Below, one piece after another: positions 1-64,000 of a stretch of DNA of 64,000 nt. The notes below the pieces were generated by a model that ran no database searches, was not told the DNA's origin, and worked only from the letters and a program-made list of their open reading frames with translations. The first letter of the stretch is position 1. Each line of letters begins with the position of its first letter. Origin of the DNA: Bdellovibrionales bacterium (GTDB taxonomy: Bacteria > Bdellovibrionota > Bdellovibrionia > Bdellovibrionales > UBA1609); contig JABSOQ010000003.1 of NCBI GenBank assembly GCA_013216195.1, positions 38,419-102,418 of the forward strand, read 5' to 3'. Both the position numbers and the translations under genes were made by a program.

Positions 1-133
1 CAAAAGTTCCACCGAAAGCTGCAATTCCTAGAGTCAAAGCCATCGCAACGACACTCCAATCGCCGCCCATGCCTTCTGCTGCAAATGCCGGAACTGCCAT
101 AAATGCCAAGAGCATCAGTGCTGTATTTTTCAT
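1..133 (-). CDS. atpE: ATP synthase F0 subunit c (partial; 3' end runs off the window)
   Basis: Not in the ORF track because it is truncated. Translating the minus strand from the ATG at 133 gives MKNTALMLLAFMAVPAFAAEGMGGDWSVVAMALTLGIAAFGGTF. A GGGAG Shine-Dalgarno lies 8 nt upstream. The gene sits directly downstream of atpB. An in-frame ATG at 148 is possible but has no SD. Confidence 0.65.
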   Translation of the reverse strand, partial: MKNTALMLLAFMAVPAFAAEGMGGDWSVVAMALTLGIAAFGGTF

Positions 134-154
134 TCGTAATTCTCCCATAGTTGT

Positions 155-862
155 TTAGTGATCATGTGAAATGGCCATAGATACGTAAATCATGGTCAAT
201 AATGTAAAAACAAATGCCTGAACCGTACAGACAAACATCCCTAACAAATAGAATGGAAACGAAAATGGAATCCACCCCAACAGGTCAATGAACACAGACA
301 AAACTGCGTGGTCACCTGTCATGTTACCAAAAAGTCTCAATGCCAAACTTAAAGGTCTCACCGCATGTGAGATCAACTCGATACACAACATTAATGGACC
401 AATCACCAAGAGAAGTACTCCGGAAAAGGGGCCCACAAATTGTTTCAAATAAGAAATGCCGTGCTCTCTGAAACCATAGAAGTTGTAAAGCAAAAACGAA
501 AACAGACCGACTGCCAAAGTTGTATTGAGATTATCTGTTGCTGGAGTCATACCAGGTATCAGGCCGAGCAAATTGTTGATCCAGATATAGAAAAACACGG
601 AAGCGAAGATCGGCGTAAACTTTCTACCTTCTTCACCGACGACCATGTCAGACAGACCGACTATGCCCTCTAAAAATGCTTCGAAAAAACCTTTAATTGA
701 GAACTTGTCGGCAGGAATAATTGCGCTTTCGCCTTTGCCCAATGCGAGCTTTGCGGCAAAAGCTGTCATGATCATGATGCTGCCTGCGACTGCCGCAGAA
801 GCCACCGGGATCATGTCATGCCCTACTCCAGGAACCATTTGTGTCCAATTAAAATGAACCAT
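155..862 (-). CDS. atpB: ATP synthase F0 subunit a
   Basis: 235-aa polytopic membrane protein. It carries the subunit-a signature LALRLFGNMTGDH, including the essential Arg. Position is between atpI-like and atpE. Confidence 0.9.
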   Translation of the reverse strand: MVHFNWTQMVPGVGHDMIPVASAAVAGSIMIMTAFAAKLALGKGESAIIPADKFSIKGFFEAFLEGIVGLSDMVVGEEGRKFTPIFASVFFYIWINNLLGLIPGMTPATDNLNTTLAVGLFSFLLYNFYGFREHGISYLKQFVGPFSGVLLLVIGPLMLCIELISHAVRPLSLALRLFGNMTGDHAVLSVFIDLLGWIPFSFPFYLLGMFVCTVQAFVFTLLTMIYVSMAISHDH

Positions 863-1234
863 TTAAACAATCCTTACATCTCTTTGACGGTGACCTAATT
901 CAATCACGCCAACAAAATACAATCCTGGAATCAGACTTAGAAAACCGGCGAAAAAACCCATGGGATCCAGTGCTATACTGGAAAGGGCGAGCCATAGAAT
1001 AATCCCAAAAATTGCGTACTTGAATACAATGACACCCAAGGCAATGGCAACCGATTTTTTCTCTAATACTGCCTTTGAAAGGGTGATTGAAAAGTACTGA
1101 ACAAGAGTTGCGAGAGTACCACCGAGCAAACAAGATAGTGCGGCGCGTTCTTTGCCGGTTGCCATGAAAATCAACGCTATGGCCGCAGTCGCGACAGCAA
1201 CAAAGGCATACTGCTTAAGCATTTTTGAAATCAT
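863..1234 (-). CDS. atpI: AtpI-like small membrane protein (ATP synthase protein I family)
   Basis: 123-aa protein with 3-4 hydrophobic helices. Its stop abuts the atpB start. Size and position are typical of atpI. The call is by context and topology only. Confidence 0.5.
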   Translation of the reverse strand: MISKMLKQYAFVAVATAAIALIFMATGKERAALSCLLGGTLATLVQYFSITLSKAVLEKKSVAIALGVIVFKYAIFGIILWLALSSIALDPMGFFAGFLSLIPGLYFVGVIELGHRQRDVRIV

Positions 1235-1237
1235 GGT

Positions 1238-1462
1238 CTACATTACCTTCTTGGCCATATGAATGACGTGATACAGCCACACTATAAAGCTCAAGATAAT
1301 CAAAATGACAATAGCTAATCCATCAGTCTCAAGAGCCTCATCAATACCTTTTCCAATGAAGACTGAGCCCAGCATAAGGCCTATAATTTCGAAGCCCAAA
1401 CCAGAAAAAACTGTAAGCTGTCGTTTTTTCTTATATTTTTTGTCTTCTTCTGGCGTACTCAT
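1238..1462 (-). CDS. AtpZ/AtpR-like small membrane protein (putative F0F1-ATPase accessory subunit)
   Basis: 74 aa with a basic N-terminus followed by two TM helices (FSGLGFEIIGLMLGSVFIGKGID), resembling the ATPase_gene1/AtpZ family. The ATGA overlap with the upstream TPR gene suggests translational coupling. Confidence 0.5.
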   Translation of the reverse strand: MSTPEEDKKYKKKRQLTVFSGLGFEIIGLMLGSVFIGKGIDEALETDGLAIVILIILSFIVWLYHVIHMAKKVM

Positions 1463-2274
1463 CTTCTCAACCCCGAGGCTCCTGGCTGGTTTTTAGCTCT
1501 TTCTTCTAGGCGTCTGATTTTCAGTTGAATAAATTCTTCACTCTCAGATTCAGCCTCAATGTCTTGTAACACTCTGATTGCTTTACCGAATTCTTTCTTT
1601 TCTTCGTAAGCTATGGCCAGACTGATCGGCACGTTCTCGTCTGTAGACTTTGTTGGGTAGTTCGTTAAAAGGTCCACGTACAAATTGATAGCCTCATCTA
1701 CTTTTTTGGTTGTTAGCAGAATGTTGGCTTTGAACAAGCTCAACTCAAACACTTGGTCCGGAGAGTCTTTGTACTTTTTCAGTAAGCTCTCTATTTCGAT
1801 GGCACTCTGATAAAAATCATTAAGCTGAAAATGTGATTTTGCCACTCGGCTCTTGTGCTTGTAATGATCGCTATCATCGTGAGGCAGTCTCAGCAACTTG
1901 TTGTACTCGAGTATCGAATTTGAGTAGTCGTTGAGTTTTTCAAAGTAAATGTCAGCAATGCTCTTTTGCGATTGGTACCTTAACTTCGAATCTTTGGAGT
2001 ACATGATGATATGTCGATAGTATTCGATGGCCTTTGTAAAGTTCTTAAGCTCTAAAAATGCCACGTTTGCAGCAATCTGAGCTGCCTTAAGAGCTTGGCT
2101 GGTTTCAGGTTCACGTTTGATCACCCTATCAAGATGACCCAAGGCTCCTTTGAAGTCGCCCTGGTCGATCTTGGTTTGTGCCCTAGACATTTCAATCTGT
2201 TTATAGCCAAGAAAACAGCCTGATAAACAGAAAAACAGAGTGCAGGTGAGAGGAACCAGAACTGCCCGTCTCAC
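1459..2274 (-). CDS. TPR-repeat lipoprotein
   Basis: The signal peptide ends in the lipobox LSGC. Repeated TPR-like A/Y/L patterns are present (ALGHLDRVIK, AIEYYRHII, AINLYVDLL, AIRVLQDI). Confidence 0.7.
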   Translation of the reverse strand: MRRAVLVPLTCTLFFCLSGCFLGYKQIEMSRAQTKIDQGDFKGALGHLDRVIKREPETSQALKAAQIAANVAFLELKNFTKAIEYYRHIIMYSKDSKLRYQSQKSIADIYFEKLNDYSNSILEYNKLLRLPHDDSDHYKHKSRVAKSHFQLNDFYQSAIEIESLLKKYKDSPDQVFELSLFKANILLTTKKVDEAINLYVDLLTNYPTKSTDENVPISLAIAYEEKKEFGKAIRVLQDIEAESESEEFIQLKIRRLEERAKNQPGASGLRR

Positions 2275-2277
2275 GTG

Positions 2278-4734
2278 CTAAGACTCTTGCTCCTCTTCAT
2301 CACCTTCATCAATCAAAGCCAAATCAGTAACAAACTCACCAGATTTAAGATTGATCAGGCGCACACCCTGAGTGTTTCTACTCATTTTAGAAATGTCGCT
2401 GACTTTCATACGAATAGATTGCCCCTGGTTGGTCATGATTAGAACTTCGTCTTTATCATCAACCAATCTTGCGGCTACCAAACCACCGACTTTGTCTGTG
2501 ACCTTTTGAGTGATGATGCCAACACCGCCGCGACTTTGTCTTCGGTATTCGTCAAGGCTTGTGCGCTTACCATAACCACTCTCTGTTACGATAAGGATGC
2601 ACTCGTCAGTTTCTTTTTCGACAACCTCCATGGCGATCACGCGATCTTCTTTGCCCAGAGTGATGCCTTTTACCCCACGAGCGGTTCGACCCATGGCCCG
2701 CACATCTGCTTCATCAAAACGAATCGACATACCCATCTTGGTAGCGATAAAGATGTCGTTCTTACCTGTGCTCACTCGACACTCTTGAAGATTGTCTTCA
2801 AGATCAATGGTAAGAGCAATCAGACCAGAAGGCCTCGGTCTCGAGAATGCATCAAGTTTGGTTTTCTTAATGATTCCACTCTCTGTCAGCATCACGGTAA
2901 AGCCGTCTTCGGTAAACTCAGATACCGGCACGATAGACCTTGTTTTTTCGCCACTAGATAGCTGAACCACGTTCTGAATGGCCTTACCCTTGCTCGTTCG
3001 AGAGCCCTGGGGTAGCTGATAAACTTTTGTCCAATAGACTTTGCCTCGGTCAGTAAAGGTCAACAGTGTGTCGTGAGTAGAAGCTGAAAACACTCGCCAA
3101 ATGTAATCTTCGTCTTTGGCTCCTGCGCCTTTAACCCCTTTTCCGCCTCGCTTTTGAACTTTGTACTGATCGAGACCTATTCTCTTAATGAAGCCCGATT
3201 TAGTGATCGAAACCACTACATCTTCATGAGCTATCAAATCTTCATCGTGGAATTCTTCAGAGCTAGCTTCAATCTTTGTTCTTCGTGGGTCAGCATACTT
3301 TTCTTTTATCTCTGTTAGCTCGCCAACAATGATTTTGTATATCTCTGCTACGTCTGCAAGAACCTTTTTGAGCCAATCGATTCGCTCTTGAACTTGCTTT
3401 AATTCATCTTCGATTTTTTGTCTTTCCAGACCAGTAAGTCTTTGTAGACGCATTTCTAAAATCGCTTGAGCTTGTTTATCAGAGAATTCGAATGTCTCCA
3501 TCAAGTTCGCTTTGGCTATGGCCGTTTCTTTTGATGCTCGAATCGTCGCAATGACCTGATCGATCACATCAAGTGCTTTTTTCAGACCTAACAAAATGTG
3601 AGCTCTAGCTTCAGCCTTCTTCAAATCAAAGATACATCGACGTGTGACAACGTCTTTTCTGTGCGCAACGAATGACTCTAGCATGCCTTTTATTTCAAAA
3701 GTTCTTGGCTGCATGGTTGAATCAAGTGCCAGCATAATAATACCGTAGCTGACTTGAAGCTGAGTGTACTTGAATAGTCTATTCAGAATGACTTGCGCAT
3801 TTTCATTTTTCTTCAAGTTAATGACAATTCTCATGCCCTCACGTGAAGACTCGTCGCGGATATCACTGATACCCTCAACCTTTTTGTCTTTAACAAGGTT
3901 TGCAATACTCTCGATCAACCTAGCCTTATTCACTTGATAAGGTATTTCAGTGACAATGATGTCTTCACGATCTTTACGCGGTACAATTTCAGTTACCGCT
4001 TTAATCGTAATAACACCTTTACCCTGTTTGTAAGCCTTTTGAACACCTACTGTGCCTGCGATGATTCCGGCAGTAGGAAAATCAGGGCCTGGGATGATTT
4101 TTATGATTTCATCGTGTGTAATTTCAGGGTTGTCGATCAATGCGATACAGCCATCAATCACTTCACCTAAGTTATGCGGTGGTATGTTAGTCGCCATACC
4201 TACAGCAATACCTGATGAGCCATTAACAAGAAGATTCGGAAACTTAGCTGGTAGTACTGATGGTATCAGTAGTGAATCATCATAGTTCCAGTGAAAGCTC
4301 ACCGTGTCTTTTTCGATATCTTCGAGCAGCTGCTCGGCAAGTTTGGTCATTCGAACTTCTGTATACCTTGCTGCCGCTGGTGAATCGCCATCAATCGAGC
4401 CGAAGTTACCCTGACCATCTACCAAAGGGTTTCGAAGAGAGAAGTCTTGAGCCATCCGAACCATAGTGTCGTAAACAGCTGTATCGCCGTGTGGGTGATA
4501 CTTACCAATCACATCACCGACTACACGAGCTGACTTTTTGTAAGGCTTGTCGTGTGTGTTGTTAAGGTCATGCATTGCATAGAGAATTCTTCTATGCACA
4601 GGTTTTAGACCGTCACGCACATCTGGTAATGCACGACCAACAATGACGCTCATCGAATACTGGAGATAAGCTTCCCTCATCTCATGATTGATATCGACGT
4701 CTGATACACCCTTATTCGGATCTACTGGTTCCAT
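2278..4734 (-). CDS. gyrA: DNA gyrase subunit A
   Basis: 818 aa. Conserved N-terminus [21 protein letters not shown]. Catalytic-Tyr region [11 protein letters not shown]-terminal beta-pinwheel repeats are present. Confidence 0.97.
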
Positions 4735-4746
4735 ATTTTAATACCC

Positions 4747-7188
<2,442 letters not shown>

Positions 7189-7200
7189 TCACAACCTCTT

Positions 7201-8349
7201 CTAATTTTTTGTTTCGACGTACCCTTTGTCGACTTGGTAAATCGCCATGTCTCGATCTCCAAAATCAAATGGGAAATCGAAGTCGGTGGTCGTGATGAAA
7301 ATCTGTGAATCGATCTTCGTCAAAAACTTCACCAAGTTGGCTTGCTTACTCTTATCGAGTTCAGACAAAACGTCGTCCAGAAGCAAAATTGGATAACTCT
7401 GGTAAACCCGGTAATGATACATGATTTGAGCCATCTTGAAACTTAAAATTAGTGCTCTTTGCTGCCCCTGCGAACAGTGGTACCTGGAATCTTCTCCGTC
7501 AAAAAGGAAGCTAATGTCGTGCTTATGAGGGCCAATCAACGAATGTCCCGAAATCACCTCTCTAGACTGGAGTTCAGAGAGTCTGTGAGTAAGAGAGTCA
7601 TGTATTCTTTTCAGATCAGAGTCGGATTGAGAGACACCCGACACCTGATAATCCACAGAAATATCCACATTGCTCAAAGAATCCCCTGAAATTTCCTTCA
7701 TGGCTTCGGCTAACATGGGTTCGATAGTGTCGAGTGCTTCGATTCTGGCTTTAGTCAGTTCAGCTGCAGCGTTTAAAAAGCTTGGGTTGAGTGCTTGGAG
7801 TAAGCGATCGCCTTCGCTACGCGATATTTTTTCAGTCTTGATATCTCGAAGAAGTCTGTTTCGCTGTGTCAGAACGCGTTTGAAAAGGGTTAGAGTTTTG
7901 TGGTTTTTGATTGAGAAGGTCACTAACCACTCGTCGATTAACTCTCTTCGTTGCTCAGGCCCATCTTTGATTGCAGACAACGACTCCGGACTAAACAAAA
8001 TGCATGGAGCAGTTTTCGTAAGCTTCGCCCCGTTGGTTTTCTTTTGATTGATAAAAATCTGTTTTTTGTCTTCAGAGAGTGTGACTCGTACAAGATTTTT
8101 TAAAGGCCCATCACAAAGCACGCCTTGTAGTGATGACTGATCGGCTTGAGACTCTGCTGTGGCCAGCAGAAAGTGATGAGCTTTGCCAGGCCGAAAAGAT
8201 TTGCCTTTAGTTAGGAAATAAACTGACTCGAGTAAGTTAGTTTTACCTTGGCCGTTCTGTCCAACGAAAACATTGACGCCTTCATGTAGCTTCAAGTTTT
8301 GCTTCTGATAATTGCGAAAGTTAATCAGCTGGATAGAACTGTAAAACAT
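7201..8349 (-). CDS. recF: DNA replication/repair protein RecF
   Basis: Walker A GQNGQGKTNLLESVY and C-terminal LLLDDVLSELD. The start is placed at the ATG at 8349 (MFYSSIQL), which overlaps the dnaN TGA by 1 nt. The ORF-track start at 8376 lies inside dnaN. Confidence 0.9.
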   Translation of the reverse strand: MFYSSIQLINFRNYQKQNLKLHEGVNVFVGQNGQGKTNLLESVYFLTKGKSFRPGKAHHFLLATAESQADQSSLQGVLCDGPLKNLVRVTLSEDKKQIFINQKKTNGAKLTKTAPCILFSPESLSAIKDGPEQRRELIDEWLVTFSIKNHKTLTLFKRVLTQRNRLLRDIKTEKISRSEGDRLLQALNPSFLNAAAELTKARIEALDTIEPMLAEAMKEISGDSLSNVDISVDYQVSGVSQSDSDLKRIHDSLTHRLSELQSREVISGHSLIGPHKHDISFLFDGEDSRYHCSQGQQRALILSFKMAQIMYHYRVYQSYPILLLDDVLSELDKSKQANLVKFLTKIDSQIFITTTDFDFPFDFGDRDMAIYQVDKGYVETKN

Positions 8350-9476
8350 CAGATTCGCATAGGCATAACCACACAAGTGTAACTGCTATCTTTGTGTGGT
8401 CTTACCAGTCCTGGTGACAACTGGTCGTTTAGTTCCAGTTGAATTGCTTCGTCAGTCATACTTCCCAAAACATCAAGAATGTACTTCGCATTGAAGCCAA
8501 TCTTCATATCTTGCCCACTGTAATCAACCTCAATTTCTTCTTTCGCATCTCCTAACTCCGGGTTGTTAGACGAGATTTCGAGTCGGTTGCCCGCTAAGTT
8601 GAGAGTTACGCCTTTAGACTTTGAATTCGAAAGCAGAGAAACTCGTTTTAGAGAAGACAAAAGAGCCTCTCTGTTTACTACCATGTTCTCTTTCATGTTT
8701 TGTGGAATAAGCTGTTGATAATTCGGATACTTTCCTTCGATCAAACGAATCATCAGAATTGTGTTGCTGTTTTTAACGATCAATTGTGAACCTTCAATCG
8801 CCATATCAACAGAGTCTTCCACATTATCTAAAATCTTTTTGATCTCATTGAGGCCTTTTCTAGGAATAATAACACCTTGAGTGTCAGCCATACCCTGCTG
8901 ACTCTGACTGCCATTTGATTTTCTGTCTACTAGGCTCAAACGGTGACCATCAGTAGCAACCATTCTGTACACAACGTTTTCACCTTCAGTAGATTTCGAA
9001 AAGAAAACACCGTTCAAGTGGTAGCGGGTTTCATCGTTTGAAACACTGTAGATTGTTTTTTCAATCATCTCAGTTAGCACACGGCTGTCGAGCTTGGTGA
9101 ACTCTGTTGTATTGAAAGTTGGAAACACAGGGTATTCATCAGGAGAGATGCCAACGATATTAAATACTGATTTCAATTGAGAGATTTTGAGCCAGTTGTT
9201 TTCTTTCTTTTCTAAGGTCACCATCCCATCTGGCAGCTCTTTGATAATTTCAAACAAGCTCTTCGCACTAACAGCGACTTTACCTGATTCTAAAACCTGG
9301 CATTGAGCATCATCAGTAAGACTAACTTCGAGATCTGTAGCAAAAACTCTTAAGGCATTGTCTTGGGTTTCCAACAGAACATTCATCAGCACAGGCATTG
9401 TGTTTCTTTTTTCTACAATGTGTTGCGCTCTTGAAATTATCCCTAATAAATCTTTTTTATCGATTTGGAGTTTCAT
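8349..9476 (-). CDS. dnaN: DNA polymerase III beta sliding clamp
   Basis: 375 aa with a three-domain clamp pattern. The C-terminus ends ...CVVMPMRI. It occupies the canonical position after dnaA. Confidence 0.95.
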   Translation of the reverse strand: MKLQIDKKDLLGIISRAQHIVEKRNTMPVLMNVLLETQDNALRVFATDLEVSLTDDAQCQVLESGKVAVSAKSLFEIIKELPDGMVTLEKKENNWLKISQLKSVFNIVGISPDEYPVFPTFNTTEFTKLDSRVLTEMIEKTIYSVSNDETRYHLNGVFFSKSTEGENVVYRMVATDGHRLSLVDRKSNGSQSQQGMADTQGVIIPRKGLNEIKKILDNVEDSVDMAIEGSQLIVKNSNTILMIRLIEGKYPNYQQLIPQNMKENMVVNREALLSSLKRVSLLSNSKSKGVTLNLAGNRLEISSNNPELGDAKEEIEVDYSGQDMKIGFNAKYILDVLGSMTDEAIQLELNDQLSPGLVRPHKDSSYTCVVMPMRI

Positions 9477-9591
9477 TCTCTCTCCCGTTAATCATTAATT
9501 ACTAACTAGATCTCGTGTGCAATCTAGTCTGACTCTTTTACCTTTTAAATCTCTCTTATCTCTATCTCTTTTATTTATATTTAAAAACAAG

Positions 9592-9603
9592 TAGTAGTAG
9601 TAG
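9592..9603. repeat. (TAG)4 trinucleotide array, DnaA-trio-like
   Basis: The sequence gTAGTAGTAGTAGgggac lies immediately beside the AT-rich run ttatttatatttaaaaacaa and is followed by a short G-rich cluster. Confidence 0.5.
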
Positions 9604-9669
9604 GGGACTGCAAAACCTCATTTGTTATTCAAATACTTGAAATAACTTGAGTTTTTACTTTGAAAAGCC

Positions 9670-9746
9670 TGTGGATAACCTCCCCGCTAAAATCCCAAAT
9701 TTGTGGATAAAAATGCATACACAGATTGTTAGCATTGTTTTCCACA
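9670..9746. promoter_or_regulatory. DnaA-box cluster (3 boxes)
   Basis: TGTGGATAA occurs twice (reverse complement of the consensus TTATCCACA). TTTTCCACA occurs once in the opposite orientation. Confidence 0.8.
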
Positions 9747-9766
9747 GATTTTTCAACAACCCCAAT

Positions 9767-11188
9767 TCACACCCCTGTGATATTGTGGATACGCCCCTCT
9801 AACTCATCGATATACTTCTTAATTTCAGAATCTTTCGACAGTGCATTATCTATCTTTTGCAGCGCATTCATGACTGTCGTGTGATCTTTTTTGCCAAATG
9901 CTCTCGCGATATCAACTAGTGATTTATCGAGATGTTTCTTCATCAACCACATCGCAATTTGCCTAGCAGTCACGATTGGCTTGGTGCGAGATTTCGAACA
10001 CAAGTCGCGAATACTGATTCTAAAATGGTCTGCAGTCAGCTTTTGAATCTCTTCAATGGTGATAACGGCAGTGTCATCATGAGTTGAGAGAACTTTTTTT
10101 GCTAGATCCATGGAAATAGCCAAACCCTGCAGCTCAGAGAACATCTTCACTTTATTTAGGTTACCTTCGAGCTCACGAATTGAGCGCTTTGATATCTTGG
10201 CTACATAATTGCTTACTTCATTTGGCAAGCGTATGCCCTTTTTCTCGGCTTTGTACCTCAGAATAGCCACTCGAGTTTCAAGATCAGGCATTTGGATATC
10301 AGCAATCAAACCCCACTCTAAGCGAGTTCGAATTCGATCCTCTAAACCCTTGATATCTTTAGGCATTCTGTCGGAGGCAACAATCACTTGCTGACCTTTA
10401 CCGAAGAAATCGTTGAGAGTATGAAAGAACTCTTCTTGAACAGCTTCCCCTCTACCTAGCACTTGGATGTCATCCATTAATAAGATGTCGCATCTTTCTC
10501 GATATCTCATTCGAAACTTGTCCATTTCGGCTCGTCTAATGCTTGAGATACATTCATTCAAAAACCGCTCAGCAGACACGTACATGATCTTAAGGTCTGG
10601 AAATTTCATATGAATATGGTTTCCGACGGCATTAAGAAGGTGAGTCTTACCCATACCAGTAGGACCACATATAAATAGTGGATTGTAGTTATCTGCACCC
10701 GGATTACAGGCGATATTGTAAGAGGCCGCATGGGCAAATTCGTTGTTTCGACCCACAACGAATGTGCTAAAAGTGTGGTCGATATTCAAAGATTCTTTGT
10801 TATTTCCACTAGTTACGTTGCCACCCATAACAGATGAGTGGGTAGGAGTTGGCACTTGTACAGGCTCAGCCGCCTGCTGGTGCTCAGGAAGGTAAGGTGT
10901 TGTATTTTCTAAGGAATTCGTATTTTGACCGGTCACAACAAATTCGACTTCAAATGGCTGCGAGTACAAAGCCGAAATCTCTGCACAAATGCCATCAAAT
11001 AAGTTCTGTGATATCCAGTACTTATGAAGTTCTGTCGGTACCCCAAGCTGAAAACATCGACGATCTGTTCGGTCTTCAACATTGACCAAACTAGTGGGCT
11101 CAAACCACATTTGAAGCGGATGATTGTTCACGTTTTTTTGCTTTAGGCTCGATTTAATTTGATCCCAGAAATTGTGCTGCTCTACCAC
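9767..11188 (-). CDS. dnaA: Chromosomal replication initiator protein DnaA
   Basis: 473 aa. AAA+ Walker A GPTGMGKTHLL and Walker B LLMDDIQ. C-terminal DNA-binding domain ARQIAMWLMKKH...KDHTTVMNA. Confidence 0.97.
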   Translation of the reverse strand: MVEQHNFWDQIKSSLKQKNVNNHPLQMWFEPTSLVNVEDRTDRRCFQLGVPTELHKYWISQNLFDGICAEISALYSQPFEVEFVVTGQNTNSLENTTPYLPEHQQAAEPVQVPTPTHSSVMGGNVTSGNNKESLNIDHTFSTFVVGRNNEFAHAASYNIACNPGADNYNPLFICGPTGMGKTHLLNAVGNHIHMKFPDLKIMYVSAERFLNECISSIRRAEMDKFRMRYRERCDILLMDDIQVLGRGEAVQEEFFHTLNDFFGKGQQVIVASDRMPKDIKGLEDRIRTRLEWGLIADIQMPDLETRVAILRYKAEKKGIRLPNEVSNYVAKISKRSIRELEGNLNKVKMFSELQGLAISMDLAKKVLSTHDDTAVITIEEIQKLTADHFRISIRDLCSKSRTKPIVTARQIAMWLMKKHLDKSLVDIARAFGKKDHTTVMNALQKIDNALSKDSEIKKYIDELEGRIHNITGV

Positions 11189-11266
11189 TCGTTATCCCCC
11201 ATTCAAGCTCTGGAAAGGCTCTAGTTCTGAACTAGGCCTGAGAAGTAGGCAACTCGATAGCATGGA

Positions 11267-11275
11267 TGTGGAAAA
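11267..11275. promoter_or_regulatory. DnaA box (8/9) in the dnaA/rpmH divergent promoter region
   Basis: TGTGGAAAA is the reverse complement of TTTTCCACA. It lies about 80 bp upstream of the dnaA start. Confidence 0.45.
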
Positions 11276-11412
11276 CTTTCAATATCTTGACGAGAGATGA
11301 TGATTTATGGTTCTTTACAGCCTTTCGTGTCAACAACCAGATCGACGTAAATCGCTGTCGTAGTTGCAAATAAAGCAAAATAGGCATCTGGAAAAACTCA
11401 GTGGAGTAAGAA

Positions 11413-11562
11413 ATGAAAAGAACTTTTCAACCAAGCCGTAGAAAAAGAAAAACATCACATGGTTTCCGTCTTCGTATGTCTACAAAAAGTGGGCAAGAGG
11501 TGCTTTCTCGTCGCCGAGCAAAAGGCCGCAAGCGCCTGGCGGTAACTGTGAGTGGGAAGTAA
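11413..11562 (+). CDS. rpmH: 50S ribosomal protein L34
   Basis: Below the ORF-track size cutoff, so translated by hand: [49 protein letters not shown]. This is the canonical L34 sequence. Confidence 0.95.
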
Positions 11563-11932
11563 TCAGAAACCACTTTCTCTGCCTAAGCTCACTAAAAAAC
11601 TAGAGTTTCAAAACCTAAGTAAAAATGGAACTCGAGCATATGGTGGGCAAATTATTTTAGCGAACTTCAAACAAAATGGTTTCGGTCACTTGAGATGTGG
11701 CTGGACGATACCTAAGTACGTTGGCAACGCCGTTGTTAGAAATCGCATTCGCAGATGGTGCAGAGAATTTTTTAGGTCTCACCTAAATTCTGGATGGAAC
11801 CCACCGATCGATATGAACGTTATAATTAGAAAACGTGAAAAAGACTTTTATAAGAAGCTTGAATTCTCTGAGTTCAATAGAGGACTTGAGTCTCTTGTTA
11901 AGAAAGTTGAGAAGAGGCTAGATGATGAATAA
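11552..11932 (+). CDS. rnpA: Ribonuclease P protein component
   Basis: 126 aa. The RNR motif region is present ([15 protein letters not shown]). Position after rpmH is canonical. The start is a GTG overlapping the rpmH end, and its exact position is uncertain. Confidence 0.85.
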
Positions 11933-12182
11933 AGTTATCATCGCTCTCACCTATATCTATAAATATACGTTTTCTGTTTTCTTGGGCGGTAATTGCAGAT
12001 TCTATCCGAGTTGTTCAAATTACTGTATCGAGGCCTACAATACCCATGGTTTCATAAAAGCAACCTTGCTGACACTTAATCGTTTAAAGAAATGCCACCC
12101 CCTCGGTGAAGGTGGGTATGACCCTGTACCCTCATCTGGTAAAACCTCTCGCTCTTGTTGCAAACAAAAGGCGGTTTCATGA
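11922..12182 (+). CDS. yidD: Membrane protein insertion efficiency factor YidD
   Basis: Conserved CRFYPSCSNYCIEA...HGFIKATLLTLNRLKKCHPLGEGGYDPVP. Confidence 0.92.
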   Translation: MMNKVIIALTYIYKYTFSVFLGGNCRFYPSCSNYCIEAYNTHGFIKATLLTLNRLKKCHPLGEGGYDPVPSSGKTSRSCCKQKAVS

Positions 12183-13831
12183 GCCAACAATCCCCCAACA
12201 ACTTTATGGACTCAAAAACTTTAATAGCTTTGGCTATGTTAGGTTTTGCATGGTTTGGCTGGCAGTCATATCTACAGAACAAGTATCCCGAAGCTTACAA
12301 ACCAAAGACTGAGCAAACAGAAGATCAAGCAAAGAGCACATCAGCAGAATCGGAAACAGCTACCGAATCTTCGGCTAAAGAGTGTGAATCAAAGCCTGAG
12401 TTAGCTGAAACGGTGAACGAAAAAGCCGGGCAGCAAGAACTTGCTCAAGACAACCAAAATAACCCAGAGAAGACTTTTGGCTACAAAAATGACAAGGTTG
12501 CCTTCGAGCTTTCGTCGAAGGGCATGGGCTTTAACAGTTTCACGATAAATGATCATTACGACAGGTCTGGTGAACCCTACTCTTTTCAAAGCTCCGATGA
12601 TTTTAGAATTCTAGAGACTCGCCTTCTCGGTAGAGCTTCTTCACTTAACTTTGAAGTTCAAAAGATAGGGCCAGGAGCTTTTGTTGGGACTGCAAGCGTT
12701 GGCCAAATGCAGATTAAGAAGGCGATTGAAATTGATCCAACAACTTACCTCATCAAGACAAAGGTTGAAGTTCAAAACGCCGATGCCAGCTTTATTGGTA
12801 CAGAGACGGCTCTAGAATTAAAACTCGAAGACATCCAGACGAGTAGCTTCTTGCCGACCTTCGAGAGACAAGAGTTCTTTTCTGATGGTTCTGAAGGCGA
12901 AGAAAGAGTGTTAATCGACACCTCAGAGTCACTCAAAGAATCGGTTTCAAATATAAAAGTCGCTTCAGTTGGTACTCAGTACTTTGCACAGTCGGTAGTA
13001 GATAAATCTAAAATAGCGCCTGAGTTTGAATACACGGTTAAGAAGGGCTCCCCTCACGCAACAGGTAAGCTAAAGTACTCGGCTTTAAGTAAAGACAATT
13101 TCTCTTTGGAGTATGAAGCTTACATAGGGCCTAAGTATTTGAGCCTCATGGAAAAAATTGATCCGTCTCTAGCTTCAGTTATCGATTTTGGTTTCTTTAG
13201 TTGGTTGGCAAAGCCGATGCTACAACTTCTTAAGCTTTTCTACGGTTTCATCGGCAACTGGGGTGTTGCTATTATTTTGCTGACTGTTTTGATTAGAATG
13301 ATCGTGCTGCCGTTTACGGTCATGTCTTACAAATCAATGAATAAAATGAAGGTCATTCAGCCTAGAATCAAAGAGCTTAAAGAGAAGTACAAAGATGATG
13401 CTCAAAAGCTGAACCAAGAGATGATGGTTCTGATGAAAGACAACAAGGTAAATCCGCTTGGTGGTTGTCTTCCTATGTTGTTGCAGTTTCCGGTCTTCAT
13501 CGCTCTTTATCAGGTACTTGGGCAGAGCGTAGAGCTTTACCAAGCCCCGTTTGCATTTTGGATCGCTGATTTAAGTTTAAAAGACCCTTACTATGTGTTG
13601 CCTGTCTTGATGGGTATCACCATGTTTGTACAGCAGAAGATCACACCGAACACTATGGATCCTCAGCAAGCCAAAGTGATGATGTTTCTGCCGCTAGTTT
13701 TTGTTTTGTTTATGGTTGGGCTACCCAGTGGTCTAACTCTTTATATCTTTGTGAGCTCTCTGTTTGCGATCATGCAACAGTTTATCTTTATGAGAGACAC
13801 TATTGTTGGAAAAGAAATTCAAACCGCTTAG
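12179..13831 (+). CDS. yidC: Membrane protein insertase YidC
   Basis: Large periplasmic domain plus a C-terminal 60-kDa IMP core (NWGVAIILLTVLIRMIVLPF, NPLGGCLPMLLQFPVFIALY). The start is placed at the ATG at 12179 (ATGA overlap with the yidD stop). The ORF-track TTG at 12155 is an alternative. Confidence 0.93.
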   Translation: MSQQSPNNFMDSKTLIALAMLGFAWFGWQSYLQNKYPEAYKPKTEQTEDQAKSTSAESETATESSAKECESKPELAETVNEKAGQQELAQDNQNNPEKTFGYKNDKVAFELSSKGMGFNSFTINDHYDRSGEPYSFQSSDDFRILETRLLGRASSLNFEVQKIGPGAFVGTASVGQMQIKKAIEIDPTTYLIKTKVEVQNADASFIGTETALELKLEDIQTSSFLPTFERQEFFSDGSEGEERVLIDTSESLKESVSNIKVASVGTQYFAQSVVDKSKIAPEFEYTVKKGSPHATGKLKYSALSKDNFSLEYEAYIGPKYLSLMEKIDPSLASVIDFGFFSWLAKPMLQLLKLFYGFIGNWGVAIILLTVLIRMIVLPFTVMSYKSMNKMKVIQPRIKELKEKYKDDAQKLNQEMMVLMKDNKVNPLGGCLPMLLQFPVFIALYQVLGQSVELYQAPFAFWIADLSLKDPYYVLPVLMGITMFVQQKITPNTMDPQQAKVMMFLPLVFVLFMVGLPSGLTLYIFVSSLFAIMQQFIFMRDTIVGKEIQTA

Positions 13832-13842
13832 AGGAGAACATA

Positions 13843-14400
13843 ATGACCGGTTTATTAGGAAAAATCTTTGGGGGAAAAAAGGAATCTGCTGAATCTTCAG
13901 AAAATGCGTTCCTTGATCAGATTGAAGACACAGTAAAGGGCATTATTGAAACTGCTGATTTCGAGCTTGATTATGAAATCAATCAAGATGATCAGAACCC
14001 GAATGAGTACCATGTTGAACTTTTCGGCGATGACGAAGAACTTTTGAAAGCGAAAGAAGGTCAGCTTCTAGATGCGATTCAATTGTTCACAAAAAGAGTT
14101 CTGCAACATCAGTTTCCAGAAGACAACATCTTCATAAATATGGATTCTGGCGGTTTTAGACAAGACGCAAATGATGCCTTGTTAGATTTGGCTGACAAGC
14201 TTAAGGGTATAGTGCTTGATAAAGGAAAGTCTGTATACTTTAGGGCTCTTCCACCGAAAGATCGTAAGTTGATTCACCAGTATCTGGCAGAAGATGGCCG
14301 CGTTAAAAGTCGGTCGGTTGGAGAGGGTCACTTCAAAAAGATTAAAATTTATCCTAACCGCGAAAAAGATCGTCAAGACGATCAGTCTGCTACGCATTAA
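13843..14400 (+). CDS. jag: Jag/KhpB-like R3H-domain RNA-binding protein
   Basis: 185 aa. C-terminal R3H region LPPKDRKLIHQYLAEDGRVKSRSVGEG. The yidC-jag-mnmE synteny is canonical. Confidence 0.8.
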   Translation: MTGLLGKIFGGKKESAESSENAFLDQIEDTVKGIIETADFELDYEINQDDQNPNEYHVELFGDDEELLKAKEGQLLDAIQLFTKRVLQHQFPEDNIFINMDSGGFRQDANDALLDLADKLKGIVLDKGKSVYFRALPPKDRKLIHQYLAEDGRVKSRSVGEGHFKKIKIYPNREKDRQDDQSATH

Positions 14401-14405
14401 ATGTC

Positions 14406-15779
14406 ATGAGTCTATTTGCTGATCAAGACTCTGCAATTTGTGCGATAGCCACACCCCCAGGCTCTGGGGGGGTGGCAATGATCAGACTGAGTGGTGAAGG
14501 CTCAGATTCTATAATCAAAAAATCTTGTTCATTCGTTCCAGAAAAATGTGAAAGTCATAAAGTCTACTATGGGCATATGAATCACGATGGTGTGCCTATT
14601 GATGAAGTGCTAGTAACTTATTTCGAAAAGGGCAGATCATTTACTGGAGAAAAGACTTTTGAAATAAGCTGCCATGGTAGCCCTATTGTAGCGCAGCAGA
14701 TACTTGATGTTTTGATCGATTCTGGGGCCAGGATAGCCGAGCCAGGAGAGTTCACCTTTAGAGCCTTCATGTCGGGCCGGATAGATCTAGTGCAAGCGGA
14801 AGCCGTATTGGATCTTGTTGAGAGTGAGAGCCGGCGCGCTTCAAGTTTAGCACTAAGACAATTGAAGGGTAGCCTTTCACAAATAGTTGAGGATATTGAA
14901 CGCGATTTGATTCAGGTGCTAGCTCATGTCGAGGCCAATATAGATTTTGCCGCTGAAGATATTGAGATTGAATCGAGCCAGTCTTTGTCTACCAGGTTAG
15001 AGTCGGTCATCGACCGGGTGCTATCATTGATCTCGACTTACAAACAAGGCAAAGCGATTCATGAAGGGATCGATATTGCTTTGATAGGTGTACCCAATGT
15101 TGGGAAGTCTAGTCTGTTGAATGCTTTGGTCAACGAAGACAAGGCAATCGTCACAGATGTTGAGGGTACTACTCGTGATGTTGTTGAGGGTTTTTTCGAG
15201 TACGAAGGTGCTAGGTTTAATGTTTTTGATACCGCGGGTATGAGGGCCACAGACGACAAAATAGAAAAGATGGGCATAGAGAGAACTCTCAAGAAGATCG
15301 AAGACTGCGAGTTTAAAGTCATAGTTCTTGATTCAGAAAAACCATTGCTACCAGATTCGACAGGTATTGAGTTTGAACAAGAAAATACAACCATACTTTT
15401 TAACAAGGTAGACCTGATTGAAGACCGAAATAGTCTCCTGAAAGTTATAGGCGATTTTGAAGAATACGATGTCAGCTATGTGAGCGCTCAAACAGGAGAA
15501 GGTTTAGACTCCTTGAAATCGAAGCTCGCTAACCGAGCCGGCTTGAAAGGCGATCAGAATCAAACAGCGATTCTTACGAATTCTAGGCACCTGCAAAGTC
15601 TTTCATCAGCCTATAAGAGCTTAAAGAAAGGGCTATCATTGCTACAAAACCAAGAAAGCCCTGATTTTATTGCTTTCGAGCTAATGGATGCAGTGAAAGC
15701 GATTCAGTCTATGCTGGGCAAGAAGTTCGATGATGAGGTCATGGATCAGGTCTTTAGAGAGTTCTGTTTAGGTAAATAG
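14406..15779 (+). CDS. mnmE: tRNA modification GTPase MnmE
   Basis: 457 aa. G1 motif GVPNVGKSSLLNAL, DTAG motif, and C-terminal FCLGK tetrapeptide. Confidence 0.95.
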   Translation: MSLFADQDSAICAIATPPGSGGVAMIRLSGEGSDSIIKKSCSFVPEKCESHKVYYGHMNHDGVPIDEVLVTYFEKGRSFTGEKTFEISCHGSPIVAQQILDVLIDSGARIAEPGEFTFRAFMSGRIDLVQAEAVLDLVESESRRASSLALRQLKGSLSQIVEDIERDLIQVLAHVEANIDFAAEDIEIESSQSLSTRLESVIDRVLSLISTYKQGKAIHEGIDIALIGVPNVGKSSLLNALVNEDKAIVTDVEGTTRDVVEGFFEYEGARFNVFDTAGMRATDDKIEKMGIERTLKKIEDCEFKVIVLDSEKPLLPDSTGIEFEQENTTILFNKVDLIEDRNSLLKVIGDFEEYDVSYVSAQTGEGLDSLKSKLANRAGLKGDQNQTAILTNSRHLQSLSSAYKSLKKGLSLLQNQESPDFIAFELMDAVKAIQSMLGKKFDDEVMDQVFREFCLGK

Positions 15780-16049
15780 AAGTATCTGAAATTAATAGGT
15801 TTTTTCTGAATTTAAAAAAGACCGCGTGCGTAGAATAGTCTGTTGGGCGCCAGCTTAGATTGAGGCCCTTGAAAAAACCGTTCCATTAAGTATCGGAATA
15901 TATTGGATTTTTTCTGCTACTTCGTAGCGAATGGCGAATATCGAAACAGGCTCTTGCGCATTTTGTTGCGGAGCACCACTCAGTTTGTTAGATATTCGGA
16001 TAAGAAAAACAGAGGCTTGCGTCTCTAGACTAAAGGTTGAGTCTGATCA

Positions 16050-17942
16050 ATGAGAGCTAAAGATTATTCGGTCATTGTGGTTGGTGCAGGTCATGCTGGG
16101 GTTGAGGCCGCTCTTGCTAGCGCAAGAATGGGGGTGAAGACCCTCTTGATGACCAATAACCTGGACCGTGTTGCCTACATGAGTTGCAACCCTTCCATTG
16201 GTGGTTTGGGTAAAGGGCACATCGTTAAAGAGATCGATGCTTTAGGTGGGGTCATGGGTCAGGCAGCTGACCTGAATTGTATTCAGTTTAAAAGGTTGAA
16301 CTCGAAAAAGGGGCCGGCAGTTAGAGGCTCAAGAGCTCAATGTGATAAAGCCAAATATTCAAAGTTTGTTTCAGATATAGTAAGTAATTACGAGAATCTA
16401 GATATCAAGCTAGGTGAGGTCAGATCACTCGTTTTAAAGGGTGATGTTGTTGAAGGTGTAAGACTAATAGATGAATCTGAGGTCTTTTCTGACAAGGTCA
16501 TTTTGACTACAGGTACATTTATGAACGCAGTCATGCACTTTGGCCTCAAAAGAATAGAAGGTGGTCGGTTGGGTGATAAGTCTACTGTTGGCTTATCGGA
16601 CCAATTGAACGATTTTGGCTTTTCTGTCACCAGGCTCAAAACCGGGACACCCCCCCGGTTAGCGAAAGACTCTATAGATTGGTCTAAGACTGAGGGGCAA
16701 GGAGGAGATAAAGACTTTATCCCCTTCAGTTTTTGCTCAGAAAGAAAACTACACTACCCACAAATACAGTGTTTTTTGACTTACACTAATGAGCAAACTC
16801 ATGAAATTATTAGGCAAAATCTAGACAAATCACCAATGTTCACTGGGGCTATAGAGGGCATGGGGCCTCGTTATTGCCCGAGTATAGAAGACAAAATCAC
16901 AAGGTTTGCAGACAAAGACAGGCATCAGACTTTTTTAGAGCCAGAGGGGTTAGATACTGACTCAATTTATCTTCAGGGTATTTCAACAAGCCTCCCTGAA
17001 GAGGTTCAGTATGAGTTTCTTAAAACAATACCTGGCTTAGAGAATGTTGTGATTCAGAAGCCTGGTTATGCAGTTGAATATGACTTCACTCCACCTACTC
17101 AGTTGCAGCACTCGCTTGAAACTAAGCAGATTAAGGGCCTCTTTCTGGCTGGTCAGATAAATGGCACCAGCGGTTATGAAGAAGCAGGCTGCCAAGGATT
17201 AGTGGCGGGCGTGAATGCTGCTGCTCAAGTTCATGGGCTAGATCCCTTTATTCTAGGGCGAGAACAAGCATACACTGGGGTCTTGGTAGATGATTTGGTA
17301 ACAAAAGGTACTAAAGAGCCCTACCGAATGATGACTTCAAGAGCAGAGCACAGATTGGTTTTGAGAGAGGACAACGTACTCAACAGATTGTCCGATATAG
17401 CTAAGGCCTACAATTTATTGACCGATGACCAGGTTAGAACACTAGACAAAATACTTGGTCAAAGAGTGGTGACTAGGCAAAAACTGGATAGTCAGCAGAT
17501 GGTGCCCAATGTGAATACCCAAGATAAGGTGACTAGTCTGGGTTCTAAACCTCTCATGAAGCCCATTTCTGGAGCAGAGTTTCTTCGTAGGCCTGAGATC
17601 AATATTGAGATGATGAAGGCGTTCGATATTGAGATACCTGAAGACCCTAACGTGTTTGAACCGGTTGAAATTGAGATCAAGTACGAAGGTTATATTAAAA
17701 GACAAGAAGAGATGATTCAGAGGGCGAAAAAGCTTGAAAATAGTATGATTCCTGCCGATCTAGACTTTGGTAGAGTCAGGGGTCTTTCAGCAGAAGAAAT
17801 AGAAAAATTGGGTGAGATTCGACCACGCACTCTCGGTCAAGCCGAACGTGTGAGTGGCGTAAACCCCTCTGCGATTCAGGCCTTGATGGTTCATCTGAAA
17901 GGACATCACAATCAAATACACTCCGAGCGGTCTAGTTATTAA
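16050..17942 (+). CDS. mnmG: tRNA uridine 5-carboxymethylaminomethyl modification enzyme MnmG
   Basis: 630 aa. N-terminal FAD-binding motif VIVVGAGHAGVEAA. Conserved GPRYCPSIEDK. Confidence 0.96.
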   Translation: MRAKDYSVIVVGAGHAGVEAALASARMGVKTLLMTNNLDRVAYMSCNPSIGGLGKGHIVKEIDALGGVMGQAADLNCIQFKRLNSKKGPAVRGSRAQCDKAKYSKFVSDIVSNYENLDIKLGEVRSLVLKGDVVEGVRLIDESEVFSDKVILTTGTFMNAVMHFGLKRIEGGRLGDKSTVGLSDQLNDFGFSVTRLKTGTPPRLAKDSIDWSKTEGQGGDKDFIPFSFCSERKLHYPQIQCFLTYTNEQTHEIIRQNLDKSPMFTGAIEGMGPRYCPSIEDKITRFADKDRHQTFLEPEGLDTDSIYLQGISTSLPEEVQYEFLKTIPGLENVVIQKPGYAVEYDFTPPTQLQHSLETKQIKGLFLAGQINGTSGYEEAGCQGLVAGVNAAAQVHGLDPFILGREQAYTGVLVDDLVTKGTKEPYRMMTSRAEHRLVLREDNVLNRLSDIAKAYNLLTDDQVRTLDKILGQRVVTRQKLDSQQMVPNVNTQDKVTSLGSKPLMKPISGAEFLRRPEINIEMMKAFDIEIPEDPNVFEPVEIEIKYEGYIKRQEEMIQRAKKLENSMIPADLDFGRVRGLSAEEIEKLGEIRPRTLGQAERVSGVNPSAIQALMVHLKGHHNQIHSERSSY

Positions 17943-18060
17943 GCCTAAACAAGAAGAAGAAAAGCCAAAGGAGCCAGAAAAGCCCAAGTGGCGTATCGAT
18001 CATTGGTATCCTGACCTTGGAGATGAGACTCGGCAGAAGCTTAAGATTTTCCATATAGAG

Positions 18061-18612
18061 TTGCTCAAATTTAATCACATGATGAACCTGATTTCGAAGA
18101 GGACCATTATAGATGCCGACCGGATTCATTTCGCAGACGCAATAAACGCGGCGCGTCTAATATTTGAAGACTCCGGAGCTCAGCACATATTCGACATAGG
18201 CTCTGGTAACGGCATTCCAGGGCTTGTAATGGCTGCTATGGACCCTGATAGAGCGATTCACTGTGTAGACTCCAATGCCCGTAAGTCAGAGGCTATCAGG
18301 CATTTTGCGGATCGAATGGGGATGAGTAATGTTAAGGTTTACAATGCTCGTTTAGAAGACCTCGGTGAGGGTGTTGTTGAATGTGCCGTCTCCAGAGGGT
18401 TTGCTAGTATTTCTAAGACGCTGTTGCTGTCTAGAAAGGCCCTTTCGAGCTCTGGTGTCTACTATCACATGAAATCATCAAGTTGGTCTAACGAGCTTAG
18501 AGAGATTCCTACTCAGATGTTTAGGCATTGGGCTCCTGCTGACCACTTTGAGTATGTGCTGCCTGAATCAGACCAGCAAATGTCTGTAGTGGTCACCAAA
18601 AAGAAAAAGTAA
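18061..18612 (+). CDS. rsmG: 16S rRNA (guanine527-N7)-methyltransferase RsmG
   Basis: SAM-binding motif DIGSGNGIPGL. The listed start is the first canonical start codon (TTG). The homologous N-terminal helix appears to extend upstream in-frame with no ATG/GTG/TTG (see finding), so the 5' end is uncertain. Confidence 0.85.
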   Translation: MLKFNHMMNLISKRTIIDADRIHFADAINAARLIFEDSGAQHIFDIGSGNGIPGLVMAAMDPDRAIHCVDSNARKSEAIRHFADRMGMSNVKVYNARLEDLGEGVVECAVSRGFASISKTLLLSRKALSSSGVYYHMKSSSWSNELREIPTQMFRHWAPADHFEYVLPESDQQMSVVVTKKKK

Positions 18613-18621
18613 GGTGGTCAT

Positions 18622-18637
18622 TGTTCCACGTGGAACA
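18622..18637. promoter_or_regulatory. parS site 1 (perfect palindrome TGTTCCACGTGGAACA)
   Basis: The 16-bp palindrome matches the parS consensus tGTTNCACGTGAAACa. It starts 10 bp after the rsmG stop. Confidence 0.85.
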
Positions 18638-18755
18638 ATGGTCAGTCTGATCAAAACCTGACTTTTTTAGGCATTTTAGACGACATATCCCCACTATCCA
18701 CTGAGTAATCCACGAAGCTGGTCAGATCTGCAATGAATACCCACATTTTTAGCAA

Positions 18756-18771
18756 TGTTCCACGTGGAACA
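18756..18771. promoter_or_regulatory. parS site 2 (TGTTCCACGTGGAACA)
   Basis: Identical 16-mer to site 1. Confidence 0.85.
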
Positions 18772-18822
18772 TTGCCGATTTATCGATAGTTGATCTAAGG
18801 GGCATTTAAGAGGGTTGGCCAT

Positions 18823-18838
18823 TGTTCCACATGGAACA
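18823..18838. promoter_or_regulatory. parS site 3 (TGTTCCACATGGAACA)
   Basis: Differs from site 1 by one central G-to-A change. Confidence 0.75.
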
Positions 18839-18864
18839 ATGAGATTTCATACAGAAAACGCCGA

Positions 18865-18880
18865 TGTTCCACGTGGAACA
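18865..18880. promoter_or_regulatory. parS site 4 (TGTTCCACGTGGAACA)
   Basis: Identical 16-mer to site 1. It ends 1 bp before the stop codon of the minus-strand lipoprotein gene. Confidence 0.85.
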
Positions 18881-18881
18881 A

Positions 18882-19457
18882 TTATTCTTCGGTCTTTTCA
18901 GGGTCCCCTTTTCTCTCAGGCTCTGGCTCACCGTTCATCTTGCGAGTGTATTTATCTATTCGCTCTTTCAGGCGCGGCACCCGCTCATTCCAGTTCGGAG
19001 AGGCATTTCTCAGGTTTTTATGGGCTAAATAAGCAGCATACTCTCTAGTGTCAGGGTATTCCTTCTCTGACTTAAGAGATTCAGCGTAGGCAAGTCGTGA
19101 CTCAAGCCTTCGTCTTTCGAGTCTGATTTCTAGATACCTAATCTCTTGGTTGTAGGCCTTTATCTTTCTATTCTCTTTTCGAATGTCTTTGTTTAGGGTG
19201 GCGATCTCCGGATCCCCTGTTTCTAGTGTTTTAAGCTCATCTCTGGCCATCTGCTTGAATGTCTCAGCGTTCTTTTTGTCTTCTTGGGCTTGGGCTAGGG
19301 TCTGCTGAAGATCCAAATAAATTTTATCTTTTAACTCAGGGAAAGGATCTACGGATTCACATCCAGTGCCCACTAGCAGAAACACCGTGGCGAGAAACCA
19401 GAAATATCGCCTTGAACCAAGTTTTTTGTTGAATCTTTTTTGTTCCACATGGAACAA
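18882..19457 (-). CDS. Coiled-coil lipoprotein, function unknown
   Basis: 191 aa. The signal peptide ends in the lipobox LLVGTGC. The mature part is charged and heptad-like (KE-rich). Only TTG (19457) or GTG (19448) starts are available and both lie inside parS site 5, so the start is uncertain. Confidence 0.6.
   Translation of the reverse strand: MFHVEQKRFNKKLGSRRYFWFLATVFLLVGTGCESVDPFPELKDKIYLDLQQTLAQAQEDKKNAETFKQMARDELKTLETGDPEIATLNKDIRKENRKIKAYNQEIRYLEIRLERRRLESRLAYAESLKSEKEYPDTREYAAYLAHKNLRNASPNWNERVPRLKERIDKYTRKMNGEPEPERKGDPEKTEE
19441..19456. promoter_or_regulatory. parS site 5 (TGTTCCACATGGAACA)
   Basis: Same variant as site 3. It lies in the parA upstream region and overlaps the first codons of the minus-strand lipoprotein ORF. 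Confidence 0.75.
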
Positions 19458-19507
19458 TCGGCAAATTCCATCTTGAAGTAAAGTGCAACGTAGAAAGTGG
19501 AGGGATC

Positions 19508-20380
19508 ATGGCTAGAGTAATATGTATCGCAAACCAAAAGGGCGGCGTAGGAAAGACCACTTCATCGGTTAATATCGCGGCAGCTCTATGTCAGTTGAAG
19601 AAGAGAGTTTTAATCATTGACATGGATCCACAGGGCAACGCGTCAAGTGGCCTAGGGGTAAAGAGGTTCGGTACACAAGACAGCAGCATCTACCAGGTTC
19701 TAATTGGAGAAAAGAACCTTCATGACGTTCTGCAGCAAACTTCGGAGGAGGGCCTTTTTGTAGCAACAGCCAACCCTGACTTGGTTGGTGCTGAGATCGA
19801 ATTGGTAGATTTTGAAAGACGAGAATACCGGCTCAAAGATTCAATCGCTACGATTAGCGATGAGTTTGACTATATATTAATAGACTGCCCGCCATCACTT
19901 GGCCTTCTGACCGTGAACTCACTTAGTGCTGCTGACTCTTTCTTAGTGCCTTTGCAATGCGAATATTACGCACTAGAGGGGCTTTCACAGCTTTTGAATA
20001 CGGCAGGCCTTATAAAAAAAGGTCTCAACCCCAGGCTTTCAATTGAGGGTATTTTGTTGACGATGTTCGACACACGAAACAATCTTTCTCATCAAGTTGT
20101 ATCTGAGATCAAAACTCATTTCGCAGACAAAGTTTTTGAAGCAATCATCCCAAGGAATGTTCGACTCTCTGAGGCCCCAAGCCATGGCCAATCCATATTT
20201 TCTTACGACTCTAAATCTATTGGAGCCAAAAGATACCTTTCATTAGCTAAAGAACTTGATGAGAGAGTGCAAAAGAGAATTCTAAAAAGCCAGACATCAG
20301 AACCAGCAAAAGCAACAGAGCAAGCTCAGCAGCCAGACAATTCACCAGCTCCAGAACCACAAGGAGAAGTAAATGCCTGA
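19508..20380 (+). CDS. parA: Chromosome partitioning ATPase ParA/Soj
   Basis: Deviant Walker A NQKGGVGKTT plus IIDMDPQGN. It carries a ~40-aa P/A/Q/E-rich C-terminal tail. Confidence 0.95.
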   Translation: MARVICIANQKGGVGKTTSSVNIAAALCQLKKRVLIIDMDPQGNASSGLGVKRFGTQDSSIYQVLIGEKNLHDVLQQTSEEGLFVATANPDLVGAEIELVDFERREYRLKDSIATISDEFDYILIDCPPSLGLLTVNSLSAADSFLVPLQCEYYALEGLSQLLNTAGLIKKGLNPRLSIEGILLTMFDTRNNLSHQVVSEIKTHFADKVFEAIIPRNVRLSEAPSHGQSIFSYDSKSIGAKRYLSLAKELDERVQKRILKSQTSEPAKATEQAQQPDNSPAPEPQGEVNA

Positions 20381-21503
20381 GACTAAAACTCCTGCATCGA
20401 AGAAAACGGCAAAAAAGGGCTTGGGCCGAGGCCTTGGCTCACTTTTAGGTGGCCCACCTCCAGCCGAGCAGCAAGAAACAGCCCAAGTATCAGCACCGAC
20501 TCCAGCTGCCCCAAAGCCTGCACAAGAAAAACAAGTTGAAGCCACTGCCCCTCCACAAAAGCAAGCGCCTCAGCCGGCTGCCAAGCAAACTGAAGTTATC
20601 AAAAAGGTGAGTTTCAAAGAGCAAACAGACAAGTCTCTGCAAGAAGGCATCGTAGACAGTCAGAAAACAGAGGGCCAAAAGGCAAGCCCTAGCATTCCGG
20701 AAACACAGCGGATTTGGCAAATTCCCATAGAGAAGCTAAAGCCTCAGGCCGACCAACCGAGAAAAGAATTCGAACAAGAGGCGCTCAAAGAGCTATCTGC
20801 TTCGATCAAAGAACAAGGCATCTTGCAGCCAATTGTTGCTAGAAAAAATGAGTCAAAACAATTTGAGATCATTGCGGGTGAACGACGCTGGAGAGCCGCT
20901 CAGCAGGCTGGCTTAGAGCGTGTGCCTGTTATTCTCAAAGCTACCGATGATCAAACGGCTCGAGAGCTTGCTCTAATTGAAAACATTCAGCGAGAAGATC
21001 TAAACCCAGTTGAAGAGGCTGAGGCGTTTGAAGCTTTGATCAAAAAATACAAACTCACTCAACAAGAGTTAGCCGATCGCCTTGGCAAAGACAGGGTAAG
21101 TATTGCAAATACCTTAAGATTGTTGAAACTCCACCCCGATTTGAGGGCTTACCTTAAATCTGGAGAACTAAGTCAGGGAACAGCCAAAGTTTTGCTTTCA
21201 ATCGATGAGAGCGCTCTTCAAAAGAAAATTGGTATGGAGTCGGTTAGAAAAAAGCTGACCGTAAGAGCCACAGAAAAGCTGGTGGCAAAAGCCAAACAAA
21301 TGGGTGATGCAGCTGACCTCGAGGCTGAATCTGAAGAGCTGCAGGTTTCTAAAAGACTGGCTAAAGCTCTGGCTCAAGAACTTCAGAAGACTTTGAAAAC
21401 CCGAGTCGCGATTGATTACAATGACGGCAAAGGCCGAATCAAGATCAACTTCCACTCAGATGTTGAGTTAAATCAAATAGTTGATAAGCTAAGGCTGCAA
21501 TGA
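20373..21503 (+). CDS. parB: Chromosome partitioning protein ParB/Spo0J
   Basis: N-terminal KKGLGRGLGSLL motif, ParB box GERRWRAA, and an HTH (QQELADRLGKDRVSIANTLRLL). About 90 aa of P/A/Q-rich linker follow the N-terminal motif. Confidence 0.95.
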   Translation: MPETKTPASKKTAKKGLGRGLGSLLGGPPPAEQQETAQVSAPTPAAPKPAQEKQVEATAPPQKQAPQPAAKQTEVIKKVSFKEQTDKSLQEGIVDSQKTEGQKASPSIPETQRIWQIPIEKLKPQADQPRKEFEQEALKELSASIKEQGILQPIVARKNESKQFEIIAGERRWRAAQQAGLERVPVILKATDDQTARELALIENIQREDLNPVEEAEAFEALIKKYKLTQQELADRLGKDRVSIANTLRLLKLHPDLRAYLKSGELSQGTAKVLLSIDESALQKKIGMESVRKKLTVRATEKLVAKAKQMGDAADLEAESEELQVSKRLAKALAQELQKTLKTRVAIDYNDGKGRIKINFHSDVELNQIVDKLRLQ

Positions 21504-21880
21504 ACGAAATAGAAGCCATCACCGCAAACAGCCAAGAGAGCCAAGGTTCAGTAGAACCCGGCCAGGTTACGGCTCTGCTCAACCAAGGCGCAAGCTTTGA
21601 TGGTAAGCTGACTTTCGAGGGCACCGTTAGAATTGGTGGCAAGTTCAAAGGCGAGATCTTCACTAAGGACACGCTTGTTATTGGCCCTGGAGCGTACGTC
21701 CAGGCTCAGATAGAAGCCGAGACGGTGATTCTCTCAGGGTTCGTGAAAGGCAATATTTTTGCGAGGCGTCGAGTGCTAATGCATCCACCGGCTATATTTC
21801 AGGGGACCGTGACTACACCAAGTCTTCGAATCGATGAAGGTGTGGTATTTGAGGGTGCTTCTTACATGCCAAAAGCCTAA
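21500..21880 (+). CDS. Bactofilin-family cytoskeletal protein
   Basis: 126 aa. The beta-helical repeat pattern is typical of bactofilin/DUF583 (FDGKLTFEGTVRIGGKFKGEIFTKDTLVIGPGAYVQAQIEAETVILSGFVKGNIFA...). The ATGA overlap with the parB stop suggests coupling. Confidence 0.8.
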   Translation: MNEIEAITANSQESQGSVEPGQVTALLNQGASFDGKLTFEGTVRIGGKFKGEIFTKDTLVIGPGAYVQAQIEAETVILSGFVKGNIFARRRVLMHPPAIFQGTVTTPSLRIDEGVVFEGASYMPKA

Positions 21881-21927
21881 CGAAACCAACAGCCACAACC
21901 ACCCCGGTTTTCCTGTCATTTTTGGCA

Positions 21928-21956
21928 TTTACATTGGCTCTTAACTATCCTATAAG
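21928..21956 (+). promoter_or_regulatory. Candidate sigma70 promoter of the atpF' operon
   Basis: TTTACA, a 17-nt spacer, then TATAAG. It lies about 80 bp upstream of the ATG at 22034. Pattern match only. Confidence 0.35.
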
Positions 21957-22033
21957 GTGCCCATTTCAGGATTCTATCGATCTTTGTCGCGGACCATAAA
22001 ATCCTAAGGCAAAATCTAAAGGGCAGTAATCAT

Positions 22034-22480
22034 ATGGAGATATTTGCAACTCTAGGTATCAATCAGACCGTATTTATTCAGTTTGGTATCTTTATGATTG
22101 TTTATTTGGTGCTTTCAAACATGCTTTTTAAGCCCTACTTGGCAGCATTTACCAAAAGAAAAGAGCAAACAGTTGGCAAAACTGATTTAGCCGAGCGTTT
22201 CATTAAAGAAACCGAAGAGCTAGAGGCCGAGTTCGCAACAAAAGCTCGAGAAATGAACAAGCAGACAAAAGAAATTTTCGATTCAAGCCGAACCGAAGCT
22301 CTCAAAAAGTATGACGACGTAGTACTTGAGGCTAGAGGCAAAGCTAACAAGATTCTAGATGCGGCCAGAACAGAAATTGAAACTCAAGTTTCGGCAGCTC
22401 GCCAACAACTCGACTCAGAGATTCCAGCGGTAACTCAAACAATCAACGCACAGATTGTCGGTAAGGAGTTAGCACAATGA
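22034..22480 (+). CDS. atpF2: ATP synthase F0 subunit b'
   Basis: 148 aa with a single N-terminal TM helix followed by a long charged helix. It is the first of two b-type genes preceding atpH. Confidence 0.75.
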   Translation: MEIFATLGINQTVFIQFGIFMIVYLVLSNMLFKPYLAAFTKRKEQTVGKTDLAERFIKETEELEAEFATKAREMNKQTKEIFDSSRTEALKKYDDVVLEARGKANKILDAARTEIETQVSAARQQLDSEIPAVTQTINAQIVGKELAQ

Positions 22481-23055
22481 GCATCCACTATAAATTGATT
22501 GCACTTGCTGTGTTCACATTAGTTTCGCAACTGACGTTTGCTGCTAGTGGTGGTGGTCACGGTGAATCTCATGGTGTGCCTTGGGTTATGGTTCTTCAGC
22601 AAGTGACGAACTTTGCAATCGCAATTGGCATCATCGTTTATTTTGCTGGGGGTTCTATTGGTGGTTACTTTAAAAACAGACGTGAGGAGTTCACACAGCT
22701 ATTGAAAAAAGCTGAAGAAGCGAAATCAACTGCCGAAAGAAAAAAGAGAGAGGTCTCAGACAGACTGTCTAAATTGACTTCAACAAAAGACCAAACATTA
22801 GCTGAAGCAAAGTCAGAAGCAGAGGCGATGAAAAAGAGAATTCTTGATGAGGCAACTAGTCTCTCTGAACGATTAGAAAAAGAAGCTCACAGAACGGCTA
22901 GCTTTGAAGCAGAGAGAGCAAAACTTAGACTTCGCACAGAGCTTCTAGAAAAGTCTATGAACGCCTCTAAAGAGTCACTGCCCGGTATGGTAGATGGTTC
23001 AAAATCGACTGTCTTGAATAATCAATTTGTTGAGAAACTGCAGGTGAGCCAGTGA
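22477..23055 (+). CDS. atpF: ATP synthase F0 subunit b
   Basis: 192 aa with an N-terminal hydrophobic segment plus a coiled-coil stalk. It overlaps both neighbouring genes by 4 nt. Confidence 0.75.
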   Translation: MSIHYKLIALAVFTLVSQLTFAASGGGHGESHGVPWVMVLQQVTNFAIAIGIIVYFAGGSIGGYFKNRREEFTQLLKKAEEAKSTAERKKREVSDRLSKLTSTKDQTLAEAKSEAEAMKKRILDEATSLSERLEKEAHRTASFEAERAKLRLRTELLEKSMNASKESLPGMVDGSKSTVLNNQFVEKLQVSQ

Positions 23056-23603
23056 AAAAGTCTTCAGAACTCGCAACCCGTTACGCTAAAGCACTATACA
23101 AATTGGCCTCTGATGCAGGTGAAATCGAAAAAACCATGGAAGAGCTTCTTGAAGTTCGACAGGTTTTTCAAACCGAGCCTGACATTGTTGCCTTCATTAC
23201 TTCACCTTTAGTGAGCAACGACAAAAAAGAGTCGGTAATTAACGATGGCCTCAATGGCAACAAACTGTCTTCGAACACTAAGAATTTTTTAAAGCTACTA
23301 GCCAAAAAAGATAGATTTCAAGTCTTACCAGATATTTTTGATGCTTTTCAGGCACTGATTGATGACGAGTCTGGCGTCGTTCGAGGAGTTGTAAAATCAA
23401 CCTCCGCTCTTGAATCAGATATTAAATCTAAAATTGAATCAAAAATCAGTTCTGTCACAGGCAAAAAAGTCATGCTTGATTATGAGGTTTCTTCAGACCT
23501 AGTTGGAGGGCTTCAAGCTCAGGTTGGTACCTACACTTTTGACGACAGTCTAATTTCGCACTTGAACAGATTAAACGAAGAATTAAATAGGAGATCACTC
23601 TAG
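23052..23603 (+). CDS. atpH: ATP synthase F1 subunit delta
   Basis: 183 aa, OSCP-like ([12 protein letters not shown] at the N-terminus). Positioned between atpF and atpA. Confidence 0.85.
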
Positions 23604-23604
23604 T

Positions 23605-25131
<1,527 letters not shown>

Positions 25132-25138
25132 GACCTAA

Positions 25139-27434
<2,296 letters not shown>

Positions 27435-27448
27435 AAAGCGGTAGAAAC

Positions 27449-27856
27449 ATGTTTCAGTTTAGTTTGGTAACACCAGAGAAAAAAGTAGTTGAGAACATAG
27501 ACATCTCCGAAGTCATTGTTCCAGCGCATAGAGGAGAGTTGAATATTTTAAAAGGCCACTCTCCTTTAATGAGTACACTTGGTACTGGTGTTCTAAAATT
27601 CAAACGGTCTGGTGAAGGTGCTTATGAGTGCGCTGCCATCAGCTGGGGTTACCTCGAAGTTGGCCCAACTGGCGTAACTGTTCTGGCAGAGACTGCTGAG
27701 ACAGGCGATGCTGTTGATAAGCAAAGAGCTGAAGACGCTCTAGAAAAAGCGAAGTCAGAATTGAAAAAGCCTGGGCTCGGAGCTGATCAGATAGAAAAGC
27801 TTCAGTTCAAAATGAAGAAAGCTGAGGCTAGAATCGCTCTAGCCGAGCAAGACTAG
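27449..27856 (+). CDS. atpC: ATP synthase F1 subunit epsilon
   Basis: 135 aa with a beta-sandwich followed by a helical hairpin. It is the last gene of the operon. Confidence 0.9.
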   Translation: MFQFSLVTPEKKVVENIDISEVIVPAHRGELNILKGHSPLMSTLGTGVLKFKRSGEGAYECAAISWGYLEVGPTGVTVLAETAETGDAVDKQRAEDALEKAKSELKKPGLGADQIEKLQFKMKKAEARIALAEQD

Positions 27857-27892
27857 CTTAAAGGGTTTCGGCCTTAGTTTTAGTCTGTGATT

Positions 27893-27922
27893 AAGAGGCC
27901 CTTGTGGCCTCTTTTTGTTTTT
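27893..27922 (+). terminator. Rho-independent terminator after atpC
   Basis: Stem AAGAGGCC (27893-27900), loop cttgt, stem GGCCTCTT (27906-27913), followed by TTTGTTTTT. Confidence 0.8.
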
Positions 27923-28278
27923 GTCGGCAAAACAATTATTACGAACTGTTTCACCCCAATTGAACTGGCATCTGTCTTTTCGAATCTCGATATTCAGATT
28001 TAGAATATCTGGCGTTGATCAACAAATATGACTTAGGCCTGAAAGTCTCTTAAACAGAGGCTTACAGACCTTTTGCTTCATTTTAGTACATTTTAGGGTC
28101 TTCATTTTTGATGAATTTATCTGCAACAGTTTCGAACCATTACCATGTCAAAATAAGAAATTAGAGTTCAATAATTTAAAACTGACTCAATACATAACAC
28201 CTAGGCTTAGGTCTTGATCAGCTACACCCGATCAATACTAGTAAGTGATCCTAGGCTGTACGTAAGAGGGTGTTAGGG

Positions 28279-28683
28279 ATGAGTCACAAAGCAAGCATTC
28301 TGTTGGTGGAAGACGAAGAGTCCATAAGGTTCATGCTCCAGACCAAATTAATGAAAGAAGGCTACAACGTTACAACAGCTGCTAACGGTCTTCATGGTTT
28401 GCAAGTCTTGAGGTCTGGTAAAGAGTTTGACTTAATAATCTGTGACCTGAAGATGCCCGGCAAAGATGGTATCGAATTGTTTTTAGAAATGAAAAGACTA
28501 GAGCTAGATACACCACTTGTTCTCCTCACAGGGTTTCCTGAAAAAAACAAAGTAATGAACGCCATTAAAAATGGTGTCAGGGATGTTCTGTTGAAGCCGA
28601 TACCCCATCAAGAACTGATGTCAAAGATAGAAGGGTATATAGCCGAACTTGAAGAGGATGTTTCCGATTCACTAGCGTCATGA
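28279..28683 (+). CDS. Single-domain response regulator (CheY-like receiver)
   Basis: SILLVEDEE, phospho-acceptor region DLIICDLKMPGKDG, and a conserved K in LLKP. The start is placed at the ATG at 28279; the ORF-track GTG is at 28270. Confidence 0.85.
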   Translation: MSHKASILLVEDEESIRFMLQTKLMKEGYNVTTAANGLHGLQVLRSGKEFDLIICDLKMPGKDGIELFLEMKRLELDTPLVLLTGFPEKNKVMNAIKNGVRDVLLKPIPHQELMSKIEGYIAELEEDVSDSLAS

Positions 28684-28729
28684 GCCATAAAACCAATCGG
28701 TCTTTTAGTCCATGTGCCAAATCTAAAAG

Positions 28730-30283
28730 CTATGAGGCCTTCTTGTTGTTTGCGAGTAGCTGATCCTCTATCTGGCTGACAATCAAAGACACCTTGTCGT
28801 GATCTAAGGGTTTAGTCAAAAACCCATGGACACCATGTTTCGAGAGGTGGTGCTCCATAATGGCTTCACTCATGAAACCGCTCACGGCATAAACGAGAAG
28901 TTTTCTATAGTTCTGCCTTATCTCTTGAATCAGTCTAGAACCGTCCATCTTCGGCATCTTGATATCGGTAAAAACAAATTCAATTTCAGGGTTAGATTTC
29001 AAAATGTCTAGTGCCGCAAAGGCACTCTCAGCTTGAATAATTCGATAGCCGAATCTAGAAAGCTTTGTTGCTATAACCTGTCTAGAACCTTGATCGTCAT
29101 CGACAACCAGGCCCAGCGCTTTTGAAGTAGAGACAATCTCGTTGACCGCTTGGGGCTTCGGGAATTTCAGAGAAAAGGTCGTTCCCTTCCCTTCTTTACT
29201 TTTGAAAGCAAGATCTCCACCATGTGCTTTCATGATTCCATAGGACACACTCAAGCCAAGGCCGGTTCCTTCCCCGATCTCTTTTGTTGTAAAAAAGGGT
29301 GTGAGAATCTTTTCTTGTATTTCTTTGGGTATAGCTGGTCCATTATTGTGAATCTCGAGCAGCTCCGTCTTACCTTCAGCCTTCAAAGAGATTGTGATCC
29401 GCCGTTCTTCTTCGACAGAAGACAAGGCATGGATTGCGTTACTGATAATGTTCAAGATGATCTGTTCAATCTGATTGGGGTCACATTTTACTAGGTGGCC
29501 GCTCTCCCAGTTCTTGATGAGGTCAATATCGTTGTAAGAAAATTGATTTGAGACCAAACCAATAATGTTTTCTACCACCTCGATAAGATCGACGTGGGTA
29601 AGCTTCATGTCTTTGTCGTTTCTAGAAAGTCTTGTGAGCTGAGAAATGATTTTTGCCATCCTATCGGCAGCCTTCAATATAGGGCCTACTTGCCATTTGA
29701 GCTCATCAGATGAGACTTGATCACCTTCTTCACACATAAGATCAATGTTCTCCGCAAAGCCTTGAATGATCATTAGTGGGTTATTTAGCTCATGGGCGAC
29801 GCCCGCTGCTAACCGACCAATATCAGCGAGCTTTGAGACATGCGCCATTTCTCGTATCGACTTTTCTTTCTCTTCCTGACGACCCTTAAGTTTGGTCACA
29901 TCGTGAATAGACATTACGATTCGTTTTTTGCGGTTGATCTCGACTGAAGAGGCAAAAAGATTCACACCAAGAGACTTGCCACTCTTTTTTCTGATCTTTA
30001 AATCGAGTTCATTAACCTCGCCACTAGCCTCAGAGAGAATGTCCATAAGTGCATTCACTCTGTCTAAGTCTTCGCCACTGAAAAAACTGCCTATTTCAAG
30101 TTCGCCAAGTTCAGTAGAGGTATAACCGAGCAAAGATTCGACTGCCACATTTGAAAGCTCGACCTCGAATGTCTTTGCGTTAACTAAGATACTTGGTGTG
30201 TTGACAGTATTAAAAAAGGCCTTAAATGACTGTGAAATCTTGGGTAGAGACTTTGTCTTACTGGCTTTTTTGTTACTTTTCAT
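28730..30283 (-). CDS. Hybrid sensor histidine kinase (PAS, HisKA, HATPase_c and receiver domains)
   Basis: H-box LAAGVAHELNNPL, N-box IISNAIHAL, G2 GTGLGLSVSYGI, and a C-terminal receiver domain with FTDIKMPKMDG. Confidence 0.9.
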   Translation of the reverse strand: MKSNKKASKTKSLPKISQSFKAFFNTVNTPSILVNAKTFEVELSNVAVESLLGYTSTELGELEIGSFFSGEDLDRVNALMDILSEASGEVNELDLKIRKKSGKSLGVNLFASSVEINRKKRIVMSIHDVTKLKGRQEEKEKSIREMAHVSKLADIGRLAAGVAHELNNPLMIIQGFAENIDLMCEEGDQVSSDELKWQVGPILKAADRMAKIISQLTRLSRNDKDMKLTHVDLIEVVENIIGLVSNQFSYNDIDLIKNWESGHLVKCDPNQIEQIILNIISNAIHALSSVEEERRITISLKAEGKTELLEIHNNGPAIPKEIQEKILTPFFTTKEIGEGTGLGLSVSYGIMKAHGGDLAFKSKEGKGTTFSLKFPKPQAVNEIVSTSKALGLVVDDDQGSRQVIATKLSRFGYRIIQAESAFAALDILKSNPEIEFVFTDIKMPKMDGSRLIQEIRQNYRKLLVYAVSGFMSEAIMEHHLSKHGVHGFLTKPLDHDKVSLIVSQIEDQLLANNKKAS

Positions 30284-31949
30284 GGCGCACTATCTTTCGC
30301 TTTTTATTGTCAGCCTTTTTGACGGCTTTTCCTTTTTCATTAGACGGCAAACGAATAGGTCGGTTTTCTTCAAACAAATACTTTGCAAGCCAAAAGCCCG
30401 AGACGGCTGTTTGTGTATTCATATCAATAACCGCTGCAAATTCATTTCTGCCCGAGATCATTCCAGCAAAAGTGGTGTTCACGACGATCATTCGAGACTT
30501 TACAGCTCTTGGCAGGGCCGAGACCCTTCTAGCAGTGATATTTCCGGTGGCGTAATAGACACCCAACGTTTCAGGGTTCTTGGCGAAGAATCTTGTTATT
30601 TGTTCTGTACCGAAGCTGCGAAGGTTTCTGTAAGTGACACTTTTTGATTTTACTTTTTTAAAACTGTTATAAAAAGGCTTACTGGCCGTAAATACAGCAA
30701 CTTCAGAAGACTGTTTTGGAAACTTGAAGTCTTCACGAAATGCCTTTTTTGACTGTTCAAAGTTTTCTCGAGATACCATAAGAGAGAGCTCTTTTAGACG
30801 AGACAGGTGTTTTCTAATTTCGATTATATTTGGAGGGCCTAGGTTTGGCTTTTGATCCCTGAGCTGAACTTTAGCCGATAGTATTCTTCTCAAGCTATCG
30901 TTGATGCGGACTTCAGTGATCGCTCCTTTTCTGATTGCCTCTAGAAGTGCTGACTTTACCATTCTTTGCTTTTTTAAACTCCAGGCGAGCATGATCATAT
31001 CAACACCCGCACTCACTGCCCTAACAGCTCGTTCACCAACGTCGCCCACTCCAGAAGCGCCGCTCATCTCAAGGTCGTCCGTAATGACAATTCCATTGTA
31101 GCCTAGTTGATCTCTAAGTAGGTCCGTGATGATTGGCTTCGAGAAGGTGGCAGGCAGGCCCGAGGGGTCTAAAGCTGGGTACGCGACATGAGCTACCATC
31201 ATAGCTTTGATCCCATTGATCTTGCTGTATTCAGCGAATGGTAGAAGATCTTTTGTCATCAGAGTTTTTAAAGAGTCAAGCTTTTTTGCTTTCACCTTGT
31301 GAGAGTCTTGTCTTGTACCACCATGACCAGGAAAGTGTTTTGCAGTTGGTATTACGTTAGCCTTTATTAAGCCCGTCGAATATGAAACCCCATGGTTCGC
31401 AACAGCTCTCGGGTCGCCGCTGAAAGCGCGGTTGCCAATGAAATGCTTCTCTGCAGGATTAGCGACATCAAGCACTGGTGCTAGGTTCATATTAATTCCG
31501 ATAGAAGTCAGTAGCTTGCCAGTTGTAAGCCCAATGTTTTGTATCAGTTCTTGATTACCAGTATTGCCCATAGCCAAAGCGCTTGGTGAAAGAGGTTGAG
31601 TTTTGATTCTTGAAACCTGGCCACCCTCCTGATCAACCATAAACAAGAGAGGTAAACCCGACTGCGACATAGCCTCGGTTTGAGCTTGCGAAATGGTTTG
31701 GGCTAAAGCTAGTGGTGTTTTGATATTTCGACCGAATACAATGAAAGCGCCCGGTCGCAGTGATCGCAATCTGGGCCCTAAGCTGGTGTTGTAGTCGGTT
31801 CCGGCGAAGCCGAAGATCATCATCTGTTCGATCTTTTGGTCTATGGGCAGGCTCTGAATCAACTCATCTACAGACTGAGAGAACGACAACGAGTGATAAC
31901 TCATTAGGACTAAAGCTAAAATTTGGTAGAGAAATCCCAATCGCTGCAT
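30273..31949 (-). CDS. nagZ: Secreted glycoside hydrolase family 3 beta-N-acetylhexosaminidase (NagZ-like) with C-terminal extension
   Basis: A signal peptide is present. The GH3 motif is KHFPGHGGTRQDSH, with a VITDDLEM catalytic region. About 200 extra C-terminal residues are of unknown fold. It overlaps the downstream kinase start by 11 nt. Confidence 0.8.
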   Translation of the reverse strand: MQRLGFLYQILALVLMSYHSLSFSQSVDELIQSLPIDQKIEQMMIFGFAGTDYNTSLGPRLRSLRPGAFIVFGRNIKTPLALAQTISQAQTEAMSQSGLPLLFMVDQEGGQVSRIKTQPLSPSALAMGNTGNQELIQNIGLTTGKLLTSIGINMNLAPVLDVANPAEKHFIGNRAFSGDPRAVANHGVSYSTGLIKANVIPTAKHFPGHGGTRQDSHKVKAKKLDSLKTLMTKDLLPFAEYSKINGIKAMMVAHVAYPALDPSGLPATFSKPIITDLLRDQLGYNGIVITDDLEMSGASGVGDVGERAVRAVSAGVDMIMLAWSLKKQRMVKSALLEAIRKGAITEVRINDSLRRILSAKVQLRDQKPNLGPPNIIEIRKHLSRLKELSLMVSRENFEQSKKAFREDFKFPKQSSEVAVFTASKPFYNSFKKVKSKSVTYRNLRSFGTEQITRFFAKNPETLGVYYATGNITARRVSALPRAVKSRMIVVNTTFAGMISGRNEFAAVIDMNTQTAVSGFWLAKYLFEENRPIRLPSNEKGKAVKKADNKKRKIVRHEK

Positions 31950-31991
31950 ATATTAAACGCCTTCGGCCCTTTTCTTCGCTATAATTTAGTC

Positions 31992-33203
31992 ATGCATCCA
32001 AGATCTTCGACTTTGAAAAGCCAAACTCTCCTAGCTGTCATTGCAGTTCTTTTCGGGTTTTATGCAGCTTCATTGAAGGCTCAAACCCCTAATATGGATG
32101 AGGAAATTGAGATTCTAGATAATGGTCTTGATACACCATCAGAGGCAGACGATAGTTTTGTTCCAGATGATACAGTTGAAGAGTTCCCGGAAGAGGATAA
32201 CGCAACCCTTCTAGGCGAAGGTGAAGATGGCAGTGAGCTAGGTCTCTCAGAGTTAGAGGGCGACTCAGGCGAGGCTGAAGGTGATGGTGTCATCTTTGAC
32301 GAACCGATACCTGATGAAGATGTCGGAGAAGAGCTCCTCTTAGACGAAGGTATTGAATCAGATTTGAACAATCAGATCTCAGAAGAAGATGGTACAGACA
32401 GCCAAGATCAAAGTCTTGATAACGAGTTACAAGGTAGTGAGTTTTTGCAAGAGACTTTGCCTACTTCTGACTCTGCAGTGCAACAGAATTACTCTGGCGA
32501 GGTGTTAGAGGGACCACCCAATGGACAAGGCGGCTGGGTAATCGTAGAACCTACTCCTCCCTTGGTATACAGCAAGGGTTCAAAGGTAAGTCTTCTTTCG
32601 TATAGAGAAAGAAGAACAGATTGGTCGATAATGGGGTCACTCGGGTACAGTTGGTTTTTGCCAACCAACTATGAGCCCACAGTTGGAGCGTTCGCAGAGT
32701 ACGCAGACCTGTATGGCGACAACCCAAAAGGGCCATTACTTGAAGTCCAATTCACCATGAAGAGAAATTATGGTTTTGGTAGCATAGGCTTAGATGCAGG
32801 TGCTGGAGTGTTCTCTGTAGAATCCAGAGTGAATGGCGTAGACTCCACCCTCGATATCAACATGTATCGACTGGGGCTAACGATCATACTAGACACACTC
32901 TTTAAAGAGCCCTGGGTTGCTCCTTATATAGCCGGCGGTGGTTATGTGATTCAAAAGAAAGAGGCTATCGATTCGACCTCAGATAATGAATCGACTCAGG
33001 TTGCCCCTTATTATGCTTTTGGTTTTTTGTTCCAACTGGATTGGATCGACTCCAAGACTGCCTTAGGTGCTTTTTCTGAAATCGGCCTAGAAAACACCTA
33101 CCTATTTGCTGAGGGCAGACAGCTTATTGCATCTTCAGCCGAAGCTGACTCTGACTTCAGTACCGATATTTTTGCAACGGCAGGCTTTCGAGTCGAACTC
33201 TAA
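31992..33203 (+). CDS. Secreted protein: acidic disordered N-region plus putative outer-membrane beta-barrel C-domain
   Basis: The start is placed at the ATG at 31992 (MHPRSSTLKSQTLLAVIAVLFGFYAASLKAQ signal). About 150 aa are D/E-rich low complexity. The C-terminal ~220 aa show alternating hydrophobic/aromatic strand patterns and end FATAGFRVEL. Confidence 0.45.
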   Translation: MHPRSSTLKSQTLLAVIAVLFGFYAASLKAQTPNMDEEIEILDNGLDTPSEADDSFVPDDTVEEFPEEDNATLLGEGEDGSELGLSELEGDSGEAEGDGVIFDEPIPDEDVGEELLLDEGIESDLNNQISEEDGTDSQDQSLDNELQGSEFLQETLPTSDSAVQQNYSGEVLEGPPNGQGGWVIVEPTPPLVYSKGSKVSLLSYRERRTDWSIMGSLGYSWFLPTNYEPTVGAFAEYADLYGDNPKGPLLEVQFTMKRNYGFGSIGLDAGAGVFSVESRVNGVDSTLDINMYRLGLTIILDTLFKEPWVAPYIAGGGYVIQKKEAIDSTSDNESTQVAPYYAFGFLFQLDWIDSKTALGAFSEIGLENTYLFAEGRQLIASSAEADSDFSTDIFATAGFRVEL

Positions 33204-33209
33204 TACAAT

Positions 33210-36200
33210 TTAAGGGCAGAGGCTGAGCACATACTTGAGCTCTTCATAAACCTTCGGCCAAGTGATCTCTTTCATTCGTATATTGAGCCGTTGATCTGGG
33301 GTCAGCGAGTATTTTTTGTTTGGTCTATTCGTGAGCTCAATCACTTTTTTAACTGGCAAACGAGTCTGGTCGGTGAAGCTCAAAGAGATACTTCTCGGGC
33401 CCGAGCTAAGATCTCGAACAGCGAGCTGCTTACACAACATTCTGAGCAACATGATACCCATAAGGTTGTGAACTTCCTCCGGTGGTTTACCGAATTGGTC
33501 ACGCAACTGGTCTTCAATCTCATCAAGCTGATACTCTTCTTTGATGTCACTCAAAGTCTTATAGATACCAAGTCGAATTTTAATATCTGGGATGTAACCG
33601 TCAGGTATCAGCGCCGGAATTCTTAAATTGATCTCAGGGTCTACAACTTGATCAATAGGAGGTTCTCCTCGAGCTTCTCTTACGGCCTCTTCAAGAAGCT
33701 CAAGGTACAGTTCATAACCTACGGCATTGATGTGTCCGCTTTGGTGTTCCCCCAGTAGATCTCCCGATCCACGTATCTCGAGATCGTACTGGGCAATACG
33801 CAGGCCACTGCCAAGGGCCGTGTTCTCCTGTAGCACTTTGAGTCTTTCTTGGGCGTCTTTCTCAAGTCTCTTGCCAGGTGGCACTAGAAGATAACAGTAA
33901 GCTCTTTCTTTACTACGACCGACTCTGCCCCTCAGTTGGTAAAGCTGACTGAGACCAAACTGGTGCGCATCGTTAATGAACATCGTATTCGCTTTCGGTA
34001 TATCAACACCCGATTCGATAATTGTAGTGCACAAAAGCAAATCGATTTCATGGTTAAAAAAAGAAACCATGACTTTTTCGAGTTCGCCTTCCTCCATCTG
34101 CCCATGACCGACAGCCATTCGAATCTCAGGAAGCACGGTTCTCAACTCGTCAGCCAAGGCGTAAATCGACTGAACTCGGTTGTGCACAAAAAATACCTGA
34201 CCACCACGTGCAGTCTCATTTAGGACGGCACGGCGAATACTCTCTTTATCGAACTTGGTGACAAACGTTCTAGTTGGCAACCTGTCTTGTGGTGCAGAGT
34301 TGATAATGCTGAGGTCTCTAATACCCATCAAAGACATATTCAACGTTCTGGGTATAGGAGTCGCCGACATAGCTAGTGTGTCTACGCTTGCCTTTAGTTT
34401 TCGTAGCCGTTCTTTATGTCTAACGCCGAATTTCTGCTCTTCATCTATAATCAACAGACCAAGATCTTTAAACTCAACGTCTTTGCTGAGAAGCCTATGA
34501 GTACCTAGCACAATGTCGACTTTGCCAGCTTTAAGATCGTCAACTGTCTTTCTGGCATCGGCTTTTGAAACAAACCGATTTAACAACCGTATTTCGAGGG
34601 GCCACCCTTTGAATCGTCTTCGAAAGCTTTCATAATGCTGATAGGTCAAAACAGTAGTTGGTGCAATGACACAAACCTGTCTTCTGTCTTGTGCGCATTT
34701 AAAGGCTGCACGCATCGCCACTTCGGTTTTACCAAAGCCGACATCGCCGCAGACTAGACGATCCATTGGTTTGTCTTGAGTGAGATCACTTACTACATCA
34801 TTGATGGCTTTGATTTGATCCTGAGTTTCAGTGTAAGGAAACGCCGATTCGAAATTGATAAAGTCTGCATCAGGTATGGAGAATGGGGGCCTGGTAAGTT
34901 GCTCCCTTTCGCTGTAGAGTTTGAGTAGCTCAGCCGCCATGTCACGAAGGTGGCTTTTGACCTTGGTTTTGGTTTTCTCCCATTGACCACCACCGAGTTT
35001 AGCAACAGCCCCAGTGCTCGATGGACCAGAAAATTTTTGAATCTGTCCTACCTTGTAAACAGGGACGTAGAGCCGATCTTTGTCTTTGTAATCTATTTGA
35101 ATAAACTCAGAGTCAACGCCTTGAATCGACATCACTTTGAGCCCTTTAAAGACACCTAAGCCATGTTGTTTGTGAACAACAAAGTCACCGTCTTTCAATT
35201 CAGAGAAACTAAGTAGCCCAGCTTTTTCTTGAAACTCCTCTTTTGAGGATCTTTTCGTATTTGATCTACGAGAACCAAAGATGTCTTCATCTTTTAAAAA
35301 GACAATGTTGTCATCTTGAAGTCTGAAGCTTTCACTGAGTGTTTTGGTGATCAAATGAATACATTTGGGATCAGCTTTTTGTGATTCTACCCATTGAGAC
35401 CAATTAAACTCATTTTCATCGACGATTTCAGGCTTAAGCTCAATGCGCTGTAAGAAGCTCACTAACCTTTCAGCCTGGCTATGACTGGCACAAGTAACAA
35501 ACAGTGAATGCCCTGTTTGTCGCCATTGCTTGAATCTTTCAGAAAGTTTTTGAGCTAGTATGTCAGTCTGAGCTCTGTAGGGGCTCACCGCTCCGACAAA
35601 ATCTCGAAGACCAGAAACAGAGAATTGAAAAGTTGGTATTTCCTCGCCGGTCTGCTCGATGATTTCAATTTTATCGAGCAACACCAAGTTCTGGCTGTCT
35701 TCTAGCTTCACTTTATCAAATGAGCACAGAATATCTTCTGGCTCTGGGTGAACAGGGTGTTCAGAGCTTTCGCCATAATCAAATTTGTAATTCGCATGAA
35801 GCTCATCAAGTGTTCTCTGACATTCTGAACTCTCGAGAATGAAAAGTTTTGGCTTATCAAGAAAATAATCAAGCGGTTGAGATAAGTTGTCGTACAGCTG
35901 AGGAAGAAGAAACTCCATGCCGTGAAAGTAAGTCTGGCGATTAATACTAATCAGAATCTCTTTTTTGTCGCGCTCAGAAACGCCGCGGGCATCCCAATCT
36001 TTTGAGATAGCGCCCACAAATTCAGCCAGTGAATCGTCCTGATAAAGTGCCTCTGCTGCTGGCGGAATATCAACCCGGTTAACCTGTTTCAAGCTTCTTT
36101 GAGTGGTTGAATCGAACAGTCTTATTGATTCAATCTCGTCGCCAAACAGTTCGATACGAATGGGGTTTTTATATGCAGTTGAGAAAATATCAACGATACT

Positions 36201-36746
36201 GCCCCGAACGGCATACTGCCCCCATGATTCAACAAGCGAAGAGGGTAAATAACCAATTTCACTGAGCTTTTGAACTGTTGAGTCGTTCCATTGGTCGCCC
36301 GCGGAAATAGAAAAAGTCTTATCAGTGAAAACATCAGCGGGTATCGTGTTTTGAGCTAAACTCTGAATAGTGGCAGTAAAGAACTCGCCAACTTTCGCAC
36401 GCTGAGCACGGTAAAGCCAGTGGAGCCGGTTTGCGATAACCGAATGACTAGAATACAGGTTTGCGTAAGGGCTAACATCATGGTGTGGCAGCTTTGCAAC
36501 GTACGACTGTGGGTCAAAAAAGCTCAGTGAATTTGCAAAGGCTCTTTCTTGATCTTCGTTTGCAAAGACGAACACACATCCTGAAAAAGAATCAAATTTT
36601 CCACTAGAAACCAAAGCAGCCAGTGCTACGGGGGAGTTCAACCCTAAAAGCTTACAAGGCCCGGGTTCGTTCTCTAACTTGGTCAACAACCCATGCGGAA
36701 GTTGAAGCGGGAGAGATTCGATTGAGAAAGCAGACTCTTGACTCAT
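33210..36746 (-). CDS. mfd: Transcription-repair coupling factor Mfd
   Basis: 1178 aa. Helicase motif I GDVGFGKTEVAMRAA, motif II IIDEEQKFG, and a TRG-type region. Confidence 0.95.
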   Translation of the reverse strand: MSQESAFSIESLPLQLPHGLLTKLENEPGPCKLLGLNSPVALAALVSSGKFDSFSGCVFVFANEDQERAFANSLSFFDPQSYVAKLPHHDVSPYANLYSSHSVIANRLHWLYRAQRAKVGEFFTATIQSLAQNTIPADVFTDKTFSISAGDQWNDSTVQKLSEIGYLPSSLVESWGQYAVRGSIVDIFSTAYKNPIRIELFGDEIESIRLFDSTTQRSLKQVNRVDIPPAAEALYQDDSLAEFVGAISKDWDARGVSERDKKEILISINRQTYFHGMEFLLPQLYDNLSQPLDYFLDKPKLFILESSECQRTLDELHANYKFDYGESSEHPVHPEPEDILCSFDKVKLEDSQNLVLLDKIEIIEQTGEEIPTFQFSVSGLRDFVGAVSPYRAQTDILAQKLSERFKQWRQTGHSLFVTCASHSQAERLVSFLQRIELKPEIVDENEFNWSQWVESQKADPKCIHLITKTLSESFRLQDDNIVFLKDEDIFGSRRSNTKRSSKEEFQEKAGLLSFSELKDGDFVVHKQHGLGVFKGLKVMSIQGVDSEFIQIDYKDKDRLYVPVYKVGQIQKFSGPSSTGAVAKLGGGQWEKTKTKVKSHLRDMAAELLKLYSEREQLTRPPFSIPDADFINFESAFPYTETQDQIKAINDVVSDLTQDKPMDRLVCGDVGFGKTEVAMRAAFKCAQDRRQVCVIAPTTVLTYQHYESFRRRFKGWPLEIRLLNRFVSKADARKTVDDLKAGKVDIVLGTHRLLSKDVEFKDLGLLIIDEEQKFGVRHKERLRKLKASVDTLAMSATPIPRTLNMSLMGIRDLSIINSAPQDRLPTRTFVTKFDKESIRRAVLNETARGGQVFFVHNRVQSIYALADELRTVLPEIRMAVGHGQMEEGELEKVMVSFFNHEIDLLLCTTIIESGVDIPKANTMFINDAHQFGLSQLYQLRGRVGRSKERAYCYLLVPPGKRLEKDAQERLKVLQENTALGSGLRIAQYDLEIRGSGDLLGEHQSGHINAVGYELYLELLEEAVREARGEPPIDQVVDPEINLRIPALIPDGYIPDIKIRLGIYKTLSDIKEEYQLDEIEDQLRDQFGKPPEEVHNLMGIMLLRMLCKQLAVRDLSSGPRSISLSFTDQTRLPVKKVIELTNRPNKKYSLTPDQRLNIRMKEITWPKVYEELKYVLSLCP

Positions 36747-37001
36747 TGCTCCACTGTTTCTATCAGAAATATTAGGGCTTTAATGTATCGCGTTACAAAG
36801 TGTTCGGTAAAATTGTGGCCCTTTTCAACGGTTCGTTTCGAATGATGCCCTAGGTGCTCGAAGCCTTCAATCTGCAACTTCAAATCGGTGAAAATTCTCG
36901 TTGCTTATCGGGGCTAAAAACCGTTCTTATCTCTTGGTTTTACGGATAGGCGCTTGTATATTGTGGCGATTTCCAAAACAGCACATAGATGGAGTCTCAA
37001 C

Positions 37002-37373
37002 ATGACTGAGCTGATACCCGTTTTTGCCCTTACGGGTTTTGTAATTCTATTTGGCCTTGCGCTCGTTTTTGCAACCAGCCTTCTAGGCCCAAAAACCAAA
37101 CAATCAAAGGTGAAACAGCTCGCCTACGAGTGTGGCTTAGAAGGCGAAGGCGCTGATTCAACCAAAGTGCCTGTTAAATTTTACCTGACAGCCATTTTAT
37201 TCATTCTTTTCGATATCGAAATTATCTTCATGTACCCGTGGGCGCTGGCTTACAAAGACTTCATAGCGACAGGCAGAGGCCTTTTTATTTTTTCATCAAT
37301 GGCCGTTTTTCTGGCCATCTTCATCTTTGGTTTGTTTTGGGAGATTCGTTCCAAAGCATTGGAGTGGGAGTAA
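37002..37373 (+). CDS. nuoA: NADH-quinone oxidoreductase subunit A
   Basis: Contains YECGLEG...KFYLTAILFILFDIEIIFMYPWA. The start is placed at the ATG at 37002 (MTELIP). Confidence 0.9.
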   Translation: MTELIPVFALTGFVILFGLALVFATSLLGPKTKQSKVKQLAYECGLEGEGADSTKVPVKFYLTAILFILFDIEIIFMYPWALAYKDFIATGRGLFIFSSMAVFLAIFIFGLFWEIRSKALEWE

Positions 37374-37376
37374 TTC

Positions 37377-38570
37377 ATGGGCGTCGATTTATTTGAGATA
37401 ACAGTAAATCTGGTAAAAATGATTTTCATCTTCGTGATGATGGTAAACGCTGTACCTCTGTTGGTTTGGGTAGAGAGGAGAGGGTCTGCATTCATTCAAA
37501 ACAGATATGGGCCGAACCGTGTTGGTCCTTTGGGCTTGGTTCAACTTCTTGCAGATGCCGTAAAGTTTATCTTTAAAGAAGAGTTCGTTCCTGGAAAGGG
37601 CCATAGGCTGGTTTTTTATCTAGCACCAGTGGTCGCATTGATTCCAGGTGCTTTGGCCTTTGCCGCAATTCCTCTCTCTATGCCAATTGAATTGGGTGAA
37701 TTTTCGCAAATACCTCTTGGGCTATTTACTATCGATCTTGGCGAAACTTATGGTCCTTACCGTTTCGCTTTTCAGGGTTATGAAATCGGAATCGGGATCG
37801 TCTTTGTGTTGGGTGTTTCTTCTCTAGCTGCCTATGCCCTTCTTATGGCGGGTTGGGGCTCTGCCAATAAATACTCTCTTTACGGTGCTCTAAGAGCTTC
37901 GGCGCAAACTATTAGCTATGAATTGGCTCTAGGCCTATCGCTTGTGGGCATTTTGCTTCTTTTTAACACTTTCAACTTTAAAGAAATCGTTGAGATTCAA
38001 AGCCAGGCGCTCACGTTCTCTTTTCTTGGCTCACAGATGACTGTGCCTTATCTGCCGAACTGGGGCATTATCTATCAGCCAGTAGGAGCCATTATCTTCT
38101 TTGCAGCTATGTTTGCTGAAACAAACAGGCTGCCTTTCGATTTGCCTGAAGCTGAAGCCGAATTGGTTGCTGGCTATCATACAGAGTATGGTGGCATCAA
38201 AATGAACATGTTCTACATTGGTGAATATGGTCACATGTTAGTTGCCTCTGCACTAATGGTGACCTTTTACTTTGGCGGCTACACACTTTACCCGTTCTTT
38301 ACGCCCGAAACAGTGAATCAGTTTTGGTCTGAGACAATGGGGTTGACGGGCAATCCTGTGGCTCTTCTGTCATCTCTTTCGTTGCACTTGGTGTTTATGG
38401 TTAAGTTGGTGATCTTCTTGTGGGTTTTTATTCATGTTCGATGGACTCTTCCACGTTTTAGATACGATCAACTTATGGACCTAGGCTGGAAGACCATGTT
38501 GCCTTGGGCTTTGGCCAATACAATTCTTACCGCCGTGGTCATTTTGATCATGAGAGCAGCTTGGAGTTAA
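37377..38570 (+). CDS. nuoH: NADH-quinone oxidoreductase subunit H
   Basis: 397 aa. Contains VWVERRGSAFIQNRYGPNRVGPLGLVQLLADAVKF and ETNRLPFDLPEAEAELVAGYHTEYGG. Confidence 0.95.
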   Translation: MGVDLFEITVNLVKMIFIFVMMVNAVPLLVWVERRGSAFIQNRYGPNRVGPLGLVQLLADAVKFIFKEEFVPGKGHRLVFYLAPVVALIPGALAFAAIPLSMPIELGEFSQIPLGLFTIDLGETYGPYRFAFQGYEIGIGIVFVLGVSSLAAYALLMAGWGSANKYSLYGALRASAQTISYELALGLSLVGILLLFNTFNFKEIVEIQSQALTFSFLGSQMTVPYLPNWGIIYQPVGAIIFFAAMFAETNRLPFDLPEAEAELVAGYHTEYGGIKMNMFYIGEYGHMLVASALMVTFYFGGYTLYPFFTPETVNQFWSETMGLTGNPVALLSSLSLHLVFMVKLVIFLWVFIHVRWTLPRFRYDQLMDLGWKTMLPWALANTILTAVVILIMRAAWS

Positions 38571-38574
38571 TTAG

Positions 38575-39108
38575 ATGTTAGGAGCGGCAATACCATTTTA
38601 CATACTATCGTTTCTGGTTCTATTTTTTGCTTATAAAACCATTACCTCACCAAACCCAATTCACTGTGCTCTGCATCTTGCGATCACCATGATCAACCTG
38701 GCCTTCATTTTCTTCGGCTTGAATTCTCCATTTATTGGTGGTGTTCAGTTGGTCGTGTATGCTGGAGCGGTGATGGTTCTTTTCGTCATGGTTCTGATGC
38801 TCTTTGACCTAAAGACCGAGGTTCGAGCCTTTTCAAGAGGTTTGTTTTCAAGCTTTTTAAAGGTTGCGTCTTCAGGCTTTCTGGCGGGCATCTTGATCGT
38901 CGGCGTGTTGATGTCTACAGATATGCTCGATGTAACTTCAGATAGTGTTGGCGTGGGTGTTAAGGCGACTTCTTCTACTGACATAGCCTTGTTGTTGTTT
39001 AACCAATATGTTTTTGCATTTGAGGTACTCGGTCTTCTTCTGCTTTTAGTGGCTGTTGGTGCTGTCGCTGTTTCTCGAATTCCAGGAGGTACTCATGCCA
39101 ATGACTGA
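38575..39108 (+). CDS. nuoJ: NADH-quinone oxidoreductase subunit J
   Basis: 177-aa hydrophobic protein. Contains GGVQLVVYAGAVMVLFVMVLML. Confidence 0.85.
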   Translation: MLGAAIPFYILSFLVLFFAYKTITSPNPIHCALHLAITMINLAFIFFGLNSPFIGGVQLVVYAGAVMVLFVMVLMLFDLKTEVRAFSRGLFSSFLKVASSGFLAGILIVGVLMSTDMLDVTSDSVGVGVKATSSTDIALLLFNQYVFAFEVLGLLLLLVAVGAVAVSRIPGGTHAND

Positions 39109-39421
39109 GGCTTTTCTTAATGTAGGTTTGAACCACTATCTTATACTTTCTGCACTTTTGTTTACCATGGGAATGATTGGCGTTCTTATGAGAAAGAACG
39201 TGATTGTGATCCTTATGGGTATTGAATTGATGTTGAACGCTGTGAACTTGTCGTTCATTTCATTCTCGTCTTACTCAGGTAATTTAAATGGTCAGATTAT
39301 GGTGTTTTTCGTAATGACAATTGCTGCCGCAGAAGCTGCTGTTGGTTTGGCTCTCGCTGTTGCGATTTATAAACGCTATAAAGAAATCAATATTCGCTTT
39401 TTCGAACAACTCAGAGGATAG
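39095..39421 (+). CDS. nuoK: NADH-quinone oxidoreductase subunit K
   Basis: Contains GIELMLNAVNL...AAAEAAVGLAL. The AGGAGG Shine-Dalgarno lies 5 nt upstream of the ATG at 39095. Confidence 0.9.
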   Translation: MPMTEAFLNVGLNHYLILSALLFTMGMIGVLMRKNVIVILMGIELMLNAVNLSFISFSSYSGNLNGQIMVFFVMTIAAAEAAVGLALAVAIYKRYKEINIRFFEQLRG

Positions 39422-39430
39422 GCTCAATAA

Positions 39431-41365
39431 ATGAACGAACAGCTCTTACTCGGATTACTCGTCGTCCTTCCCTTCTTGGGCTTTTTATTTAACGGTATTC
39501 GGTTTACCAGCAAGAACTACAAGCTGGCCGGAACAGTTGCCAGCACCGCCTCGGGTCTGTGCTTTCTTATCTCATTGACCTTGGTTGCCAAGCTCATTGG
39601 AATGCCTGAGGGAGAGAGGGTTATAACATCCCACTTTTTTGACTGGTTTTTAGCTGGTGATTTTTCAGTCTCGGCATCCTTTCTGCTTGATCCTATCAAT
39701 GCGGTTATGATTTTGGTGATCACCGGAGTCGGAACACTCATTCATATCTTTTCGATCGGTTACATCTCTCATGACGAGAGACCATCAAAATATTTTGCCT
39801 ATTTAAACCTGTTCTTAATGAACATGTTAATTTTGGTCCTAGGTGACAACTTGCTAGTTATGTTTGTTGGCTGGGAGGGTGTTGGCCTTTGTAGTTATCT
39901 ACTGATTGGTTTCTGGTTTTCTGATCCTGAAAAAGCCGCAGCCGGCATGAAAGCCTTCATCACGAACAGAATTGGTGATGCTGGTTTCTTACTAGGTATA
40001 TTTATGTTGTTCCTGTCTTTCGGAACAGTAACTTTCTCTGAAATCGCCACACGGCTGCCAGAGACGGCAGAGATGATGTGGACTGGGCCCATCACTTTGG
40101 CCTGCTTGTTTCTCTTCATTGGCGCAACTGGTAAGTCGGCTCAGATTCCACTTTATGTATGGCTTCCTGATGCTATGGCCGGGCCAACTCCTGTCTCTGC
40201 TCTAATTCACGCAGCAACTATGGTGACTGCTGGTGTGTATATGATCGTGAGAATGAGTGATGTGTTTGTTCTGGCGCCACTGGTTATGAATGTCATTGCG
40301 ATAATCGGCGCACTGACCGCGTTGGGAGCGGCAACAATTGGCATGACCCAGTGGGATATCAAAAAGATTTTGGCCTACTCCACAGTTTCACAGCTTGGTT
40401 ACATGTTTTTGGCAGTAGGCGTAGGAGCCTTTATCCCGGCGATGTTTCACCTTATGACTCACGCCTTTTTTAAAGCCTTGATGTTTTTGGGTTCTGGTAG
40501 CGTGATTCATGCTATGGCTGATGAACAAGACGTAAGAAAGATGGGTGGCCTCAAAAAGTACATGCCAATTACTCATTTCACGTTCTTGTTAGGGTGGTTG
40601 GCAATTATAGGAGCGCCTCCTTTAGCTGGGTTCTTTAGCAAAGATGAAATTCTTTGGTACAGTTTTGCTAGTCCGGCAGGTCATTGGTCTCTTTGGGTTG
40701 CTGGTGTGATTGCGGCCGGTTGTACAGCTTTTTATATGACCCGTTTGATGTGTCTTACTTTCTGGGGTGAGAGCAGAGTGCCTAAAGAGGTGCACCCACA
40801 CGAGTCTCCTGTTTCAATGACTTTTCCGCTGATTGTGCTGGGTGTGTTGAGCGTTGTCGGTGGTTGGATAGGTATCCCTCATGTGCTTGGTGCAATCATT
40901 CCTGGGCACCCGCCAAATGTGCTTGAACACTGGTTGGAGCCAGTGGTTCGAATGCTAAAGCCAGAACACGCATCAGCTGCAGTTGAGTTTGCTCTGATGG
41001 GCATCTCTCTGTCAGTAGCTGGAATTAGCGCTTATTTTGCTTACGATTTCTATCTTGTTCACAAAGATCGGCCGACAATGGTTACCAAAAAGTTGGGTGG
41101 TCTCTATAGCCTGGTGTCTGACAAGTACCGCATCGATGAGTTTTACTTTGGCAGAATCATCAACCCATTGATCGATTTGAGTAAAGGTCTCTGGTTGTAT
41201 ATCGACATAAATTTTATCGACAAGATGACCTACCTTGCCTCTGATATGGTCAAGGGGTCAGGTCAATTTTTGCGCAGTCTACAAAACGGAAACCTTCAAC
41301 AATACGCCTTGTACATCTCACTTGGTGTTGTTGTGACCATTACATATATATTAATGGGGTCTTAA
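39431..41365 (+). CDS. nuoL: NADH-quinone oxidoreductase subunit L
   Basis: 644-aa antiporter-like subunit. Contains WEGVGLCSYLLIGFW and SALIHAATMVTAGVY. Confidence 0.95.
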   Translation: MNEQLLLGLLVVLPFLGFLFNGIRFTSKNYKLAGTVASTASGLCFLISLTLVAKLIGMPEGERVITSHFFDWFLAGDFSVSASFLLDPINAVMILVITGVGTLIHIFSIGYISHDERPSKYFAYLNLFLMNMLILVLGDNLLVMFVGWEGVGLCSYLLIGFWFSDPEKAAAGMKAFITNRIGDAGFLLGIFMLFLSFGTVTFSEIATRLPETAEMMWTGPITLACLFLFIGATGKSAQIPLYVWLPDAMAGPTPVSALIHAATMVTAGVYMIVRMSDVFVLAPLVMNVIAIIGALTALGAATIGMTQWDIKKILAYSTVSQLGYMFLAVGVGAFIPAMFHLMTHAFFKALMFLGSGSVIHAMADEQDVRKMGGLKKYMPITHFTFLLGWLAIIGAPPLAGFFSKDEILWYSFASPAGHWSLWVAGVIAAGCTAFYMTRLMCLTFWGESRVPKEVHPHESPVSMTFPLIVLGVLSVVGGWIGIPHVLGAIIPGHPPNVLEHWLEPVVRMLKPEHASAAVEFALMGISLSVAGISAYFAYDFYLVHKDRPTMVTKKLGGLYSLVSDKYRIDEFYFGRIINPLIDLSKGLWLYIDINFIDKMTYLASDMVKGSGQFLRSLQNGNLQQYALYISLGVVVTITYILMGS

Positions 41366-41366
41366 G

Positions 41367-42935
41367 ATGTTGTTGAGCTTATTGATTTTTCTACCACTGG
41401 TTTATGCCCTGATCGTAATGGCCTTACCTGCAAGATTTTCTCGGCCAGTTAGTTTGGCCCTTTCAGGTCTTCACTTTGTTTTCAGCTTAGTTCTTTTGGC
41501 TAGATTTGATGTGACAACTGCTGATTTGCAATTTGTCGAACAGATGGACTGGGTTAAGTCTTTTGGCATTAGTTACTTCGTAGGCATTGATGGCATTTCA
41601 CTTTGGCTGGTTATGCTCACCACTTTCCTAACACCCTTGACCATTTTGGGTAGCTGGACGGCGATAACAGACAAAGTTAAAGGCTTTCACGTCGCAATGT
41701 TGGCTCTAGAAGCTACTATGATCGGTACTTTTCTCGCGATGGACGCGGTTTTGTTTTACGTCTTTTTTGAGGCCTCACTGATTCCGATGTACTTTATGAT
41801 CGGTATTTGGGGTGGAGCTCGAAGAATTTATGCAACCGTTAAGTTTTTCATCTACACCATGTTCGGCTCGCTTTTCATGCTAGTGGCTCTTATCGCTTTG
41901 ATGTTCATGACTCAAGAGATGCTTGGTGGCCAGATGAGTGCAAGCATTCTAGATTTCTATAAGTTAGAGATCCCTTTTGTGGCTGGTCAATTTCTGAACT
42001 CGCAAACTCTACTTTTCTTTGCCTTTGCTCTGGCCTTCGCAATTAAAGTTCCGATGTTTCCATTTCATACTTGGTTGCCAGATGCTCACGTTGAGGCACC
42101 AACACCAGGTTCTGTTATCTTAGCTGGTGTGATGCTGAAGATGGGAACATACGGGTTCATGAGACTGGGTCTGCCTCTGTTTCCAGAAGCTGTTGAGTAC
42201 TGGTCGTGGTTGTTTATGTTACTAGCAGTAGTTGGCATCATCTACGGAGCTTTGGTTGCGATGGTTCAACCTGATATCAAAAAATTGGTAGCATATTCAT
42301 CTGTATCGCACATGGGCTACGTGGTTTTGGGTCTATTTGCCTTTAATGCCTATGGTCTTACAGGTGGGCTATATCAGATGTTAAATCACGGTATCAGCAC
42401 AGGTGCTCTGTTCCTAATGGTAGGGATGATCTACGAAAGAACACATTCTAGAGAAATTTCTCAGTATGGCGGGCTTGCGAAGGCTGCACCTTGGTACACA
42501 ATTCTGTTTGTCATTGTGACCATGTCTTCGATCGCGGTACCGATGACTAATGGTTTTATTGGTGAGTTTTTGATTCTTCTAGGTGGCTTCGAAGCCAACC
42601 CAATTTTCGGAGCGATGGCTGTTCTAGGTGTCGTTTTAGGTGCTTCTTACATGCTTTGGATGGTGAAAAGAGTGTTCTTTGGCGGAGAGGGTGAGATTGT
42701 CACCAAATATAAGTCGGCCGGGCTCGACCTCAATATTAGAGAAGCAGTAGTCATGGCTCCACTTATTGTTTTGATTTTTTGGATGGGTATCTTTCCTAAT
42801 CACTTTCTTAGAGGTTCAAAAGCAAGTCTCGAGCATCTCGAGAAGAATATGCGAACTTACGAGCTGGGTATTCACAACCCTTCTCAAAAGGACCAATCCG
42901 AGAAATATAGCATGGCTGAAGAAAGAGGCGAGTAA
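41367..42935 (+). CDS. nuoM: NADH-quinone oxidoreductase subunit M
   Basis: 522 aa. Contains KVPMFPFHTWLPDAHVEAPTPGSVILAGVMLKMGTYG. Confidence 0.95.
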   Translation: MLLSLLIFLPLVYALIVMALPARFSRPVSLALSGLHFVFSLVLLARFDVTTADLQFVEQMDWVKSFGISYFVGIDGISLWLVMLTTFLTPLTILGSWTAITDKVKGFHVAMLALEATMIGTFLAMDAVLFYVFFEASLIPMYFMIGIWGGARRIYATVKFFIYTMFGSLFMLVALIALMFMTQEMLGGQMSASILDFYKLEIPFVAGQFLNSQTLLFFAFALAFAIKVPMFPFHTWLPDAHVEAPTPGSVILAGVMLKMGTYGFMRLGLPLFPEAVEYWSWLFMLLAVVGIIYGALVAMVQPDIKKLVAYSSVSHMGYVVLGLFAFNAYGLTGGLYQMLNHGISTGALFLMVGMIYERTHSREISQYGGLAKAAPWYTILFVIVTMSSIAVPMTNGFIGEFLILLGGFEANPIFGAMAVLGVVLGASYMLWMVKRVFFGGEGEIVTKYKSAGLDLNIREAVVMAPLIVLIFWMGIFPNHFLRGSKASLEHLEKNMRTYELGIHNPSQKDQSEKYSMAEERGE

Positions 42936-44413
42936 TGAGCACGCAGTTTGAAATGTTAGATTTACTATTGGTTTCTCCAGCGATCGCCTTGTTTTTGGCT
43001 AGCTTGATCCCTTTGGCGATTAAAGTGTTAAGAGGCAATACTGAATCGAATTCGGTAGCTACCATTATGTACGGTTTGGTTGGTGTCGTTACAGCTATGG
43101 TTTTGACCTTAGCCAATTACGGAATCGACAAAGTCGCATTTCAAGGGGCTTTGAGGTTCGACGGTCTGTCTTTTTGGATGCAAATGGTTGTGTTGGTCGT
43201 GGCGGCCGTAACCTTGATTCTTTCTAGAGATAACCCAGCCACTAACAACAGATTGTTTTCAGAGTATGTATTCCTGCTTTTGAACTCTCTCGTCGGTATG
43301 ATGATCGTGGCTTGGTCAAACGATCTCATGAGTCTATTTATTGGTATCGAGACAATGTCTCTGTGCTTGTACATTTTGATTGCACTCTCATCAGAGCCGA
43401 GAAAGTCAAAAGAGGCGGCATTTAAGTATTTCGTATTAGGTAGTTTTGCCTCGGCTATCATGCTTTACGGCATTTCGTTTATCTACGGAACAGTAGGTTC
43501 TACTTATATTCAAGATATTACCCAGGTCTCAATACAGCTGATGAACACCAACCGACTGTTTTTGTTTGGGGTTGTGCTAACGATTCTCGGTTTGTGCTTT
43601 AAGGTCTCGGTGTTTCCGTTTCACTCATGGACACCAGATGTCTATCAGGGTGCACCGACCCCGCTTACTGCCTTTATGAGCACAGGTGTGAAGGCCGTTT
43701 CTTTAGCTTTCTTTTTGAGATTTATCGCGATGGAGGTCATCGTTTCAGAGAGAGCAATTTTGTTGATGAATGCCCTTGAGTGGTTGGCTGCCTTCACTAT
43801 TCTGGCAGGTAATATTGCGGCGATCATGCAAGATAACTTGAAGAGAATGTTGGCGTACTCAAGTGTTGCCCACTCTGGTTACGTTATGATGGGCATATTG
43901 GCTGCTGGTGTTGGTGGTGAGAGTATTTTGGGTGCCTCGGGCGTTGTTTTTTATATTGTCGCCTATACGATAATGACTTTGGGTGCCTTCGGTATTCTGG
44001 TTCTTTTTGAAAAGCGCGCTGAATCGAGTCTTGAAGTCAGCGATCTTAGCGGCTTAGGCGCAAGAAACCCTTGGGCTGCAGCTTGCATAACTATCTTTAT
44101 GTTGAGCTTGGCTGGTATTCCGCCGACGGTTGGGTTCTTTGGTAAGCTATTTATTTTCTCAGCAGCAGTGAAACAAGGCTTTTTCTGGTTGGCTGTGTGG
44201 GGTGTTATTGGTTCTGTGATCAGTGTCTATTACTATCTCAGACCCATTGTTACCATGTACATGCAGAACGATGAGGGTGCCAGTGTGCTTCAGACGAAAG
44301 GTCTGACTAGGTTGGCAATTTCCGTTTTGGCGATTTCAGTGATCGTATTCGGATTTATCGCCGAGAGCATTTATTCAACAGTTACTAGTGATTTGGCCTC
44401 TCTGTTCTTTTAA
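42935..44413 (+). CDS. nuoN: NADH-quinone oxidoreductase subunit N
   Basis: 492 aa. Contains FPFHSWTPDVYQGAPTPLTAFMSTGVK. TAATG overlap with nuoM. Confidence 0.93.
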   Translation: MSTQFEMLDLLLVSPAIALFLASLIPLAIKVLRGNTESNSVATIMYGLVGVVTAMVLTLANYGIDKVAFQGALRFDGLSFWMQMVVLVVAAVTLILSRDNPATNNRLFSEYVFLLLNSLVGMMIVAWSNDLMSLFIGIETMSLCLYILIALSSEPRKSKEAAFKYFVLGSFASAIMLYGISFIYGTVGSTYIQDITQVSIQLMNTNRLFLFGVVLTILGLCFKVSVFPFHSWTPDVYQGAPTPLTAFMSTGVKAVSLAFFLRFIAMEVIVSERAILLMNALEWLAAFTILAGNIAAIMQDNLKRMLAYSSVAHSGYVMMGILAAGVGGESILGASGVVFYIVAYTIMTLGAFGILVLFEKRAESSLEVSDLSGLGARNPWAAACITIFMLSLAGIPPTVGFFGKLFIFSAAVKQGFFWLAVWGVIGSVISVYYYLRPIVTMYMQNDEGASVLQTKGLTRLAISVLAISVIVFGFIAESIYSTVTSDLASLFF

Positions 44414-44434
44414 TAGAGGCCAAGGTGATAAATT

Positions 44435-45652
44435 CTAGATGGTGTGCTGCCTAAGAGTGGCCATCGCTGATCTAAAGCCAGTTCTTACAATTCTGTTCAA
44501 TATCTTGGGATTCAAGCTAAAGTGGTCGTAGAAGAACATTTCGTAGTCATGCGGGCTCGGGTGTATATAGATATAGTCAGTTTCTTCTTTGAAATTTGTC
44601 TTGGTGATTAAGATCTCGATCAACTTTTCTCGTTGATCTACAGGTAAATCGATCTGTTTTAGGTAACCATCTACGGTTTGTAACATAGACCTCATATCGC
44701 TTTGGTGCTTGATATGTCTTTCAATTTTTTGCTGAATGACCTGGTAAAGCGCCTGGTTGCAGATCATCGGTATTCCGTATTCGTGTAGTGAGCCCATTTC
44801 TTCATTGTAGTGATAAGGTTGAATGGAGTACGAGCTAATCACCAAATCCGCATCGTGGTCTGCTGCCACATGAGTAGAAAGAGTATCTCGAATCTCACCA
44901 TCAAAGAAATACAGTTTCTTACCTCGATGATTTACGATTCCGTAAGGTGAGAAGAAGGGCGGCAGCGAAGCCGAGGCGGCAACAGCCTCTGAAACCTTCG
45001 CATAAGAAGCATACTTCACGTCTTTGGTCTTGGTGGTTTCATTAAATGGCCCAAAAATGACTTTTCGAGAATGGTTCAGCTGGGTTGCTACAACATAAAG
45101 ATCGGCACCAAGAGCCTTAAACTCATTTGTCGGAAAGACAGACTTTCTCAAATACTTCTCGAGGTTCTTAGCCGAGAAGATGCCATTCATTTTGAACCCT
45201 TTTTTAAGCAGAACCTCTAAACCACCTGTTATTACGGGCTTTTTTTTGAACAGGTTAGGCAACAGTGAAGCTGCATCACTAGCCGAGACATTCAACGCAA
45301 AAATATCGCGGTAGGTAAGTGGCTTTAATGAGTAGTCTTTTTTTGAACTGTCATCGGTGGGTTGAACCAGTGATTCAATACCGGCTCCCCTAGTGAATGC
45401 ATCAATGATAGCCTCAATAGAATAACCTGCTGCTAAAAAGGTTGAGATCACAGCACCAGCACTTGATCCAACGTAGGTGTTAAATGTCAGAGGAGAGTCG
45501 GTGAACTTTTCTTTATCAGAGGGTGAGGGGCCACCGGCAAATTTGAAACCCTTTTCTCTAAGAGCTAAACAGACACCAATATGAAACGCCGCGGCTTTGA
45601 TGCCTCCGCCGCTCAGAACAAGTGCAATTCGTTTCTTTTCACCGAGCTTCAT
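44435..45652 (-). CDS. Patatin-like phospholipase
   Basis: Oxyanion motif LSGGGIKAAAF, nucleophile elbow GSSAGA (GxSxG), and a catalytic Asp in FFDGEIRD. Confidence 0.85.
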   Translation of the reverse strand: MKLGEKKRIALVLSGGGIKAAAFHIGVCLALREKGFKFAGGPSPSDKEKFTDSPLTFNTYVGSSAGAVISTFLAAGYSIEAIIDAFTRGAGIESLVQPTDDSSKKDYSLKPLTYRDIFALNVSASDAASLLPNLFKKKPVITGGLEVLLKKGFKMNGIFSAKNLEKYLRKSVFPTNEFKALGADLYVVATQLNHSRKVIFGPFNETTKTKDVKYASYAKVSEAVAASASLPPFFSPYGIVNHRGKKLYFFDGEIRDTLSTHVAADHDADLVISSYSIQPYHYNEEMGSLHEYGIPMICNQALYQVIQQKIERHIKHQSDMRSMLQTVDGYLKQIDLPVDQREKLIEILITKTNFKEETDYIYIHPSPHDYEMFFYDHFSLNPKILNRIVRTGFRSAMATLRQHTI

Positions 45653-45770
45653 GAACCAAATGTTAGCCTTCCGTGACCAGGCTGGCTAGGCATTTCTATA
45701 GCCTAAGGCTTTCTAAGTGCCTACTCAGACTAGTAATTTTGAGTAGCCATGAATACGCCAAATTGCAAAT

Positions 45771-45836
45771 TGACCAACTTGACCACCCGATCAGGCTAAT
45801 GTGAGTAGGTGGTCATAGTGGCTGAATAGGTGGTCA
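45771..45836. promoter_or_regulatory. Array of four TGACCAMC / GGTGGTCA 8-mers (candidate operator)
   Basis: TGACCAAC lies at 45771-45778 and TGACCACC at 45780-45787. The inverted form GGTGGTCA lies at 45808-45815 and 45829-45836, 21 bp apart. All sit in the divergent region between the patatin gene and the HTH gene. Confidence 0.4.
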
Positions 45837-45993
45837 CTGTAGGCTGGAGGGGTGTTCAACTAGCTTGAATACTGGCCCAAAGTCGCTGTCAGAGCCAGAC
45901 AGAGGTCGAATTGGATAGTCTGACTACGCTTTTTCTTTACAGCTGGAGGGCAGACTGCAATGATTGACTAGTCAAATTGAGAGGGGATTGATT

Positions 45994-46536
45994 TTGACTA
46001 ACTGGCTAACCTTATCTGACTACTCAAAAAAATACGACGTTAGTGTGTCTACACTAAGACGACGTATCAAAGGCGAGAAAGCTGAGTATCAGTTCGAGGA
46101 TGGTAAGTATCTTTTGATTGATCGCCCACTTAATGAGCACAACCCGAACACCCAAAAAGTCTCTAACCACCACCAACCAGGCTCGGCCCCCTTCGCCCCC
46201 CCACAGGAAAGCCAAGGGGTTGCCGAAGTCTCAGGTTCGACGGTAGAGCAGACATCAAAGGTTGAGGTAGCCCAGCTTGAAAAACCCCAGGAAGAGGGTG
46301 GACAGTTTTGGGTAACCGTAAATGCAATGATGAATGAACTAAAAAAGGCATACAGCCTTATTCTTCAAGAAAAAGAAGAGCAAATTCTGCAGTTGAAAGA
46401 TGAGCACTCAGATTTGCGCACCCTCGTTAGGGTTCTCGAAGAAGAAAATAAGCGCTTAAAAAATATGATTGGTAATCCAAAGTCACTTGATACTTGGCTC
46501 GAAAGATACGAACAAACTGAGTCCAAAAAATGGTAA
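45994..46536 (+). CDS. HTH (MerR/excisionase-like) DNA-binding protein with disordered linker and C-terminal coiled coil
   Basis: The N-terminal WLTLSDYSKKYDVSVSTLRRRIKGEKAEYQFEDGKYLL resembles an HTH_17/MerR-type wing. A P/Q/S-rich linker is followed by a heptad-rich C-terminus (LILQEKEEQILQLKDEHSDLRTLVRVLEEENKRLKNMI). The start is placed at the TTG at 45994, 7 nt after GAGAGGGG. The ORF-track start is the TTG at 45964. Confidence 0.6.
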   Translation: MTNWLTLSDYSKKYDVSVSTLRRRIKGEKAEYQFEDGKYLLIDRPLNEHNPNTQKVSNHHQPGSAPFAPPQESQGVAEVSGSTVEQTSKVEVAQLEKPQEEGGQFWVTVNAMMNELKKAYSLILQEKEEQILQLKDEHSDLRTLVRVLEEENKRLKNMIGNPKSLDTWLERYEQTESKKW

Positions 46537-46814
46537 CACATATACCTATGATTCGAATTTTGTTGTTTTACTTTATTATCGGTTTGCCGATACAAGTGTT
46601 CTCGAATGAGGACATACATGTACAGCAAATGAGCATCCAACAAGAGTTGTCAGCGCAAAATCTGGGTTATGAGATAATACAGACGACGAGAATGAACCTA
46701 GATGAGTACCTCGTTGAAGAAGAGAGTGTCGAGCTGGCTAGCAACCAATCTGAAGAATTGAGTAATGAAATCGACGAGCCTGTTCAGTATCATTTTCCAG
46801 ATACGGTTTTTTAG
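46530..46814 (+). CDS. Small secreted acidic protein, unknown function
   Basis: Signal-like MIRILLFYFIIGLPIQVFS followed by an E/Q-rich sequence. The ATG at 46530 overlaps the upstream stop; an alternative ATG is at 46548. Confidence 0.4.
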   Translation: MVTHIPMIRILLFYFIIGLPIQVFSNEDIHVQQMSIQQELSAQNLGYEIIQTTRMNLDEYLVEEESVELASNQSEELSNEIDEPVQYHFPDTVF

Positions 46815-46855
46815 TATTTAAAGTTCACTTACAGGCCGGGTCTTCCGCATCTCTA

Positions 46856-47353
46856 CTAGATCCAGCCTTTAGCTTTGGCCTTCTCAATTTCTTCTTTTTT
46901 CTTTCGAAAATTTTGTTCAATTGATCCCTGAGGATCTCTATCATAGAAAAAGGGCCCTATACCCGTATCTTTTTCTTCATGAGAAAAAAGCATTGCCCAA
47001 CCAAGATGCTCTGGAAAAACAAGATAGTCTGAATCATTGAGTGTTGTAGGCTTTGCTTTCACTAGAAAGACACTACCTTCTCGATAGTCCCACTTTGAGG
47101 GGTCCGGCTGCTTTCGTGGGTGATGGTGATGGTCTTCAACGACATACAGTCTACTTGCAGTTTCTCGATTGTAATAGGTACCCTGAGCCTCGGCACCCGT
47201 GCGGACTTGGATTCCGTTTAAAGTTTTGCAATCCCAAAGATAGTAGCAACCGACACTCTTTTTGAGATCTACAAAGTGATGAAACCAAAAGCCAAGGCAT
47301 TCAGAAATTTCTTTATCATTTAAGACCTTCAAAACCTTGTCTGCATCGACCAT
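46856..47353 (-). CDS. Hypothetical cytoplasmic protein (165 aa)
   Basis: The ORF has a plausible ATG and no recognisable catalytic motif. It contains an HHHH run and the segment FPEHLGWAMLFSHEEKDTGIGPFFYD, which is loosely reminiscent of DUF4275-type proteins (from memory, unverified). Confidence 0.45.
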   Translation of the reverse strand: MVDADKVLKVLNDKEISECLGFWFHHFVDLKKSVGCYYLWDCKTLNGIQVRTGAEAQGTYYNRETASRLYVVEDHHHHPRKQPDPSKWDYREGSVFLVKAKPTTLNDSDYLVFPEHLGWAMLFSHEEKDTGIGPFFYDRDPQGSIEQNFRKKKEEIEKAKAKGWI

Positions 47354-47406
47354 GCAGTATTATCAGACTTTTTTTGGGGAATGTCCCATAAAAATTCAAG
47401 CTCCTC

Positions 47407-47437
47407 AAAAAAAAGGGCCTAGTTACCTAGGCCCTTT
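47407..47437 (-). terminator. Rho-independent terminator after lon
   Basis: On the minus strand the hairpin is GGGCCTAG, loop gtaa, CTAGGCCC, followed by an 8-nt U-tract (plus-strand A-run 47407-47414). Confidence 0.8.
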
Positions 47438-47465
47438 CAGAGACAAATTTGAACTTCAGCAACGA

Positions 47466-49892
47466 CTAAGCCGCTGTTGATGAGGCCGCAGCTGGTAACT
47501 TACCTTTCTTGCCTCCTTTGGCGCCAGATGCCTTTTTGGTTTGAGCACCTGACTTATCGAAGGCTAGAGCGAAAACTTCGTCAAGGTTTTCAACAAAGAC
47601 GAAGTTTAGCTTCTGTTTGAATTCCTCTGGAATATCTTGAACATCTTTCTGGTTAGCAACCGGTAGAATCACAGTGTTGATCCCATAAGTGAGAGCTGCC
47701 AGAGCCTTTTCTTTGATACCACCAACCGGCAGTACTCTACCAGAAAGGGTGATTTCACCAGTCATTGCGATATCTTTTCTAACAGGTGTGTCTGTCATCA
47801 AGCTAATCATAGTGGTAGCCATTGTCACACCAGCCGACGGTCCATCTTTTGGTATTGCCCCAGCAGGTAAGTGAACATGAACCTCATTCTTCTGGAACCA
47901 GTCTTCTTCAATACCAAGCTCCTCATATCGAGCTCTAGCGTAAGACATCGCCGCCTGTGCTGATTCTTTCATCACATCGCCAAGTTGACCAGTAAGAGTA
48001 AGCCCACCTTTACCGTTCATCTTAAGAGCTTCTACATAAAGAACCTCACCGCCCGCTTGAGTCCAAGCCAAACCGGTAGTTATGCCGACCTGGTTCTCTT
48101 TAAGACGCTCGTCTTTTAAGAATCTCGGTGCACCAAGTAGCTCATTAACTACTGAATCTGTTACAACAACTTTCTCAGTGTGACCTGTAACTAATTTCTT
48201 AGCTACTTTTCTGCATACAGAGCCAATTTCTCGCTCAAGGTTACGAAGACCAGCCTCTTTCGTGTAGTGCGAAATCAGGTAAGCCAGACCTTCATCGGTG
48301 AATTCGATTTGCTCATCTGTCACACCGTTTTGGTCTTTTTGTCTTTGCACGAGGTGCTTTTTAGCAATGAGTACTTTGTCATTGTTAGTGTAACCAGAGA
48401 TCTGAATGGTCTCCATTCTGTCTCTCAGTGCCGGCGGTACGTTTTCGTACACGTTTGCTGTGGCAATGAACAGTACGTTACTCAAATCGAAATCTACGTT
48501 CAGGTAGTTATCTCTGAAAGTCGCATTTTGCTCAGGATCAAGAACCTCTAGCATAGCTGCACTTGGATCACCTCTAAAGTCAGAGCCAAGCTTGTCAATT
48601 TCATCCAAAACTACCACTGGGTTGTTCGTTTTAACTTGTTTAAGGGCCTGAACAACTTTTCCTGGCATAGCGCCAACATAAGTTCTTCTGTGACCACGAA
48701 TCTCAGCCTCGTCTTTTACACCACCAAGTGCGATTCTGAAGTACTCTCTACCCATGGCTTTCGCAATCGATCTACCAAGTGAAGTTTTACCAACACCTGG
48801 AGGTCCAACAAAGCACAAGATAGGCCCTTTCATATCTTTATCTTTAATCTTACGAACTGCTAAGAACTCAAGAATTCTGTCTTTTACCTTCTCAAGATCG
48901 TAGTGGTCTTCATCAAGAATCTTTTGAGCATTTTCGAGCTCAAGTGAATCTTCTGTAGACTTGTTCCAAGGCAAATCAGTCATCCAATCGAGATAGGTAC
49001 GAATCATAGATGCTTCACTAGCATCAGGGTGCATTCTCTCAAGTCTGTTAAACTGCTTAATGGCCTCAGTTTGCACATCTTCTGGCATGCCGGCGTTCAT
49101 GATCTTGTTACGTAGCTCATCCATCTCTTCAGACTTTGAATCACTTTCGCCAAGCTCATTCTTTATAGCGCGCATTTGCTCGCGTAAGAAATACTCTTTT
49201 TGAGATTTAGACATTTCGTCTTTTGCCGTGCTTCTGATCTTCGCTTGCATTTGAAGCAGATCAAGTTCTTTAACTAGAATTTCATTTACCAACTCTAGAC
49301 GATCTTTAGGATCATGAGTTTCAAGAACCTTTTGGCAATCAGAAACTTTAAGAACTAAGTTACTTGCAATCAAGTCAGCTAATCGACCTGGCTCACTTAC
49401 ATCATCAAGAACAAGTAAGATGTCAGGTGAGAGCCCATTGCCAAGAGCGATGATCTTTTCTAGTAGCTCTTTTGCATTTCGAATCAATGCTTCTTTTTCA
49501 ACAACAGGAACTTCGACCGTTGACTGCTCAAGTTTTTTAACTTTTACTTCGAAATTCGGAGAGGTTTGCTTGTATTCTAGGATCTCGCCTTTGGCTTCAC
49601 CCTGAATCAAGATTTTAACTCTTCCGTCAGAGAGTTTTCTCATTCGAATGATTGTGGCAACAGTTCCGGTCTTGTAGATCGAATCTTTTGTTGGGTTCTC
49701 TTCAGTAATTTCTTTCTGAGAAGCCAAGAAAATGAGTCTGTTGCTTTTCGATAGAGCGTCTTCGACGGCCTTGATCGAGCTTTCTCTTCCTACGTACAAA
49801 GGAAGAATCATGTAAGGAAAAACCACAATGTCTCTCACTGGGAGAAGCGGTAGTGATTCTGGGATCTCAATCTTTTTATCTTCTGTAGTCAT
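47466..49892 (-). CDS. lon: ATP-dependent Lon protease
   Basis: Walker [10 protein letters not shown] and the catalytic Ser motif [11 protein letters not shown]. The start is placed at the ATG at 49892 ([21 protein letters not shown]), with a GGAGG SD upstream. The ORF-track extension to 50036 looks non-coding. Confidence 0.95.
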
Positions 49893-50074
49893 GTTGCCTC
49901 CGCTACTTTGGCGGGAAAAATCAGTCTTTGTCTCTAAGAACTGATCGGCCACGCCACGAAGGACTTTAAGTAAAAGTAGCCTTGTAGAGGTCTTGAAAAA
50001 ACAGCCTTGAGTAGGGGCCGCATGCGGCATAGGCAAGACCTATGTCCGCAATTGCACCCTCTACAAGCAAAACT

Positions 50075-50452
50075 CTACCTTGCACGTTGAATTTTGGCTG
50101 ACTCGCGTATCTCTGCACCCTCAATACTTAGACGAGTCCAAGGTATAGCCAGAAGTCTATCGTGCTCAATGTACTCTTCGGTTTCTTCGCACAAGCCATA
50201 TTGGCCGTTTTCTATTCTAGCCAGAGCAAACTCAATCTCAATCAGCTGAGTTCGAATGCGGCCTTGCGAAGCATGCATTTGATTTTCTTGTAACAGAGAA
50301 GAAGACATGTCGATCTCATCACCTTTGAACTCTCGCTCACTAAATAGCGACTTTTGTGCGTTAAACTGATTGAGCAGTTCAGCCTTTTGCTGAAGTAGTT
50401 TGTCATGGCACTGAGAGATGAGTTCTTTAGTAGGTTTGCTTGTTACTGACAT
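50075..50452 (-). CDS. DksA/TraR-family protein lacking the Cys4 zinc finger
   Basis: 125 aa. A coiled-coil N-region is followed by ALARIENGQYGLCEETEEYIEHDRLLAIPWTRLSIEGAE. This aligns with the DksA C-terminal pattern G.YG.C..CG..I...RL.A.P....C..C, but three of the four Cys positions are replaced. Confidence 0.6.
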   Translation of the reverse strand: MSVTSKPTKELISQCHDKLLQQKAELLNQFNAQKSLFSEREFKGDEIDMSSSLLQENQMHASQGRIRTQLIEIEFALARIENGQYGLCEETEEYIEHDRLLAIPWTRLSIEGAEIRESAKIQRAR

Positions 50453-50786
50453 GGCGACCCCCTTCTGGGTTGTTTGAGATGAAACGTACAGCGTTTAGCC
50501 TGAAACGCAGGCTAAGAGCCTCAGCCTTAAGGCTCTTACCTAGACATCCTGCTAGGTGCCTGTACTGACGCTTGTTTAAGTCAATCCGGTTAATCAGATG
50601 TGAAATTGATATGAATTTATTCTTAAATTGCCTGAAACCTGTATTGTTTCGATCTGAGACACTTATCCGAACATAAAAACATATATATAGAGGGCTTACC
50701 GGGAAGGCTTCATGACCAGTGGCTATACAGTGTCTACACACTGACCAGCTCAAATAGACACATGTCTTACAAGAGCTCAAAATTGC

Positions 50787-50802
50787 TGGCACCAGCGTTG
50801 CA
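50787..50802 (+). promoter_or_regulatory. Sigma54 (RpoN) -24/-12 promoter
   Basis: TGGCAC-cagcg-TTGCA matches the TGGCAC-N5-TTGCW consensus exactly. It lies 31 nt upstream of the ATG at 50833, with the GGGGAGG SD at 50820-50826. Confidence 0.75.
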
Positions 50803-50832
50803 AATTAAAAGGATCACCTGGGGAGGCAGTTT

Positions 50833-52392
50833 ATGTATTTCTTTGCTCACAGTCGTTTATCGACTGTCGTAACGACCATAACAGTAGGTATTCTTTTAGT
50901 CGGGTTTCAGAATTGCGGACAAATGAACGCGATAAGCCCTCAAGCTACACAAGAAAAAAGCTCTTCTACCAATATAGTGAGAATTTCGAAAGCAACCAGT
51001 GCTCAGAGAGGCGACACTGTAAATCTAGAAGTGACCGGTGGAGATCTCGCTTCGAATGGGATAATCAACCAATCAGGTATGTCAGTGCGTTGGTTTTACC
51101 AACCAACTCTAGATGACGAGAGAACGGCTTTATCAAATGCTAGCATGACTCACACGATTCAGTTTATGGAGGCTACAGATGCAGGCCTCTACAGTGCTGT
51201 CGTTGAAGCCAATGAAGGTACAGTAGAAGTTGCCTTTCAAGTCGCATTTCTCGAGCCTGTTGAGCCTCCTGTAGAAACACCACTAGGTACTTACAATGGC
51301 TACTTTTTAGATTTATCTGGCGCAGAGTCACGATTCATTCAAACACAAAACATCTCTAGACCTGCAGCCTTAGAGAATTGTCAGCAGAACTCTGATTTAA
51401 ACCCAACTAAAGGTATCTACTGTACCTGGAACCAAGAAGAGATCTTCAGGCGTGCCGCTCCTCAACCAGCTCTCGGCACATATGAAGGTTTTATGGGTAA
51501 TTCGCTTGCTACTGTATCTCGTTTCATCAGAACAGAGAATATTTCACAGGCAGATGCATTGGCTAATTGTCAGCTGAATGCCAACAACAACCCGAGCAGA
51601 GCTGTTCGATGCAACTGGAACGGCGATTTACTTTGGGAGCGCGAAGGGCCTAACCCTGCTGCGACTTATGAAGGCTTTATGGGTGACTCTCTCGCCACGG
51701 TTTCAAGATTCATTCGTACAGAAAATATTACTCAAGCAGATGCACTCGCGAACTGTGAGCTGAACGCTGGCAATAACCCTACTAAGGCTGTGCGCTGTAT
51801 GTGGAACAACGATCAAATTTTTGAGCGTGAAGCACCTGGCCCATTGGCTGCATACGAGGGTTTCATGGGCAACTCAATGAACAGTTTGTCCCGATTCATT
51901 CGTACAGCAAGCATTACCAGAGCGGACGCCCTGGCGAACTGTCAGTTAAACGCAAGAAACAACCCAACAAAGGCCATTCGTTGTAACTGGAACGAAGATC
52001 TTCTTTGGGAGAGAGATAACGCTCAATCATCAAATGCTGACGGCACTTATCGAGGCTTTATGGGTGATACTGTTGAAGAATCATCTCGCTTCATCCTGAC
52101 ACGAAACATTTCGCGCGCAGATGCCTTGGCAAACTGTAAGCGAAATGGAGAAAACAACCCTGCGCGAGCTATTCGCTGCACCTTCAATGGCGTTGAAATC
52201 TATAAGCGAGAGGCTCTTGGCACCTATAGAGGCTACATGGGTAACAAGATACAAAATGTCAGGCGCTTTATCTTAACCCGCAAGATTACGAGACGGGCGG
52301 CCTTACAGAACTGCAGACTGAATGCACGTAACAACCCAAACAAGGCTGTGCGATGCACTTGGAATGGTTCTCAAATTTTTAGAAGGCCATAA
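50833..52392 (+). CDS. Secreted protein: signal/lipoprotein-like N-terminus, Ig-like domain, and six tandem ~60-aa two-cysteine modules of unknown family
   Basis: 519 aa. The hydrophobic N-terminus ends ...LLVGFQNCGQ. Residues ~45-140 show an Ig I-set-like pattern (GDTVNLEVTGG...VRWFY...DAGLYSAVVEANEGTVEVAFQV). Residues 151-519 are six repeats with consensus GTYxGFMG..(5)..SRFIxTxNIsxADALANCxLNAxNNPxKAVRCxWNG..(3-4)..ER. Confidence 0.8.
   Translation: MYFFAHSRLSTVVTTITVGILLVGFQNCGQMNAISPQATQEKSSSTNIVRISKATSAQRGDTVNLEVTGGDLASNGIINQSGMSVRWFYQPTLDDERTALSNASMTHTIQFMEATDAGLYSAVVEANEGTVEVAFQVAFLEPVEPPVETPLGTYNGYFLDLSGAESRFIQTQNISRPAALENCQQNSDLNPTKGIYCTWNQEEIFRRAAPQPALGTYEGFMGNSLATVSRFIRTENISQADALANCQLNANNNPSRAVRCNWNGDLLWEREGPNPAATYEGFMGDSLATVSRFIRTENITQADALANCELNAGNNPTKAVRCMWNNDQIFEREAPGPLAAYEGFMGNSMNSLSRFIRTASITRADALANCQLNARNNPTKAIRCNWNEDLLWERDNAQSSNADGTYRGFMGDTVEESSRFILTRNISRADALANCKRNGENNPARAIRCTFNGVEIYKREALGTYRGYMGNKIQNVRRFILTRKITRRAALQNCRLNARNNPNKAVRCTWNGSQIFRRP
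51283..52389 (+). repeat. Six in-frame tandem coding repeats (63, 63, 62, 65, 58 and 58 codons)
   Basis: Repeat boundaries were derived from the translation. Protein identity between units is high, while many synonymous codon positions differ between units. Confidence 0.85.
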
Positions 52393-52424
52393 TCAGCTAA
52401 CATTGAACTAGAAAAGTATTCCTT

Positions 52425-52466
52425 AAAAGCCTCGAGAGTCAGGATGTCCTTGAGGCTTTTTCTTTT
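52425..52466 (+). terminator. Rho-independent terminator after the repeat-protein gene
   Basis: AAAAGCCTC (52425-52433) pairs with GAGGCTTTT (52452-52460). An inner AGGA/TCCT stem is present. TTTTTCTTTT follows. Confidence 0.7.
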
Positions 52467-52644
52467 GTACCTTGAAGCTCACTCTGCAAAGAACTCAGGG
52501 CTCTCAACCATTGCTATAAACCATTGATAATAATCAATTTTTCCGCCCATTAGTTCTGTCTAAGTATCATCCAAGCCTGAAATTTGGTGCTATTTTGGTC
52601 ACGCCAGTTCTAGGTTATGGTGAGGCAATCAAGGAGGCCGAAAG

Positions 52645-53103
52645 ATGAAATCTTTAATGCTCATTATTGCTGTTGTGTTTTCTAGCTACAGCCATTCGTC
52701 TCAAATGGTTTTAACAGAGTACCGGGTGAACCCAGATAGTGAGCGATGCCTTCCCACCGAGTTTATTTTTTTATACATAACTCCAGACGACAGCACATTT
52801 GAGCTTCATAGCCGAGTCGGTGAGACAATAGTCACTTACCCAGACTACACCTTTAATAGAATCAACGAGGGAGAATTCGAGACTCAGGTGGCTTCATCAA
52901 CTGGTGAGTCACTAACAGTTACTGAAAACAACACCTATGTTTTCGATGAGAGCGGATCAAAGTTTGTTAGCTCAAGAATGCTTTATGGCGATCTCTATCA
53001 GAGCGTGATCATGGAGTTTGAGGGCGATAGCCTCACTCTGAAGTTAGGCGGCAACTCAGTCGAAGACCGAAGTTGCAGCTACACTGCAACTCCACAAGAC
53101 TGA
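52645..53103 (+). CDS. Small secreted protein, unknown function
   Basis: 152 aa. Signal peptide MKSLMLIIAVVFSSYSHS. The mature part is beta-rich with two Cys residues. An AAGGAGG SD lies upstream. Confidence 0.55.
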   Translation: MKSLMLIIAVVFSSYSHSSQMVLTEYRVNPDSERCLPTEFIFLYITPDDSTFELHSRVGETIVTYPDYTFNRINEGEFETQVASSTGESLTVTENNTYVFDESGSKFVSSRMLYGDLYQSVIMEFEGDSLTLKLGGNSVEDRSCSYTATPQD

Positions 53104-53122
53104 TTTAATGTAAAGATTTGAT

Positions 53123-55153
53123 TTACTGCGTGGTCGATGAGCCATCTGAGTTTTTGTCGCTACCTTTTTGATCAGTAGGGAACAACTCTTCCATTGGGTA
53201 TTTGTCGATACGTGTGATTTGGTTTTTGTGCACGGTCAAAGTGACTAGAGGTCGCAAAATCTCTCTTTGATTTGTCATTTGAAGTAATCCCGTAGAGCCC
53301 TGAAAGCTTGATTTGTCGGCTAAGTCGCGAGCCAGACCTAATCTCGAGTTAGAGCCCGAGGCTACTGATTGACGAATCATCAAACCGGCATCATAGGCTT
53401 GAGCTTCGAAAAGCCCTGGTTCTTCACCAAATACTGCCACGTAATCTCTAAAGAATTGCGATTTTCTGAAGTTCTCGTCAGAGGTGAGAATCGAGTCGAC
53501 AAAGATGGCATCCTCAACATGTCGTTTACCCAGCCTGATAAGCTTAGATGTATTCCATAGATTTGTGCCTAGAAGTTTGACTCCCGAGATATCGTGGTAA
53601 GCTAGAGTCGGAGCAATTTGACCCATGGCGCTTGCGCTGTCGGGCACGAAGATCGCATCGAAATCTACGATGGGCGGTAGTAAATCTTCGGGAGGCGATT
53701 GCCTGCCTCTAAGAGACTTTCTTTCTTTGTACCAATCTCTCAGTAAGCCTCGATACTCTTGTTCACGATCTTCGAGAAAAAAAGTTCCGACAAGTCGTTG
53801 AATTGGTGGCGAGTAGCTCTTGGTTTTTGGCTCATAAGACTGAGCGCCCTTGATCTCTCCACCCCGGGCCAGAACGGCATCCCAAAACAAATTCGCATAT
53901 TCAACGCCATAGGCATCGTTAGGGTAGAGAATGGCAAACCTTTTCAACCCAAGATCATTCATAGCAACTCTTACCAACTGTTGAACTTGCATTGAGCTTG
54001 TAATTGAATTTCTGAAAACACCCTCACCAATATCTGTGATTCCACTCTTTTGCGATAGTGCAATGGTAGGCACTCCAAGCTCTTCGGCTTTTGAAGCAAC
54101 AGCCACAGAGGTTCGGCTCAAAAGGCTTCCGACGATAGCAATGATGTGGTCTTCGGTGACAAGCCTCTCAACTGCTCTTCTGGCTATGTCAGCATTGCCT
54201 TCGCTATCTACGACGGCCAACTCGAAATTAGATTTGTTCTGGCCATAAATTCCCAGGCCTAACTGCAAACCGCGTAGTGAGCGGTAAGCGACCTTTGAGT
54301 GCCTGCCAGACAGAGGCAGTACCGAACCGATCGTTTTTGGGCTGACCTTTCTTCGTGCTTCGATTTGTTCGATTCGCTCTCTTGCCACTTCTGCAAGTCT
54401 GCTATCAGGCAACTCAGAGACTACATCTTGGTAGTACTCTCTGGCCCTACGAAAGTCTTTTTGTTCAAACTTCAAGGTAGCCAGTCGAAAGCTCACGTAC
54501 GGCAATAAAAAGCCATCTTCTTCATTTAAAATTCTCATGAGTTGTCTTTCACTTAACTGCGACTCAGTGAATTCAACAACTCTCAGTTTGTAAGCTCTTT
54601 TTTTCTTTGGGTCTTTTTCAAGCTTAGCCATCTGAATCAAAGATGAATAAGCAGCGAATTTGTCACCAAGCTGGGTTTGTACCGCATAAGACAGCTTGTA
54701 ATTCTTCAACTTCAGAGTCGGGCTGATCCCATCAATCTTGATACTCTTTTGAGAGAGGGCTAGGGCTTCATCGAACCTTCCTAGTTTATGCAAAGAGCCT
54801 GCAGCTAAAAACAAAGCCTGAGCCTCATTCGGGCTAAAAATATCTGAATCAACGATTCCCATGAAGGCTTTGTAGGCTTGTTTGTACTGAGCTCTTTCAT
54901 AGTAATAGTTACCAGCAATCATAAGGGCATCGTCTGCGGCATCTGAATCAGGATTTTCTTTAACGATTCTTTGAACCTTAGATAACGCCTGCTCAAACCG
55001 TTTAGCTTTCATGTCGTCTTTGACCTGCTCGAGCAGAGCCTTCTCCTGTGGCGTTGACGGTAGAGGTTCTCTCTTTTTAGCTGTAAAGGCACAAGATGAG
55101 ATGGTGATTAAGCAAATTGCGATACAGATTTGACGAAACAAGAATGAAGTCAT
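53123..55153 (-). CDS. Lipoprotein with N-terminal TPR domain and C-terminal type-I periplasmic-binding-protein fold (LivK/LpoA-like architecture)
   Basis: 676 aa. Lipobox ITISSCAF. TPR-like repeats cover residues ~40-290. The C-terminal half resembles Leu/Ile/Val-binding-protein-type domains (IGSVLPLSG...ELAVVDSEGN...IIAIVGSLLS...VPTIAL). Confidence 0.65.
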   Translation of the reverse strand: MTSFLFRQICIAICLITISSCAFTAKKREPLPSTPQEKALLEQVKDDMKAKRFEQALSKVQRIVKENPDSDAADDALMIAGNYYYERAQYKQAYKAFMGIVDSDIFSPNEAQALFLAAGSLHKLGRFDEALALSQKSIKIDGISPTLKLKNYKLSYAVQTQLGDKFAAYSSLIQMAKLEKDPKKKRAYKLRVVEFTESQLSERQLMRILNEEDGFLLPYVSFRLATLKFEQKDFRRAREYYQDVVSELPDSRLAEVARERIEQIEARRKVSPKTIGSVLPLSGRHSKVAYRSLRGLQLGLGIYGQNKSNFELAVVDSEGNADIARRAVERLVTEDHIIAIVGSLLSRTSVAVASKAEELGVPTIALSQKSGITDIGEGVFRNSITSSMQVQQLVRVAMNDLGLKRFAILYPNDAYGVEYANLFWDAVLARGGEIKGAQSYEPKTKSYSPPIQRLVGTFFLEDREQEYRGLLRDWYKERKSLRGRQSPPEDLLPPIVDFDAIFVPDSASAMGQIAPTLAYHDISGVKLLGTNLWNTSKLIRLGKRHVEDAIFVDSILTSDENFRKSQFFRDYVAVFGEEPGLFEAQAYDAGLMIRQSVASGSNSRLGLARDLADKSSFQGSTGLLQMTNQREILRPLVTLTVHKNQITRIDKYPMEELFPTDQKGSDKNSDGSSTTQ

Positions 55154-55186
55154 GTCACCTCTAGAGGTTGTAAGGCTAACTATCTG

Positions 55187-56209
55187 TTAGCTTTTTCTCG
55201 ACCGAAACAGATCAGTCATTTTCTTTTGAAATTCAGACACCATAGGCGACGAACCGATCGAAGTCTTGAGTTTCTGAATCACTTCCAATTGATCTTGGGT
55301 CAATTTCTTTGGAACATCAATGACCACTTTCACTAGCATGTCCCCTGAGCCATAGCCCCCGATATCAGGAAAGCCCTTAGACTTTAGTCTAAATACCTGA
55401 TTGGGCTGAGTGCCCGCAGGAATGTTCAACGTGGCTTTGCCGGACAGGGTTGGTATCTCCATCTTGGTGCCAACAATGGCATCGACGAAAGAGACTGGCA
55501 GTTCAAGCAGAACGTCTTTGTCACGCCTGCGAAACAGAGGGTGCTCTTGAAAGTTGATAATGACAAAAAGGTCACCAGGTGAAGAGCCTCCTGGGCCTGT
55601 ATCACCCTCACCGCGGAGTTTGAGTCTTTGACCAGCCTTCACTCCGGCAGGCACGCTAATACTTAGCTTTGCAGTCTCCTCTTTGGCTCCTTTTTTTCGA
55701 ATAAACGAAATGACCTTTTCGCAGCCTGTGAATGCTTCTTCAAGCGCAATACTTAACGAGTACCTTAAGTCGGCACCCTTTGATGGCCTTTGCCGCGGCC
55801 TTTGTTGTCTCTGGCCAGCTCCGGCGGGGCCAGCAGCTCCACCAGTAAACATATCACTGAAGAAATCGCTGAAGATATCTTGAAATGAATCTGGGCCCAT
55901 GTCGCCAGCACCACCAGGGTTGCCGCCAAAGCCTCCAAAACCAGAGAAACCATCGAAGGGGTTAGCGCCGGCTCCAGCACCAGCAGCAGCAGCAGCATGA
56001 CCAAACTGGTCGTACATTTGCTTCTTTTTAGGGTCTCTTAATACTTCGTAAGCTTCGCTGGCTTCTTTGAACTTATCTTCTGCGGCTTTGTCTCCGGGGT
56101 TCTTATCTGGGTGAAACTTCATAGCAAGCTTGCGATAAGCCTTTTTGATTTCATCGACCGAAGCATTTCTATGCACACCTAGAACTGAGTAATAATCCCG
56201 TTTACTCAC
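55187..56209 (-). CDS. J-domain co-chaperone, class II (CbpA-like; no zinc-finger domain)
   Basis: J domain [36 protein letters not shown], followed by a G/F-rich region and then two C-terminal beta domains. No CxxCxGxG repeats are present. Confidence 0.85.
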
Positions 56210-56221
56210 AGGTCACCTTCC

Positions 56222-56809
56222 TCAATTGCCACCATCGCCAGGGCCCATGGTCTCATCTTCGCTGCCAGCAGCAGGCTCTTTCGCGACAACGACCTGGGCA
56301 GGTCTGATTAACTTATCGTGAAGCCTGTAAGCCTTTTTAAAGACTCTGAAGACATGGCCGGCACCGACTTCAGCAGTTTCTTCGCTGCTGAGAGCCTCAT
56401 GCTCATTCGGGTCAAAAGGTAGGCCTTGAGGGTTCGAAGTCGAAACCCCAAACTTTGCAAGTAGGCTAAGCAGTTCTGCATGAATCATCTGCATGCCTTT
56501 TGAGTAGCTTTCAAAATTATCGGCGTTTGGTGCGACACCGAGTGCTCTTTCAAAGTTATCAATGACCTCTAGAACCTCTCGAATTAGGCGCTCATTGCCG
56601 TATTTAACCAACTGAGAGCGCTCTTTGATTGCGTTCTTCTTGTAGTTGTCAAATTCAGCGGCTAGGTAGAGATAGTCTTTCTTATATTTCTCAATATCTT
56701 CGAGAGTGGTCGTGATCGTGTTGTCATCACGATTATCTAAGGTGTCATCGCTTGAAGAGGATTCTTCTCCCACAATCTCAATCTCATCATCGTCGTGAAT
56801 ATCACTCAT
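56222..56809 (-). CDS. grpE: Nucleotide exchange factor GrpE
   Basis: Acidic N-terminus, a coiled coil (YLYLAAEFDNYKKNAIKE), and the C-terminal beta domain (FDPNEHEALS...V...GYRLHDKLIRPAQVVV). The start is placed at the ATG at 56809, with a GGAGG SD. The ORF-track extension to 56911 is rejected. Confidence 0.9.
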   Translation of the reverse strand: MSDIHDDDEIEIVGEESSSSDDTLDNRDDNTITTTLEDIEKYKKDYLYLAAEFDNYKKNAIKERSQLVKYGNERLIREVLEVIDNFERALGVAPNADNFESYSKGMQMIHAELLSLLAKFGVSTSNPQGLPFDPNEHEALSSEETAEVGAGHVFRVFKKAYRLHDKLIRPAQVVVAKEPAAGSEDETMGPGDGGN

Positions 56810-56928
56810 TTTAAACCTCCTCAAAACTCCACTAAGTATGTGTCTATTGGCCGAATTGTCAATTCGAGCAGGCCTAACATAGGGGGCAAATTTGAATGAA
56901 AATCTTGTCACTAGATTAGAGCTTAGAC

Positions 56929-58095
56929 TCAGAAATCTGAGGGGCCAAAAGTGAGCTCCTCAAACACCTGATTGCTCAATAAGAGCCCCTCAGGGCTCAG
57001 AGACCAGTTGTTTTGGCTCGATTTAACTAACCAGCCCTTGGTAACTAAAGAATTGAGTCTTGAGGCGGCTTCTGACGCGGCAAGACCATCAAAAAGCTCG
57101 TTCAACAAGCGCTCGGGCAGTCCGCTTAGAGTTCGCAAGTGCATATGGCAAATGTCTGTGAGGCTTTCATGCATCTTTAAAACTTCGACTTGCTCATCTG
57201 GCAAGCCCTCTTCGGGACTTCCTGTGGCTGCGTTGCTGACCTGTTCCTCATAAGCTGGAAATGTTTTTGGGTTCCAAAAACGAGTGCCCCATTTCGACGA
57301 TTTCAAGTAGGAGTGCGCACTTAAACCTAATCCCCAAAAATCAGTATTGTCCCAGTAAGACATATTGTGCCGAGATTCGAAGCCAGGCTGGCAGAAGTTT
57401 GAGATCTCATATCGTTCAAAGCCACTTAGCCCTAGATGTGATTCGATGAGTTCAAACATAGAAACCTGCTCATTTTCAGGTGGGCGGCCCTTACTCATTG
57501 GGTGGCCAGTGGGTACGGTCAAATAGTAGGCACTCAAGTGCTTCGGTTGAAAATCAACCAATTCATTTAAATCTTGCTCTAGCTGAGCCAGTTTTTGCCC
57601 GGGAAGGGCGAACAAAAGATCAAAGGTGTAATTGAGACCCCTTTTTTGTAGTAGTGATAGCGTCTCTCGAGTCTGTGCTGCTGTGTGTTCTCTTCCGCAC
57701 ATTTTGAGAAGGTCATCATTAAAGGTCTGAGCTCCAACGCTGAACCTGTTAATGCCGTTCTGTATGTAGGTATCTAGAGAACTTTCGCTTACCGTTGCTG
57801 GGTTGATCTCAATTGTAACTTCTGTGCTTTGGTCTATTTCAAAACCCAGGGTGGCAACTTCCTTAAGAATCGATACAATAAGTGAAGGCTTAATCAGGCT
57901 TGGCGTTCCACCGCCGAAATAGATCGAGCGAAGCTTGCGACCTGCCACGCCATGATGCCTTTGCCTCATTTCCATCAGGAGAAGTTTTACGTAGTCTTCT
58001 GGGGGCATGATCAATGACTGTTCAAATGTTGTGAAATCGCAGTAGTGGCATCTTTGAATGCAGTAGGGAATATGCACGTAGAGCGACAAAGCCAT
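56929..58095 (-). CDS. hemW: Radical SAM heme chaperone HemW (HemN-like, oxygen-independent coproporphyrinogen oxidase family)
   Basis: LYVHIPYCIQRCHYCDF carries the CxxxCxxC cluster motif, followed by GGGTPS. Length is 388 aa. Confidence 0.85.
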   Translation of the reverse strand: MALSLYVHIPYCIQRCHYCDFTTFEQSLIMPPEDYVKLLLMEMRQRHHGVAGRKLRSIYFGGGTPSLIKPSLIVSILKEVATLGFEIDQSTEVTIEINPATVSESSLDTYIQNGINRFSVGAQTFNDDLLKMCGREHTAAQTRETLSLLQKRGLNYTFDLLFALPGQKLAQLEQDLNELVDFQPKHLSAYYLTVPTGHPMSKGRPPENEQVSMFELIESHLGLSGFERYEISNFCQPGFESRHNMSYWDNTDFWGLGLSAHSYLKSSKWGTRFWNPKTFPAYEEQVSNAATGSPEEGLPDEQVEVLKMHESLTDICHMHLRTLSGLPERLLNELFDGLAASEAASRLNSLVTKGWLVKSSQNNWSLSPEGLLLSNQVFEELTFGPSDF

Positions 58096-58112
58096 ATGGG
58101 AGACAAACTACA

Positions 58113-60728
58113 ATGCACAAAAAATATCAATTAAAAAACGGCCTAAATGTGCTCCAGGTAGAAAGCCACAAGTCTCCGGTAGTATCGGTCCAGATGTGGG
58201 TGAAAACAGGCAGCGCTGACGAAACCAAAGGTGAAGAGGGCATAAGCCATTTCATTGAACACTTGGTGTTCAAGGGCACTAGAAAATTTGAAGTGGGTGA
58301 AATTGCTTCAACAATTGAAGGCTCGGGTGGTCAGCTCAATGCCTACACCTCATTTGATGAGACCGTTTTTTATGTAACTATGTCTAAAAACTTCTTAGAG
58401 GTCGGCCTCGAGGCTATCGCTGAGATGATGGGTTTTCCAAGGTTTGACTCAGATGAAATCGACAATGAACGTGAAGTTGTGATTGAAGAGATTAAGCGAG
58501 GCCTAGACAACCCTCACAGACAGGCCTCAAGACAGTTGTTTTCGACGGTCTACAAGAAGCACCCTTATCGTTTGCCCGTGATCGGTTACGCCGACAACAT
58601 CAAAGAGGTTTCAAGAGAAACACTCGTGAACTACTACCAAAGCCGCTATGTGCCCAAAAACATGACTTTGTTGGTAGTCGGTGATTTTGAAAATAAGGAG
58701 CTAAAACCATTGGTTGAAAAGTGGTTTGGCGACTTCGAACCTTATCAATTGAACAAAGTGAAACGAAACAAAGAGCCCAAACAAGAAAAGTCGAGAATTC
58801 AGGTTCAATCGACAAGCTTTCAAGAGTGTCTGTTCTATATTGCTTGGCCGGTGCCTTCAGCTCAACACAAAGACATACCGGCACTTGATGTGATGTCACT
58901 GATTCTTGGTCAAGGCTCGAGCTCAAGGCTGACTAGAAGCCTGAAGATAGAAAAGGGTTTAGTGAACTACATAGGGGCTTCAAGCTTTACTCCAAAAGAC
59001 AAAGGTTTTGCAGCCGTATCTATGTCTATGAACCCTGACAAGCTGCCCGAGGTGCTTGATGCTTTGTTAGATGAGATGGAAGACTTTCTAACTACTCTGC
59101 CGTCTGAAAAAGAACTTGAAAAGGCGGTGGTAAATTTCAACAGTGACGAACTCTACACTATGGAGACCGTTGACGGTATGGCCAACAAGCTTGGTATGTA
59201 CCAGAATTTGTTCGATGATCCGAAATACTACAAGACTTTTATTAAGCAGGTTAACGAGGTCTCGGCGAAAGATGTTAGAAAGATCGCCAAGAAATATTTA
59301 AAGCCAGATGCTATGTCGTTAGTATTGATGACTCCCGGTGATGAAGCCGAGGGCAAAAAGCTACTTCAAAAATTTAAACGTTCTTACAACAAAATGTTTG
59401 AAGGAGCGAAGTTACAAAAACAAGAAACTGAAAAATTCAAAAAGCGCAAAGTGAAGTGGACCGGTTTGTCTGCCAAAAAGTACGAGAGCCATCAAGACAA
59501 AATAGAGACTCTCGATCTGCCTGGCGGTGGAAAAGCTTTTCTCAGGCCAAATCTTTCAACTCAAGTTTTGTCTGTGAGAATGGGTCTTCTTGGCGGGCTC
59601 CGTGCAGAAGAAAGGGCCCACGGGGGAGTGACTGAATTGCTCTCGCGTACATGGGGCCGAGCAACTGCGCAGCGAGATGAGCATAGCATTAGTGACTTTA
59701 TTGATTTCAATGCGGCTTCACTTTCGGCTTTCGGTGGCAGAAACACTGCAGGCCTTTCTATGACCTGCTTGCACCCCTTTGCAAAAGATATGTCTGATCT
59801 TATGGCCGAAGTGGTACTTCAACCTGAGTTTGCTGATAGCACCGTCGAGAGAGAGAAGAACCAGATGAGAGAGTATCTTCGCATGCGAGAAGACAACCCT
59901 GCTCAACTGGCAATTAAAGAGTTCAATCAAAACCTTTTTCGTGGGCACCCTTACTCTGTCGATATGCATGGTACTGAAGAGAGTATAGACGGCCTGTCTC
60001 CGGAAGCCTTGAGAGCACATTTGGCGACGTCGCTAAAACAAGGTAATGCTCAATTTGCTGTAACTGGCCACTTCGATATTGATGAGTGGAAAGAAAGATT
60101 GCACAACTTGAGCTCTGAAATCGCAGAAGGTGAAAAATTTGAAAGCAAGTTTCAGGTTGAACCTCTCATGGACGACATTAAAAAGTTTCAAGAGATTCAA
60201 AAAGAGCAGAGTCATATCGTTTACGGCTTTCCAGGGCTGACCTTTACCAGCAAAGAGCGATTTACTCTTCAGATTATTCAGTCAATTTTGGCAGGCCAGG
60301 GCGGCCGCTTGTTCTTAGAGCTTAGAGACAAAGCTTCTCTGGCCTACACGGTTGCTCCACTTCGAATGGAGGGCATTGATGCAGGTTACTTCGGCGCCTA
60401 CATTGGCTGTTCGCCAGAAAAAGGTGAGCAGGCTATCTCGATGATGAAGATCGAGTTTGAGAAACTAATGAACGAAGCTGTTAGTAAAGATGAGCTTGAT
60501 CGGTCTAAGCGCTACCTTATTGGCCGACATGATATTGATCTTCAGAAGACCTCTTCGGTTTCTGCGGCGATTTTGTTTGATAGCATCTATGGGTTGCCAG
60601 CAGATGAAGCTTTTCAGTTCCCTGATAAAATCAATGCAGTGACTCCACAAGGGGTTCAAGATCTGGCTCAGAAAATATTCGCGCAAAAGGCAGTAATAAG
60701 TGCCGTTGGTCCGAAGCAACCTTGGTAA
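58113..60728 (+). CDS. M16-family zinc metallopeptidase (two fused pitrilysin/insulinase-like halves)
   Basis: 871 aa. An inverted zinc motif HFIEH (HxxEH) lies in the first half. The second half is M16-like but has no intact motif. Confidence 0.85.
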   Translation: MHKKYQLKNGLNVLQVESHKSPVVSVQMWVKTGSADETKGEEGISHFIEHLVFKGTRKFEVGEIASTIEGSGGQLNAYTSFDETVFYVTMSKNFLEVGLEAIAEMMGFPRFDSDEIDNEREVVIEEIKRGLDNPHRQASRQLFSTVYKKHPYRLPVIGYADNIKEVSRETLVNYYQSRYVPKNMTLLVVGDFENKELKPLVEKWFGDFEPYQLNKVKRNKEPKQEKSRIQVQSTSFQECLFYIAWPVPSAQHKDIPALDVMSLILGQGSSSRLTRSLKIEKGLVNYIGASSFTPKDKGFAAVSMSMNPDKLPEVLDALLDEMEDFLTTLPSEKELEKAVVNFNSDELYTMETVDGMANKLGMYQNLFDDPKYYKTFIKQVNEVSAKDVRKIAKKYLKPDAMSLVLMTPGDEAEGKKLLQKFKRSYNKMFEGAKLQKQETEKFKKRKVKWTGLSAKKYESHQDKIETLDLPGGGKAFLRPNLSTQVLSVRMGLLGGLRAEERAHGGVTELLSRTWGRATAQRDEHSISDFIDFNAASLSAFGGRNTAGLSMTCLHPFAKDMSDLMAEVVLQPEFADSTVEREKNQMREYLRMREDNPAQLAIKEFNQNLFRGHPYSVDMHGTEESIDGLSPEALRAHLATSLKQGNAQFAVTGHFDIDEWKERLHNLSSEIAEGEKFESKFQVEPLMDDIKKFQEIQKEQSHIVYGFPGLTFTSKERFTLQIIQSILAGQGGRLFLELRDKASLAYTVAPLRMEGIDAGYFGAYIGCSPEKGEQAISMMKIEFEKLMNEAVSKDELDRSKRYLIGRHDIDLQKTSSVSAAILFDSIYGLPADEAFQFPDKINAVTPQGVQDLAQKIFAQKAVISAVGPKQPW

Positions 60729-60775
60729 AGAGAGGCTTACTGCTTTAGGGCCTCTCAACCCATGCTTCTAGGCAT

Positions 60776-60807
60776 AAAAAAAGCCCAGCTGATTAGCTGG
60801 GCTTTTT
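60776..60807. terminator. Bidirectional rho-independent terminator between convergent genes
   Basis: AAAAAAAGCCCAGCT, loop gatt, AGCTGGGCTTTTT. It is flanked by an A-run on one side and a T-run on the other. Confidence 0.85.
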
Positions 60808-60828
60808 GAATTCAAAGTCAAATTTCAA

Positions 60829-61050
60829 TCAGTTGCCGTGACCAGGCTTTTGAACTTTGCCAGATCCGCCGCGCTTAAGCTTTCTCTCAGCTTCTTTAGC
60901 CTTCAACTCAGCACACTTGGCAGGGTTGCCAAAAATAGAGCACTGAAAGAACTTGCCGTTCATGCTTGGAAAGTCTGCTGGGTTACCAACACCAAAAGCA
61001 AATGCTGAAAAAGAAGTTGTAGCAAGTAGAGTTGCGATAAATAGTTTCAT
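60829..61050 (-). CDS. Small secreted protein (73 aa, 2 Cys, basic C-terminus)
   Basis: Signal peptide MKLFIATLLATTSFSAFA. The mature part contains FFQCSIFGNPAKCAELKAKEAERKLKR. A GGGGGA SD-like sequence lies upstream. Confidence 0.55.
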   Translation of the reverse strand: MKLFIATLLATTSFSAFAFGVGNPADFPSMNGKFFQCSIFGNPAKCAELKAKEAERKLKRGGSGKVQKPGHGN

Positions 61051-61371
61051 ACAATCCCCCGTTATTAGTTGAACAAATCGAGGCTGAGTCTATCAGCTAG
61101 ACCAATCAGAGAAAGTTTTAGGCACAGCGTTATGTGATTTTTGGAAATATGACCCGGCTCGATCATATAGAGGCTTCGCAGCTAGCTCATTTTTTCATTG
61201 ATACAGCCTTCGAAAGTGTCAGTCTTGATACTGTTTACCAGTGGTAAATGCCTGATTTTACCGACACTCATTACCAGTCTCAGAGAGGTAGAGTGCAAAA
61301 GTTCCGGGGCTAAGGCCCATTATTTTAAATTTCTAGGGTTCAAATGTTTAGAAATGTAGATGGAATCGAAT

Positions 61372-62211
61372 TTAGTAATCAATTCCCTCTTCAACCATCA
61401 TGCACTCTTGTGTTCGTTGCGGAATGGCCTCTCCATCTCGGGTGCGAGTCAGCACGGCACTGTCTTTGTGCCAAGCAGGTAAGAGATCGGGCTTCTCTGT
61501 AAAGTGTTCTGGAAAGTAATAGTGTGCGGTCTGAGGGCTGAAAGCATTATTAGCAGGGTTTTGAACTCGAGTGACACTGCTATCGGCCATATTCCAAACC
61601 GACTGGTTTTGAGGACACAAAAAATCGGCAAAATGCCCTTGGCCACCACCCCACGAATTACTTCTGCCATAACTATTGAAGGTTGTTGCAAACTGATCTC
61701 GTTTGAACAAAACAGCGCGTACCGGGTCACTGACACCCTCTCCAGTTCTGCGTTGAATTCTATTTTGAATAACGCTCGCTGAGTAGTAGGCGATTGTTTC
61801 AAACTCCGATGAGCAAGGTTGCCCTGCAGAAATAGTTTCGGTGTAAACCACTCGGCGTTGAAGCTCTTCATTAGAGAGACCAAAGTAATTAAAGACATCA
61901 ATGTAGCCATTGTATTTGTTCGAGTTCTTCTGGTTCGCAAACATGGTCTCGAGAATGTGATCTAAAGCATTTATAGTCGCGCCATTGTGAACAAAGGTCG
62001 TGTCTTCATCAATGCAAAGAAGTCGATCACCTGAGGCAGCCACAACGGGCGACTGCCCAGCTGCTTGTGGTGCAGGGGCAGTGGTCGGATCAGGTCTCTT
62101 TCTTGGTCGAACGCGATCTAGCCGAGTTTCATTAGCAACTGCACAGGCGCAAAAAACAAAAGCAAGGAGGGGCGCCAGAGACAGAGTCATAGATATTCTT
62201 CCCATCGGCAT
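61372..62211 (-). CDS. Secreted protein, possibly SleB/Hydrolase_2-like cell-wall hydrolase
   Basis: A signal peptide is followed by a P/A-rich linker. The segment VVYTETISAGQPC...TIAYYSASVIQNRIQRR...VRAVLFKRDQFATTF resembles the E...A.V..NR...V....QF pattern of SleB-type hydrolases (from memory, unverified). Confidence 0.4.
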   Translation of the reverse strand: MPMGRISMTLSLAPLLAFVFCACAVANETRLDRVRPRKRPDPTTAPAPQAAGQSPVVAASGDRLLCIDEDTTFVHNGATINALDHILETMFANQKNSNKYNGYIDVFNYFGLSNEELQRRVVYTETISAGQPCSSEFETIAYYSASVIQNRIQRRTGEGVSDPVRAVLFKRDQFATTFNSYGRSNSWGGGQGHFADFLCPQNQSVWNMADSSVTRVQNPANNAFSPQTAHYYFPEHFTEKPDLLPAWHKDSAVLTRTRDGEAIPQRTQECMMVEEGIDY

Positions 62212-62269
62212 TCGCTCCTTACTTCGTTTGATTCCAATTAGCCTTGCAGCTAATAGTAAAAATCAAATC

Positions 62270-62488
62270 TTAATTGTACTGGCCAGGGTAAGCTGTGTTT
62301 TCTAGCTCAACAGCAGTTACCTTTTCACCAGCTTCATTTTTCTGAATGCACTTTTGATAAATCTTGAAGTTGTCGTGATAGCACCCAGGGTACTTCTCTA
62401 GCATAGCATCATTGTACTTTGGCTTACCAGCGCATGAGGCAAGCAGACCTAGACTAACGATAGACATTGCAAAAATAGAAAGTTTCAT
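62270..62488 (-). CDS. Small lipoprotein (72 aa, three Cys including the lipobox Cys)
   Basis: The start is placed at the ATG at 62488 (MKLSIFAMSIVSLGLLASCAGK, lipobox LASC), with a GGGAG SD upstream. The ORF-track extension to 62545 is rejected. Confidence 0.6.
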   Translation of the reverse strand: MKLSIFAMSIVSLGLLASCAGKPKYNDAMLEKYPGCYHDNFKIYQKCIQKNEAGEKVTAVELENTAYPGQYN

Positions 62489-62737
62489 TTCAAGCTCCCT
62501 TAGTTGAAGACATGCCATTCTCTCGAAATGAGAACCAACAGGCAAAATAAAATGACCTAATAATTGAAATAATGAGGCTTTGTTTGCAGAGCGAAAAATG
62601 GCTCATTTTGATACAAAATACCTGACCAAGGCCCAAGTTAAGTGCTTAGAAACAGTGCATTTTGAGGAATTTGCTAAAATATAGGCAGAGACTGTCCGTT
62701 AGTCGTAATAGGGACAAAAAGAGAGCTTGGTTTAACA

Positions 62738-63358
62738 ATGAGTGATTCGACGAGTAAAACCCAAAAAACCGAATTTGTGGCCTCAGCTGAAGAGTTCTTT
62801 ACTGAAATGGTAGAGACGGCATTTGAAGACCGTAAGGTCGAAGCTAAACCACTGACCCGGCAATACATCACTCAGCTTCTGCAGTTTTATTTGGTGACCG
62901 AGAACCTATTCGAAGAGGTCACGGAGCGAACCCAGACTATGGCCGAGAAGCTACTCAATGCATTTAATTCTTCTGAGCCCAGGCAAAGAGCCGAAAGTTT
63001 GAAGAGGGTAGGTGACACCGCTCTCTATGTGAGTGGCTTTTTTGGCGACTCATTTAAACGAAAAATCATCGATATTGATTACTATGTCGAAATTGGCGGT
63101 AGTGCCTATGGCAGCTTAGCCTCCACAGACAACTCGAATATCTACTCGCCCGTGTTTCGAGACTTGTCAGCAAGGTTTCCAGAGTATGTAGACGTACTTA
63201 CCTATATGAGCCAGCAATCTCAGCTACAGTCTAACAACGATCTACTTAGACTGTATGATCGCTATGTTATGACCGGCTCAAAGCTAGCTGAAGAGCAACT
63301 AGAAGCCGAGGGAATGTTGAATTCTGACATTCGCCAAGGCAAACACAACAAGCAGTAG
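62738..63358 (+). CDS. Hypothetical cytoplasmic protein (206 aa)
   Basis: Clean ORF with an ATG start. It is predicted helical and has no motif I recognise. Confidence 0.5.
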   Translation: MSDSTSKTQKTEFVASAEEFFTEMVETAFEDRKVEAKPLTRQYITQLLQFYLVTENLFEEVTERTQTMAEKLLNAFNSSEPRQRAESLKRVGDTALYVSGFFGDSFKRKIIDIDYYVEIGGSAYGSLASTDNSNIYSPVFRDLSARFPEYVDVLTYMSQQSQLQSNNDLLRLYDRYVMTGSKLAEEQLEAEGMLNSDIRQGKHNKQ

Positions 63359-63480
63359 CGGCCCTTCCTGGTAAGGCTGTATTCTCTTCACACTTCTTCG
63401 AACTTTAGGCCTGCTGACTAACGTGAAATCAACTGCGTTCTGAATGGACCATGGGGCAACTTTTCTGCTAATCTCTAAAT

Positions 63481-63984
63481 ATGTTCAATATGGGTTTACA
63501 AGAGATGATCGTACTTGGAGCTATAGCGCTCTTAGTGATCGGGCCTAAGCAGCTGCCTGAAGTCGCTCGAGTTGTTGGTCGCATGCTCAATGAGTTCAAA
63601 AGAGCTACTGGAGATCTCACGAGCTCTATTGCAACAGTAAAAAATGAGGCTCAGGGTTTGGCAGATCAAACTCAAAGTTACATGCACAAGCAGCGGGCTG
63701 AGTTTGAAAAGAAAATGCGTGAAGGCTTAGAGCTCGATGAATCTGAAAACGGGCATGCCCAAAATGGTGATGATAACTTCGATGATTTAGACCCAGAGTT
63801 TAGGCCAAGCAGTGACGGCCACAATGATCACGCACATGAAGAAGACTACGGCATAGTCGACGAAAAGAGGCAGCAACAAGCGGGTGTGCATCAGCCAGAG
63901 TCATCTGCTGATCAGGCTAATCACGACCAGAGCAGTAATCAGAGTTCAGACGACAACAGTTCTGATGGCAACAAGGATAGCTAA
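63481..63984 (+). CDS. tatB: Twin-arginine translocase TatA/TatB-family protein (TatB-like length)
   Basis: N-terminus MFNMGLQEMIVLGAIALLVIGPKQLPEVARVVGRMLNEFKRA comprises the TM helix plus amphipathic helix. A ~100-aa acidic, His/Asp/Ser/Gln-rich tail follows. Confidence 0.8.
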   Translation: MFNMGLQEMIVLGAIALLVIGPKQLPEVARVVGRMLNEFKRATGDLTSSIATVKNEAQGLADQTQSYMHKQRAEFEKKMREGLELDESENGHAQNGDDNFDDLDPEFRPSSDGHNDHAHEEDYGIVDEKRQQQAGVHQPESSADQANHDQSSNQSSDDNSSDGNKDS

Positions 63985-64000
63985 GTGACTGAAGTCGATG

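Follow-up and report, generated by a model that had tools for sequence, protein, structure and literature searches.

The window, that is, the whole 64,000-nucleotide stretch of DNA analysed here, belongs to a MAG labelled 'Bdellovibrionales bacterium' at NCBI and was recognized through Pfam scans as the replication-origin region of the chromosome. These scans gave only housekeeping genes, namely gyrA, gyrB, recF, dnaN and dnaA (2278-11188, minus strand), yidC, mnmE, mnmG, parA and parB, atpFHAGDC, mfd, nuoA-H-J-K-L-M-N, lon (47466-50036, minus strand), dnaJ, grpE and a few others; the Pfam-based feature list also includes a jag-like gene, rsmG, a GH3 hydrolase and a patatin-like protein. The ATP synthase genes are found in two places, atpI-atpB (155-1234, minus strand) and atpF/F'-H-A-G-D-C (22034-27856, plus strand), about 21 kb apart on opposite strands and flanking the dnaA/origin region. 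The complex I genes also appear to be split, since the window (36954-44413) has nuoA directly followed by nuoH-J-K-L-M-N, and nuoCD-E-F-G-I adjoin the repeat gene described below in two orthologous loci (L001, 9080-13359; L004, 8848-12999); in all three lineages the repeat gene is located within a few kb of one nuo cluster. ORFs of 150-426 aa without a Pfam match lie at 52645-53103, 45964-46536 and 31923-33203 on the plus strand and at 46856-47353 and 61372-62211 on the minus strand.

The gene on which this analysis centres (50833-52392, plus strand) encodes a 519-aa lipoprotein-like repeat protein, identified by exact look-up as NQY99190.1 (HRT45_00805). No possible start codon occurs between the upstream in-frame stop and its ATG at 50833, and a Shine-Dalgarno sequence read from the DNA, GGGGAGG (50820-50826, plus strand), is located 6 nt before it. 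Downstream of the gene, an intrinsic terminator on the plus strand (52425-52467) consists of a 36-nt hairpin (52425-52460), beginning 33 nt after the stop codon, followed by the U-run UUUUUCUUUUG. The predicted fold has an energy of -17.1 kcal/mol with z = -2.75, and it was missed by a consensus terminator scan due to the loop limit of 8 nt used in that scan. As the terminator follows the gene directly and the next ORF starts at 52645, the transcription unit would be monocistronic. That next ORF, of 152 aa and just past the terminator, shows a signal-peptide-like start and an SD of its own (AAGGAGG), and is listed after the repeat gene together with an LppC/TPR lipoprotein, dnaJ, grpE, a radical-SAM enzyme and an M16 peptidase. 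No paralogues of the repeat gene were found within the window. Horizontal acquisition of the gene was considered and rejected, as the base composition around it is unremarkable.

On the other side, a gene for a 125-aa DksA/TraR-type zinc-finger protein (50075-50452, minus strand; Pfam zf-dskA_traR, E = 2.2e-06) is oriented divergently from the repeat gene, with which it has a 380-bp intergenic region in common. It is outside the transcription unit of the repeat gene and is absent among the neighbours of the orthologues. An ORF of 121 aa on the opposite strand (50427-50792) is almost certainly spurious, because the independent gene calls of L027 leave the space between the dksA-like and repeat genes empty. 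The L027 locus comes from essentially the same strain as the window and its promoter region is 100% identical, so it adds no independent evidence to the comparisons presented below. Two abutting perfect hairpins were detected in the same spacer at 50495-50538, TTAGCCTG-N5-CAGGCTAA and TAAGAGCCT-N8-AGGCTCTTA, in which AGCCT/AGGCT occurs five times, with no T-run after them on either strand. Relative to the start of the DksA/TraR-like gene this pair is placed 43-86 nt upstream, and relative to the predicted sigma-54 start approximately 275-320 nt upstream. A search of it against Rfam gave only a sub-threshold chance match; it may form a structure in the leader of the dksA-like gene or be the site of one of its regulators.

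The product of the repeat gene begins with an N-terminal hydrophobic signal helix ending in ...GFQNCG, followed by a linker, an all-beta domain (residues ~48-140) and six repeats (residues 152-519). Residues Q26 and C28 do not vary between the orthologues, and the FQNC signal helix can be taken as a probable lipoprotein-type signal. The repeat, with boundaries defined by an HMM, is 57 aa long and contains two invariant cysteines, and its six copies are encoded at 51286-52389 of the window. An AF2 model of a single repeat, generated with a repeat alignment of 52 sequences, showed a beta-beta-alpha-beta-beta arrangement with a pLDDT of 97.9, and the model of the full-length protein (pLDDT 80, pTM 0.27) was formed by a disordered linker, the all-beta domain and the six repeats arranged as beads on a string. 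The 57-aa repeat has no Pfam family and no sequence match in the PDB. Moreover, none of the matches obtained when it was compared with the PDB by Foldseek was significant, the best ones (E = 0.15, TM ~0.6) corresponding to small unrelated alpha/beta domains. Single or tandem copies of this repeat were found in Bdellovibrionales, in CPR phyla (Saccharibacteria, Kaiserbacteria, Peregrinibacteria and Paceibacterota), in Myxococcales and in Bradymonadia, and its partner domains in loci L008-L026 include TARSH_C, Ig-like and LCCL. From the paired cysteines and the signal peptide, we infer that the product is extracytoplasmic.

Sequence inspection of the intergenic region revealed TGGCACcagcgTTGCA (equivalent to TGGCACCAGCGTTGCA) at 50787-50802 on the plus strand, the same strand as the repeat-protein gene. 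It matches the sigma-54 (RpoN) consensus TGGCAC-N5-TTGCA in 11 of 11 positions, with a -24 element TGGCAC at 50787-50792 and a -12 element TTGCA at 50798-50802, both on the plus strand. The GG (50788-50789) and the GC (50800-50801) are separated by the canonical N10, which upholds the exact match and correct spacing reported in the initial annotation. A C precedes the motif, giving the YTGG form, and an A/T-rich stretch comes after it. Between the end of the motif and the ATG at 50833 there are 30 nt, which include the Shine-Dalgarno sequence, a placement that had also been proposed from the first reading of the DNA. According to the standard geometry of sigma-54 promoters, transcription is predicted to start at 50811-50815 on the plus strand, with +1 at about 50813, 12 nt past the C in the -12 element (50801), which would leave a 5' UTR of about 20 nt. 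The predicted 5' leader does not have an unusual fold (z = -0.54), and a search of the intergenic region and leader against Rfam gave a single sub-threshold snoRNA match that was taken as chance.

Exact copies of the motif were counted on both strands of the window and in dinucleotide-shuffled versions of it. The site at 50787-50802 is the only match in the 64 kb, with 0.05 expected, and an exact motif was present in 4 of 100 shuffled windows. When one mismatch was allowed, the same site was still the sole match (1.19 expected), and at two mismatches the window contained 10 matches vs 19 expected, that is, fewer, so it is not generally enriched for degenerate sites. The initial annotation had suggested scoring the window with a position weight matrix (PWM), and with a PWM that approximates the published consensus YTGGCACGrNNNTTGCW rather than reproducing a curated matrix, the promoter sequence CTGGCACcagcgTTGCAA (50786-50803, plus strand) scored 18.1 bits vs 13.6 for the runner-up, a gap of 4.5 bits. 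Comparison with the ORF map placed all other sites of at least 10 bits inside coding regions. The assertion that no other site of comparable quality exists in these 64 kb is thus borne out, both by the uniqueness of the match at up to one mismatch and by its top PWM score. A score of 18.1 bits was reached somewhere in 5 of 200 mononucleotide-shuffled windows. When the 150 nt preceding the gene were shuffled 3000 times, this score was never attained, and it was likewise absent from 850 other real 150-nt windows. As the rarity of the PWM score is by itself moderate, the argument for sigma-54 rests on the position of the site and on its conservation.

Conservation was analysed in true orthologues, for which a protein had to share the signal helix, an FQNC-type motif, the beta domain and the tandem repeats with the window protein. 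A scan of genome contigs gave 15 loci, among which only two Bdellovibrionales lineages hold true orthologues, and a scan of metagenome contigs for further ones produced only three distant single-domain matches. Relatives of the protein are few overall. The orthologues come from two other Bdellovibrionales MAG lineages and correspond to P0002 (loci L001-L003 and L007; isolate YZ09aB_3.4) and to P0005 plus a longer ORF in L006 (loci L004 and L006; isolate YZ14B_1.26), with 35-38% identity to the window protein. Upstream of these genes, and on their coding strand, we found CTGGTATtcaccTTGCAT in L001, L002, L003 and L007 (14.2 bits, 35 nt before the start) and CTGGTACggcagTTGCAT in L004 and L006 (18.4 bits, 38 nt before the start), compared to 18.1 bits and 30 nt for the window site, so that the distance from site to start is maintained within 8 nt across the three lineages. 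In each locus of about 13 kb this site has the best sigma-54 score, and when the 150 nt upstream were shuffled 3000 times for each, the observed score was never reached. Counterparts of the Shine-Dalgarno sequence (GGGGGA or GCGGGGA) are found at the same place.

The elements of the orthologues read CTGGTAT-N5-TTGCAT or CTGGTAC-N5-TTGCAT, and the spacing between GG and GC in L001 and L004 is the same as in the window. In L001, the -24 element has the variant TGGTAT, presumably the form present in nifH-type promoters. Conserved positions include the C/T-TGG, the A at -22, the TTGCA/T and a rigid spacing, and the five bases of the spacer differ completely. Beyond the element, no alignable sequence was detected when the upstream DNA of the orthologues was compared with that of the window. 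The neighbours of the orthologues (an ORF of 166-171 aa upstream and, downstream, an OMP beta-barrel gene, an ORF of 160-168 aa and nuoCD-E-F-G-I) have no homologues in the window either. The fact that the element has been kept while the protein, the neighbouring genes and the upstream DNA have diverged argues that its retention reflects selection, and it is on this basis that the window site is very probably a real sigma-54 promoter. That it would be dedicated to the repeat-protein gene, as first proposed, also agrees with its intergenic location on the right strand and at the right distance, with the terminator after the gene and with its conservation in the orthologues.

Such conservation does not extend to all the relatives of the protein. 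The more distant homologue P0004 (L024) is preceded by a weak site, GCGGCCCttcatTTGCTT, with 10.1 bits, and no sigma-54-like site was found upstream of P0003 (L005, from a Bdellovibrionaceae MAG, 28-30% identity) or of P0006 (L025), which indicates that this type of control is not universal in the family. Likewise, no sigma-54 site was detected upstream of the genes for CPR, Myxococcales and Bradymonadia proteins that share only the repeat and account for the rest of the 15 loci from the genome-contig scan. As judged from these upstream regions, sigma-54 control is a predicted feature of one orthologous group and not of the whole domain family. P0004 itself is 768 aa long, with extra Cys-rich N-terminal modules, and its gene adjoins one for a FliG_C-domain protein (L024 2727-3422, minus strand).

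Sigma-54 promoters need an AAA+ activator of the enhancer-binding protein (EBP) type, and the initial annotation had stressed that none is encoded nearby. The absence itself was corroborated. A six-frame regex search of the window found no EBP signatures (GAFTGA-type loop, EBP Walker A, ESELFGH), and no Sigma54_activat domain was detected by Pfam in any ORF of at least 250 aa or in most of the smaller ones. Around the orthologues, no EBP was found within 6 kb on either side. The window contains a response regulator (28270-28683, plus strand) that Pfam shows to be a bare receiver of 137 aa, in line with the lack of an AAA+ domain noted in the initial annotation, and a convergent gene for a PAS-HisKA-HATPase-REC hybrid histidine kinase (28730-30283, minus strand). 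As both lack an output or AAA+ domain, neither can by itself be the sigma-54 activator. The emphasis placed on this absence as a noteworthy property did not hold, however, because activators unlinked to their sigma-54 promoters are common, as in the NtrC and FleQ/FlrA regulons and among the Myxococcus EBPs, and the lack of a local EBP is thus no anomaly.

With respect to sites for such an activator, the region upstream of the window promoter contains an inverted repeat, GTGTCTA-N18-TAGACAC (50730-50761), at about -83 to -52 from the predicted start. It might speculatively be regarded as a candidate activator site or bending site; it is not conserved in L001, and repeats of the GAGAC/GTCTC type are present upstream in L004. 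A block TCAAAAyGAnACG..TA.AAA.TGG.C is common to L001 (5863-5890) and L004 (5859-5887). With the predicted starts of these loci as reference, it lies at about -114 to -86, which is the usual position of EBP sites. No clear counterpart of this block was found in the window, where only a TGG is present at the same distance. Apart from this block, repeat finding and alignment gave only inverted repeats specific to one lineage, and no upstream activator site convincingly common to all three lineages.

Regarding the sigma factor itself, no RpoN box was found in the 64-kb window by six-frame regex search. Among cultured relatives, Bdellovibrio bacteriovorus HD100 encodes the RpoN-like bd0843 (PMC3464611) and Bacteriovorax marinus SJ encodes rpoN (PMC3526173). 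The retention of the element in three lineages constitutes indirect evidence that would point to RpoN being present also in these organisms.

Several alternatives to a working sigma-54 promoter were considered. The motif could be a chance occurrence, with the gene being transcribed by sigma-70 from 50755-50783 or from another promoter in the 380-bp intergenic region. A weak sigma-70-like match, TAGACA-17-CAAAAT (50755-50783, plus strand), indeed abuts the motif and agrees with the consensus in 9 of 12 positions. Moreover, the shuffled windows cited above (4 of 100 for the exact motif, 5 of 200 for the PWM score) make a score of 18 bits in 128 kb of two-strand sequence only moderately unlikely. 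Nevertheless, sigma-70-like matches in this region amount to 3, vs 4.5 expected in shuffles, and by eye no counterpart of the match was seen at the same place upstream of the orthologues. The -24/-12 element, in contrast, is kept at the same position in two independent lineages, each with 0 of 3000 shuffles. Such positional conservation is not explained by chance, and coincidence combined with sigma-70 transcription is, in our opinion, very improbable. A second protein could also be responsible for the conservation, the CTGG-N-A...TTGCA pattern being in such a case the site of a different DNA-binding factor, for example a repressor or activator of a sigma-70 promoter. The motif of the window lies within an imperfect palindrome, GCTGGcaCCAGC, which is short and could be the site of a dimeric regulator, but this palindrome is missing from both L001 (ACTGGTATTCACC) and L004 (GCTGGTACGGCAG). 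Furthermore, the conserved positions (YTGG, A at -22, TTGCW and rigid spacing) are exactly those that define sigma-54 sites, whereas the N5 varies freely, so we regard binding by another protein as very improbable.

A different possibility is that sigma-54 does bind here and the site is mainly non-productive or regulatory, either as a poised complex that blocks sigma-70 or through titration of the holoenzyme, with no dedicated activator. The lack of an EBP gene and of a clear local activator site in the three lineages would fit such a role, as would the overlap of the weak sigma-70-like match with the region just upstream. On the other hand, the element is placed relative to the Shine-Dalgarno sequence and the start codon as a working promoter would be, and this placement is conserved in all three lineages, unlinked EBPs are established as common, and positive evidence for a non-productive site of this kind was not found. 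Hence, we assign to it a very low probability.

In any case, the data as a whole give us high confidence in a genuine sigma-54 (RpoN)-dependent promoter that would drive, in an uncultured Bdellovibrionales bacterium, a single gene transcribed as a monocistronic unit and coding for a lipoprotein-like repeat protein that is exported. For this promoter, the following mechanism can be proposed. The sigma-54 RNA polymerase would bind to the -24 GG and the -12 GC at 50787-50802, forming a stable closed complex unable to open alone, a step deduced from the sequence and from the established biochemistry of sigma-54. An AAA+ EBP encoded elsewhere in the genome would bind about 50-150 bp upstream (50650-50770), loop to the promoter and open the DNA by ATP hydrolysis. 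Transcription would then start near 50813, and the 519-codon ORF would be translated from a leader of about 20 nt with a strong SD, the transcript ending at the hairpin and U-run at 52425-52467; of these elements, the SD, the ORF and the terminator are seen directly in the DNA. As a result, an envelope protein would be expressed under tight on/off control gated by a signal. Since the same type of control would operate in at least two other Bdellovibrionales lineages, sigma-54 dependence would belong to this gene family rather than being an accident peculiar to one genome.

The classical sigma-54 (-24/-12) promoters include those of Klebsiella nifH, E. coli glnAp2 and Pseudomonas putida Pu. The promoter described here is like them in its GG-N10-GC arrangement within YTGGCAC-N5-TTGCW, about 12 nt before the predicted start, in the A/T-rich sequence downstream and in the presumed requirement for an AAA+ activator. 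Unlike their nitrogen, flagellar or catabolic targets, the gene controlled in this case would be that of an exported repeat protein, and no activator, upstream activator site or IHF site was found for it. Among the former delta-proteobacteria, whose sigma-54 regulons have many unlinked EBPs, it also resembles the Nla/EBP network of Myxococcus xanthus, with a single envelope or developmental target, an EBP located elsewhere and a predatory lineage, although in contrast to that system the genomes of Bdellovibrionales are small.

Within the order, a parallel is found in the attack-phase surface proteins of Bdellovibrio bacteriovorus that depend on FliA (sigma-28), in which an alternative sigma factor also controls cell-surface proteins (PMC3627812). 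The sigma factor and the promoter architecture of the window are, however, different from those of the FliA system, and by eye no FliA-type element was seen upstream of the repeat gene. The promoters active in the attack phase of B. bacteriovorus were mostly attributed to FliA, and sigma-54 was not discussed (Karunker et al. 2013, PMC3627812). In two reports on Bdellovibrio (PMC3464611, PMC3627812), bd0843 appears only among the predicted sigma factors, and promoters of the sigma-54 type are not described.

The promoter itself is ordinary, since promoters of the sigma-54 type have been worked out in depth and it is normal for their activators to be encoded elsewhere. Its presence hints that the repeat lipoprotein may be expressed only on a specific signal, which can guide the choice of conditions under which it is studied. 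The site could also seed a lineage-specific matrix with which the sigma-54 regulon of Bdellovibrionales and its activator could be searched for through whole-genome scans. A bolder and rather unlikely reading is that the gene encodes an undescribed envelope or surface protein, built from a new disulfide-bonded module that binds the envelope of prey or host, and that its sigma-54 switch is fired by an unlinked EBP in response to a prey-derived or life-cycle signal. The binding part of this proposal derives from the fact that both the predatory Bdellovibrionales and the episymbiotic CPR bacteria live attached to other bacteria, and hence the module they share might bind to the envelope of prey or host. 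If this reading were true, the gene and its promoter would offer an initial way into the sigma-54 regulon of the Bdellovibrionales, which is still almost entirely uncharted.
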